This document shows positions 1 through 64,000 of a DNA stretch of 64,000 nt, in pieces; position 1 is the stretch's first letter; the number at the start of each line of letters is the position of its first letter. The notes beneath the pieces are model-generated. The model was not told the origin of the DNA. It saw only the letters and a list, made by a program, of their open reading frames with translations, and made no database searches. The stretch is taken from positions 106,888,001 through 106,952,000 of the forward strand of contig OZ260664.1 of assembly GCA_965285935.1 (NCBI GenBank), given 5' to 3'. The DNA is from Ophelia neglecta. Lineage: Eukaryota. The position numbers were made by a program, and so were the translations under genes.

Positions 1-999
1 CATTCATCATCAGATTCACTTGTGGTCTTGTTATTCATTCTGACGATGGCTTCCTACAAAAGGGACAGCATAATTGCGCCTGCCAATCACGAGGCCCACC
101 GGATGTCCACCGCCGCCAATCACTCAACCGTGATGGCGGGTCGTCTGACAATGTTAATAACCGTCTGACACGACCCCGGCACACTGCTCAGAAGTATGGA
201 GATAGACGGAGCCATTTTTAAACAGATATGAATCAACAGTCACCAATAAAATTAATGAATGTTATTTAGAGGTGTCGAGTGTCGGGGTCAGAAACCCAGT
301 GATGCGAGTCTCCGCTATTGAAGTCCGGGTCATAAAGTCAGTGATGCGTCTCACCGCGAGAGCCGCTGTCAATCAGCGAGAGTTTGTCAATGAATAACTA
401 TTTGTGGTCTAGGTGTAATTAAGGTGCCCAATTAATGGTCGAAGTCCATGACGACCAAAACTCAAAAGTCTAAACAATTTAGCCCTTGTCACTCTTAAGG
501 ACTGCCTTACTAGCGTGAAAGAATATCATTGTAGATGACCACGTGATAGTGTAAAACATGAAGCGCATTTTCCACAATGTGAACTAGCAAGGGAATGTGA
601 GCCTTGCGTATACTTGATCTGTCTTAATGAATAGGCTATTGTTGTTGTGCTGTGCACAAGTAGCTTGCTTTCTGTCCAATTTATGTATTGTAGATATAAA
701 CTGTATCTATTCCATCTGTGACGACATGTTTCATGAGAGTATGATATTTGATAACTAAAAGGTGCAAGATTTCAATCCAGTAAGTTTGGCTATGTAGACC
801 CGACATGTATTCTGAAGTGTTTACAAATCATACGGATTTACATTACATATGATATGAAACCCAGTAGATTGATCGCCAATCTTGAATGCCTCTGTCAGAA
901 CCCCGGTGAAAACAACAATTAAATATAAGCTAGGTATACATCTGCCTCAGGGACAGCCGACATTCCCTCTTGTGACGTTACCCCACAAACCGAAATGCG

Positions 1000-1247
1000 C
1001 GGCCCCTTTCTGCGCCCACGCGGCCCAGTATTTCCCACCACACACATGTGCAGCTTCCTTTTCGCGTGTTCGTCTATCAGTGTTACCAGTCACCGACTGG
1101 CGCGTGGCCGATACGTGGAGTTGTCACTTTGCCTGCTCGCCCTCCGCCGCGCCTCAATTCAGCTGGTCTGTGGCTGGCACGAATCGTCCAGCGCACAGGA
1201 CAGCGACAACCTGCCCGGGACGGCAGCAAACTGAACCTGTCGTGAGT
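1000..1247 (+). promoter_or_regulatory. CpG-rich patch, possible promoter or first exon ending at a GTC|gtgagt donor (1241/1242)
   Basis: Locally GC/CpG-rich, with a TCAGT initiator-like motif near 1077 and a consensus donor. Confidence 0.25.
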
Positions 1248-1853
1248 TTACTACCTCAACTCGCCTGTGAAAGGAGCAGGCCTCAGGGCCACACCGCCCT
1301 CTCAGACCGCTCGGCATCACCACGGATTGTACAGGCAAAAACACATCGGAATATCTAAGTATTATGAGCTGAGAATACACTGACCTGGTCGGCCTAATGG
1401 AATACCTGCTGACTATGTAACCAGAGCCGTCTATAAGGCCACTGAGTATGGACTCGATCTCAGGTTATATATGCGGGTCGAAATCTACACAATTCTGTCA
1501 GATGCATATTAACACGCAATAAACCTGGCCCTGTTCTGTACAAATAACGCTCCAAGGAGGTGGCAGTAGACATACGGGTGGCACATGGACATACGAAAAG
1601 GATTAGTGATAAATCCAAGTATAGGGACATTGTATGGATCGGGATACAGGTATCTCGGCAATAGTACGTGAGTATTGAGAGTCTTTGATCACGCTGAGTA
1701 GCTACATAAAGCCAAAGAGCCTAGTCTGATTGTTACGTACTGTTCTTCATGTATCTTTTCCTCTCCAAAAGCCTGGGATGTCAGAATTATAAACCCCTTG
1801 TCTTTTATTGGGAGACCGATTTAAGCTGTATTTTTCTCCTCTTTCATCGTGTA

Positions 1854-2268
1854 CATTGTTTCGTACAAATCGGCTATGCAGTACATGTTTGTATACATCA
1901 GCAGAACATAGGAGAACTTTGTATAAACGGTATTTGATACCAGAAGACAAAACAACCGCAAAGTCAAGAAAAGTCAAATAAATAGTAAGGGGTTGGGGGA
2001 TGGAGTTTACACTGCCTTCTCCGTATACCGTGGTATATGTTAAATACCACTCGGGTGTGAAAGCCGCATAGCCGATACTGTCCCTTAGTTTAGGACAGAG
2101 CATCAATTAAGTTATTAGTAAGTATTTATTTAATCAAAAATCCATTGTTTCGTACAAATCGGCTATGCAGTACATGTTTGTATAAATCAGCAGAACATAG
2201 GAGAACACTGTATAAACGGTATTTGATACCAGAAGACAAAACAACAGCAAAGTCAAGAAAAGTCAAAT
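1854..2268. repeat. 126-bp direct repeats (1854-1979, 2143-2268) flanking a ~160-bp interspersed element
   Basis: The two copies differ at 4 positions; the insert recurs at 3829-3993. Confidence 0.9.
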
Positions 2269-3828
2269 GAATCGGTAAAGAATAAATAAACTTACAGCGG
2301 TTTACTTCTACTATGATTTAGCCAATGTCCATTTACTGCCGACTAATACGCAGTTGTTAATGGAGATGGCTGCGATCGGGGAATCCACCGAGAATCTAGT
2401 AGGGTCATGGTGGTAGGCTCAACCGCATTGTACAGTGTGCTAACTTTACTGAAGTGTAGCCATTGTTCATGTCGTTCTTTTCGTAGTTTTTTTTTTTTTT
2501 GCTTTTTTTATTGGGAGGGGGGGGGGGTCGTCAAGTTCTTTATCCTAGTCTCCGCTCAGGCTTAAAGCTGACCTCTCCTAGGCATGTTTGGTATAAGGCT
2601 TTCAACCTCGAACGATCACCAATGTATATTTCTTTTATAGACATAACGAAAGCGCCATAAGAATAGAACTGGCATTACTTTTCATAACATATATTATTCT
2701 TACAAAGAGAATCATGATGAAAGGATTATAAATAATGTAAATTAAGCGCTGATGTTCAGAGTACTCAGTTCACTAGAGATGTAGGTAATATAAATAAGGG
2801 TTTTACTATTCACAGCTAGTGTATAAGATATTTTCCTGTATAAAATATACTTCATTTTAAGTTATAACAGCCAAAGAGGAGGGGGATTAACTGCCGAGAA
2901 GTGACCACCTTAACAATCGCTGTCGTATGTGCCAGGAAAATCCGCTCATACCAATACGAGTGGCTTCTCTCATGGCACACAGAGATAAGAACCACTGACC
3001 ACTGGTGATCGTCCCCAGTGGGTGCCAGGGGAGTACCCCCCCCCCCTACAGGTCGGAGAGAAGTCACCACACAATGACATCTGTTCTTATCTGTAGAAGG
3101 GCCACATGGCCACAGAGGTTTTCACTTAAACAGGCCCTGTCTTATTCACGCACCACATATATTAACTTTCTACCCCGCGTTTACTTACAGTAGGACCGAT
3201 TAAAAGTCAGGTTTCAAGTCATTATACGTGTCAGAATTGGGCTATATAATACCCGTAATACCTGTCCGGCGCCATCGATCCCTAGTCACAAGACCATCCC
3301 CCTGACGGCTCTCCTATTAATGTGAGACTAGACAGTCTCTCGTGATGTTTATTTTATCATCGTTCTGTGGCGAGGTCTGAGTTACGATAAGCTTTTAATC
3401 TCCGAGACCACTCAATTACTCATCTGCCTCAGTTAATAATCGCCGGAGTCCGATCCCTAACAACAGGTCAGAATTAATCATCTCCGCTAACAGATAGCTA
3501 CGCGTACAAGTTGGACCACAACTGTCTCTTGTCTTCAAGTAATCATTATATATCATTCGCAATAGAAATTTTTGGATCATCCATTGAGACATTTTTCAAC
3601 TAGGTGCCAAAGGTATTAAAGTCCTCTTGGTAGTTCTGCATTAAGAATGAATATTGATGATTCTCGCTTTCCTACCAATCATCAACGTCTCTATGTTTTT
3701 GATAGGATAATTACACCCCCCTATCGTTCTGTGTGATATCCACACAAACTGCACTACTACTAATCACATTGCTGGCAGGGCCCGGATCATGGGAGGTGAG
3801 CAGGATTCTTGGCTGTTGACGATCGCTC

Positions 3829-3993
3829 AGTAAGGGGTTCGGGGATTGAGTTTACACTGCCTTCTCCGTATACCGTGGTTTATGGTAAATACCACTCGGG
3901 TGTGAAAGCCGCATAGCCGATACTGTCCTGGTCCCTTAGTTTAGGACATGGCATCAATTTAGTGATTAGTAAGTATTTATTTCATCAAAAATC
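3829..3993 (+). mobile_element. Second copy of the ~160-bp short interspersed element at 1984-2142
   Basis: Shared agtaagggg...cactgccttctccgtataccgtgg...gggtgtgaaagccgcatagccgatactgtcc...atcaaaaatc. Confidence 0.8.
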
Positions 3994-4767
3994 TATAACT
4001 CTCAGATGAATCGATGCCTCTCGCGTGAGGATGTTTACGATGCGTGCTGACAGCCGCACCATAAAACAACAATTGCTGTCAATCCGCGTCGCGGATGAAA
4101 TAAAATGCTAGTGCGGATTAGTAATTTATCAATTGAAGTATGGAACTAAAGCTGTCAGCTTGGAGTGTACCTGCTGTGTTAACATGGGTAAATATACTCC
4201 GTGTGACGATAATGTGTTGATAAAATATGTATAAGAATGTTTTAGGCTTGACGTGAGATCCATTGTCACGTGTTTCTAACCAACGAGACGTATTTATTAT
4301 TGACGAAATATGCCTGTCAAATGGACAGGTAAATTGTGTAGTTTGGTGAAGGTAACTGATGTCAGTTGGACGTGAACTGAGGGTGGTGAGAGGTAGTTTA
4401 GTGGCTTTCGTTCATGCCGAGACCTAGCCCCATGCCAGGTCAGCCCAGTGCTTGGGAATCCTCGACAAAGTCGGGGATGGCCCAAGCATAACCGCTACGT
4501 ACGCCGTGTAATCTGTCATAGGGTCACCTGCCAGACTCCCATCACCAGGAGACACCCACCCCTCCCCTCCCCCCATACCCCCGGGTGAGCCGTGCCCTAT
4601 GCGAGGCATGCCCTGTATCCTGGTACACCATCCCGGCCCTATGCCAGGCGAGCTACGCCAAGTTTCAGGGAAATCGCGGTCTGTTCCACATCTATAGTAA
4701 CTAGTGCTTTGGTAGTCGTCTGCCATACGGAATCTCACACTGGGGGCCTGGAGCAGTCGGAAAATGG

Positions 4768-4839
<72 letters not shown>

Positions 4840-4846
4840 CTCTCTC
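4768..4846. repeat. (CT)n microsatellite
   Basis: Direct reading. Confidence 0.97.
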
Positions 4847-5434
4847 ATCCTAGTCAGAAACTGCCAGTAGCACAAGTTAGTGTGGGCCAACAATTCCACC
4901 CCGGTAATACAGGCATGGGCCTCGGCAGATCCTACGGTGACCCTATTTACCGGGCAGGCCTGTCAACACCCTTCGTATTATAGGTAGCATATTGATTAAA
5001 CAGATACACATGGTCGGCCGGAGCAATTTGCCGAGAACATGATTTAAAGGTACCCCTGATGAACGCGGCGTCACGGAGTAGACCTGCGCTAATGGCTTTC
5101 ATGTAGTTCGTTCGCCGAATTAGATTAAAGCATGAAACCTTTGATAAGACCAATACCCACGCATCATTAGGAGATTATCGCTGACTGGCCATTCTCAGGG
5201 AATAGGAGGATGGCATGTGAAAGTTCAGCTCTTAGTCATCTGGTCAGTGTCTGTCTGTAGTCCGATATCTCGAGTATTGATCTCAACTAGACCTTGATTC
5301 TCATATAAATGGCTGGCTCATTCGGAACAGGACTGTAAATATGAGATTAAACGTTGTTTCCGGCTTCATTTTTCGATTTGTTATGTTTATGATATTCCTT
5401 AAAAGATAAACTCTCTATCCTCTTTATTATCTAG

Positions 5435-5613
5435 GTCTGACGCGTTGGAACGACGTGAGTCAATCAACCATACCCTTATGAGTTATATGCACGGATTCAA
5501 GGTTCGTAGATACTATATGTGGTTCGTTCAAGCGTGACGGATCCACAGGATCACCGGATTACCCGAGTCAGCCAAAGGAGTGGTGCGTGGTGGCGCCACT
5601 TACCCCGACACAG
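5435..5613 (+). other. Candidate upstream (5' UTR or first coding) exon
   Basis: Pyrimidine-rich ctctttattatctag| acceptor and CAG|gtaaga donor; stops in all three frames. Confidence 0.35.
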
Positions 5614-5689
5614 GTAAGATACAAGTTGTAACACGTGTCTTCTGATATCAAGAAATCTTACATATGGCAGCAGGAGCTGTCACGTATAA

Positions 5690-6410
5690 TCTGACGAGTG
5701 ACACAGTAAGATCATCTGACGTGTGACACAGTAAGGTCAATCTGACGTGTGACACAGTAAGGTCAATCTGACGTGTGACAAAGTAAGGTCATCTGACGTG
5801 TGACACAGTAAGGTCAGTCTGACGTGTGACACAGTGAGGTCAATCTGACGTATGACACAGTAAGGTCAAATGACGTGTGACACAGTAAGGTCAACTGACG
5901 TGTGACACAGTAAGGTCAGTCTGACGTGTGACACAGTAAGGTCAATCTGACGTGTGACACAGTCAGGTCAACCTGACGTGTAACACAGTAAGGTCATCTG
6001 ACGTGTGACAAAGTAAGGTCATTTGACGTGTGACACATTAAGGTCAAACTGACGTGTGACACAGCAAGGTCATCTGACGTGTGACACAGTAAGGTCATCT
6101 GACGTGTGTCACAGTAAGGTCATTTGACATGTGACACAGTAAGGTCAAACTGACGTGTGACACAGTGAGGTCAGTCTGACGTGTGACACAGTAAGGTCAT
6201 CTGACGTGTGACACAGTGAGGTCAGTCTGATGTGACACAGTAAGGTCATCTGACGTGTGACACAGTAAGGTCATCTGACGTGTGACAAAGTAAGGTCATT
6301 TGACCTGTGACACAGTAAGGTCAAACTGACGTGTGACACAGAAAGGTCAGTCTGACGTGTGACACAGTAAGGTCATCTGACGTGTGACACAGTAAGGTCA
6401 ATCTGACACT
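5690..6410. repeat. 25/26-bp minisatellite, ~28 units (CACAGTAAGGTCA[N]TCTGACGTGTGA)
   Basis: Direct reading; spacer-length variants are interspersed. Confidence 0.97.
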
Positions 6411-6507
6411 GACAACCTGACAAAGTTTATACATAATCTATCACATGACATTACAAATTTAGTTGGAACACATTTTTAATAACCGCCGGTCAATTTTTGA
6501 TCATTTC

Positions 6508-6823
6508 CTCGTGGTGCAGGCCTCGCAAGTGGTAGATCGGGGTTTGAATCCGGATCATGTCAAACCCAAGACGTAAAAATAAGTACTGATAGCTCCCCTG
6601 CCAGGCGCCCGGTATTTCGGGGGTAGTATCGGGACTGGTCAACCCAGTGTCAGTATAATGTGACCGGGTGGGGTTCTCTGTCTGGTGTCTACGGCAGGTA
6701 CTCCAGTGAGGCAGCACTATAAAGAGGGCATTGGGCCCACTGTCACAAGTAGGCACCGTGACGATATGACCATACAAGTCCTGAAAGCCACGTAAAACCC
6801 CAAACAACAACAGCAACAACAAC
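6508..6823 (+). mobile_element. tRNA-derived SINE with conserved-type central domain and (AAC)n tail
   Basis: B-box-like GGTTTGAATCC near 6541; central gtcagtataatgtgaccgggtgggg motif recalled from invertebrate Nin/Meta-type SINEs; caacaacagcaacaacaac tail. Confidence 0.75.
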
Positions 6824-8965
6824 ATCGTGGTGCAGACGATAATAATTGTATTTTGCCCTTACTTCATCAACCGTATTTATTGGAAATGATAAGCTTCTCA
6901 CATCAGGCGCAATTTACAATCCCAGCGGTACTTTACTGCCACCCTGACTACGGACTCACGGCTCTCTGCCCTCTCCTGGGTGACTATTAACAAATCAATA
7001 TCAATTCTTACTACCGTATTTATCCTATTGCGTTTCATGGCAGAATGTCCCCATTTTGTGTCTGGGTTCTGGCAGACTGCGAACACTGTAAGTCGAGTGG
7101 CTAGATGATATGTCTAACTCCATTAGACTGAAGGCATACACGGATTTGCTTTGAAATGTTGAAATTTGGGGACAACATAGAGCAGCGAACAGTTTAATCA
7201 AACCAATGTTGTTGAGGGACATTACGTCCTAACCGAGCAGTCTATCTGCAATGAAGGCATTTATGCTCGGTCTTTAGTTAACAAACCGGACCATCTTTTA
7301 ACTTCAAGTTTTTGTTTTACCTGTAATCGGCAACTAAAGCTGTGATAATCAAGACTATAAGCTTTAACGTGTCGGTGCCTATTTCAATACTTTCATTCGT
7401 TACTATTTTCCTTTTTTCGTTACGGTTTCCCTTTTATTCGTTACTGCTTTTCTTTTATTCTTTACAGTTTATCTGTTTGTTTGTTTTGTTTTTTATTTTC
7501 TCGTTAAACTGTCCCTTTATATCATTTGTATCCGGTAGCCAGTAACTGCTGGGCCCGTCATCTTATGGTGCAAAAGGGCTGTGCATTCGGAATGTGTTGT
7601 TTGCTTTTGGCATAACAAAGAAGAACCGTGCTAAGGCTATGTGATGTAACTGTTTAAACATTGAAATGTTTAAGCATTTAGGATATCGTGGCTGAAAGAC
7701 GCGTAATATCTCTCCATTTGTATGTACAAACAGACTCTCGCTCCAGCAGATTCCATATCTCTGGGGTGGAGATTCTGAATATACTCTAGCCGGTCATGAA
7801 ATGGCGTCTGTCCATAACAAATCATGGCTAGACTAGCCGTGGAATGGAGCATTAAGTAAGAAAACTCCCTGATTACCCATGTAGCTCCCATTATGGGATT
7901 TGATAATGCACCAAAACGGCCTCCTAATACCGCCCAGTCATGACATGACTCTGAACCTCCAACAATAAAGACAGGTAGTATGGTCCAGCGTGTTTACACT
8001 CGATTAAAGATTTACAGAGTAAGGGCAGTTCCGACGCAGTAAGCAATCGCTTCCAACATTACAACAATGGCCCCCTCGCTCCTTACTGGAAAGGGGCCAA
8101 CAATTGAAATGCGGGCTGTGGAAATAGAAGGCAATGGAGACAACAGACAAATTGTAAAATACCTTCTGATCAATTGAATTACCTTTTTACGCTTCTAAGC
8201 TGGGTATTAAAAACGCTGTTGAAGTAATATTCTGGCGTGAGGAACCTTTTTGAACAACCGTTTTAATACTAGTTGTTTCATCCCTTGCAGTAGGCTGTGA
8301 TGGCGGTCTCCATCATTATACATATTTTATAGAGATCGCTCCATTTGTTGGATAAGCGGTGTTGCTGTGTATTATGAATGCCTACATGTACCATGAGACT
8401 CGCCCGATGTGGGAATTGGCTGATAACTGCCACGCGTACAATCGTTCACTGCCACCCTCATAACAGATATCGGTACTAACAATACGAGTGCTCAATTCAT
8501 GGCATTTACTTGGTAATTTACAAGATTATTGTTAATAAAAGCCTGAGCAAACCTACATGGCATGACTTACCCCAGGTCTCTGTCCACAGTGTCACTTTTT
8601 GACTCGCTCGATCTGTAGTTTGACAGTCAAGGTGGAAAACCGTAGGTAAGATTTGGTAATAGCTTAATTTATTATTTCTTTCGAACAATTTTAGCTTCGA
8701 AGCTTTTTGCTGCAGGGGTCTAACAGATTGATATTTCATGTTCATTGCAGTTGTTGGGTTTAGACTAATAGGGACTAAGAATATGAATGTGTTCTTAAAC
8801 AATGACTTAGTTTTGCCTTTCAAATATGCGTGTTGATGTTGTAAATACATGTTCACTACTTGTCCAGACTTAAAACGTCCCATCCTTGAAGACGTTTAGG
8901 TAAGCCGCCGACACTTTCCTGCCTCCTTTCTTATTGTCGATTAGCGATATTTATTGATCTTTAAG

Positions 8966-9015
8966 ATATGCGATCCTGTATTGTTGCCTTCCACTGGCAC
9001 TGAGACAGACAACAG
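8966..9015 (+). CDS. Candidate signal-peptide exon (2-1): YAILYCCLPLALRQTT
   Basis: Strong CAG|gtgagt donor in phase 1 (matches exon A1) and a hydrophobic stretch; the ctttaag| acceptor is weak and there is no in-frame ATG. Confidence 0.35.
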
Positions 9016-9819
9016 GTGAGTCTGTCTGTAGTAACACGCCGGACCAAGACGCCCGCTGTACAACATGTGCCTTCTGGGATACCCCTATTCTTCTATTGTT
9101 TCCGGTCGTTTGCCGATCTAGTCTTGTAATCTTGAAGGACACAGTGACATTTTGCCTGTTTATGATATAATAATTAAGGTATTCACAAAGTGGGCAGTCG
9201 CCCAAGAGAATGTGGACATTTGGCTAATGAATATACCAGGTACTTTATGTGTTTACTTTGTCTGTCGCCATCAATCACGCGTCATGCCATTCTCGAGGGT
9301 AATGGCGTGTCTCCTCATTTTTTTACCAGAATAATAAAACCGCTGTCCGATCCAATAGCATTGCGCATACCATTTATATACATATCTAGCAACCTTATTT
9401 TTATATGTATGCCCCGTATTTGCTGCCACTGTAATGTTTGTTAATTAAAATAGTTTTAACAGTCATCATTTTAACAGGCATCTTATGCGATTCGGCAGCA
9501 CAGTCCTTTTATTAAGACGTCGGAAGCCCATGGACAGACAAACTAATGGTTTCTAAATGTAATATTAAGGGATGTGGTTAGGTACAATTCGGGCCGAGGA
9601 ATCCCTGGGTTATGCAGAGTAAGCCTCCATCCCAGTAGTTTCTGATAATATTACAAGCGTTGTAACGGGTAAGTGCGGATTTGATTTGACCTGGCTCTGA
9701 GCAGAATAGGGTGATCACGGATTACAGCAGAGTAGGGCAATACGATGTGCACGTGCGCAGCTAAGTCGTTGTGTATTGATCGCACACGAGTTCCTACTCC
9801 CCTTGGAACTAGGCCCCAG

Positions 9820-11140
9820 TGATATTCCCAGGGCCTCTCTATCCAAGTTCCCTCTCTGCAAGCCCCTCATTCCAGAGGCTCTGACAATAATCTCTTCTCC
9901 CAAGCCCCTCTCCTCCAGGGCCCTTGTCCCCCAGGACCACTCTCCACCATGCTCCTTTAGCCCCTCCATCTAAGACCCATCTCTTCAAGTTTCCTCTCTC
10001 CAGACCTCTACAAAAGTCCTTTGAATAAGCCTCTCTTCTACCAAGACTACTCTTCCGAGACCCTTCTCCCCAAGCCCCTCCTGCTAATGCACATCATTTC
10101 CAACCCCTCCTTCCAGGACTCCCCTCGCTCACCTTCCTTCATCCCGTTTTTTCAAGATTCCTCCCACCAATTTTATTTTTCCCGAGGCCAGCACATTTCT
10201 TCTCAATGTCCTATTCCCAATCCCCTCTCTCTAAAGCTCCAATGTTCCTCTCAGCTGTCTCTAAGGTTCTTCTCATGGACCCTAAGCGCTTAAGCCACTC
10301 TCCCTAAGACCGTCTCTCATGACTCCTTTTTGCAAGGCTACCTTAAATTTTTAAAACTACCTTACTGTTACTTTTCCTAATGCTGCTCTCCCCAGTGTGG
10401 CTCGGTCTCTGCAAAAGCCCTCACACCAATAATCCTCTCTCAAGGTTCGAGGCCCTTCCCTCCCAGGCCCCTCGTTCCAATGCTCCCTATCCAATGCCCC
10501 TCTTCTGGAAGCACTCCTAGCAGGAGCACCTCTCCCAGGGAGGGATATTCACCTCTTCTGGTATTGGTGTGAACAATACAATGTAGGCCTTTCGTGTCGA
10601 GCGCTTGTGTTATTAACAACGTCGCTTAATGCAAATGGATACTTTTGGCTACAGTCTTCAAGGTGATAAATGAAATGCGCAGCCAGTCCATAATTTAATG
10701 ATATTAGCCCCGTTAACATGGAATCCTAGCCAATTATTTGTAATATCTAAAGCGCCCTGCCGACTCCACGTCTCCCATCTCCCCTCGCCCTGCCCACGGC
10801 ACGTCTCCCCACCGCTCCGCGCCCTGCCCATTCCAGTTCTACCCATCTCCCTACGCCCTCCCCAGTCCACGTCTATAAAATCTCCTCGCCTTGCACTTCC
10901 TCTCCTTGTTTTACACATGTCTCCCAATCTCTCCACGCCCTCCACAATTCACATATCCCAAAACTGTTCGCGCCCTGCTCACTTCTCATTTCCCACCTCT
11001 CCTCGCCCTGCCCCCTCCATATCTCCCATCTCTTCGTGACTTGCCCAGTCCTCGTCTTCCAATCTCGGCGCTCTTTCCCCACTTCACGTCTGCCTTCTCC
11101 CCTCGCCCTCCCCATCTCACGTCTGCCCATCTCCCTGATA
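9820..11140. repeat. Two pyrimidine-rich degenerate low-complexity tracts (~9820-10540, ~10750-11140)
   Basis: Recurring cccctctc/ccaag and ctcgccctgccc/acgtctccc words; strong C/T skew. Confidence 0.75.
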
Positions 11141-11789
11141 ACGTAATCTGCCAATGTAGGATTCACCACTTGCTGGAGTCAGGATCCCTTATATCGTTGA
11201 ACACACTTATAAAACCGGATTGCTTTTTAATTCTCCCGGGGCTATCAAGTCTACATATAATAGCTTCTCGTTCTTTAGTTGTTTGTAGGTCATGATAAAG
11301 ACTATATGTGTGTAGAGAGTCTTGAGTGGGGTAGGAGGTTACTCTTTAAAGGTGTCATCTTGAGCTAGAAATGGTGTATAGAGAAACCATAGATCCGCAT
11401 TGGACTGTTGCCCTGATTAATCATATGGATTTGAATATCGAGAATGTACTTGGTTCATGAACATGATCACTATGAATCGAGACTCGGCCCTTTATTTGCT
11501 TGCTTGGTCCGTCAGGCCAGGTTGACTGAAACAACACAATAACCATTACTTGCTGGTAACCCCCGGGCGATATTTGATACATGCACATTAATATCTGATA
11601 TATTAAAAGGCTTGGCTAATACCAGCGATGGTTAGGTCAACACAGTTTGGTGCCAGCCTGGCTATGTATGCCTGTTTATGCCTGACTGATGGAATAGATG
11701 GATGAGATAAATTAATACAACAACCAAGAGACCAGCAACAACAAACTGTGATGTAGAAACAATACCATATGACCGAGTGTAGATGAAAC

Positions 11790-12100
11790 CACACTATGAG
11801 GTAAAGACAATACCGTCAGACAGGGGGTCATCAGTGACGTCACACTATGAGGTGAAGACAATACCGTCAGGCACGTTGTCATCAGTGACGTCACACTATG
11901 AGGTGAAGACAATACCGTCAGGCACGGTGTCATCAGTGACGTCATACTATGAGGTGAAGACAATACCGTCAGGCAAGGTGTGATCAGTGACGTCACTTTA
12001 TGAGGTGAAGACAATACCGTCAGGCAGGGTGACATCAGTGACGTCACACTATGAGGTGAAGACAATACCGTCAGACACGGTGTCTTCAGTGACGTCACAT
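11790..12100. repeat. 51-bp minisatellite, ~6 units, each with a perfect TGACGTCA
   Basis: TGACGTCA at 11835, 11886, 11937, 11988, 12039, 12090. Confidence 0.97.
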
Positions 12101-13904
12101 CATGAAGGCATATCTCTAAAAAAATTTCCGTGCTTAGTGTCAGAGAGAAGACTATGCCCGGCAGACAAAGCCCAATCAATACTCAGGAATAGTCCCCTTA
12201 ATCAGTCTGATATCACGAGAAACTACGAGAAGACCCGACTACGTCTGTGGTAGTGTTTCACATCTCACCGTCTCCATCAGCCCTCAGTATGCTCCCCGGA
12301 GCTGTTTGATTCCGCGGAAATACATAAAAATAACCAAAATTGTATTTTGAGGACGCAGTGCATTGCTAATCTGGAGCACACAGGTTTATTGTTTCGGTTA
12401 AACTAACAGAACTCGGCAGAAAACATCTTCCATTTAAAGGTTTTTATTCCCTTGTCTTTTGCAGTGCAGCTCGTGCCCTGGCTCTATATCGTTTGGCCTT
12501 TTTTCTTCTGTAGAGCGTTCCTGTAGTCCTTGAACCGGCATGAAACATGGATCATGTCCGTTAGATTTCCCGTCGATTCTGGCTATTTCTTTCGGATTTC
12601 CTGTCGTATTCCGTCAATTTCCCTGTCTAGTTGTGAACATTCAGACTAGATAAATGTGCTGTAACATGTTTAACTCGGGATTCCGCCTAGATTTCCTTAT
12701 TTGTACGAGTCACTGGCAAACGTATAGTTACAGTGTTCCGAGTTATGATTTAAATTCTATATTTGTCTGCAGCCTCTATGTGACAAATGTCATGATTATT
12801 TTGCTCCATACTTTGATTAATTGGAATTCACGCGGATTTTGTATTTGTAAAATTCTACTTTACGTAAACTCCAGGCACATGCATTAAAGTGGCTTGGATA
12901 TTGAGGAGTCATATTCCAAGGTATGCACCATCCCTCATTAACAGGGCAGTGTTGACTTAATAAATGAAGGTGTTGGCTGCTCACAGGGCACACTAAGAAG
13001 CAGGGACTCAGAAAATACTTCAGAAAGGCACAGAAAGTTGATGTTCGCTGATAATCAAAAGGCAACAATTTTTTTACCAAATAATACAAAGACAAAATAA
13101 GCTTTGTTTATTGTGTTTTTGTCCAGTGCTGTCTGCTTTCCTTGTGTTCCTTCCCACCTCAAAGTTGTTTTGCTTTTTCGGATGCCTGGGCATCGTTTTT
13201 TATTTATATATCTATGTCCGATTCTAATAGCCAACTGGTGTGCCTGGGAAAAGCTGAGCCGATTACAATATGTTAATCCCAGGTCCTGAAAGTGGGACAG
13301 GACTATCCCCAGAAATGACCTCCCCGGGTCTGCGGTATTCACCGGCTAGTATTGAGCAGTAATTAGACGAAACTATAAAACTCCCAGAGGAGCATGGGGC
13401 TGAGCTTCAACACTAATACCGCTTCCTGCGAGACGACACAAGGACACACAGACAAAGCGGGGCTGTCAGGTTACTTCCCCGGACCGCTGCTTCTGATATT
13501 GATACCCGCCACTGGTTAACGACAGGGATACAAATAGATTAATTGGGGGATCGGTGGCCACTCCTGGGAGAGAGCTCTGTTACCTCTGGCAGAGGGACCA
13601 GACATTACACTGTACTCACACTGTAAGTGTAGAAGGCTCTGAAACAACAGCCAGGCGCATTGTTTAATGAGACAGCCTAACATGCTTAGTCATTAATACC
13701 CACATCTTAATTTAATGTCCCGCAATCCGTAAAGGGTTACCCACACTCTCTAAATTGCGCCTCCTTTACGGCATGATGCTATCGAGAAATCTCCTTTCCC
13801 AATTTGTCAAACATCGTACTTATGACCTATGGCGTCACCCGAATAGTTTGTAGATACCAATTTCTAGGTGGAGAGTACCTTGCTATGTTGACTAGGTTTG
13901 AGTC

Positions 13905-14605
13905 TGGAGAGATGCCTGTAGCGCCAGAGGTAGGAGATATACCTGTAGCGGCAGAACTAGGAAGGATATTTGTACCGCTAGAAGTAGGAGGGATACCTGT
14001 AGCGCCAGAGGTAGGAGAGATACCTGTAGCGCTACAAGTAGAAGGGATACCTTTAGCGCTAGAAGTAGGGAGGGATACATGTAGCGCCATTAGTAGGAAG
14101 GATACCTGTAGCGCTAGAAGTAGGGGGGATACCTGTAGCTATAGAAATAGGAGGGATACCTGTAGCTATAGAAATAGGAGGGATAACTGTAGCGATAGAA
14201 ATAGGAGGGATACCTGTAGCGCCAGCAGTGGGAGGGATACCGGTAGCGCCATTAGTAGGAGGGATACCTGTAGCGCTTGAATTAGAAGGGATACATGTAG
14301 CGCCAGAAGTGGAAGGGATACCAGTAGGAGGGATACCTGTAGCGCCAGAAGTGGGAGGGATACCTGTAGCGCCATTAGTAGGAGGGATACCTGTAGCGCC
14401 AGAAGTGGGAGGGATACCTGTAGCGCCATTAGTAGGAGGGATACCTGTAGCGCTTGAAGTAGAAGGGATACCTGTAGCGCCAGAGGTAGTGTAGCGCCAG
14501 AAGTGGATGGGATACCTGTAGCATCAGAAGTAGAAGGGAAAACCTGTAGCGATAGAAGTGGGAGGGATAATTTTAGTGCCAGAAGAACGAAGGATACCTA
14601 TGGCC
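13905..14605. repeat. 27-bp minisatellite (GGGATACCTGTAGCGCCAGAAGTAGGA), ~25 units
   Basis: Direct reading; source of the spurious GIPVAPEVG ORFs. Confidence 0.96.
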
Positions 14606-16329
14606 AGAAGAAGGAGGAATGCGACCATGCACAGGTTTTTCTTAAACATGACCAGATAATACTATTATGATAATGTAGTTATAGTGTCAACTGCGACATT
14701 CAATATTAAACTGTGTTAAGTGCAGAGGCATGAGTGTCTATATATACATACTCATGCAACTCCTGTCATGTGCAGAAATATCGATTTCTTTGGCTTTTTC
14801 TGTGAAGTGTGGGATTGTGGCCACTATCCCAAAAAGCCAAAGGGTGCTTTAAACTGTTTGGTGCTTATTTTTGATTCTGCAGTAATTTTATCTACTATTT
14901 TCTGATAATATTGTCCCTTATCCTACGGAATTTCAGCTAATCGATACTCCGATATAGTCAACCAGCAGTTGAGGGGAGTTTTCCAGCGCTGCATACAAAT
15001 ACTCAATATAGGTGAACAGAAAATGTGGTGCACGATTCACATCTGTGTATAATCATTATATCTGAGTTGTACGCTGCGTGAGCTATTTTTCAATTTTTTT
15101 ATTAAAGGTAATTGAGGTCTCGAACTGAAACATTATATAAAATATACTGTTTAATAAGAAAAAAACCTCCAAAAATGGGACCATACTATTTTTTTTTCTT
15201 CCATTGAGTTCACATACTTCTGTCAGTGCCAAATAAGTAAACTAATGTCAGAGAAGGGGTGTTTGTGAACTTTAACCCGTACTTAATAGGAATAATGAGT
15301 ATTATCCAACGATAATGAGTAACAGTATAAACTGATTTGTTTTTTTTAATCCTCCAGATTGAGCCGCCCCTATTCCTTCAAATCCTGCAAACGTCCCTAC
15401 TATTTTTGCATATTATACATATTCAATCGTAATGCGAGCTCATTTTTAATGACCGCGATAAAAACAAATTAAATATGCCGCTCTGCTGTTTCCGTAAACA
15501 TGTCAAACGATTATATTTCAATCTGGTAGTGTTTGATGGTCATTAGTAGCCCAGTCTGTATAAGTCCTGACTGCTACACTACAGTGTTATGGGTAAGTGT
15601 CAGAGTTATTTGTAACCCTAACCCGTACATAGTTTGGATTATTGTTAGGGTAAATGACAGGGTTAGGTTTAACTGTAAACCTAACCCGTAGATAGTATGA
15701 TAGCCCAGTTTCTATGTCCGTATAAACCAGTGACGTCAAGACACCACGCCAACTCGAACAAGCTCAGTTTTTTACTGAGCTTTGAGATTGGTGATAATAA
15801 CAGCCCTTGCCAATCCACCTGCTCCGGATGTATTCAGTCAAATTTGAAAGTCAAATAGAGGAAAACTGTCAAAACCTCATAAAGCGCCATGGTCTGTATG
15901 CGGTAAGCCTTGAAACCCAGAAGGAGCCCTTATTAGATGACAGAACCCTTCAACGTTTATCAATTGCAACTCAATTGACACAAAGCGACCGGACGTCAGT
16001 AGCCATAGGGCGTCCTTTGATTGGCATCTCTCATAAAAGATACTGTTAATAACATTGTTTTGTCCTGCCATATCGTATAATGTTAATCAACTAATTAATG
16101 CCTGCAGCATTAAACAACCCAGTGTAACTTGTTCGCGCTGGGCAACTAGCCGTGTATAGGAAGCCGTTTCCGGTCTTCTGGATCCATGTCAAGGACACTC
16201 AACAAGGCTTTGTGTTATTTGAGACTCGACCCGTTCAGTGGCTAATAGCCGGCCTGTTTATGAGAGTTATGGTCTTGATAAGGCTCTATGCAGGTGGCAC
16301 AAAGCGCGCCTTAAAGCAAATTACCCAGG

Positions 16330-17070
16330 ACTTGAGTGCAAGCGACGACTGCTCATATTTCATCATTTTCCTACCTTGACTGCTAACTCATTTGTCTTAT
16401 GTTCTGACTCGCATCTTTCCAAACTCTAGACTGCTTCTCCTTGCAAGTGATATCAAGTTTGTGTTTTCATTTTTGACTATTTGTACTTTAATGTATTTAC
16501 TGTTTGGCAGCCGGGGATCGATTTTATGTGGAGTGTGGGGCTGTGGCTGCTGATTCCTGAGCTGGAGATTGGTTTATTGCTGTATGAAGGCTGTGGCTGC
16601 TGATTCCTGAGCTGGGGATTGTTTTTATTAGGAGTGTGGGCCTGTGGCTGCTGGTTCCTGAGCTGGGGATTGTTTTTATGTGGAGTGTGGGCCTGTGGCT
16701 GCTGGTTCCTGAGCTGGGGATTGATTTTATGTGCAGTGTGGGCCTGTGGCTGCTGGTTCCTGAGCTGGGGATTGTTTTTATGTGGAGTGTGGGCCTGTGG
16801 CTGCTGGTTCCTGAGCTGGGGATTGATTTTATGTGCAGTGTGGGCCTGTGGCTGCTGGTTCCTGAGCTGGGGATTGTTTTTATGTGGAGTGTGGGCCTGT
16901 GGCTGCTGGTTCCTGAGCTGGGGATTGATTTTATGAGTAGTGTGGGCCTGTGGCTGCTGGTTCCTGATGACGTCACACTGATTTAATGGACTATTCTTGC
17001 TAATGATTTGGCTTTATCTGCCGGGTATCCACTCCCGTTTTGTCAGCCGGGTATCCAGTCCCGTTTTTAC
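16330..17070 (+). mobile_element. Copy of an old interspersed repeat (core TTGCAAGTGATATCA) containing an internally amplified 51-bp array
   Basis: Homologous segments at ~28020-28200 (-), ~28210-28400 (-), ~30860-31075 (+) and ~37340-37530 (+). Confidence 0.7.
16520..16966. repeat. 51-bp minisatellite, ~9 units, alternating variants forming a 102-bp dimer
   Basis: attgtttttatgtggag and attgattttatgtgcag units alternate. Confidence 0.96.
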
Positions 17071-20000
17071 ATTGGAGTATAGTAGGGGCTGGGGGCTTGG
17101 GCGTCTGCTTGGACAAGGTCATATTGGTGGATCCGCCTCCGAGGTGAGTTTGGCTGAGCTCTGATGTACTGGGGTCTATGGTAAATACTGATTGGACAAA
17201 GCCATTATGTAGTTATATCGCTGCAGGCGGCTTGTCACATTCAGCTCGACTGCAGTCACCTCATATACACATTATCACAAAATTCAATCCGCTTATACGT
17301 GGCCCGATTGTACCGGCAAATGGGAGCTATTGGCTATTCATATATTCGTAGGCACGCATACTTTGTCGAAGCGACATATGATACGAAGACCTCTCTGTGT
17401 GCAGACTCCTGTTTGGCCGGTAGAGTTCCAGTTACCAAGTAAGTCGCAGGTGTGCATATCAAACCTAATCAACAAAATACACATTGTTTTGGCATATTCT
17501 CTCGTGGGAAGTAGCCGCTGGCTGGAATAGAAGGAAGTCTAACCAAATGACGTAATGTCGCTAGTCTCGATAATTTTGTGGGCACTCCTGGCATTTGAAC
17601 CACTTTTGTTTTTTTTTCTCTGTTGATTACAGTTTAACTCACTATACTTGTATCAAACTATCGTTCCCGATCTGCTGGTTTATTTCACCTCTCCTCTGCG
17701 TGGTCTCGGTAGAATTAAAACTACAGATTGATAGGTCCGATCTCCTTCACGCTCGCTTAGATGTGATGTGAATACAAAGCCTGTTAATGAATTAGTGATT
17801 AACTGATGATTAATCAAGCCGATCATTCATCCAGCTCAAACATTATCAATGGATCCCAGTAACTCGAGAGACATATTTTATGATATGCCTTAGGGAGTTT
17901 GACATAGAAAGAAGCTCATAACTGTGATACCAGTAATCGGTCCTTTGGGGGGCCTCCATGCGGTAGCTAGGGGTAGGCTGGTTTTAATGATCTTAATGAT
18001 TTAATGATCAGGTAACTGTATGGTTATCTAAATGGGAAGCCAATACAAACCACAATGCGGCCTGCTTCACTAATGGTCAACAGAATCGTTGGTAACCTAA
18101 GCAGCAGGCTGGATAGTTTGGTACAAACAACAATTGAACAATTTTAATATTAAAATAGTGATTTTTATCAGAGATTTGTCTATGATAGACGACACATATG
18201 GGTTTCCCTCTCTTTGTTTTCTATTGTACCGAATGAATGTTGAATAGCTGTGAAAGCAAAGCTGGCTGGTCTGGCACTAGCCAGGCCGGCTGGGAGTGTA
18301 TGTTTAACGATCCTTGACCGGCCTATATAATAGGCGTGTATACCTATGTTCACTGCATTTTCCCTCTCTCGCTAGTACAGTCAACATGACTTCGATTATG
18401 GACATGATTAGTGAAGACAATAGGAGCCTGAATATTTGAATGTTCTCCTCCCACTATGAAGACATACCTATAGACACTTGTAGAACCCCGTCGACATGCC
18501 TGTATCCGCCTCTGCTACGGGCCACTGTGCTCTCTATAGTAAAGCACAATCACATGTAATTCTAGGTCTGTTCTATTGTGAATTGGATTTACATGAATTG
18601 CAACGAATGAGGATGGGAGCAAACGATTGCTAAGAGAGCCGGGTCCCTAGAGCACTGCTACAATGTGTCTAGTTTACGTAGAGCAGGCACCAATGGCGTG
18701 CCTCGCACTACACGGAAAAACCACAGTCAGATAGTCTGCGAGCAGCACTGCGCCGTAATAAATAAGGATTTGACGACTCGCAGGGATTTGGCGTTTGCAT
18801 TAACATTTATTGCTGGGAGCCGATAACAACCACTGTAAATGTGAGATTCGTTCTCCCTACTATCATTCTGGTGTATACGCCCGATTGGGTCGGCTTTGTA
18901 GGGGGCCTTTAATTGGTAGGTATAAATATAGCTGTATAAGCAAAATTTGTCTTCTAGGAGCTGTTACTTTCATTACATGAACGATGAATTATCTAACTTA
19001 TCGATGCACCTGGATATGGTGGGTTACATTTAAGTACACAATCCACGCCATGTGCCCTAATGCCCAAAAATAACATTAATTAATATTCAATAATTCGCCT
19101 TGATCTGGCAACGGGTTCTAGATGCAATATTTTTTATCTATCCTGAAGTGTAACATGTGTTTACTACCCAGCCTGTTCATGGGGATAAAATGGGGATGGC
19201 GGGAGGCATAATAGTCGCTAATTGCTCTCCTTCTCTCTTGTTTTAATCGGGCAGATAATACATTGCCTGCTTTCCATCACCCACATTCAGATCAACTGGG
19301 CCACTCTCGTCTACCCCTGGGAACGCTCTCCAATCTCGCAGACAATCATTTCCAGATGAACGTATAATTACCCACGCAGTGCATTCTGGGCCGGAATCGC
19401 CTAGGGGACTATAGTTTATGGCATGACCCTATAGATTCACATCAGTGCGCAGAAGGGGAAATTATAGTTACAATACTGTATGCGCAGTTCTTTTGGATGA
19501 AAAGTGAGGAAGAGGAAAGACAGGTATTTCAAAACTCCCCCGTTTGAATATTTTCCGCAAATTCCCGTGAAGAAGCAAATGTATTTCATGACCTGTATGT
19601 AGTACACCTCGTAGATAGTCAGGGATGTGTAAAATAGTTATAATTGATGGTTATTATGAAAACCAAAATATATCATATTAATTAAGCAATATTGGGAGTG
19701 TTATTAAAGGCTGAACGTAGGTTAAGGAAGGTAGTGGTAACTGTTGGAAAATGGGTGTACATGGGGAATATGTCTCGAGTTGTTGGTGTGTATATGGAAG
19801 TGTTAAGCAAGATGAGATGAAAGTAGATTCGTGCATATAATGTGCTGCTATTTGACAATGAAAGAGAATAGGGGAAGGTATAAGAGTTTATAGATTTAAC
19901 AAAGCAGTAAATTGAATAATATTTAAGTTTCTGTAGTCAATCTAGATAAAATCAAATAGATTATGTGACATTTCAAATGTTTTGTCAGACATGTGTTGTG

Positions 20001-20274
20001 GATCAAAGAAATCAACTTCTTTAAACAAAGTGTTTGGCATAGTTCTATATTGGTATCATGGCTAAAAACTGAAGGCCGGGCATGGTCCTCTTTTTAATGG
20101 TTAATGGTTGATTGTCACAATTACAAGTTATTTGTACATGGCAAAGACATTTTGACTTGATACGCTACGGATTGAGCATATAAGATATGATTATAATGGT
20201 ACATGGTAATTACAGTTTGATTACTTATGAAATCAGACTTATTTGCTTCTTTGTAAGAATAAAATACAAATGTG

Positions 20275-20745
20275 ATTTACATCATAAATGGCGGTTTATT
20301 AATATTTATCCATATGACATCTACCATTGACGGCTGCTTACAAAGCTCTATCACATTTGCTTTATCATTGATAACTGATTACAAAACTCTATCCATGTAA
20401 ATTCTACCATTGATCCCTGATTACAAAGCTCTATCCATTTGGTTTTTATCATAAATGGATGTTTACAAAGCTCTATCCATGTATCTTTTACAATTGATGG
20501 CTGTTTACAAAGCTCTGTCCATGAGACATCTACCATTGATGTCTGTTTACAATGCTCTATCCATGTGGTTTTTATCATTGACGGCTGTTTACAATGCTCT
20601 ATCCATGTATCTTTTACAATTGATGGCTGTTTACATAGCTACATTCATGTGACATCTACCATTGCTGGTTGATGTTTACAAAGCACTACCCACGTGACTT
20701 TTATCATTGACGGCTGTTTACAAAGGTCTACCCATTTGATTTATA
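20275..20745. repeat. Diverged 42-bp minisatellite (ccatgtgacatctaccattgacggctgtttacaaagctctat), ~11 units
   Basis: Direct reading. Confidence 0.92.
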
Positions 20746-21469
20746 ACAATGATGGCCCTTTTCAGACTCCGTCGGGTCGCTAGGAGTATTGCCCATCATT
20801 CTGGCCATTCTTCTAAAATCGTCCGCTAAGACCGGAATCGACATGATCGCATAATAATATTTCTGGTGTCCAGTGGCGCGGAAAGTTAGGACCGGTTGGC
20901 TACCTCTTGGAGCAGTAAAGGCTTTATTTCGCATCCGGTGGACAATATGGGTTGTAACTGGAAAGCTGTCTCCTTAAACAGAATAATTACAATATGGAGA
21001 CCAGCAGATGTGTTATGGGCATCTGGGTGCAATTTCATCGTAACTAAGAAACGGTCTTCATAAATGTGAGTCATTGTTAATAAAGAACAAATTTATCATC
21101 TTGAAACGATTGAATTAGGACCATGAAGTTTTGATTGGAAGCATGTCTACTAAATACTTTATGTTTGCCAAGACACGAAATCAAAGCACTCATTTCGATC
21201 TACCAATGAGTATTTACATTTGCTTACGGTACGCGCACGAGATGCTAAAAGAAAAAACCTGACAAAATTCATAAACAAATAAGAATAACTCCTTTTGGTA
21301 ACACACATACTTAGTAACACTAGGTATGTGTAACTAGTGCCGTGTTGCTGTACTGACGACGGCAATATTATATGTAAAAGCAATGTGCTGTGGTAATGAC
21401 GAACATAGGGGTCTTTATAAAGAATATGTCGAAGGAAAAGTTTCTGATCTTTATGACAATCACCACGTG

Positions 21470-21885
21470 TTAGAACTACTAAATTAAATTTTTAGTGTAG
21501 AGGAAATCGTGAGTGCAATCGATTATTTAAAAGCAGATAAAGGAGTAACGGAACTATATCCCCTGAGCTAATTAAACTTACTTATAGGAATACCTCATAT
21601 GAAATATTTATTTCATTATATAATCGTAATGGAGTCATTCCCTGATCGCCTTGGAGAAGGCTTACGAATACCTGTCCCGAAGCCAGGTAATAGAAATAAT
21701 GTCCTAAACAACCGATCTATCACTATCGTACCTGTGATCGAAAAGATTTTTGGAGTTTTGCTTAGTATTAGATTCAGATTCGTGAACGAGGCCTATAGCA
21801 GAGTCGAATTTAACAACGGATGGTTCTTGAAAAACTCCCAAACCCAAGAAAATATGTATATATTGGCTGCGCCTCTGACTTAGAC
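21470..21885 (+). mobile_element. Decayed non-LTR retrotransposon RT N-terminal fragment
   Basis: EEIVSAIDYLKADKG...FPDRLGEGLRIPVPKPG...RSITIVPVIEKIF...GWFLKNSQTQENMYIL resembles LINE ORF2 motifs (IPK..., YR.I.L, GF...T.D); interrupted by stops and frameshifts. Confidence 0.75.
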
Positions 21886-22656
21886 TTATGAGATTAACCG
21901 ATAAAAAAATTGCCAAAAAAGTGTATAATTGCTTGTATGAACTGCATAGCAACAACACACACAGTGGAACGTTTGGTTGATTATAAACAAATACTTAAAA
22001 ATAGAGCACCAGAATATTTTAAGTTTTTTCTTTCTAATACCATGTTATGTATGACGCCGGATATTTTAGTCCCTCACTTCATACGCTATTTCCACTTGTT
22101 TCTATTCAGACATCCAGGAGACTATCATTGAGCAGCGGCCACGATGTAGAGCCACTCAGAACGCGTTAACGTACCTGCAGCCTACCCTATGACGTAGTTC
22201 TAGCCTTCAATTTGAAATAGTTCTAGCCTACCTATGACGCAGTTACAGCCGACTGCTAAGTAGGTGAAGCCTTCATATAAACTAACGCTGAGGAGTTCCT
22301 ATGTAGTGATCCGAAGTGATGGCCCTGGATCCCCCCTGATACCATACCATGCGGAAACCCCTATCCCCGGGGATCGAACCCCAGCCCCCCGGGATAACCA
22401 CCCGATCACACAGAGCCTTCATCGCTTTCTTTCCCGGATGCTTCTGGGCGATACTTTCAATTCTTAACGCTATGACTATTGGTGAGTATAAAGAAACATT
22501 CAGTATATATCCCAAAACCTTTCTAATTCAAATATTGTTGCGCTTGAGTCTTTCAAAATGATATGCTTTAAAAAATGGACATGGGGTGCACCATGCCAGA
22601 AAGTCATTTAAAAGTTATTATGTCCTCTTATTTCTTACCATCTCTATGATTTCCAG

Positions 22657-22820
22657 GTTCCCGTGCTGAGTGCGCCTTCCCTGAATACCTACAGCCATCT
22701 GCAGAGGGCGCCACTCTCTGGCAGGGCCCCACAGCGGCCCCTCTCGCAGACCAGGAGAGACACTGGGTGACTCAGACTAAGTATCTCCACTCCTCGCGCG
22801 GCTGGGAGTCCCAACTGGAG
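22657..22820 (+). CDS. Exon A1 (phase 1-0): SRAECAFPEYLQ...GWESQLE
   Basis: atttccag| acceptor, GAG|gtaagt donor, 164 nt open. Confidence 0.9.
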
Positions 22821-25800
22821 GTAAGTGGCCATTTCACCCTAAAACTCTTCCTTTATTAAATAAGAAACAGTCTCTTCAGGTTACCTTGGGGTTCTCGGCA
22901 ATTGGTCTTAGAGGTTTGTGGGCGCCAAGTTACCCAAACATAAAGATGAACATCGTAAGAGCATCTTATTGTTACACTTCGAATGTAGCTAGATCAGTCC
23001 CATCAATAATGATGATGCAGGTGACACTCATCGATTATCTCATCTTATTATTGGTCGTGGAATGCATTGCTAATATACTGATGTGCCGTGTCTAAACATT
23101 AAAAAATGTCTATCCAACTCAAAACAGAGAACGGCAAAATACCACTTTTAAGTTCTTTAAGTCTCTATATCAGTTATAGGGATGTTTGGTTTTTTTCGAT
23201 GCCAACTTTAACGTTTTCCGTCTCATTTCAATCCAATGGATCGTTTAAACCTAGTAAACACTGCATATAGATTATAAATTCATTAGTTTTAATCTCTCTG
23301 GTGTGTATTTCTATTAAATAACATTCGTATTGAATAGTACTTATTTTCATTGTATATTGCATTACAAAGCCATTCTTTTTTATGTATTAGTATAGCTCTT
23401 ATGAGAGATGCGATGTATAAAGACATTAACGAAGTTTTTTAATGATTTATACGATGTATTAGATAACAGTCCGGAGAGACCAGGTCGTCGCTAAGATCAA
23501 GTTCGAGGCCCAATGTCTAGAGTCAGGCGGAGGTAATGTGCCTTGTTATCATAGAGAGGTAGTATACAGAAAGACCTGCATCAAACAGGATGGCGTGGAC
23601 AAGTACATTGTCAAAAGTCTGGACCACGGGTGAGTGTATGGCTCAGAGAATTCAAAAACCACATTAAACCCTCTAAGCTAGATATATGGAAACAGAAATT
23701 CAACACCAATTTTGCTTCATATAGTCTACATACAGTGAAACCTGTGTTTGTTGTCACCTGTGTAATAAGGTCACCAGCCCACTAAGGTCACTAAATGATA
23801 TCCCAATCCCATTAAAGCCCGTGTTAACTGACCTGCTATTAAGGCCATGTGGACAGTTTTTCCAATCCCTTGACTGACCTGATTAGACAGGTTTCACTGT
23901 ATATTCGTGACATCAATGTATTATTAAAGCATTCATGATGTATTAATGCAAAAACGTTATGACACATGAAGGAAGATATTATTATGAATTCGATATATGT
24001 CAAACGACCTCTGATCGAACGACAATACCCATACTTAATTCGTTCTTTTCGATACAGTTTGACCCAAAAAAACATGCAAAAACCCAGCTTGCCAATGTCC
24101 ATTAACTGGGAGAATGCCGCCTACTATATTATATCTCATTGTTATGTTATAGAGAGACTGAATACCATTGTATGAAATTTGTGAAGAGAAATAAAAATTT
24201 GATTCAGATATGGACAGGTTAGTCCCACTCGTACTCGAATTAAGCCCATATAATAGACATTATTTTATTCAATTTTTAGATGGATTACAGGCCATGCATG
24301 GTCATTTCCTCCGCTAACATTATATTTGGTTGTCAACTTGATGTATTGTTCTTGTCAGTTATTCCATTGTTATCATGTTTCCAGGACGTAGTGTTCATGA
24401 CATTGACCAAGGAGAGCACCTGTGTTTGGACAGCGCACTTCAGCGGGAGGAGTGGCCATGGATAGGTACGCGCAAAATAAACTCTTTATTACATCAGCTC
24501 ACTTAACGAAACCTTGCCCCTGCCTTTGACCATGGCTCTAACTTTGACTCCCAATGCTACGGTCTCAGGGGAGTAATTTTCTTTGTCCGTTGCTCTGGGC
24601 CTTACACAAAATGCCCGGAAAATAAAGATGGCCATCGATAAGTATCGGTTATTATATGACAATGCCATGATATCCTTCAAAAGGGTTTTCACACCGTAGT
24701 GGATTTTACTTTTGTCTTATTAGCCCCTGTCCAGGAGGAATGGCACCTCTGTCCGATCATTGGAGGATTCGACTTCTGGGCCCATATTTCCCAACCCAAA
24801 GAGGTATATCGTTATCCTGATTGATGTATCCGACTTATAATTTTGAGTTAGTGGGCTGGTAATTCCAGATGCTAACGGGCCGATTTTATGAATCTTTATA
24901 TTATTGATTTTGCGTGTCTGCCTGGTATCCATTCACGATCTTTCGCTGTTCAATCGGTGATTGTGTAAATTTCTTATTGATCTTTTGATTAAACATCAGT
25001 ACAAAGTATTATACTACCATGTCATGATTGATATCATGCAGACAGTCTTTACCTTTGTGACGTATTGTGACAAGTCCCATTTACGAAATAAGGAATGATA
25101 ATCAAGTTTTGTCTTGTCACAGCGCGTGTGTCCGGAGCAGTGGCGCCCATCTCGGTTTGAGACCGAGTGTATTATGGGAGAGGGAATGGAATTTGAGTTC
25201 CCGGACACATCATGTAGTCCGCTCCAGAATCAGAGTCTAGGTCAGTACCAACTACTGAAATTTATTATACCCAAGCCATTTGCCTGCTTATGGTCGTATT
25301 TAAAGTAAAGCTCGAAAGAAATCACATGTATTAAAATGGGTATACGCTGCAGCAGAAAGTGCTTTTAAAACAGACAATTTACCACATGACCAATTCACTG
25401 TATTGATTATATACTAACGAGTAACATTGCAAGTCTGTGCCTATGTGGGAACTGTTTTAATATTCTCGTTCACTTCAGATTTACGCGTGCAGTGTTGGGC
25501 AAGTTGGGAGGAGGAGGGTTTTCTTTTCATAGTGGCAGGCGAGGGGAAATTGATGCCACAATTTGTTCTGGTCAGTTAGTTTCTTACTTCAAAATACCAC
25601 AAATAATAGCAAATGTTCCAAAACCTCAGGAGATTTATGACTTGACACTATAATAACATACTAAAGACGGAATTGCCCTGATGAATCAGATTAATTTATG
25701 ACATTACTGGCATTTCATGTCAGTTTATTATTCCATTGGAACATTTGGTTCATGGTCATCGGGTCACAGGGTTGAGTCTCACTGTTAGTTTTTTTCATGC

Positions 25801-28800
25801 TGGTATTAGCCAAAGAATTAAAAAGGAAGTGACCATCACATGTGACTTAGATACGCGTATTGATATTTGAACGTGTTTTTCTTGAAATTCCTTGCCTATT
25901 GCGGTATATTTTTATTTGGCCAAAACCCATAAACTGTCATATATAACATACCTATATATAACTTACCATTCCAGCGGTTTCCGACGAACTGGCTGAGTCA
26001 GGGCGAGCCCTTTACGGTCCACTGGTACTTCAGCCCCATTGCACCCACTACCAGGAGGGGGACCCCTACCGGCAGGATTAACATACAAATATTAGAGATG
26101 GAAACCAGACAAAGCGGTATGCCATAGTTCGTATCTTGTTATTAGCGCAGAAATACATTGATCACAGGCAGAACTCGTGTCTTTATTCAATCACCAAAGC
26201 TGTCGAAAATTTACAGTTTTGGAAGGGCGCGGCGCTTTCTAGGTCTATGAATGATTGATGGAACATATTTGCATGACTTGTGCTCATTGCGTTGGAACAT
26301 GTACACGTCTCCCCAACACTATTTTTTTAATTTGATCATGTTTGATATGGCCGTTGTATAGTAAAGAAAGAATGGCTAGCTTCGGTCATGTACATGGGAT
26401 TTGGCCACGTCACGGTTGCATGATTCACGGGACTACTTGTACGCATTGACCGGCATTATTTCTTTTAACATTTAATGAATATAGTTATAAGGTGTGCAGT
26501 GGCATAAATCATTCCGGTCCAATTTTGACCAGGGATAGTTATATGGATTATCTCCTTTTGTGGACCATTTTTTATTTTTATGTACAAGGGATGTTTCTGT
26601 CTAAGGCCAAGGGTTGCGCTGTATGCTTTATTCCTTTTGTGCTCTGATCAAGACCAAATTGTGTTTTGCCTGAATAGAACTAAGTATGCTGGAACTTTTG
26701 GCCGGCCATTATTTAGACCTATTGAAAATAACACCATGTGCGTGGTGTAAAAACAGATATTATAAAATGCCCACGGATTCTGGCAAATGTCTCATGAGTG
26801 GCCCTCGGGATTCAGTTCTCCTCACAGATTACACTATGTGTGTATTTCTATCACGCGTCTTGTTTATTTCCTCAGAACCCGGTATTTGCTTTGACGAGTC
26901 CCCTCTCTGTATCCAGTACGCCAGAGAGGGACGATGTACCAACAGTGCCTTATACAAATATGCAAACTATTGCAAACGATCATGTGGTCTATGTGGTAAG
27001 ATCGATATTAGTTTAAAATTTCCCTCTTCTTGGCCAGCAGTAAAAAATAGTTTTTTGTTAGCTATATATACAGTGGTGTTTTAACACAGTTACGATTGTC
27101 GGAAGCAACTATTTTCATTTTCAATTTTTTTATATCATTTCTACAATATATTTTTTTCCTTAGACTCGTTGCCTTCTCCTCGCCCTGAGTGTCGGTTCCC
27201 TAGTAGTTACAGGGGGGACTGGGTGCTCTTCGAGGACGACCGCAGTGAACAGGTACCTGTTATAATACATCATTATACTATAAACATTTCATCCTGCATT
27301 CAGGTTAATAGCTGACCTTTAAAGAGCTTTTGCTCTCACTAATGATATGAAACTTTTTATTTCAATGAAATCAGTCGTCCAAATATTTTAGTATTTAATT
27401 GTTAACGGAAGTAGCTAGATTTCCAGAAACAGTTACAGGTGTGGTCATTTGCCCACTAGATGTTTATGTGTTATTGTTTTCTTACAGGTGACTGTGTCAA
27501 GCGGTCACATCACCTTCTCCTCTCTCGGGGAGTTCACGTGTAAAAGTCGGCACTGGGCCAACAATCATTACAAACTGCTTTCACGCTACTCCAATGGATG
27601 GTGAGTCATCAGATATATACTTATTTATTGCTTATTATAATAAAGAACGTTTAAAGCAATAAAAATCAAACGTTATGGTCTAGATTCTAGCAGTTATAAT
27701 ATGAAATTAGGCAAAAGCGATGTCAATTGTATACCGCACAATCCAAGGTTTTGTTTCAAAAGTATGTTATTCGCTTGTAACCGGTTTTATTCACATCTCT
27801 TAATCCTCTCAAGCAACTACAAAATGACATTAGTGTAAGCGCTAGTGATAACCAGACTCAAACAGCGTAATCCGCGAGTACATTAATAACAAGTCATACC
27901 AGAACATCTAGACAGTGGGACGTGTGTGTCTGATTGAAAAGTATAGAACAAAAGGACACATACAAACTAAGCTTCTTTTTAATGATTAATGGCTTTCCAT
28001 TGAATCGGTTCGAAATTATCCAGGATCGTTAGTTGCAGGCCTACAGACATCAAACTCCAGCTTCCAACTGTATACTAACTTGTTTTGAAGTTAATGTAAA
28101 CAAACATTAAAACTGATATCACTTGCGATAAAAAGCAGGCCACGTGTCAGAGCACAAGAAAATAGTTTTTCCAAATGGCAAATAAACAAATTGGCTTATT
28201 TAGGGATGAATTTTGATCAGTCTAAATTCATTAGAAAGCAGCAGCCGCAGTTCCACTAATGTCTTTCCCCAGTTCTCTAACTTCAATTAAAAGTATTACT
28301 AAATTAATGTTTGTTATAAGCGTAAAATTAACATCACTTGCAACAAGAAATATTCAACAGGGCTTCACGATTCGAGTCAGAGACCAGAGCACTGAGAGAA
28401 TTGCGTGATTTTGTGTTTTCGTCATTGCCGTGTTCATTGCGTAGCTAATATAGCAATTACATCGAGTTATCAACTTCCCTTTATTTGTAGTTGTACGCTT
28501 ATATATTTTTTGCTTCATATAACTGTTTGTTTTCAGTCGACCACGGTATACGTGTATGAACTTTGAGCAGAATGCAGACGACGCCCTTCAATTTCAATTA
28601 TGTATGTTGAACGTACTTTTAATAACAAAACAATAACTTCAAAAAACAGAGTATATTAGTAGTATAATACAAAGTGAGAGGCTATTTTAATCATTTTTCC
28701 TAGTATGCACATAAGACGTATACGATATAACATACCAAACGGAATGTGCTTAGAACCAATGATATATTCTATTATTCAAGTGTGCACTTTTAAAGCAAGG

Positions 28801-31800
28801 AGCTTAATTTATTAATATAATTTCATGTAGTTATTTGTGATAGGTTTTTGTACCCATAAAGATAATAGTTTTACCTCTTATCAATGTCCAAAACACTGTT
28901 TGACCTGTTCAACTGGAGTCCGTTCTGTTAGCCATAACACTAATCCATATATCCATGTACACACGTTTCTTCGCCTAATATACTTTACCTAAATAAATTC
29001 TTATTTATGACAGCTAAAAGCGAGCGTTCTGACCAGTCGTTCAAGCTTTGCCAGTTTCAGGACGACCCCTTGCCGCTAGGGGGCAGGATACGTAGTGCTC
29101 AATTAAAAACACTTCTCCGTGAGTTTTTGTCTAATCCATTATATTTTCCAACTATAGTTAATCAAATCAGACACGTACAGTGTTATTTTTAGACAGCTTC
29201 CATATTTCTAAAAGCTTCTCCTAGGTCAACTCAAAGCGGTAAGTCACGTATGAAGCGGTTTCTAAAATATAAATAACCGATATTTCCGTCAAAACAAACG
29301 TCGGCCAAAGTTAATGCTTTATGCCCCTAGTGTCATTTGAAGGCCAGTTCCATTATCATAAGTCATACGTAAATTTGCTTTTCTCTGTGAACCACTCATA
29401 AATGAGTCCCGGGAAAGTAATTTCCTGCTCCTATTTCTATGCAGCACTTAAGGCAAGGCTACACGTCATCATAATGAATATTAACCCCCCGGCCTTTCGG
29501 GTCTATATGACGATAAGTGGCCAGTTTGCATACGAATACATTTCCTATAATATATGCCACATGTGGATATTTACTGAGACAAGTATTCATTACTACGGCA
29601 GACCCAGCATTGTGTTCCGACCCTATAGATCATCTTCGTATTAAGACTTTGTATAGACCCCCGACTGTTTTATTGCCAATGTTTTAGTAATAAGCTATTA
29701 GAAAGACCCCATGCGTCCTCCCTATTGAAGCCAAAAATGTAAATGCAAAATTCCGATCGGGGATACATCATCCTTTTTTGTCCATAAATAATTTTAGACG
29801 CCAAACACACTGTGGATTTTCCAGGACTTTTTTTCCTTTTTAGCATTAACCTAAGCCATAACACTAACTTACCTCTTTTATAACATTACCATCATTAGCC
29901 TCGTCCAAGACGAAAGGGGACACCTGTGGCCTCAACGGATTGGTCCGGGTTAGTACCGTGCCTGACGCTAGAGGTCACTTCTGCCAGGGAACGCTCTCTG
30001 ATTGGAACCAGCACGCATGCGGGAGTGAGTCTCGATTACAACTTCGACTAAGAGGCAGCTGTACTGGTTCCAGAGTGGGAAGGCTAGACAAAGGTATGTA
30101 GAAAATTACATAGATGCAATATTCATATTGCATAGAGTTCAATTCTCAGCAAAAGAATTAATTAAATTGCCGTGTGTCCTTATCTTAACTATCATGTGGT
30201 TATAGTGCCTGCGGAGTTTTGCCTTATGCATATCAATGTGGTAATTGTGGCCTTGGGTACCTAAATTTGGTATATGTGGATACGTAATCTTTTCACTTAA
30301 GATTTATCTTTCATAGTTCACATTTTTAGTTGGCTTACTAACGAGTTTAGACTTACTAGTTTTGTATGATTGATTGATTGATTATTATAGTGTATGGTCT
30401 TCTTCGCAGAGTACGTATGTGTGGCGTATGTGGGCGTGGAAACCGGGTACAGCCTGCTTATAACCAAGTCAGACGTCGGTGCTACCTACCAAAAATATAC
30501 CTGCTGGGTAAGATAATTTCCTTTTTAAAAATATACCTGCTAGGTAAGTTAACTTCCTCAACAAAAGTATACATGTGTGCGGCCATCTCCTTACCAGTTT
30601 TCAATTATAGCTTAAGTACATCTCCAAACCATAAACAAATTGGGCAAATTAATCTCTGCACCTAAATTGTCTTCTATTTTAGTTACTAGCTTTTGCGTGT
30701 CATTCCAATTTTAAGCCACTTTTCTTTTTTGCTTATAAAGATTTTTCGTTTACTTTATCAAGAAGATTTAATACCATTTTCATGTTTAGCATTCATTGAC
30801 CTTTTTTCACTCATCCTGTGGCTAAATATTACGGGAGAGGCTATACATTCTAGCCTCTTTTGGGGCATATAATATATTTGTCCTTCTTTAATTACTGACT
30901 AGTTTGTTTTGTTATTTGACTCGCATCATTAAAACTGTTGACTACTTCTAATTGCAAGTGATATCAAATGTATTCGTTTGGAATGTATTATTTCGTTACA
31001 TGTATATTTACTGTCAAGAGCCGGTTATTGATATTAATGTGCTGTGACTTCTGGTTCCTGTCTATTTCGTAATGACCAATAATATTTGTTGTATAAGGTG
31101 ATAAAGACCTATGCTGAGAGGATGTACTACAAACCTTGGCGGGAAGCTTACATTCTAGAGAAGGCTAACTGTGGAACCGAGGGAGACTTTGACCCCAACT
31201 CACTCCTGGCTGCTAGCATGGCGCTGCAGACGGAAAGTGGTAGGCTGTTTTCTTGGTTATAAAACAATGCCTTTTTTTGAAAATCAACGTTTTTGAACAG
31301 ATGTTTCTACCATTTAAAAAGAAGCAAACGTCGGCCAAAGTGGAATTCGCTTTATAAGAGAAGAATAGGCAAAATGCTACGATTAAATTGTTTCAAATAA
31401 ATGAATCTGTGGTATGTTAATTCAACACTGTTTCCAGATACAGTCCATCGGCCGTGCGGACAGGACTCGGGGACACGTCTGCCTTCTAAGCTCCACCAGC
31501 CCGTGTCGGATGAGGCCGAGGATAATGACGACTCTAGTCACAAGGTACATAATACACCCTGTCCATATCTCCAAACACATACATCGCCATGTAGCTTTGT
31601 CTTAAAGCCCACAGCAGGCTACCTATATTCCAACGAGTTGAAAGAACTATAACCTAAATGTAATAAAAATGACATATGCGATGTTATCACATATTATTTT
31701 TCTTTTCGCAGGAGAGAGAGGTGGGTCACCTCCAAGATGTAATGTACAATGTGAAAGATGCCAGTTACCATGGGAGCGGGACAGACCGAGTCTCCCAGAC

Positions 31801-31861
31801 TTTATTAAATACTGCAACAACCCTGGTGATCATGGAAGTCCTAAAGGCCTACCTGGTATAG
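22657..31861 (+). CDS. Multi-exon gene (18 coding exons found, 5' end unresolved): extracellular Cys-rich protein, module 1 - ShK domain - module 2 - acidic linker - GPI-like tail, ~697 aa from the first secure exon
   Basis: All 17 introns are GT-AG and all phases chain without a stop (2093 nt = 2 + 697 codons including TAG). Spliced protein: GSRAECAFPEYLQ...KTCIKQ...YHCMKF...HLCPIIGG...VQCWASW...PGICFDESPLCIQYAREGRCTNSALYKYANYCKRSCGLC...ECRFPSSYRGDW...YTCMNF...YVCVAY...YTCW...HGSGTDRVSQTLLNTATTLVIMEVLKAYLV*. From memory the modules resemble DUF7042/7043-type Cys-rich repeats; this needs an HMM check. Confidence 0.92.
23463..23629 (+). CDS. Exon A2 (0-2): ITVRRDQ...KTCIKQDGVDKYIVKSLDHG
   Basis: gtattag| acceptor, CGG|gtgagt donor, 167 nt. 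Confidence 0.88.
23733..23899. mobile_element. Tc1/mariner-pogo-type MITE
   Basis: TIR CAGTGAAACCTGT / ACAGGTTTCACTG with TA on both sides. Confidence 0.88.
24153..24217 (+). CDS. Exon A3 (2-1): ETEYHCMKFVKRNKNLIQIWT
   Basis: gttatag| acceptor, CAG|gttagt donor, 65 nt; counterpart of 28537-28601. Confidence 0.88.
24385..24465 (+). CDS. Exon A4 (1-1): RSVHDIDQGEHLCLDSALQREEWPWI
   Basis: tttccag| acceptor, TAG|gtacgc donor, 81 nt. Confidence 0.87.
   Translation, partial: DVVFMTLTKESTCVWTAHFSGRSGHG
24724..24803 (+). CDS. Exon A5 (1-0): PVQEEWHLCPIIGGFDFWAHISQPKE
   Basis: tcttattag| acceptor, GAG|gtatat donor, 80 nt. Confidence 0.87.
25123..25240 (+). CDS. Exon A6 (0-1): RVCPEQW...SCSPLQNQSL
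   Basis: ttgtcacag| acceptor, TAG|gtcagt donor, 118 nt. Confidence 0.88.
25479..25570 (+). CDS. Exon A7 (1-0): LRVQCWASWEEEG...PQFVL
   Basis: cacttcag| acceptor, CTG|gtcagt donor, 92 nt. Confidence 0.87.
25975..26116 (+). CDS. Exon A8 (0-1): RFPTNW...METRQS
   Basis: cattccag| acceptor, GCG|gtatgc donor, 142 nt. Confidence 0.87.
26876..26995 (+). CDS. ShK (ShKT) domain exon (1-1): PGICFDESPLCIQYAREGRCTNSALYKYANYCKRSCGLC
   Basis: Six Cys with a C-x-D start and a C-x-x-S-C-x-x-C end, typical of ShKT; ttcctcag| acceptor, GTG|gtaaga donor, 120 nt. Confidence 0.93.
27164..27252 (+). CDS. Exon B1 (1-0): SLPSPRPECRFPSSYRGDWVLFEDDRSEQ
   Basis: ttccttag| acceptor, CAG|gtacct donor, 89 nt. Confidence 0.9.
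27488..27600 (+). CDS. Exon B2 (0-2): VTVSSG...FTCKSRHW...YSNG
   Basis: tcttacag| acceptor, ATG|gtgagt donor, 113 nt. Confidence 0.9.
28537..28601 (+). CDS. Exon B3 (2-1): RPRYTCMNFEQNADDALQFQL
   Basis: gttttcag| acceptor, TAT|gtatgt donor, 65 nt. Confidence 0.88.
29014..29118 (+). CDS. Exon B4 (1-1): KSERSDQSFKLCQFQDD...KTLL
   Basis: tatgacag| acceptor, TCC|gtgagt donor, 105 nt. Confidence 0.87.
29899..30093 (+). CDS. Exon B5 (1-1): SSKTKGDTCGLNG...GSCTGSRVGRLDK
   Basis: atcattag| acceptor, AAG|gtatgt donor, 195 nt. Confidence 0.88.
30410..30507 (+). CDS. Exon B6 (1-0): YVCVAYVG...QKYTCW
   Basis: cttcgcag| acceptor, TGG|gtaaga donor, 98 nt. Confidence 0.88.
31098..31239 (+). CDS. Exon B7 (0-1): VIKTYAERMYYKPW...ANCG...LQTES
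   Basis: gtataag| (AAG) acceptor, GTG|gtaggc donor, 142 nt (same length as A8). Confidence 0.83.
31438..31544 (+). CDS. Linker exon (1-0): TVHRPCGQD...DEAEDNDDSSHK
   Basis: tttccag| acceptor, AAG|gtacat donor, 107 nt. Confidence 0.85.
31712..31861 (+). CDS. Terminal coding exon with GPI-signal-like tail: EREVG...HGSGTDRVSQTLLNTATTLVIMEVLKAYLV*
   Basis: cttttcgcag| acceptor; phase-0 frame ends at TAG 31859-31861; small residues (GSG), a spacer, then a hydrophobic C-terminus. Confidence 0.83.
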   Translation, partial: EREVGHLQDVMYNVKDASYHGSGTDRVSQTLLNTATTLVIMEVLKAYLV

Positions 31862-34800
31862 AACTCGATATGGCCGATATATAAATGGTTGATCTTTAAG
31901 AACGGTCCTAAATAACGGTACAGGTGAAGGACCATTTCCACTAGTGTGCCGTGTGGATGGCGAATGTTTGTCTTGAATCTGTCAGTGGGTGACACTTGTG
32001 CTTCTGGTACTTTGATGGATAACGGATGTGAAATATTGACATCGCATTGGGTATGAAGAGTTTCAGGGTCCACCCAATGTAATCTACAAGACCCGTCGTA
32101 TGACTCTAGTGGATACTCCTTCAACTAACGGGTCCGACCACATTCACTTTAGTGGTAACATGTCACCATTTCTGCTGTACTAATGACAAATTGGAGTAGC
32201 TTGATATATGCGGATGTGTTCCAGAAGGAGGTATATGATGAAGAGTGGACACGTCTAGCCTACTGCTTCTTTTACTCGTTCTGCTAAATCAAATTTATCA
32301 AACTGATAACAACCTGTTTGAGGTTTCCTCGCTTCATTGATTGTTCAACACGGGCTTGTTGATGATAATGTAACATCGATCAACACTCATGACGTCACTA
32401 GACATGACGGAAACTGAATGGTGATTATTCAATACTTAGTGGAAGTCTCGAAGATGCTTGTCAGTGATAATTTACACTAATGTTCTGTTTTAGTAATAAA
32501 AATCATAAAACGGTCGCGTAAAGGCGCCTGCCAGTACTTCATGATTATCTCGTATAATTAGATGGGGCGTGATTGCACAAGATAAAAAACACGCTGACTC
32601 TAGCGAGTTGAGGCAGGTGTTAACGCCACACCTTAGTGCCAGATAACTGCTGTGTAGTAGTCGAGGGGGCTATTCATTGCTCGTAAATGTCGTCTATCTC
32701 AGTTCCCAGTGCTTGCTGATGGCCACGGAGACACGTAAAGTTAGTAAACGACCCTCAAGGCTATAGAGAATGGGCTGGTTTACCCCCATCGTGGGTATTT
32801 TGATGGGAGATTTGAGTACAAACACATACAAATTGCACATCAGTAAACATTCTCATAAACATGAACAGGATAAACCCAGAGCAGGGGAATACTTCGTGGT
32901 CGCTATACCATTAGGATGTCGGAGTGAATCGCCGGCACTTCGCTAATTTGACTAGGAGCCCCATAACAGCCAATTTTCACCCAGTTACCAGCCCCAAGCA
33001 CCCAACCTGAATTATTAAAGATTCCAGTTGAAGAGTGGGTTCTATCCATGGTCATCAATTGTAGCCAGCCTGTTGGGAGACGCTGAGTGGTCGTCAAGCG
33101 ACAGTTTTGTGTCCTCTGATGGGTTTAAGCGGCTACTGGAGAAGTAAAGGGCAGTTAGAGTAGCGGTAAAGTACGGGAACGCCATGGAAGTGTTGACTTA
33201 TGTATACAGGTCTATCATACGGACTACTATATGGTTAAGTGGCTTAAAGGCAGGCTCGGGACAGTCCCCTTCTCTTTTTTGGATTGTTGTTCGTCAGGCC
33301 ACCTATTGACGGACAAGATATGAGCAATGCCCAAGTGTCTATAATCAATATGACCGGGTTCAGTGGAACGTTGTGACATATAATGTGGCACGAGATGAGC
33401 GATTAGCGATGGACAGCTATCTCTGCCTGGTCTGAAGGCTGATGTGTAATTCTCTCATTCACAATGAGGAATTGTGTTTAAAAGTTGAGGAATAACTTTA
33501 TTGTAGACAAAGCCTGTTTGGCTACAACCACAACCAACAGAAAAAAAGATCAATCACGCTTTTCCAGCATATATTTATACATGGCAGCCACTAAGTGTGC
33601 TTTATAGAATTCTATGATTGTAAGTGTTATTAATTATTAAGACCATGCTGGAAAATAATGTAGACGATCATATTGTGTTGGTGCCGGTGTCAAATGGACA
33701 ATCGAACCTTGATTGATAAAAAGTCTTGGCTGTGCATTTGGTTGTCACTCCCTCTATGGGAAGAATACTGAATATTTCTTGATTCTTTTTTTTGTTAGAC
33801 GAAATTCGTGTATTATAATCGCCTGCTGCTGCCTTTAACATATGTATGTGACTATTTATGTTCGTGAAGTATGTGCGTGGATGTAACGAATCAATTAGTT
33901 ATTGCTAATCCTTTATTTCCCCTTTTAAAAACGTTTGCCTTAGGATAATGACGTTACTCATATCCCATGGACGCATTTCGCTAGAGACGGAAATAACAGA
34001 CAGGGCATCTAAGGCCGGCCAAAGGATATATTTGTGCACCTATAACACATCAAGACAACTCGGCTGCCTATTGCTATCGCGCCGCTTTAAGCAGTTTTCA
34101 GGCACCGGAAAAGTATGCATCTCAGATTCCGAGGTGACCCATCTATCTACGTGTCATTACAGGCAAAACTATAATCGCAAAAAGGGAGACATGAAAACTA
34201 GGACACCATGGCTAATACCCCCATGTCAGTTATATTGACGATTGATTCTCGCCATGGTTTTATAATTATGCCATGGCAGTTTTATACATAATTAACAGGT
34301 TTAGTATTTGCTTTATTGTGAATTTCAGCCAAGAATAATTTCATTTTGTAGTCATGGTATACTAAAGCCACCTGTTTTGTTTTAAAGAAAGGAGACGGTC
34401 ACTGGGGTCTTAACCAACATAGTAGTCCAGTTATTTTGCTGTACATTTAATTTTGCGCCAGGGAATTTCTTTGGCATGTGCGTCCGGTTTATTATGAAGC
34501 TTTTATCATAAAGAAAAATTCTAAAAATATTATTGACCTTTATTGAAAGTCACGGAAAAAAGTGATTGTCCTTTTGCAGGATAACATTTAAAAGAAAAAT
34601 ACAGTTAAAGGTCCTGCCAAGGGGTGGACAAGAGAACTCAAATGATGTAGCAATACCTGTCTCAATGGTTAATATAGCGATCCAATTTTGATTACGTCTA
34701 GCTTGATTGATTTTGGAAAAGAAGTATATATGAACAAAGAACAATCATTCCGTATTAAACCAAAGATGTATCCTCATATAAAACGTATAAGACATATTTT

Positions 34801-35027
34801 TGTCTTTCTTACGTGCGAGTGAATCTTGTAATATTGATATTATTTTGTAAATAAATGTTATAACGCCAGACCGCTTTCCTTTTGGTTTGTATTAAATACC
34901 ACCCAAGGACGGGCCTGTGAAGTGTATATAAAGTCATTCCACCAGATGTCAGTGTATAAATAATATAATTTCATACAATTATTCGACCTGATATGTCAGT
35001 TTCTATAATGTCACTGTTCATTATGCC

Positions 35028-35033
35028 AATAAA
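35028..35033 (+). terminator. Probable polyadenylation signal (AATAAA) ending a ~3.2-kb 3' UTR
   Basis: AATAAA after an AT-rich, repeat-poor stretch following the stop, with CA and T/GT-rich sequence downstream; other AATAAA near 32495 and 34850. Confidence 0.45.
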
Positions 35034-36871
35034 GTACACGTCATTTACTTCAATACCATAATACATCTTTTGTCCAATTTCCTTCAAGTTCATTCCACCT
35101 AATATTGTCACGTCCATTTCAATTTCCTGCCTTATAAGGACAGGACAGAAAGATCTATGGGAAATAAATATTGGTTCTTTTATTTACGACGGCTATTGTC
35201 GGCATATATCATATGCTATATTCTATGGACAAGAAAGCAGTTTCTTCCTTATAGTGCAATTAGATTATAGTGCTATCAGTGGTCAAACATTCCCTTGTAC
35301 TATTTCGGGGTGGTATTAGTTCTAATCAATAAAACTAATACTAGAGAAGAATAGCCAGTAATTGTCAGATCATGCCACATGATGGCGCCGATTGAGAGCG
35401 GCACGTTCCTACAGCTCAGTGTTTGAGTAACTAATCCTTCGATATCCGAACATCGCCTGCTCTTCGATTATCGATGGTGTCAGTATCAAACCGTAATAAG
35501 GTTATAGTCTGTGTCCACGCTATTTTGACAGTTTGAGACAAATTCAATCTGCGTAACATGTGTGCGTTTATTACTCGGGGGAAGATGATAAGTAAGGACA
35601 ATATGCGATGAAGTTTTGGAATTGGTAATTTCGATAGCTTAGATTTTTATTCGCTGTCTCTACAACGTAATATTCATTCTCTAATACGGGGGTTAGGGCC
35701 CCTTAGCTACCTGTGGTTGCATGACTCTAAACGCATTAGGGAATATCCATAATTTGTGCAAATATAAATGGTCCTAGATATTGCTTTTTTTACACCACTT
35801 TGCTTTGTGTCTGGCAACCGATGATTATCTGCTGAAAACAGCCAAAACACTGGGTCACAGCGGTTGTTTGGGAGTAAGGAATAGCTTCGTGCACGCCAAT
35901 CTTTAAAAATGTAAACGCAAATTCCTAATTAGTCGAAGAAGTCTTAAGAATGAACCACTTCAAGCACTGTCTAGCTCGCAGGTCTGTACAAACTGCTGAA
36001 CCCATTACATTGCCATGAATGACATTCCCGACTCTTACCATTAACATGCACACGACACGTATCCAATGAAACCAGTGCTGCTGGAAGGTCTAAACCAGGT
36101 ACTGTATATTGTTCTAAACAGATCCCTTTACAGTGTCACAAAGCAAGACGCTCTCTACGGAACTAGTTACATTGCATTGTTAGCAGCCCGCCTGGACATC
36201 GTTAAGCGGATGGGCACACACCAGCAGTGCTCCCTAATATCGCTCGGCCCATTACAGCGGCATCCATTAAGCCCTCATACGTCAGCGCTCGGAATGCCGC
36301 CTATACATCAGAGTTCTATTGACGTGCAAATTACAAAATGGCCGTGGTCGTTCCAGTTCGATGGTCAACATGTAAAGGGCACTCCATCACTGTTTTGTGA
36401 GCAATGTGAATAACAATAAAAATGATGTATTGAGCGCTGGGGCTTCGCTGTAATAAGGAGTTCTATTTGGCGGTGTACTATTTATAGGCGCCACAAGTGA
36501 GGGGAGGTGTGTTACTATTGAAAGAAAAGACACATATCTATTGCCATGTTTTGATTTTTGGTTGTGGCCAGACAGTTGTTCATTATTTGTGATTGTAAAA
36601 CCCACATAAATTCCATCGAAGCGGTTTATGCCATTCGTATTATTTGCCAATTGTGTTTATATATATAAAGAAGATATAAAGGAACCTGGCACTACCAGGA
36701 TTGAGAGGTTAACCATTACAAACTACCAGGTCGACCCCGAAAATCATGAACAGCTCGTTCACTGCTTTATTCATTGAAAAGTTATTTTGGATCTTATAAA
36801 AGACTATGGCTTATACTTGGCAATTTCATCATATCAACACACAGAGTGCTAAGTCAAACAACATGTATTGG

Positions 36872-36924
36872 AAGGGATGAAGTGATGGGATGAAGTGATG
36901 GGATGAAGTGATGGGATGAAGGGA
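36872..36924. repeat. 13-bp tandem repeat (GGGATGAAGTGAT) x~4
   Basis: Direct reading. Confidence 0.9.
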
Positions 36925-38429
36925 TACATGAATTGTTAGTTGAGCAAGGACAGGTATTCATTCAAAGACCCACTTACACCCACGCGCGCGCGCACATCCC
37001 CATGTATACATACTCAAATGCGTGCACGCGAAAATGCGCAGGCATGCGCGGATCTAAAAAAAAGCATCAACATATATATAAACGAACGTGTCACCCCCGC
37101 CAGACCAAAACAAGCCATGTCCCATCAAATGCAGCCGATGCATGATAACCGCCGACCCGACAACTGCGAGACGCGACAAGTAAAAATGCATGTATAAAAC
37201 AGGCAATATAGCCACAATTTTTCAGTTTTGAAGTTTTTGCACATATGTTGCAGAAATTAACCACAGAAGAATCCTTGACAAACTTGGTGCCAATCCAAAA
37301 TAGGCAAAACTATTGGCACCTATACGGTCGAGCCTGATCACATTTTTCAGCTATTAGGGTTTGGGAGCTGGACATGTATCTACTGATGTGTGTGGCGCTG
37401 TGGTTTCTGGGTCCTGATGATTTAGGACAAAATTAACGGACTATTCTTGATTAATGTTTAAGCTTGTTTGCCGGGTATCCTCTCCGGTTTTGTCTGCCAG
37501 GAATCCTCTCCCGTTTTGTTTGTCATAATAGAGCTGCCAGTTGTTTTCACGTAGTTTTTTTTTATTAATTTGGTTTACTAACTGAAAACCCGGAGCCGGG
37601 TGGACTATGAAAATAGAATTAACCCGAGAGCCAGAAAACATCTGGAGTTTATTAATAACAGACCGCGTATGTCATGTAAAATCGAAAATGCGCGGTGGAT
37701 GGCATTAATAACTTTCGAAAAGATTACGCTTTTTTTATTTGCGATCCGTTTAATTAATTCTCCAAACAATTCCGTTAAACGTTTCACAGTACAAGGATGG
37801 GTCCCAATTGATTATTTTCACACTAACTCAGACCTTTTTTGGTTCAGTGAGACTGCATGGCGATGCCATAAATATCGATGTAGGTCCTGACCAGAAATTA
37901 ATTGTTGTTATGCTTACGCAGGCGGAAATACCATCACGGACTAGCAGCAACACACTTGAACACAGTGACTGTGTCTTTGACTTGCTGTTTGAGGACATTG
38001 GCCTGTACAATTGATGTCTTATTTAAAAAGGAATAACTGACCACTGCTGCACGAGTGGTCAGCTGAAATGTTAAGTAGCGGGGTGATTGATGGGTATCGA
38101 TGTTAAGTTGTGTACATGAGGGATGAGCTGGTGGAGATTTGGGGATATAGAAGGGTGAACAGGCAACGGGTGACTTGGGAGTTTGGTGACGAGATGGGTT
38201 TGAGTGTCAAGGGTTGAAGCGGGGAACACGGAGGAGAATGTCGTCAGTCTGTGTATGGCCTCTTCATCTGATTATGAGAGTGACTGGTTCATTTACAAAA
38301 GTAACATTATAAATTATTATCGAGGTGACTTGATCCATTTCCCTTTTAAGTATATATAGACCTATTACACGTCTCTTTGTTCTAGTGTACACTGAGACAC
38401 TTAGACCATAATTTCTCTCTTGTTTACCA

Positions 38430-38630
38430 TTTCAACTGTGTATGTCCTGTCTACTATCACCATCACAAATGAGCATGTCCTGTCTACCAATACAACTGAG
38501 TATGTCCTGTCTACCAATACAACTGAGTATGTCCTGTCTACCAATACAACTGAGTATGTCCTGTCTACCAATACAACTAATTATGTCCTGTCTACTATAA
38601 CAAAGGAGTATGCCATGTCTACCATTATAT
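38430..38630. repeat. 27-bp minisatellite (tgagtatgtcctgtctaccaatacaac), ~7 units
   Basis: Direct reading. Confidence 0.93.
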
Positions 38631-38995
38631 ATTGATGATTATTATAAAAATTAATTGTACGTGCATACACTTTCCCAGATATCACTTTGATAAGTCCTTG
38701 GAGCATCCAATCGTTTTCATGAGTGAAAATAACAGGAAAGTGTGGATTTTCCTTCAACCATGAGATTGATGGCATCTCACTACGGTGGGCCACGCGCATT
38801 AATAGTATTAGTTTTTGCGGAATGGATCCCAAGGGAAATCTGACAAGAGCTGTTACTTGTTTGCCAGCTTAAATGGTTGTGTTTATTGCAAAGTGTAGAG
38901 GCAAAAAAATGACTCATAATGGTTTTATCAGCCTTTGAGAAAGCATTGGAAGATGCTTGCCATTAGGGTCACTCGCATCCGGCCGAGTTCTTAAA

Positions 38996-39120
38996 GCTGA
39001 TCATATCTGCCCGAACAATGACGGCAGATCGGGGACGGCTGATATCTGACCGAACGATGACGGCAGATCGGGGACGGCTGATATCTGACCGAACGATGAC
39101 GGCAGATCGAAGACGGCTGA
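38996..39120. repeat. 39-bp tandem repeat x3
   Basis: gctgatatctgaccgaacgatgacggcagatcggggacg. Confidence 0.93.
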
Positions 39121-41079
39121 CTGCTCTTGCTGATCGCGTCCTCTTGAACAGGCTGGCAGATCTCCACCAGGTGATCGTAGCCATCTGTTCACCGCTTGCC
39201 CATTGATCACCATTACTACTGCTCAACAGGGCGAACGTCTTTGTAACGTCATCAAATATGACTGATTGGCCTTTTCGGTTTTTATAGGCATACCATTCGA
39301 AAAAAGGTAATTGTTATGAATGCGTGAAAAATTATATTTGGTGGATCTTAACGGTGTACTAATGACAAAATCAACATTTTAATATCAAGATATGACTTCA
39401 TGGGAAACCTATAAATATAGATTCTAGATTAAGACATGCCTTCATGTAAAACCAATGTATTCAGATCGAACTTGACCGATCACACACAAAAGAGTCTCAC
39501 AGACTGGCCTCATGCTTATAGACGATGCGAGCCACGTAAAATGAACTGATCCTATCCCTGAAACAACAACGGGAGTTGATACATGGCAGTCACAGGGTCG
39601 GACATCCAAGGGCCCGGGTTCTATAGCCCGGTTTACTAAAAGCGGTCTTAAGTTTAATAAATTAGATTAGCCTATTACCGATTAACTGAGACCGTCGTAA
39701 TATGTGTTTCCATTGACCAGGATGCAGTTTAAAACCTAAATGGTTAGTGTTGATACCAGATCAGTGTTCAATAAACCCCGATAAGCAAGTAAAGACAATC
39801 CCGAATACCTGACCAGTCACTCACTTTGAACTGTCCCTCCTATGAAGGCCTCACGTGTCACATACCCACAGGCCTGTACGGCCCCAGAATACGTAAAGAC
39901 TACACTGATAGTTTCCATTATATCGCCATATTGACAGATCCTTTTGCCTTTCTAGCTACTAATGCGGAAATGTCTGAGTCGTACAATGGTTTAATACCCA
40001 GATCCATGTACTTGTCTCTCGGGCCAGCTGTGCCTTGCTCTCCACACGCTGCGTCATTTATCAATCCACAGGGTATAAAAGGAGCGAACTGGGAAGGAGT
40101 AAATCCCATTACCCAAACGACAACAGGAAGAAACAAACCTGTCATTGGCAATTCATTATAATACGAGGAATGGTCAGAGGGCGTTCTGTACCACATCTGC
40201 TATGTATGCAAAGCGGTCACGCTATATCGTCTTCGATAGTGAACTTGGGAACAGAAAATGTGTGTGCGACTGAGGGCCGACCAAGCTCTGTTATATAGCT
40301 AGGGGATGACTGTGCGGGTTGGGGGTTGATAAAAAAGGGGGACGGGGGATAGGAAATACGGGGCGGGAGCGGGGTAACTATTGAAAAATCTTTTTTATTT
40401 GCATTGTAATTATCAGGCAAGCTAAGAAATGTTGTTATTTTTCTATTTTTGCCTATTATCCTAAAAGCGGTTTGGTTTTACCTTAAACTGTGATTGGTCT
40501 TACTATGGCGAATTGTTGTTTTTTTCTCAACATACCTGAGACAACGTGCAATATTTAGATATCAAGAATTCCAATGGCCGATTGATACAAGATATACGAG
40601 TTCGGTGTCATTAAAGCCACTACGCTTCGAATGGTTGGGGTCATCTAGACGACCGGGCCAGGCTTGTCGGCTGTAAACATAAAGCGTCTAAATAGGGCGA
40701 CCAATCGAGGTGACTCTTACAAATCGAGGTTACCAAACCTTTTATAATTGGCTCCTGCCGTGCCTGGTGGCCATCAGTCCTGGGGTGCCTCCTGGAGACT
40801 GATGGATGGCTCCCCGGCCGACCTAAACGGGCTTCCCACCACTCCCTCGACTCCCAGTTGTGGCCTGGGGTCGGATACCGCTGCGAGATAAGGCAACGGG
40901 TTACTTGGCAACTACCATCTGCCTTATGTCTCTCTGCCTCGAGTGAAAATACTCAATTTTCACTCAACATGTTCCTGCTGGCTTTGCAACGAGGTAATAA
41001 AATACCTATCTCATGAAAGGAAATATAGTGCCTGCCTTGCTTTAAGTTTTGGCATACAACAAGACCTGGCTACATCTAG

Positions 41080-41975
41080 AACTAAACTCTATATATTTGT
41101 ACTAAACTCTATCTAGAAAGTCCTTGCCAGTGATGGAGCCTCCGTAACTCCACCTAAAATAGCCACCGCCTGTCTTGAAGCCTACCAAACTCTAGAAATG
41201 CCGCCGCATATATTGAAACCTACCAGACTCTTTCACCCTACATAGAAAGTCCACCGCTTGCCGTGAAGTATCCTAAACTCTATCTAGAAAGCCCACCGCT
41301 TGCGGTGAAGTATCCGGAACTCTTATCTAGAAAGCCTACCGCTTGCGGTGAAGTATCCTAAACTCTATCTAGAAAGCGCCGGCCGGCCTAAAAGTCTACC
41401 AAACTCTTATCTAGAAAGCCTACCGCTTGTGGTGAAGTATCCTAAATTCTATCTAGAAAGTCCACCGCTTGCCGTGAAGTATCCTAAACTCTATCTAGAA
41501 AGCCACCGCTTGCGGTGAAGTATCCTAAATTCTATCTAATGAGCCACCGCTTGCAGTGAAGTATCCTAAACTCTATCTAGAATGCCACCGCTTGCGGTGA
41601 AGTATCCTAAATTCTATCTAATGAGCCACCGCTTGCCGTGAAGTATCCTAAACTCTATCTAGAAAGCTACCGCTTGCGGTGAAGTATCCTAAATTCTATC
41701 TAATGAGCCACCGCTTGCAGTGAAGTATCCTAAACTCTATCTAGAAAGCCACCGCTTGCGGTGAAGTATCCTAAATTCTATCTAGAAAGTCCACCGCTTG
41801 CCGTGAAGTATCCTAAACTCTATCTAGAAAGCCACCGCTTGCGGTGAAGTATCCTAAATTCTATCTAATGAGCCACCGCTTGCAGTGAAGTATCCTAATG
41901 AACTCTATCTATCGGTGAAGTCTACCATACTCGTTCCTGTAATGCTACTGCCTACTTTAAAGTCTACCAAATTGT
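41080..41975. repeat. 41/42-bp minisatellite with an internal CACCGC-TT-GCGGTG hairpin, degenerate at both ends
   Basis: Unit aaactctatctagaaagccaccgcttgcggtgaagtatcct. Confidence 0.95.
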
Positions 41976-42002
41976 ATCAACAAAACCCACTGCCGACATT
42001 AT

Positions 42003-42436
42003 ACAAATAATGACTGCTCTGCCATGAGATGGTACAGAATATCTCACCCGAGTGTTTGGGTATTGACTGAAGCAATGTTATGTCGCCCGAGGCCTGCCGA
42101 GGGCGACATAACATTGCTGAGGTCAATACCCAAACCCGAGGGGGAGATATTCTGTACCATCTCATGACAGAGCAGTTGTTATTTGTTTTATTATTATACT
42201 GGGTGAAAATGCGCCCTCTGGTGATTGACTTTAAACTATCCTTGAGTGGTGAAGGCGTAGGCTTTCTAGCCTCGGTGCGCGTACTACTAACGCACAGGGT
42301 GACATAACTTTGCTCTCACCGGGAAAATGTTATGTCACCCCGCTGAAACATTTGCTATAAGATTTCAGCCACATCTCATGTGACCCTTAACCAACCAATG
42401 GCAATAAGCCATTTTCACCCAGTATATAATAATAAA
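42003..42436. mobile_element. Composite palindromic non-autonomous element: ~85-bp-arm hairpin (42003-42186) plus a TIR-bounded unit (42195-42426)
   Basis: Arm acaaataa...atgttatgtcgccc pairs with gggcgacataacatt...ttatttgt; TIR tatactgggtgaaaat / attttcacccagtata. Confidence 0.75.
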
Positions 42437-42768
42437 GTATATTACATTCTACAAAACCCACTATTTATAATGAAGTTAGAAACTTAGAGCGCACCGAGGA
42501 TAACTTGGACATATCTTGCTGTTAATAATCTGAGTAGTCGATGATGGTTATTGGATTTGATTGATTTAATCTGTGATCAATGGCTGTGTGGATATTAAAT
42601 TACAGTTCTGTCTGGCAATGAATTACCGTCGGAAAAATATTGTGGCCAACTATTGATGTGAGCTGCTAGCGCCAAGCACGTGAGCACACTTACGGAATGT
42701 TGACAATGGAATTGCCAATTCGGGAGCCACGGAGGTGAAGACATGGAAGAAAGTCTTTTTTTTAAATA

Positions 42769-42936
42769 CAGTAAAACCTGGCCTCAAGGACACCTGACAA
42801 TAAGGGACACACTGACTATTAAGGGCATTGTTTTTAGTACAGTTGTAATTCTTTACATGTAAAGTAACCTGTGAAATAAGGACAACTGAGAAAAGAGGAC
42901 TATTTTCCCAGTCCCTTGGCTTGTCAGGTTTCACTG
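42769..42936. mobile_element. Tc1/mariner-pogo-type MITE, related to 23733-23899
   Basis: TA|CAGTAAAACCTG ... CAGGTTTCACTG|TA. Confidence 0.85.
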
Positions 42937-43646
42937 TATTTGGATCTTTTAGATTGCGATTCGTATCAATTCAAACAAGAACTTGTTTTTCGATAAGGAT
43001 ATTTTGGATTTGTATCTTTCGTTGTAGATTTCGGATGCAGAATCCGACCCAGGCGTAGATGGAATGTCAAGAGGAGATATGGAACTGAGAAGTTATATAG
43101 CCGCATCCAGTGGAGCCGACAAGCCGTCCTGCGTAGCGTGACAGTTACTAAAGTACTGTGACAAGTAAACAAAGGAACTACTTCCCGCGCGTTTGGTGAC
43201 CACTTCACTCAAGCTGTTAACGCCAGCTAATGAGCACACTTCTGAATATTTTGTCACTTCACTTCTCCGCGCCGGAGATTTCTTGATTTATTGGCCCTAT
43301 AATTGGATTTGAGCTGTTCTAATCTACAGAGGTTTATTGTCGGGTTCCGAAACCTGCTGATCTGTGTTATTCGAGAAGGATAATGGGCCACTCCAGTTAG
43401 GTACACGTCCCCGCCAGGGGGCAGAACACAGTGAAATGATACGTTAGCTAGGGCTATTTACTGTATGCGAGCGGGTATATTGGTCGAGCAGCGAGAGGCC
43501 AGTAGGAGCACAAAATAAATAAAGTTTGCAAATACATGGAAAAAGTATTATGAACCTCTTTGAAATGGCAGTTTTTATAAGTCTCGGTAATGACTGAAGA
43601 TATAATCATGGTGAAAATGTCCATTTAAATGATACATTTTCTGTAA

Positions 43647-44331
43647 AGCCATGGTCACAACCGAACGTACGCGATTTTCGCGTACGTAGTGAAGAAAATT
43701 TTGCTACGTGGCCGTTTTATGTACGTGGGCATATTTCACGTGGAAGTGGTCACATCGGTGCGTCAGGTCCACGTAGAAAACGCTTTTTTTTCGAGGTGTT
43801 CGCGTGGGCATTGCGTGCGTAGACCGTGGGTAGCGCCTGCGTAGTGCGTGGGTAGTGCGCACGATGCGGGTGGCAGTGGTATCAAAGCTAGTAATACTAT
43901 GTTGTGCTCTATCTCAATTTCGCCCAAACGCCTTCTGAGCAGGGCCAGCCGTAGGCGCTCTGGCGGAATCGCCATCTCTTCACCAGGGATAATAACTTGC
44001 ACAATGCCCGAATCCTATTCTCGAGCTTATATACCCTGGAAATTACGAAGAAAATGCGCAAGTGTCACCCACGTCCACCCCACGTGCCCCCCACGGGCCC
44101 CCCACCCGCTACCCACGCGGTTGCCACGCGAAAATATCGTGGACCCTACGTGGCAAAAAATAGAGCATGTTCAATTTTGAGCCACGTACGAAAATAGAGG
44201 CCACGCGGGCCTCACGTAGTCGGAATTTCTTGCGTAGCGCGTGGGTGCCACCCGCGTACGGCCACGTACACCGCCAAAATCTCTACGTGGAGCTGTCGTG
44301 GACCCTACGTGGGTCGGTTGTGACCATGGCT
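43647..44331. mobile_element. PIF/Harbinger-like non-autonomous foldback element (685 bp)
   Basis: 18-bp TIR AGCCATGGTCACAACCGA / TCGGTTGTGACCATGGCT, TAA on both sides, long imperfect internal inverted repeats rich in ACGT/ACGCG. Confidence 0.88.
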
Positions 44332-45282
44332 TAAGGTGTAAGCGTTCTGTAGCCGCGTATAATCTGATCGCTGGGGGTACTGAAGTGGTCCTGCCACCAC
44401 ATGCCGAAGCTATATTTGGTCCATTTTAAACACCATTTTGTTTTCTGAAGTGTTTGCACATTTGAAAGGCAGGAATATAAAAAAATAGACACGTTCCATG
44501 TCTTTTTTAACAATTATATGACCATTTTTTGCCAACTCATCAACATAATACCAGAAGACTTTGAAAAAAGTAATTAATGAAGACAAAGGGGGTTGTTGAA
44601 TCTCCCAGAGCTTATCTGATCTTTATCAATGAGAATTATTGTCAAATAGTAATAAATTAATGGTAACAAATCAAAAAGCTGGCAATGTACTAAGACAACA
44701 ATTTAAATTCACCAATGGGAAAAAAACCACGACAACCACATTAAACCACTAAAGAAATATACTCCCCATCAGAACCTATTTGGTAGGAACTACTTCTGCC
44801 GCTCATCAATTATCATTCGCTGCAAATCTTAATGTGCTTCGTCCAGAGACAAATACGAATCATGGCCGAATTTGATGACAAATTGCCATTCCGCCCCTAA
44901 ACTTTTTTCAACTTATTTTAATCGATCCTCAATTTAACTTTCATTCACTACGGGTGGAGATGCTTATTTTATCTTCCTAAAACGGGTTCTATTGAAGAAA
45001 AGGGCGGGGAAGTCTTATTGGAAGTTTTTATGTATTCGTGGTAGGATCATCAAGGATTAAATCATTTTTTTTAATCATAGTTTTGGCTGACACCAAAGAC
45101 ATGAATGTGAGGGAGTTAGGTCGTGGAAGACATCGGGAGAGGTTAAGTTTGTGTTGTTTGATGATTGAATGAACCCAGAAAGGAGAGATAGGCGCCAAGT
45201 TAAACGCCTACTTATATTAGATCAATACTGTATGTGGTCAGGGTGATAGCACGGCATGCTTCAGTAGACAGGTTATTAAACA

Positions 45283-46211
45283 GGATGGCGCACAACCTCC
45301 TCAAGCTGAACGATACCAAGACGGAGTTCTTGATTATCAAGCCAAAAAGAATAGCCTGTGAGGTTCCAGAGACTATCCGCGTTGGTGAATCCACTATCGT
45401 TGCCTCTCCATCAGCCCGCAACATTGGTGCAGTTTTCTCAAATGACTGCTCACTGGATTCCCATATTAACAAAGTGTGTAGAAATGCATTTTTACACTTG
45501 CGAAATATCTCAAAAATTAAGAGATACCTATCCAAAGAGGCACTTTTAACAATCACTCATGCCTTTATTACATCAAAGCTTGATTCATTAAATGCTTTGT
45601 ACACCGGGCTGCCCGAATCTCAGATAGCAAAACTTCAACGGGTACAAAATGCGGCTGCCCGAATGATAACAGGCTCATCTTACAGGTCTCACGTAACTCC
45701 CCTTCTGAGAGACCTGCATTGGCTTCCTGTAAAACAGCGTATAGAGTACAAGATATACCTGTTAACATACAAGTGCCTTCACACGGTCAGGCACCGGGCT
45801 ACTTGTCTTCCCTGATTTCTAGATACTGTCCTGCACGAAGTCTCAGGTCCAGTAGTCATTTTAATCTTGATTTGCCACGCGTCAGGACTACTACCTATGG
45901 TCATAGACGCTTTTCATATGCTGCTCCAATGTTATGGAATCAGCTGCCTGTCAACCTTGGGCTTGCTGACACATTGACTGATTTTAAGAAAAAAATGAAA
46001 ACTCACCTGTTTAAACTTGCATTTCAATTATAAGTCAACTCTTATTTTATAAATTACTTACCTCTTATTCTTGTAAACTTCTTTTAATGATTCTAGTCGC
46101 TTTTAGTATTATCAGAAACTATTTTATTGTTTTTACCACTGATTGTACAGCGCCCTTGATCAGGTTTTTAAACCTGGAAATGGCGCTTTATCAAATGTAT
46201 ATATAATAATA
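45283..46211 (+). mobile_element. 5'-truncated L2/CR1-group LINE: ORF2 C-terminus (one frameshift near 45780), 3' UTR stem-loop and (TAA)-type tail
   Basis: NLLKLNDTKTEFL...KLQRVQNAAARMI...HVTPLLRDLHWLPVKQRIEYK / GQAPGYL...RSLRS...FSYAAPMLWNQLP...FKKKMKTHLF; stop at 46031-46033; agcgcc...ggcgct stem, then tataataata. Confidence 0.93.
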
Positions 46212-46219
46212 GAGATTGG

Positions 46220-46391
46220 TACCAGCCTTAAGGACCACCTCTATAATCAGACCACCTGTCAATTCAGACCACCTGTATGAGGACCATGCTTCATGCCTTC
46301 AGTGTTAAATAACCTGTCTAAACAGACCACCTCTGAAATCAGACCAGTATTTTCCAGTCCCTTTGGTGGTCTTAATTCACAGGTTTCACTG
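46220..46391. mobile_element. Pogo-type MITE missing its left TIR, abutting the LINE tail
   Basis: Ends ACAGGTTTCACTG|TA; internal gaccacct repeats resemble those of the other copies. Confidence 0.75.
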
Positions 46392-46961
46392 TATGTGTCA
46401 TGCCATGTAGTCTGCCATGCCCTCTGAAGAAGCGAGGGCACGCTGCCTAGCCTTACCCAGGCATGTCCCCGCCCGGCTCTGGCGATCCTGGCTGATGCGG
46501 GACAGAGTATGGTAAGGCACGCCGGGCACGGTATGCTGTGACACCGGGAGTCAGGAGCGCGGCCCACCAAGCCAATTCCGTGCAAACCGTTAAAATGAAG
46601 TAAAACGGATCTGGCGCTATTTGTTTTAATGACGATAGGGACTCTACAGCACCCATGGGTCTAACAGGCGTGACCAGCGATACCACGCTTGTATTTATCT
46701 CAGTCTGTCACCACCATGGTACGGCCTGATAGTTACTGACTAATCCCGCACGGAGAACTGAGAAGCAGGTATTCCAATAACAGGCTGGCAGTTTCATTAT
46801 GATAGCTGAAGTTATGAGCCCTTGGGTCCGGCCAAGAGTCGGTGGCCATCATGATATTAGTGTGCCACCGTTCTGCTGTCTGCTGCCCACTTCTGCCCGA
46901 ACCCAGAACGCCAAGATAGAAGTCTGTTCCTTTCAGATATTAGTTTATCATCGCCCTACTG

Positions 46962-47189
46962 CAGTGGCGGATTTAAGGGGGGGCTAGGGGGCCCGCCCCC
47001 CCCCCCTTTTGCTAAAAAGTGGGCCCGGACCAGGGCCTATTTCTGGACCCGCGCAAGGTGGTTTCAGAGGGTTGGTAACGGGGACAATCCAGACATTTGC
47101 CAACTGTAGACATATTTGTTGGTAACAAATCATGGGTCAGCCTTGGAAAATTTGGGCCCCCGCTTCCTGAAATCCTGGATCCGCCACTG
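46962..47189. mobile_element. MITE with CAGTGGCGGAT TIRs and a 6-bp TSD (CTACTG)
   Basis: ctactg|CAGTGGCGGAT ... ATCCGCCACTG|ctactg. Confidence 0.88.
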
Positions 47190-48219
47190 CTACTGTCAGC
47201 TGCTCGCTATGCCAAACTCCAGAGAGTCACGTGACAAGCCGGTATCTGTCAGCTACTTAGTAGATGTTTATTAAGTTATTGGATTGTCTCGCCGCTGGGT
47301 GAGATGACGTCACATTCCCCGTGACGCCTTCGAGGTATTTGGACAGATCCCTCCCTCGCCCGTTTTCAAACGTACGCAAAAGGTATGGCTTAATGTGTGC
47401 CGAGGATCTGTCTGCTAGTCCAGTAACATTGCTTTGAGTAGACCTTTAATAAAACCAATAGGAATTTGCAAGTATGATCTATAAAAATGGTCATGCATAA
47501 TATTAAATATAATTAATATGTGTTGAATTTAAACCTCGTAGAAATATAAAAATAACAGCGGTAAGGCAACCATCAAGGGTCGTGTAGGTGCAGTGTCTAA
47601 TTTTCCGTTCATGTAAACACTTTATTTTAGCACGAAAATGTATTAGTTTAATAATATATTATATCAAGCGGATTCCTTTTTAGCTGTTTCCTTTGTTAGA
47701 TGCAGCTTACAGGTGTTTTTAATAGCCAATTTCTTTTGGAGTGCCACTCAGTAATATACAAATGAATAGAACCTTTCTAGCCAATCTCTGTGGACAATTA
47801 TCGCCATGAATTGTCCAATTTGCACTTAACATTTATATAGGATGGATGTATTGTATCAGAGTAATCGGAGAGGAGACTGAACTGACTTGCTGTGGTTAAC
47901 AACAGATAGTGGGTTTCTGATATTAACTGGGCTTGGTCGTTTCTTAAAACACGTCTTTCGAAGAGCCACTTAGTGACGTACAAAGTAATTATACGGTCTC
48001 TTTGTGTAATTGTTGCATTAAATGGTATACTTTCCTTCTTTTGTTCGAATAATGAAAAAAAAAAGTGTCAGATTCCTCACAATAGAAGATTGAACTGTCT
48101 TTGTGCGCTGTAAATCATATTGTGTGATGTTTGAATAAACGGGGATGGAACGTGAGCGATATTTGTATGGGCCTTGATATTCGACTCTATCATTATTCAA
48201 AGAAGTTGGAATGATATAC

Positions 48220-51115
48220 TTCCTAACATGCCTAACATCACACCTCACCTTCCTGGTTGTTTTACACTGTGATATCCCTAACATCAGACCTCGTCTTCCT
48301 GGTTGTTTTACACTGTGATATCCCTAACATCAGACCTCGTCTTCCAGTCTGTTATACACTGTGATATCCCTAACATCACACCTCGTCTTCCAGTTTGTTA
48401 CACACTGTTACATCCCTAACATCACACCTCGTCTTCCAGTCTGTTATACACTGTGACATCCCTAACATCACATCTCGTCTTCCAGTCTGTTATACACTGT
48501 GACATCCCTAACATCACACCTCGTCTTCCAGTCTGTTATACACTGTGATATCCCCAACATCACACCTCGTCTTCCTGTCTGTTATACACTGTGATATCCT
48601 TAACATCAGACCTCGTCAACTGGTCTGTTATACACTGTGACATCCCTATCATCACACCTCGTCTTCTAGTCTGTTATACACTGTGATATCCCTAACATTA
48701 CCCCTCGTCTTCCAGTCTGTTATACACTGTGACATCCCTCACACCTCGTCTTCCAGTCTGTTATACACTGTGATATCCCTATCATCACACCTCGTCTTCC
48801 AGTCTGTTATACACTGTGATATCCCTCACACCTCGTCTTCCAGTCCGTTATACACTGTGATATCCCTCACACCTCGTCTTCCAGTCTGTTATACACTGTG
48901 ATATCCCTATCATCAAACCTCGTCTTCCTGGCTGTTATACACTGTGATATCCTTAACATCACACCTCGTCTTCCAGACTGTTACACACTGTGACATCCCT
49001 ATCATCACACCTCGCCTTCCAGTCTGTTATACACTGTGAAATCCCTAACATCAAACCTCGTCTTCCGGTCTGTTTTACACTGTGATATCCCTAACATCAG
49101 ACCTCGTCTTCCAGTCTGTTATACACTGTGATATCCCTAACATCAGACCTCGTCAACTGGTCTGTTATACACTGTGACATCCCTATCATCACACCTCGTC
49201 TTCTAGTCTGTTATACACTGTGATATCCCTAACATTACCCCTCGTCTTCCAGTCTGTTATACACTGTGACATCCCTCACACCTCGTCTTCCAGTCTGTTA
49301 TACACTGTGATATCCCTATCATCACACCTCGTCTTCCAGTCTGTTATACACTGTTATATCCCTCACCCCTCGTCTTCCAGTCCGTTATACACTGTGATAT
49401 CCCTCACACCTCGTCTTCCAGTCTGTTATACACTGTGATATCCCTATCATCACACCTCGTCTTCCAGTCTGTTATACACTGTGATATCCCTCACCCCTCG
49501 TCTTCCAGTCCGTTATACACTGTGATATCCCTAACATCACACCTCGTCTTCCAGTCTGTTATACACTGTGATATCCCTAACATCACACCTCGTCTTCCTG
49601 GCTGTTATACACTGTGATATCCCTCACACCTCGTCTTCCAGTCTGTTATACACTGTGATATCCCAATCATCACACCTCGTCTTCCAGTCTGTTATACACT
49701 GTGATATCCCTAACATCAGACCTCGTCTTCCAGTCTGTTATACACTGTGATATTCCTCACACCTCGTCTTCCAGTCCGTTATACACTGTGAAATTCCTCA
49801 CACCTCGTCTTCCAGTCTGTTATACACTGTGATATCCCTATCATCACACCTCGTCTTCTTGGCTGTTATACACTGTGATATCCTTAACATCACACCTCGT
49901 CTTCCAGTCTGTTATACACTGTGACATCCCTAACATCACACCTCGCCTTCCAGTCTGTTATACACTGTGATATCCCTCACACCTCGTCTTCCAGTCTGTT
50001 ATACACTGTGATATCCCTATCATCACACCTCGTCTTCCAGTCTGTTATACACTGTTATATCCCTCACACCTCGTCTTCCAGTCCGTTATACACTGTGAAA
50101 TTCCTCACACCTCGTCTTCCAGTCTGTTATACACTGTGATATCCCTATCATCACACCTCGTCTTCTTGGCTGTTATACACTGTGATATCCTTAACATCAC
50201 ACCTCGTCTTCCAGTCTGTTATACACTGTGATATCCCTATCATCACATCTCGTCTTCCAGTCTGTTATACACTGTGACATCCCTAACATCACACCTCGCC
50301 TTCCAGTCTGTTATACACTGTGATATCCCTAACATCAGACTTCGCCTTCCAGTCTGTTATACACTGTGAAATCCCTAACATCAAACCTCGTCTTCCGGTC
50401 TGTTTTACACTGTGATATCCCTAACATCACACCTCGTTTTCCAGTCTGTTATACACTGTGATATCCCTCACACCTCGTCTTCCAGTCTGTTATACACTGT
50501 GATATCCCTATCATCACACCTCGTCTTCCAGTCTGTTATACACTGTGATATCCCTCACACCTCGTCTTCCAGTCCATTATACACTGTGAAATTCCTCACA
50601 CCTCGTCTTCCAGTCTGTTATACACTGTGATATCCATATCATCACACCTCTTCTTCTTGGCTGTTATACACTGTGATATCCTTAACATCCCACCTCGTCT
50701 TCCAGTCTGTTATACACTGTGATATCCCTATCATCACATCTTGTCTTCCAGTCTGTTATACACTGTGACATCCCTAACATCACACCTCGCCTTCCAGTCT
50801 GTTATACACTGTGATATCCCTAACATCAGACTTCGCCTTCCAGTCTGTTATACACTGTGAAATCCCTAACATCAAACCTCGTCTTCCGGTCTGTTTTACA
50901 CTGTGATATCCCTAACATCACACCTCGTTTTCCAGTCTGTTATACACTGTGATATCCCTCACACCTCGTCTTCCAGTCTGTTATACATTGTGATATCCCT
51001 AACATCACACCTCGTCTTCCAGTCTGTTATACACTGTGATATCCCTTACATCACGCCTAGTCACCCAGTCTGTAACATACTGTGACATCCCTATCATCAC
51101 ACCTCGCCTTCTAGT
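48220..51115. repeat. 2.9-kb satellite of 46-bp and 41-bp monomers (~65 units) with higher-order repeats
   Basis: Unit cactgtgatatccct[aacat]cacacctcgtcttccagtctgttata; variant blocks recur at 537-bp (48683/49220) and 491-bp (49921/50412/50903) spacing. Confidence 0.97.
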
Positions 51116-51826
51116 CAGGGAGGCAGCGTATTAGCCATAACATCAAACCCCATCTTGTCATTTATAGCCATTTCGGACAATATGCATTTTTGTTAACAAC
51201 CTCCGACCACAAGACCACACGAACCAATAAATAATTCAGCCTGCTACACCTGCTACAGTTCTCCCTATAGCCCTCTTCACACCAACGGACGGGAGGGCAA
51301 GCTTTATACTGATTGAAACTAGTTAAATGAAGTGGCGTTCTTGGCTGACAGATGCTGTCGGACGACACGTGGTCGCCACGTTCGGCTCTTGTTCTCTCTC
51401 CGACTCATTGATGTACACCCAGCTTATTGCTTCTTAACACGTCTCCCGGAATTTCAGAGTCGTGATCGCATTCCATAGGAGTGCCTCGATTGCTTTTCGG
51501 TCCATATTTTTTGTGATCAACCATTAAAATGCCAGCTTTGTTATCAATAAACGTTAACTACGGCTAATTCTAGCGACCAAACTATGTGTTTTGTTCACAA
51601 TGAAGCGTTAATGACAAACGTGAAAGAATTTAGTTTCACAGGAGTTGGATAGATATACCCGTGTCTTCCTTTAGTTTTTCCACATCATATCATTGGCTAA
51701 TGACATGTTGGCGCATATTGGTATAATAAAGAATGTAGTTGGTGTAAAATGTAGGTGAAGTAAAAAGTTTACGGCTTGTCCTTTGTCCTTCACGCAACTA
51801 AAGATATGTTTGGCGAATAAACATAA

Positions 51827-52037
51827 GGGGCCAACCATTTGATAATGTAGGAGGGGATGGATGGATGGATGGATGGATGTTTGTCACACTATTTGAGAAA
51901 AAAAATGTTTGTCTTGAACATTTTGAAAAAGTCATAGATGACCTTACAGAAGAAAAAATGTTTGCAGGGGAATTATGAGGGAAAAAAAGATTGTTTTAGA
52001 GGTAGCAAAAAAATGTTTAAAAAAAATATTCTCACCC

Positions 52038-52068
<31 letters not shown>

Positions 52069-52092
52069 ACACATTATCAAATGGTCGGCCCC
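51827..52092. mobile_element. PIF/Harbinger-like MITE
   Basis: TAA|GGGGCCAACCATTTGATAATGT ... ACATTATCAAATGGTCGGCCCC|TAA; contains (GGAT)n, poly-C and (CA)n. Confidence 0.85.
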
Positions 52093-52249
52093 TAAAAGAA
52101 GGTGTTGACTTTCCTGGTCAAGGCCGTCCATCGGAACACCCAAAATATGTGGCATCGGTTGATCTGGAGAGAGGCAACCCCGTATTAGACCAGCATTTAC
52201 GTCTAAAAGGTTAGTTAGTCGTCCCATATTTGCTAAAGACAGGGAGAGC

Positions 52250-52930
52250 TGGGTGGGGGTAGGAGAAGGTGTGGGAATTGGACGGGATCCGCAGTCGGAG
52301 GGGTGGGGGCAGGCTCAGGACCCGGAGTAGGAAGGGGACGGGTCCCGCAGTCGGAGGGGTGGGGGCAGGCTCAGGACCCGGAGTAGGAATTGGACGGGAT
52401 CCGCAGTCGGAGGGGTGGGGGCAGGCTCAGGACCCGGAGTAGGAAGGGTACGGGTCCCGCAGAAGCGGATTGAGGGCACAGTAGAAGGATGGGGAGGGGG
52501 TAGGCTCAGGAAAAATCAGGGGTTGTGGAGAAGGGAACATGCTCGGATGAAGTGATGGGGAGTGGACGGGCTCAGGAGAAGTGATGGGGAGTGGACAGGC
52601 CAAGGATATGTTGTGTGATGGATTAGGCTCAGATGAAGTGATGGGGAGTGGACAGGCACAGAAGTGATGGGGAGGGGCGGGCTCAGGATATGTTGTGCGA
52701 GGGATCAAGCTAAGATGAATTGGTGGAGAAGAGTCAGGTAAATGGTTAGGAGGAGAGACACACAAGAGAAATGGAGGGTATAGACAGGCTGAAAAGAAAT
52801 GTTATGGGCGGGGGGGGGGGGGGGGGTCAGCCCATCTTAAGTCTCTAGGAGTGCAGAAGGTGGCAGTCTCAGGTGAAGTAATGGAGGGGAAATGGTAAGC
52901 AGAAGTGGATGCGGGGGAGGGGGGGGGCAG
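52250..52930. repeat. G-rich tract: 56-bp repeat x3 decaying into ggctcagga/gaagtgatgggga repeats
   Basis: gcagtcggag at 52291, 52347 and 52403. Confidence 0.88.
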
Positions 52931-55401
52931 ATCCTCTACTTCTCGCCTTTGCTCCAATTGCATCCATCGGAGTAATTTCGATCACAGTTATCCAGGCTTC
53001 TCTCGCTCACATATCTCAGTAAAGGCAACATAGATTGGCTTGACATACTAAGACCACCCGGCCCGGAGGTCCATGGACAGTGGATCGGGCACTCGGCCCT
53101 TTATTTATCATGATTATTTGGTTGAGATAATGACATTTGATAGGAATGACTGTTTGCAATAAGTACGATCATCATCTCCGCCTGGGTTGTCAGTGACAAT
53201 GGCCAGGGTCTGGTCGACCTAATCGGCCGTGAGGGCCCACTCAGGCAGACTTCATAGGCCGATGGGACTTAGATACCCTCCTAGCGGGCTTCCCTTTTAA
53301 GACATCATTCATGGTGCATTACTTCTATATACGATATACTTAACGTTAGACCTAAGTACAGTTCTTGGGAAAAGACATGAAATGTGTTGTATACATTATC
53401 TAAATGTAATTATATGGCTCTCTAAGGACCCTCTCATTAGAAATTCTAGGATGATCAGCCACGTTTAATCTTGGTGTCGAGATACTAGCTCGAAGCAACA
53501 CATATCTTGACTGCGGAATGGGAAAATGCTCCTTTATTTATCACGCGGAGTTTGTATACACAGCGGGACTTTGATATTTGATAGACACGACTGTTTGCAA
53601 TAAATCAGATTTCTCCCGCTTGGGCTGTCACTGAGAATGGCCAGCGTCCGGTGGATTTAACAAGGAATAAGAGGCAGCTAGGGGAGTCTCGTTAGGGCTC
53701 CATGGGTAGAGGTCGCCTCAGCCCTACCCGAGACGAGGCGGTAGGCGGAGATTAGTATTATGGGATGGTGGGCGGGGGGGGGGGGAGGTATTATTAATAT
53801 AGAAGACTCTCTTCGCTACTGCCAAGGTCTTTGTGAGTGTTCTATTCCTTGGGGCCTCCTTAAGTCATCCTAGGTCACCTTACTGCACCTTGTAGCTAGT
53901 TAGCAGACAGAGAAAAAAACTAATCAAGGGTATTCTTAATCCGATGTGTTTACGTAAGCCGGAGCTCAGTGACAGAACGTCAAAGCCTTTAGTGGAGCGT
54001 CGGTGAGAACTCGTATCCACTTAGGAAAGTTAAACTGCTAGTTTTACTTGATAAGACTCATTTATACAATCGATCCATGAATCTCGCGGGAAACTCATAT
54101 ATAAGAATAGTATATCATGTCCTGACATTTTGTTCGCTGTGTGCGTCCTACCATAACGCTATATTGCGTGCTCCTTTCTATTAAAATTACGCAGTACTAT
54201 GTCTCTACTTGGGCTTGCCTGTCATAACAACTTGGTGCACATTCCTTCTGTTAGGTCAGTGCAGTGAGAGTATTAATCAGTCACCTCGTCTGCCTGGGCT
54301 TGGTCCTTTTGTGAGAAGATCGAGGCATGCCACCACCTGCAGAGTACCAAATTAATAATATCGTCATGATGGCAGGACGAGTGGCCAAGAACCATTTAAT
54401 CCACGCCATAAGATCAGGATCTGGATTGGAATGTATTATGAACCAGGTGATCTGCTGGTGATTGCACTCTGAGTGAAGTGGTAACCTGCAGTGCAGAATG
54501 TAGTTATTACCCCTAATAGTCACGATCAATACATTTGGTCACGCGCGCAGGAATACATCTAGGTATCAAGGCGTGCCGTTATTACATCCCATAGCACACG
54601 AAAGCATAAGCCATGCCACTACTACGAGGGTTTTAGATATTCCGATTTCTCTTTGTAGCATGTAAATATTGAGTCTCCTGTGCTATAATGGTGAACAATC
54701 TCGCACTTTCTAACGGATATTACAACTCATACACATGTTTTTTTTGTTATACATGTTTGATTATTACGTATTCTTAGTTATATAACCCAGTAAACACTCA
54801 ATCATCATCGACATACTATACGAGTGTTGAATGAAACTCAAAACAGGACAGGACTTATGATCTATTCCTCAATATGAGCTGTGCTTACGTTTTCATGTTT
54901 TATAAGAATTTTCGCTTGCTGGCTGTCTTAGAACAATAGATTAACTCTCCCAGCGCACAGTTCCTTCTATTGTCAGCAGATGGCGTGGTGAGAGGCAGGT
55001 TACATTCGCTAGAACTTATGAATTGTTTGCTTATATTCGCATTGGGAAAACTTGGCAGGCCTACTGAATACAAACTGTTTGAACCTTCCAGACAATTTTG
55101 GTTGGGTGGGCTATTCTTGATGTGCTATAGTTTTTCTCTGGCTGCCGGGAATCCACTCCAGGTTTTCTAAAGAGGAATTACATTAAATACCTACTCCACA
55201 ATGCAGTAAAAATAGTGGTCACTATGAACAATGTTCCTCGACTGGCAGCTTTGGTGTGAAAAAAGAGTTGGAAACAAAATTAACTCTTGCTGCCTGCATC
55301 GATATTCATTATCAGCCGAAACATTGTCAAAAGCAATACCAAATCTCTAAATTGGCAAGGAATTTGAATTATCATTTATGGCTGAACATCATTCAAGTAA
55401 G

Positions 55402-55860
55402 CGCAGTTGGGGAGGGCCGTTAACGGGGCACTGTACCAGGACTGACAAGGATACACCGACGCAGCCAGTTGGGGAGGGCCTTTAACGGGGCACTCTACCA
55501 GGACTGACCAGGACTCACCGCCCCACCAGTTGTGGAGGGCCGTTAACGGGCACTCTACCAGGACTGACCAGGACACACCGACGCAGCCAGTTGGGGAGGG
55601 CCTTTAACGGGGCACTGTACCAGGACTGACCAGGACTCACCGCCCCACCAGTTGGGGAGGGCCGTTAACGGGGCACTCTACCAGTACAGGAGGACCTTTA
55701 ACCAGGACTGACCAGGACTCACCGCCCCACCAGTTGGGGAGGGCCGCTAACGGGGCACTCTACCAAGACCGACCAGGACTCACTGACGCAGCCAGTTGGG
55801 GAGGACCTTCAACGTGGCACTCTACCAGGACAGACCAGGACACACCGACGCAGACAGTTG
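55402..55860. repeat. ~60-62-bp minisatellite, ~7 units, two alternating subtypes
   Basis: cagttggggagggcc...ggggcactctaccaggactgaccagga units. Confidence 0.92.
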
Positions 55861-58800
55861 CGCACACACACAACTTTCATCAATGAAATAATGGAAACTT
55901 TTAATAATCATTCATGACAAGTCACAGTCTTCCAAATGTCTGTTTCTCAGGAGAGATTATCAGCAGCGTCTCCCACATGAGTATTATGGTCAGACGTTTA
56001 CCAATGTGTCAATAGTCTGGTGCTGCCCTGCTCACCAAGTGTTAAGGCAAAAGGAAGACCAGGGTGATTGTTAAAGGCCCGGAATCGGTTTTAGTGATCA
56101 GTTTAGTGTATACTACAGTTTGAGATACATTTTATGAATGACGTTAGTCTATATATTTCTATTTATTTAATGTAGGAAATTTTTATTTGTTATGTGTTGT
56201 TTAATATTTGCATGTTATTATGTCATGTCATGTTATCATTATGGGTGACAAATAACAATTAAGTGTTTTATTTACAGCTGTTTACAGATATCTTTATGTA
56301 ATCGCTTGATATTTACTAATAGTTGTCGCTAGTAATATCATATATCTTTTTTGATGAGAACAATAATCTTCTTTTATTTATGAGCATAGAAGTTGGTATA
56401 ATATTATTAAAAGGTAAAAGAAAAACGAAAGCGTGAGAGCGGGATAAAGGTTGGAATTTTGTAATGTGAACTTTGAAATGTAACGAGATGCTGACATTTA
56501 GACATAACTACAAACAGGTTTATCCTTTTCCGATATACAATCTGATTAATTGCTAAAATAGAAAGTCTTAGTTCTAGTTTTACTATACTATCTGAATAAA
56601 GCATACATTTATTCAGCCTTTGTAATGCAGCCCTTTTGCACTTGTACTTTTGATCGGTATGATATTTTGCAATGAGGTTATATGCCCTGATTAGGGGGGG
56701 GGGGGGGGGGGACCAATCCTCTTTGGCCACGATTCGTTTAGCGCACACATCTATGTGGTCGTGGATTATTTTTTAAATATTTGTATTGTGTATACCATTA
56801 AGCATTTGTATTGAGCAATTATATCGAGATCACTTAACCATATGTGATTTGAATTTTGAATAGGAGTGTGTTATGTAATACTTCACTTATAGTGTTTTAA
56901 GTTGTTATTTCCACAACTTAAGGTCTGTTGAAAAAGCTACATGGCAAAGTTAGGCAATTGTGACATCTTATATGTGTCTGCTAGGCGTACTGGGGAAACT
57001 TCAAAATTTGTATTGGTCGCTCAGTTTCGCGTTTTGCTCATTACATCGTTTTGGCTTTGCATGGCATTTACGCCTTCAATAAACCATGTTTATTTTATAT
57101 AATGATGTGTTATTCATCGTGTGGGCCATAACAACTACTGTTTATAGGAAGTTGTTCGCACTGGTAGCGTGAGTTGGAGGTATAAAAGTAAAACAAGGTG
57201 AGAGTTATCACTCGGGATGTGCGACTTTACAGCCCTGTTTATATCAGAGCAAATAAAACATTGATCAAAGATATAAAAATGGGTTAAGGTCGCAAACCCT
57301 TTGGCGAATACCTATACAATGGCGTGATAAGGTGATATAAAGGTTGCAATGGACGATAATCAGGGCCCCCTATAACATAAACGCCAGACTGCTCCTTAGC
57401 CACACCAGCTTTGCGTGAATGTAGTTTGACAGTTAGAGTTATATGGGTCCATTGTGTTAGTGGATGTAGCGTGTCTGAGTCCCGTTTTAAGAAGACAGGA
57501 ACAATAAACTGTCTGTGTCTGAGAGGGCGAATCCACCTGGCAAGCCGGGGGTGGGGTTTAGAGGGGCTTAAGAGAGGGGTCACTACGGTAGTTTATAAAA
57601 GGATAACTGCATAAGGGGACCCAGAGGGGGTCAGAATGTTTGAACTATTCTAAACCACTAATTGCGTGCTGAATGCCAGGTATCTAGGACAGTGTTTTTC
57701 TTTGAGGTAATTTAATTTCGTCAAGCTTCCCTCAAATTCCTAGGTCTTTGACTTATAGGTTTTTTTCTGCCTAAGACTCCATATAGATATATACCATGAA
57801 GCTTACACATTGTTATTCATAACAAACCAAGGTGAATATTAACTACACAAACATCTTTAAATTGTGTTCGGCACTTGGAGTAGATTACTTGGCATAAAGG
57901 TATAAAAAAGCACGGGTATTTTCCTGCACATAGCGTGTAAATTATTAACAATAAGCTGGTTGTTTTTATTATTGAGCTTTATATGACACCACAGGGAGAT
58001 TATTGCGAGCCAAATAACCTCGACGCCGCCATGTTTTATTGCGCTATTCACTGTTACCGAACGGTTTATCAAGCTTAAGATTTCGCTTGGCTTTTCAGGA
58101 CAAAATGACATTTGGTGAGCGATTTATTGAAAAGCCAATGTTCATTATATCCCGATTGTAGTGATTATACCTAGGAGCAAAACATACGCGGTTTATAGAA
58201 TTTTACACAAATGACATTGGCCTAGCCAAAGAACACACTTGTTTTTTTGTTTTTTTTATGTGTGCTCCCATACACCCATTTATGAAGTTGTCATTTCTTC
58301 TATTGTGTTTAGAGCTAATGATATATTAATAATAAATAATCAATCAATCAATCAATCAATCAAAAGTCATCAATCAAGCCCCCAGCCTGCGCTGCCCATT
58401 TGTATCTGGACGTGTACTAATTAACAAATAACAGTATGTTACTGAAGCCTAATGGCCTGATACACCCATGAAGTCTGAGCACTTAATATATCTGAATGGG
58501 TCTATCAGTTCATAAATGAGTATTAATACCATACTGCTACTCCCTTTAATACATAGCCGACCAATTATCGACAGAGAAATACTAGTAAATTCACCTCAAT
58601 GATCATGAGATGGTCCCTCAATTCCATGATAGCCATCTTTAAATAAGGCAAGCTTGGCTGTTCCCCTATGTGGACTGACCGGCTGCAGTCATTCATAAAA
58701 TATGAATACGCTAGCAATGACGTACCCGGCACACTATATTGTTACATCGTTATATTGGCACTTTGTGTAATTATCTGGCCTATATGTTTGTCATATTCTC

Positions 58801-59214
58801 AAGTTATTTTTATACACTCATCTTGAAATCTGACTTGGTGTACAAGGCTCACTCGCTAACAGGCTTGGCATTGTTTTGGTCTAAAATCGCTGACAAGCAG
58901 AATCTGCTTTCTATTATATAACTGGTAATAGAATAGTTAGTCTCTATAACTGTTGTTGGATATTTCCTAGAATCTTGAAAAATTGTTATTTTTTGGTATA
59001 TGTTTCTCTTTGGCAGATGCACTTTGGTTCATTGGCGCTTCTGTGGTGAAACATATGGACAGTTTGTGCCCACTTCCCTTTTTCATTTTAATGAATGCAA
59101 ATGAAAAGATGTATAAATATAAATTCCAATGTTAATAAACTGAACTGAACTTATTATTGACCCTTGTTATGTTCGCAAGGCACTTTTACTACCTTCGTGG
59201 TCAGGTAATGTTCA

Positions 59215-59950
59215 ACTCTTCATACTAGAAACTGAAAGACTGGTGAGACTGTTAGCCAGTGCAGCTCGTACAGGAGACGGCTAACATGGTCTCTTCTGAG
59301 ACAAATTATTTTGTTGGTATCAGTATTTAAAGGTTTGCGGATATGCAGGACTTTGCGAAGGTGGATTTGGCCCGAATAAACTACACTAGACACCTGGTCA
59401 TCCATGGAGGGGGAAGTCCCAAATTACGAACTAGTTTTTTTTCTTTGACAACGGCTGTCGTGTCTCCCACTGAACGTGAATTTAGTTTATCAATGTTTCT
59501 TTCCCACGTGATATCTAACATGTAAGAGTCTAGTTTCAGAAAGGTATGAGTCATTCATTTCTGAACAACAGACAAGCATTTATCCATGGTTGAGATACCA
59601 GGGTCAAAATGTTCAGGAGCCAAGTGGATCACCGCTAGATATATGTGGATGTCATCTGCATTCATGTGCATATTAACCCCATGACGGCCTATGAGGAGTC
59701 CCAACGGAAGCATATAAATAAAGAACGTAACGTGCACGAGGACAGACTCCTGAGGGACCCCACGCGGAAGACGCCCCGGATGATATTGGACAGCTCCTAT
59801 CCTAACAGACCGCCTGCAGTCCGAAGGGTTTGCATTCCTAATAGTCAGGCTCCGTGCTCAACAAGTCTTAAGACACTTGAGAAACGTCAATCCTGGTGGG
59901 AATCAAATCATATAGGGTTTGTAATTACTGACGCATTTTCTCGATATTCA
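59215..59950 (-). mobile_element. Highly decayed L2/CR1-group LINE RT fragment
   Basis: Minus-strand peptides GVPQESVL, YMLPLG...HMNADDIHIY (YADD-like) and HVSRLLYELHWL. Confidence 0.8.
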
Positions 59951-62900
59951 TAAAACAAAGGTTTAATCAATTATTCTATAACTTTATTTACTCGAAATTT
60001 GTAGGATTTGGCTGGTCATTGGCATAAGGCCACCAAGTAAATCCATCTTTACTCGTACGAACTCGTTTGATTTACTGCAAGATGCAAATTATTATACTTT
60101 ATATACACAGGTATGTATTGGACATTACAGATATTCTATGTTACGAAGCTAATTTGTTGCTTATCTAACTGATTTTAGCCGAGATAATATTTGTCCTTAA
60201 TAGTTTTTTAAAATTTCTCTTTTAGATGCAATGACCACGCTCTCTGAATCTGAATACTATTGGAGACTAGAAACCAGTCACGTCATACATATATTAGTGT
60301 ACACGCTACCAAAACTAGACCATCTATGGAGCAACAAACGGGCTCACACACTAACAAAGCATTGTACTTCTTTGCTTGCATGAGAAGATGACCACAGTAA
60401 TAATGAAAGAATGTTCAGTCAAAGCAGCAAGATCCTGGGGAGAATCATGTTCCTTAAGAAGCCAGGCTTGTTTTTATAAGGAGAGTGTTGACCTCAGTAA
60501 GATAGGCTTTAACGTCTGCGCCTGCCCCTATTTTTCTTGCATTGTTGTGTTCATGTTTCGACCTATCCATGGCTTTGCTCTGTGTACCTTTAGCCAGTTT
60601 GTAATTTTTCTCGACCACATCAAGTATGGGACAGCTGTCGGGGCAGTCTGTGTTATTTGGACTTAAGATAGTGTGTTTAATTTGCGAAGAGTTGGTGAGT
60701 TTTTACAGACACGATGCGCGAATACAAAGTGGCAGGTGAGTCAATGCCAATTGTGTTTTAACTAGGTATGAAACATTCACCAGTCCAAAGTTAAACACAA
60801 ACAGCCCCATATGCCGGTGGTAGTTCATCGAGTCAAATGGCTGTAAATGTCTTCTGTTCTCTTTTCGGCTTCGGATACCGACAGCTAGTAATCAGGCTTC
60901 TTCCACGATGAAGGCATGCTATTGTAGTGACGGCCATATTCAGTTCATATGGTTATCCTCCTTTCTGGGTTTTCATTTTACATGTATAATTAAATTGTTG
61001 CTTAGCGATCCACACAAAATAAGTTCCGTTCTGTGCACGATCCAGGATTACCGACGTAGATATGGCAATGAAGGTCTCTGTGTAATTGCCTGGTAAATTG
61101 TTCAATTCCAAAAAGACACGTACCCGCGAAGAGCTAATATGTCAAAGTAATGGAAATGAAAATTGGAATTATCTTTGTGGGATAAATAATAAATGATAGT
61201 TAGATGAAGATATCAACTAGTGTAGCTGTGACTGGTATAGGCAAGCCTGCGTATGTTGGGATTGAGTGTGATCAGAGTGATATCTGTCCAGTCGACATCA
61301 AATGAAGGCTTGTGCCCAAGTGGATAGAATGGGAAGGCAATGTGCCTGTGTCAATCGCAAATCTTTTATAGCGGCTATTAACCTTGACAATATGGATTCA
61401 TTCTCTCTGTTATTCTACTCGTGTAATGTTATAACCAGTTTACACTCCCTAGCCCACTTTCCATGAATAATTGGGGCAAAATAGAAAGTTCAGTCTTCAA
61501 CGAAAAAAAACCCCAAAAGATTATCAATATCAATTGCAATATTTGGGGGCGGCAGAATTATTACTAATGTGGTACTGAATTGATAGGATTTTATTGCCTT
61601 CCATTGGACCCGTACTATGGTTCAACTGTGGCTGGGAAAAGAACTTATATTGTTTGATATATAATACATGAACGTTTCATGAAGATATCAACTAGCTTAG
61701 ACTGGTACAGAAAGAGTTAAATCAGACGGCATTGAGTTAATCACCTTCAACCTGTCACCTACTGTTATTAAACTGCAGTTAAGATAATTCAGAGGATGAT
61801 ACCAGCAGACAAATGTGAAATCAATAATCAGTAATTGTCCATTGAATCGACGCGAAATCATCAGGATTAGTGAAGCGAGAAGACCAAACAGCAATGGCCA
61901 ATTCCATAGGTGTCCTTTATGGTAAACACACATGATGTTCATCATACATCCATGCCATACATCTAGGCCACACTCTGATAGCATTCTGAAGGACGTCACC
62001 ATACATACCGGCTTGATTTAATGACATTCTAGAAGATGCCACCATATATCCCGGCCATGGTTGATGATATTAGTCACAAATAGACCATACGATCAGTCTG
62101 ACAGAATCCGGAACCGTCTGCGCATGTCCTCGGGCATCAATCGTCAACTGTCTTACTGGAAATAGGCAAAATCATTGTAACCAAAGTTGCCTTTAATAAA
62201 ATGGAAATTAACATAACTTACAATGTACATGTTCTTCTGAATAAAGATATTCAAAATGAGTTGTACAGATTTGACGGGGCCGTTTCAAGTATAAAATGAA
62301 ATTGAATATATTTTCCTTAACTACTGTGTCACAGCTAAGGCGAATAAAAATAAACCATCCCGCGTCACAACGCAGGGATCTGGTCAGAGTGCAAAGGCAC
62401 GGGCCACAATAAGGCCTAATGATTTACGGCTGCCGCGAAAATATCTACAATTAGAGCTGACTGATTTGGTTCTTTGGCGAAGGGATTGTGATTGGATGAA
62501 GAGAGGCAGTTTATACACAGTCATTCATTTGTGCTCCTTTACAGCTCCTCTGTGCAGCGGGCAATATGTGGTTACAGTCCAAGTTGGATCTAGTAGGCTA
62601 GTTGGTCAAACTGTGTGGTTGAGGCTTTGTCTCTATAATATCAGACACTCGCAATGAAAGCAATGTGCGTATAAATTGTGATTCAAACGATCACATACAT
62701 TTACCAATAGGCCCTTTTCTCTTCAGCTTATATCTATATTTCTGGCGAATGAAACTATTTTTCAGGCAGACACCAACCAAGAGGGGTGTCTTAATCCTAT
62801 GTGTTGATTTGGCAATTTGCGTCTAAATGAAGTTATGATTGAAACCGCATGAGACGTTTCATCTTAACGTTTAAATGTTACGTAAACATGCAGCGTGTCC

Positions 62901-64000
62901 GGAGCTCTATGCTGATCATTGTTGTCAGTCCCACCAGCAGGCATTCGCTACAATGTCTCGTTTGCATTCAGAGCACATCTGACAAACAACTGTGTCTTTT
63001 CGGTGAACACTGTCGTTTCGACTGTTGTTACAGTGAGGCCTTGATTGCCCGCTTGGAATCGCTCTCGCGGTAGGATCAAGTAGGTCCCTAAGACGGTGAT
63101 AGCTATTTTGTGTATTCAGGTCTTTGGACCGAGTGGGCTATTGTCGTTAATAAAGGTTTTTCTATTCATGACAGCAGCCCATAAGGTGTCGGTATCTCGA
63201 CTGTGATAGCAAAGCCAAGGGGGCTCCTAAATTTATCCAAAAACGGGCTGCGTGAATAATTTCTAGAGAAACCAGGATCCAAAGAAAGCTAGGCAATATT
63301 TTGATTGTTAGACGAAAGGGAAGATAAATTCTGGTTTCTAATTCTTTCGTTATTTTTGGATTGAAAGGAGCCATTTTATTTTATCATCTTATCAATTGAT
63401 CAAATTTCGTATCAGATATCCAAACATGCCGTTTAAAAACTATTATGGTGAGACAATTATCAAAAGAAAAAACCTTTGTATACTAGTATTTAATTGGTTT
63501 ACGTCAGTCAGAAAAGCGTTTCCGAATAGCACATCCAATGCCTTCAGCCATGACGCGCAAGTACTGCTCTAAACCTGTAAAAACATTTTGTTCTTTGTTC
63601 ATAATATTTTCCAGCACGCTTATTAACAATTGATATTGGACACGTTTTCTTCGGTTTGCTGACCCGTCAAATGCACTAAATATCACTTGTTATTTCGATT
63701 TTATTGTATTTAAAAGACCTTAATCATGGGGTTCTATTAAACATTCCGAATACTTGTTGCGATGCGTATTGGGTCAAATGGTGGGAGCTTATTGACAGTT
63801 TTGCATAAAGGCTGGTCCGCCAAAGCAGGACATTTTAGATGCTGTCCAATCGTTTTCGTTTAGCCCACACGGGTGTTTTGTTAGTCTGATTAATAGCTAC
63901 CGGGTGATGTCTTGTTTGATTTATTACATTAGTTGAATTAATAGTTCTGCAGCGGAGCGCTATCAAAACAATATTAACTCTAGAACCAAAGGACATCTGC

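What the first reader, a model, noticed from the sequence alone, without database searches (positions are those of the whole stretch)
22657..31861. Gene missed by the ORF track: cell-surface Cys-rich protein with an ShK domain between two duplicated modules
Seen: 18 small exons chain in phase into a ~697-aa protein with 30 Cys, arranged as module 1, ShK, module 2, acidic linker and hydrophobic tail. Known: ShKT domains occur in K+ channel toxins and as accessory domains (e.g. MMP23, astacins, tyrosinases). Inference: this is a probably GPI-anchored, apparently non-enzymatic receptor-like or matrix protein. I do not recognise the architecture as a characterised family; the modules recall DUF7042/7043-type domains of unknown function.
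Basis: partly seen in the sequence, partly recalled or inferred. Interest (0 to 1): 0.75.

Follow-up and report, generated by a model that had tools for sequence, protein, structure and literature searches.

The report
Surface-anchored four-barrel ShK protein gene
This is a real, intact, 19-exon animal gene, probably from an annelid, for a cell-surface protein with four small barrel-shaped domains around a toxin-like module; it belongs to a large worm and mollusc family that is catalogued in databases but has no known function.

Summary
The gene is real. It missed a first exon at 22349-22481 with the ATG and a signal-peptide-like stretch, so the full model has 19 exons, 741 aa and 31 Cys. The architecture is not unique. 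A Capitella protein matches end to end (34% over 617 aa, E 3e-122), and a profile search gives 561 hits; the nearest Atlas clusters are mostly molluscan. The order is signal, DUF7043/7044 barrel, DUF7042/7045 barrel, ShK, the same barrel pair again, stalk, GPI-like tail. The duplication is supported by profile alignment (E 1.5e-17) and by 8 of 9 matching intron positions and phases. AlphaFold on the Capitella orthologue gives four compact lipocalin-like barrels (pLDDT 84.5, pTM 0.81). The six ShK cysteines are kept in 99 of 102 relatives, but the channel-blocking Lys is not. Best guess (0.45): a GPI-tethered, non-enzymatic recognition or adhesion protein. Lipid capture and K+-channel modulation are weaker rivals. 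Verdict: a new member of a database-known, uncharacterised family.

The parts
22349..22481 (+).
   Evidence: first in-frame ATG after a stop, donor GTGAGT, KD peak about 2.0; an N-terminal hydrophobic stretch in 81 of 102 homologues
22657..22820 (+). Exon 1, barrel A1 (DUF7043/7044 type), aa 45-99
23463..23629 (+). Exon 2, barrel A1, aa 100-154
24153..24217 (+). Exon 3 (65 nt), barrel A1, aa 155-176
   Evidence: Pfam DUF7043 E 4.5e-4, below the cut-off on its own; family HMM E 5.8e-5
24385..24465 (+). Exon 4, end of barrel A1, aa 177-203
24724..24803 (+). Exon 5, barrel B1 (DUF7042/7045 type), aa 204-230
   Evidence: DUF7042 on homologues
25123..25240 (+). Exon 6, barrel B1 with the conserved R-x-E-S-E-C motif, aa 231-269
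   Evidence: family HMM E 1.8e-11; R241 in 83 of 102 and E243 in 96 of 102
25479..25570 (+). Exon 7, barrel B1, aa 270-300
25975..26116 (+). Exon 8 (142 nt), end of barrel B1, aa 301-347
26876..26995 (+). Exon 9, ShK domain alone, in a symmetric phase 1-1 exon, aa 348-387
   Evidence: Pfam ShK E 1.2e-7; six Cys kept in 99 of 102 homologues
27164..27252 (+). Exon 10, barrel A2 start with the calycin-type G-x-W motif (G405, W407), aa 388-417
   Evidence: weak DUF7044/7043 hits; G 93% and W 96% in the family
27488..27600 (+). Exon 11, barrel A2, aa 418-454
28537..28601 (+). Exon 12 (65 nt, twin of exon 3), barrel A2; the N-G-C-x-P-R motif spans exons 11/12; aa 455-476
29014..29118 (+). Exon 13, end of barrel A2, aa 477-511
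29899..30093 (+). Exon 14 (195 nt, twin of exons 5+6), barrel B2, aa 512-576
30410..30507 (+). Exon 15, barrel B2, aa 577-609; its donor is duplicated by a 36-nt tandem repeat
31098..31239 (+). Exon 16 (142 nt, twin of exon 8), end of barrel B2, aa 610-656
31438..31544 (+). Exon 17, last conserved Cys and unconserved polar/acidic stalk, aa 657-692
   Evidence: the matching stretch is low-confidence coil in the orthologue model
31712..31861 (+). Exon 18, stalk end, candidate omega sites (aa 713, 714, 720, 725), hydrophobic tail ending at the stop codon

Best explanation
A GPI-tethered, non-enzymatic cell-surface recognition or adhesion protein. The signal peptide takes it into the ER, and the C-terminal hydrophobic tail is exchanged for a GPI anchor (inferred from sequence pattern). 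A roughly 50-residue unstructured stalk holds out a disulfide-locked head of four compact lipocalin-like beta-barrels, made by duplication of a two-barrel cassette, with an ShK module inserted at the join (gene anatomy shown; fold predicted on an orthologue). The head binds extracellular protein partners (matrix proteins, receptors or ligands on other cells) on barrel surfaces and loops (inferred). The ShK module is a structural or hinge element, not a pore blocker (inferred). Many divergent paralogues give different specificities (inferred).
For: Gene model and ends. Hydrophobic tail with no cytoplasmic domain in 91 of 102 homologues, 88 also with an omega-like small-residue motif (a loose pattern), against 130 of 2040 shuffles. 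About 30 Cys, most of them at 79-100% conservation. No conserved His, HExxH (3 of 102) or GxSxG (7 of 102). The orthologue model is all-beta with four barrels, pLDDT 84.5, pTM 0.81; module 1 alone gives pLDDT 92.5, pTM 0.90, so the barrels pack in a defined way. The best fold match for two barrels is Tp0751: Z 9.3, rmsd 2.5, 96 aligned for A2 and Z 8.6, rmsd 3.2, 96 aligned for B1. PMC5040251 (passages) describes Tp0751 as a compact lipocalin with no hydrophobic pocket that binds matrix proteins. The inward-alternating strand positions are often bulky. The ShK loop between Cys3 and Cys4 varies from 6 to 12 residues, K-aromatic occurs in only 8 of 102, and Lys at the toxin position in 3 of 102. 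The window protein has Leu373 where an anemone toxin has its S-x-K-Y lysine (Ser20, Lys22 and Tyr23 per PMC6409789 passages). The family is large and divergent, at about 20-35% identity.
Against: No partner, expression or localisation data. The fold comes from the Capitella orthologue (34% identical), not from the window protein, and no coordinates were available, so cavities were not measured. Z of 8-9 is only just above the 7-8 background the tool reports, and a shared fold shows no function; most lipocalin-fold neighbours bind small hydrophobic ligands. The window protein's own tail is weak (13-mer KD 1.75, 19-mer 1.44, with one Glu and one Lys), and no trained GPI predictor was run. PMC7521688 (search listing only) describes Tp0751 as 'reportedly' a surface adhesin, so that role appears contested. 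Strongly conserved polar motifs (R241/E243, R301, N453-R458) could be a ligand site or an active site as easily as an interface.
Confidence: 0.45

Rival explanations
1. Surface-tethered trap or carrier for hydrophobic ligands, working like APCDD1 or lipocalins: one or more barrels bind a lipid, a lipidated morphogen such as Wnt, or a small hydrophobic signal at the cell surface.
For: All four domains match calycin-like barrels (lipocalins, FABPs, avidin; Z 5-8). The G-x-W calycin motif is 93%/96% conserved in barrel A2 (motif per PMC5040251). Mouse APCDD1 appears for barrel B2 at Z 6.2, rmsd 3.8, 119 aligned. APCDD1 is also an internally duplicated, disulfide-bonded surface protein in which only one barrel holds lipid (PMC10193966, parts 1-3 of 7 read).
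Against: The APCDD1 match is rank 28, among unrelated barrels, and covers one barrel only. The family profile finds no APCDD1 or lipocalin sequence in the PDB at E<=10 (13 hits, 12 of them ShK-fold peptides). The barrels are small (about 100 aligned residues), and the best match is a pocket-less one.
Confidence: 0.25
2. Shed or secreted structural protein of matrix, mucus, cuticle or tube: the anchor is absent or cleaved and the Cys-rich head cross-links or binds matrix.
For: Weak tail in the window protein; Cys-rich; many paralogues; read-through or alternative splicing near exons 15-17 could drop the tail (alternative donor at 30543 stops at aa 612).
Against: The tail is kept in 91 of 102 homologues and is longer, transmembrane-like, in one clade. 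All the Cys look committed to folded domains in the model (inferred from conservation). There are no low-complexity structural repeats.
Confidence: 0.12
3. Endogenous tethered K+-channel modulator: the GPI anchor presents the ShK module to Kv channels in the same membrane, as MMP23's ShK domain modulates Kv1 channels and as GPI-linked toxin-like proteins (Lynx1, Sleepless/Quiver; recalled, no call) act on other channels.
For: The ShK is among the best-conserved parts in near orthologues (30-52% identity against 19-48% for the barrels; 70-78% in the five ShK hits). The window protein has K375-Y376, shared with the Capitella orthologue. MMP23 modulates Kv1 without the canonical dyad (PMC6409789 passages).
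Against: The Lys is replaced by His, Gln or Glu in other near relatives, and the K-aromatic pair is in 8 of 102. The module sits mid-chain between two large folded modules. Dyad-bearing ShK peptides can be inactive. The high ShK identity partly reflects 6 Cys in 40 residues, and the hits were selected on that exon.
Confidence: 0.1
4. Ecto-enzyme using a barrel as its active site, as some calycin-fold cyclases and lyases do.
For: Fold neighbours include barrel enzymes such as OlmO, hydroxynitrile lyase and PAD. Conserved E243, R241, R301 and D354.
Against: No conserved His, no metal motif and no nucleophile motif; low-Z neighbours only.
Confidence: 0.05
5. Not expressed as modelled (pseudogene or mis-joined exons).
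For: No transcript data; this protein was not found by a single-exon search for longer proteins (weak evidence).
Against: No stop or frameshift in 2226 nt, 18 of 18 GT-AG introns, and family HMM E 7.9e-129.
Confidence: 0.03

Closest known systems
Lophotrochozoan DUF7043/DUF7042/ShK family (Capitella CAPTEDRAFT_227924 and _207027, Paralvinella LSH36_3g31031, Lamellibrachia LSAT2_005133; ESM Atlas cluster 'ShKT domain-containing protein', 70 members)
   Same: Same domain order, Cys pattern, length near 700 aa, signal and tail. The window protein falls in a 99-supported set with the four named annelid proteins and P0010 (FastTree).
   Different: Only 30-40% identity, so it is a distinct member; the other three named annelid entries lack stretches that the window model and CAPTEDRAFT_227924 share, probably incomplete gene models. 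None has a known function.
Arthropod DUF7042/7043/7044/7045 proteins
   Same: The same barrel types; Atlas feature score 0.85 and TM 0.71 over module 2.
   Different: The cluster labels list no ShK; whether they have a degenerate one was not tested.
Calycin/lipocalin-like barrels, nearest Treponema Tp0751 (PDB 5jk2)
   Same: Compact antiparallel barrel, Z 8.6-9.3 over 96 residues; G-x-W start motif in barrel A2.
   Different: Four barrels in one disulfide-bonded animal protein; 10-14% identity; no sequence-level link; pocket status unknown.
APCDD1 (vertebrate Wnt inhibitor)
   Same: Internally duplicated, disulfide-bonded beta-barrel ectodomain at the cell surface; Z 6.2 to barrel B2.
   Different: Two barrels and a transmembrane helix with a cytoplasmic tail (PMC10193966) against four barrels, ShK and a GPI-like end; no sequence match.
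ShK-domain proteins (anemone Kv toxins; MMP23, astacins, tyrosinases, CRISPs)
   Same: Six-Cys ShK module above the Pfam cut-off; best PDB sequence match is an ShK module from a putative metalloproteinase (2mcr, E 0.002).
   Different: No protease, tyrosinase or CAP domain in the 105 related proteins scanned; not a free short peptide; toxin-position Lys absent.

Membership tests
DUF7043/DUF7042-ShK lophotrochozoan family | Full-length homology with the same domain order | tested here: met
   blastp to P0007 E 3e-122 over aa 50-663; family HMM E 7.9e-129 over aa 35-720
DUF7043/DUF7042-ShK lophotrochozoan family | Two DUF7043-type and two DUF7042-type domains | tested here: met
   DUF7043 twice in 30 of 30 homologues and present in 68 of 69 more; DUF7042 in 35 of those 69; module 1 vs module 2 hhalign P 99.1, E 1.5e-17 on the window's coordinates. 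The window protein was scanned only exon by exon.
ShK (ShKT) domain, PF01549 | Six-Cys motif above the gathering score | tested here: met
   32.6 bits against 20.9, E 1.2e-7
ShK-type K+ channel toxins | Lys-Tyr dyad in the S-x-K-Y position | tested here: not met
   Leu373-Tyr374 align to the toxin's K-Y; a K375-Y376 pair lies two residues on and is not conserved
ShK-type K+ channel toxins | Short free secreted peptide | tested here: not met
   Internal module of a 741-aa protein with no flanking dibasic sites seen
ShK-type K+ channel toxins | Block of Kv currents | not testable with these tools
   Needs electrophysiology
GPI-anchored proteins | N-terminal signal, omega site, polar spacer, terminal hydrophobic stretch with no cytoplasmic tail | tested here: met
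   By simple hydropathy and pattern rules only: window KD 1.96 (N-terminus) and 1.75 (C-terminus, 0 residues after); family 91 of 102 tails against 130 of 2040 shuffles
GPI-anchored proteins | Trained predictor call or PI-PLC release | not testable with these tools
   No SignalP, NetGPI or PredGPI available
Calycin/lipocalin superfamily | Antiparallel beta-barrel of about eight strands | tested here: met
   On the orthologue model: eight strands counted per domain from DSSP; Z 7-9 to lipocalin-like barrels
Calycin/lipocalin superfamily | SCR1 G-x-W motif packed on the SCR3 Arg | tested here: inconclusive
   G-x-W conserved in A2 only; A1 has Trp without Gly; B1 has G-G-F/Y. Packing could not be checked without coordinates.
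Calycin/lipocalin superfamily | Hydrophobic ligand pocket | not testable with these tools
   Model coordinates not available for cavity analysis
APCDD1 family | Sequence homology to the APCDD1 barrel | tested here: not met
   The family profile against PDB sequences gave 13 hits at E<=10, none APCDD1, although mouse APCDD1 is in the PDB
APCDD1 family | Structural identity of the paired barrels | tested here: inconclusive
   Z 6.2, rmsd 3.8, 119 aligned, one barrel, tied with unrelated barrels
ShK-bearing enzymes (astacin, MMP23, tyrosinase) | Catalytic domain | tested here: not met
   No such Pfam family in 19 exons or 105 related proteins; no HExxH in the window protein

The most novel reading that the evidence does not exclude
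An undescribed class of GPI-tethered receptors in annelids and molluscs in which lipocalin-like barrels capture a hydrophobic signal (a lipid or a lipidated morphogen) and a built-in ShK module passes it to a K+ channel or co-receptor in the same membrane: an endogenous ligand-sensing 'tethered toxin', expanded into many paralogues.
Probability: 0.07. Interest if true: 0.85.

Novelty: new member of a known kind. Interest (0 to 1): 0.38.

Why it matters
The single gene is ordinary for its lineage. The interest lies in the family: hundreds of divergent surface proteins in annelids and molluscs, with arthropod relatives, that have only DUF labels and no paper in the library searched. This work adds a complete gene model where several public annelid models look incomplete, a predicted fold for the DUF7042-7045 domains (compact lipocalin-like barrels, four per protein), a clean exon record of how the protein was built (an eight-exon phase 1-1 cassette duplicated, with a phase 1-1 ShK exon between), and a probable GPI anchor. 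That makes function directly testable in laboratory annelids. If the barrels bind lipid or the ShK module acts on channels, it would be a new kind of invertebrate surface receptor; present evidence does not show either.

Tried and rejected
Pairwise module 1 vs module 2 on the window protein: not significant; needed profiles. Single-exon homologue search with exon 2: 5 candidates, none at E<=1. Pfam on single exons: hits on only 3 of 19. Foldseek of the whole orthologue model against the PDB and viral predicted structures, and of module 1 against the PDB: only diffuse beta-rich matches, query TM at most 0.14 (whole) and 0.24 (module); rejected. No solved chain aligned over both barrels of a module (aligned lengths 77-121), and APCDD1 was not among the 50 rows shown for module 1; neither shows a new fold. 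Atlas feature search of module 2 leaving out the DUF and ShK families: no usable hit. Complex prediction of the orthologue's ShK module against its two barrel modules: no answer, score 0.03, alignment not used; no evidence either way. First tree run timed out; FastTree used instead, which has only local support values and no taxon labels for 98 of 103 rows. No paralogue elsewhere in the window (family HMM on six frames). No tRNA or Rfam match; no Pfam match in 51 other stop-to-stop frames. Literature: DUF7042/7043/7044 and Pfam numbers, 0 papers; recalled PANTHER and InterPro identifiers and one Capitella id, 0; three other annelid ids, 0 occurrences in the 16 of 18 papers listed; ShK + lipocalin + barrel + GPI + lophotrochozoan (4 of 5 terms), 0; APCDD1 + ShK, 7 unrelated; ShKT + GPI + mollusc + annelid, 20 of 28 listed, none on this family by title or abstract start. 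Supplementary files were not searched, and gene lists there could mention the family. Left open: names and taxa of the unnamed homologues and of cluster members; hits 151-561, which were not shown; the metagenome and viral contig collections, which were not searched (unlikely to matter for an intron-rich animal gene); and a fold or whole-length database search of the window's own spliced protein, for which the Capitella orthologue stood in.


Full report
1. Observation. The window is animal genomic DNA: GC 33-55% per kb, many minisatellites, no tRNA or Rfam match. Joined by coordinates they give 697 aa with 30 Cys and no internal stop. The exon at 22657 opens with an acceptor in phase 1, so it cannot be the first. 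An exon at 22349-22481 has the first in-frame ATG after a stop, a 22-residue hydrophobic stretch and a GTGAGT donor in phase 1. The full model is 19 exons, 2226 nt, 741 aa, 31 Cys, with 18 of 18 GT-AG introns of 167-936 nt. The longest exon is 195 nt, which explains why an ORF track misses the gene.

2. Independent support. Searching with the ShK exon found a Paralvinella protein that matches the model over aa 187-562 at 40% (E 1e-97). That led to a Lamellibrachia protein and two Capitella proteins. CAPTEDRAFT_227924 (698 aa) aligns over aa 50-663 at 34%, E 3e-122. A profile of these four against 1.84 billion representatives gave 561 hits at E<=1e-3, of which 150 were shown. I aligned 102 proteins, mostly 530-800 aa: 98 unnamed hits plus the four named ones, leaving out fragments and the internally repeated P0009. 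Their HMM matches the window model over aa 35-720 at E 7.9e-129. Fourteen of 18 junctions align without gaps in at least 5 of 8 near homologues; four lie in gappy loops. Exons 0, 17 and 18 have no meaningful identity to homologues and rest on splice signals and family pattern. In a FastTree tree the window protein groups with the four named annelid proteins and P0010 (support 99), so the source is probably an annelid (inference).

3. Architecture. Pfam finds ShK on exon 9 (E 1.2e-7) and DUF7043/7044 weakly on exons 3 and 10. In whole homologues DUF7043 matches twice in 30 of 30 and occurs in 68 of 69 more, with DUF7044 in 55, DUF7042 in 35, ShK in 14 and DUF7045 in 6. ShK passes E<=0.01 in only 10 of the 30 and 14 of the 69, yet its six cysteines are kept in 99 of 102: a constant but sequence-degenerate part of the family. 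The order is signal, A1 (DUF7043/7044 type), B1 (DUF7042/7045 type), ShK, A2, B2, stalk, tail. The ESM Atlas holds a 70-member cluster of this kind, commonest in Mollusca (score 0.97), and more distant arthropod DUF7042-7045 clusters (0.85; module-2 TM 0.71).

4. The duplication. Module 1 and module 2 of the window protein are not similar pairwise (E 0.12). As profiles they align at probability 98-99%, E 2.9e-14 and 1.5e-17; A1-A2 and B1-B2 each align at about E 1e-9, A-B pairs only at E 1e-4 to 0.1. The gene structure agrees independently: 8 of 9 intron positions bounding or within module 1 have a same-phase intron within 2 residues in module 2, and the ninth (phase 0, aa 230) has no twin. 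The phase series alone would match by chance in 147 of 200,000 draws. Twin exons have equal or near-equal sizes (65/65, 142/142, 80+118/195, 92/98). Each module and the ShK exon is bounded by phase 1 introns, the pattern expected from exon shuffling (established knowledge). Inference: an eight-exon two-barrel cassette was duplicated, with a symmetric ShK exon between the copies.

5. Fold. The Capitella orthologue was folded in place of the window protein. AlphaFold2 with 102 sequences gave pLDDT 84.5 and pTM 0.81, an almost all-beta head with low-confidence ends; module 1 alone gave 92.5 and 0.90. Foldseek gave nothing meaningful. VIA-align matched single domains to compact calycin-like barrels: Tp0751 at Z 9.3, rmsd 2.5, 96 aligned for A2 and Z 8.6, rmsd 3.2, 96 aligned for B1; Bacteroides lipocalin-like proteins at Z 7.2-7.9 for A1; several barrels at Z 7.3-7.8 for B2, with APCDD1 at 6.2. 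The tool warns that Z under 8 may be only a common arrangement. A2 starts with G-x-W (93%, 96%), the calycin SCR1 motif as described for Tp0751, which has no hydrophobic pocket and binds matrix proteins (PMC5040251, passages). APCDD1 has two barrels, one of which holds a fatty acid, and binds WNT7A (PMC10193966, parts 1-3 of 7). No sequence link to lipocalins or APCDD1 was found. Cavities could not be measured.

6. Topology and chemistry. 81 of 102 homologues have an N-terminal hydrophobic stretch, 91 a terminal hydrophobic stretch with at most 12 residues after it (130 of 2040 in shuffles), and 73 both. Several rows are N-terminally incomplete. This is the pattern of GPI signals; the window's tail is on the weak side, with candidate omega sites at 713, 714, 720 and 725. 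Sixteen homologues picked by a Gln...Cys end motif fall in one branch and have longer hydrophobic ends, perhaps a transmembrane variant. No His, metal or nucleophile motif is conserved; the conserved polar residues include R167, Q173, R241, E243, R301, D354, N453 and R458. In the ShK module Leu373 aligns with the S-x-K-Y lysine of an anemone toxin (dyad definition from PMC6409789 and PMC5793123, passages). K375-Y376 lies two residues on and is shared with CAPTEDRAFT_227924, but the Lys is His, Gln or Glu in other near relatives; K-aromatic occurs in 8 of 102. Those papers also caution that the dyad is neither necessary (MMP23) nor sufficient.

7. Mechanism. Shown: gene structure, domain order, duplication, family. 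Predicted on an orthologue: four packed barrels. Inferred: a GPI anchor and a non-enzymatic role. I rank surface recognition or adhesion through barrel surfaces first (0.45), hydrophobic-ligand capture second (0.25), then shed matrix protein (0.12), tethered K+-channel modulator (0.10), enzyme (0.05) and non-expressed model (0.03). The ranking of the first two rests on thin evidence: small barrels, a pocket-less best match, and high divergence among paralogues.

8. Novelty. Relatives with the same architecture are already in NCBI, UniRef, Pfam and the Atlas under automatic names, so this is a new member of a catalogued family. Six literature searches found no paper on it (open-access full texts only, supplements not searched). 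A specialist would not be very surprised by the gene, but the fold assignment, the exon record and the size of the family make it a reasonable target. Interest 0.38.

Noticed in passing
window 30491-30562: A 36-nt tandem duplication spans the donor of exon 15 and creates a second, strong-looking donor at 30543; using it puts a stop after residue 611, cutting barrel B2 and the anchor.
   Followed up: partly
homologues P0028, P0040, P0068, P0074, P0077, P0079, P0086, P0092, P0094-P0096, P0100, P0106, P0109, P0122, P0154: Sixteen homologues picked by a Gln...Cys C-terminal motif lie in one branch; most have a longer hydrophobic segment and a short Cys-containing end, possibly a transmembrane or palmitoylated variant of the anchor.
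   Followed up: partly
homologue P0009: A 912-aa protein with two A-B-ShK units and no signal or tail; tandem paralogues fused by the gene caller, or a rearranged member.
   Followed up: no
window 27164-27252 (aa 404-406): An RGD tripeptide overlaps the G-x-W motif at the start of barrel A2; RGD occurs somewhere in 19 of 102 homologues. Probably incidental.
   Followed up: partly
window 45204-46030 (+), 59558-59857 (-), 21572-21880 (+): Frames that by eye resemble decayed LINE-type reverse-transcriptase fragments (recalled resemblance); no Pfam hit at E<=0.01.
   Followed up: partly
window 48231-51116, 13906-14617, 5688-6407, 41243-41898, 16509-16967, 20307-20756, 55404-55860: Minisatellite arrays with units of 25-62 nt; the largest has about 65 copies of a 46-nt unit. 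They account for many of the long spurious ORFs.
   Followed up: no
window 16366-16456, 30878-30972, 28114-28143, 28323-28360: Copies of a short dispersed repeat (76-80% alike), three of them inside introns of the gene, two inverted relative to the third. Other dispersed pairs: 1984-2145/3829-3996 (90%) and 16940-17067/37390-37517 (78%).
   Followed up: no
window 22276; 32495 and 33014: A TATA-like hexamer about 70 nt upstream of the ATG, and the first polyadenylation-type hexamers about 630 and 1150 nt past the stop; unverified.
   Followed up: no
whole window: No other protein-coding gene was identified in the remaining 54 kb, but only 51 stop-to-stop frames were scanned and no splice-aware search was run outside 22000-32500.
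   Followed up: partly
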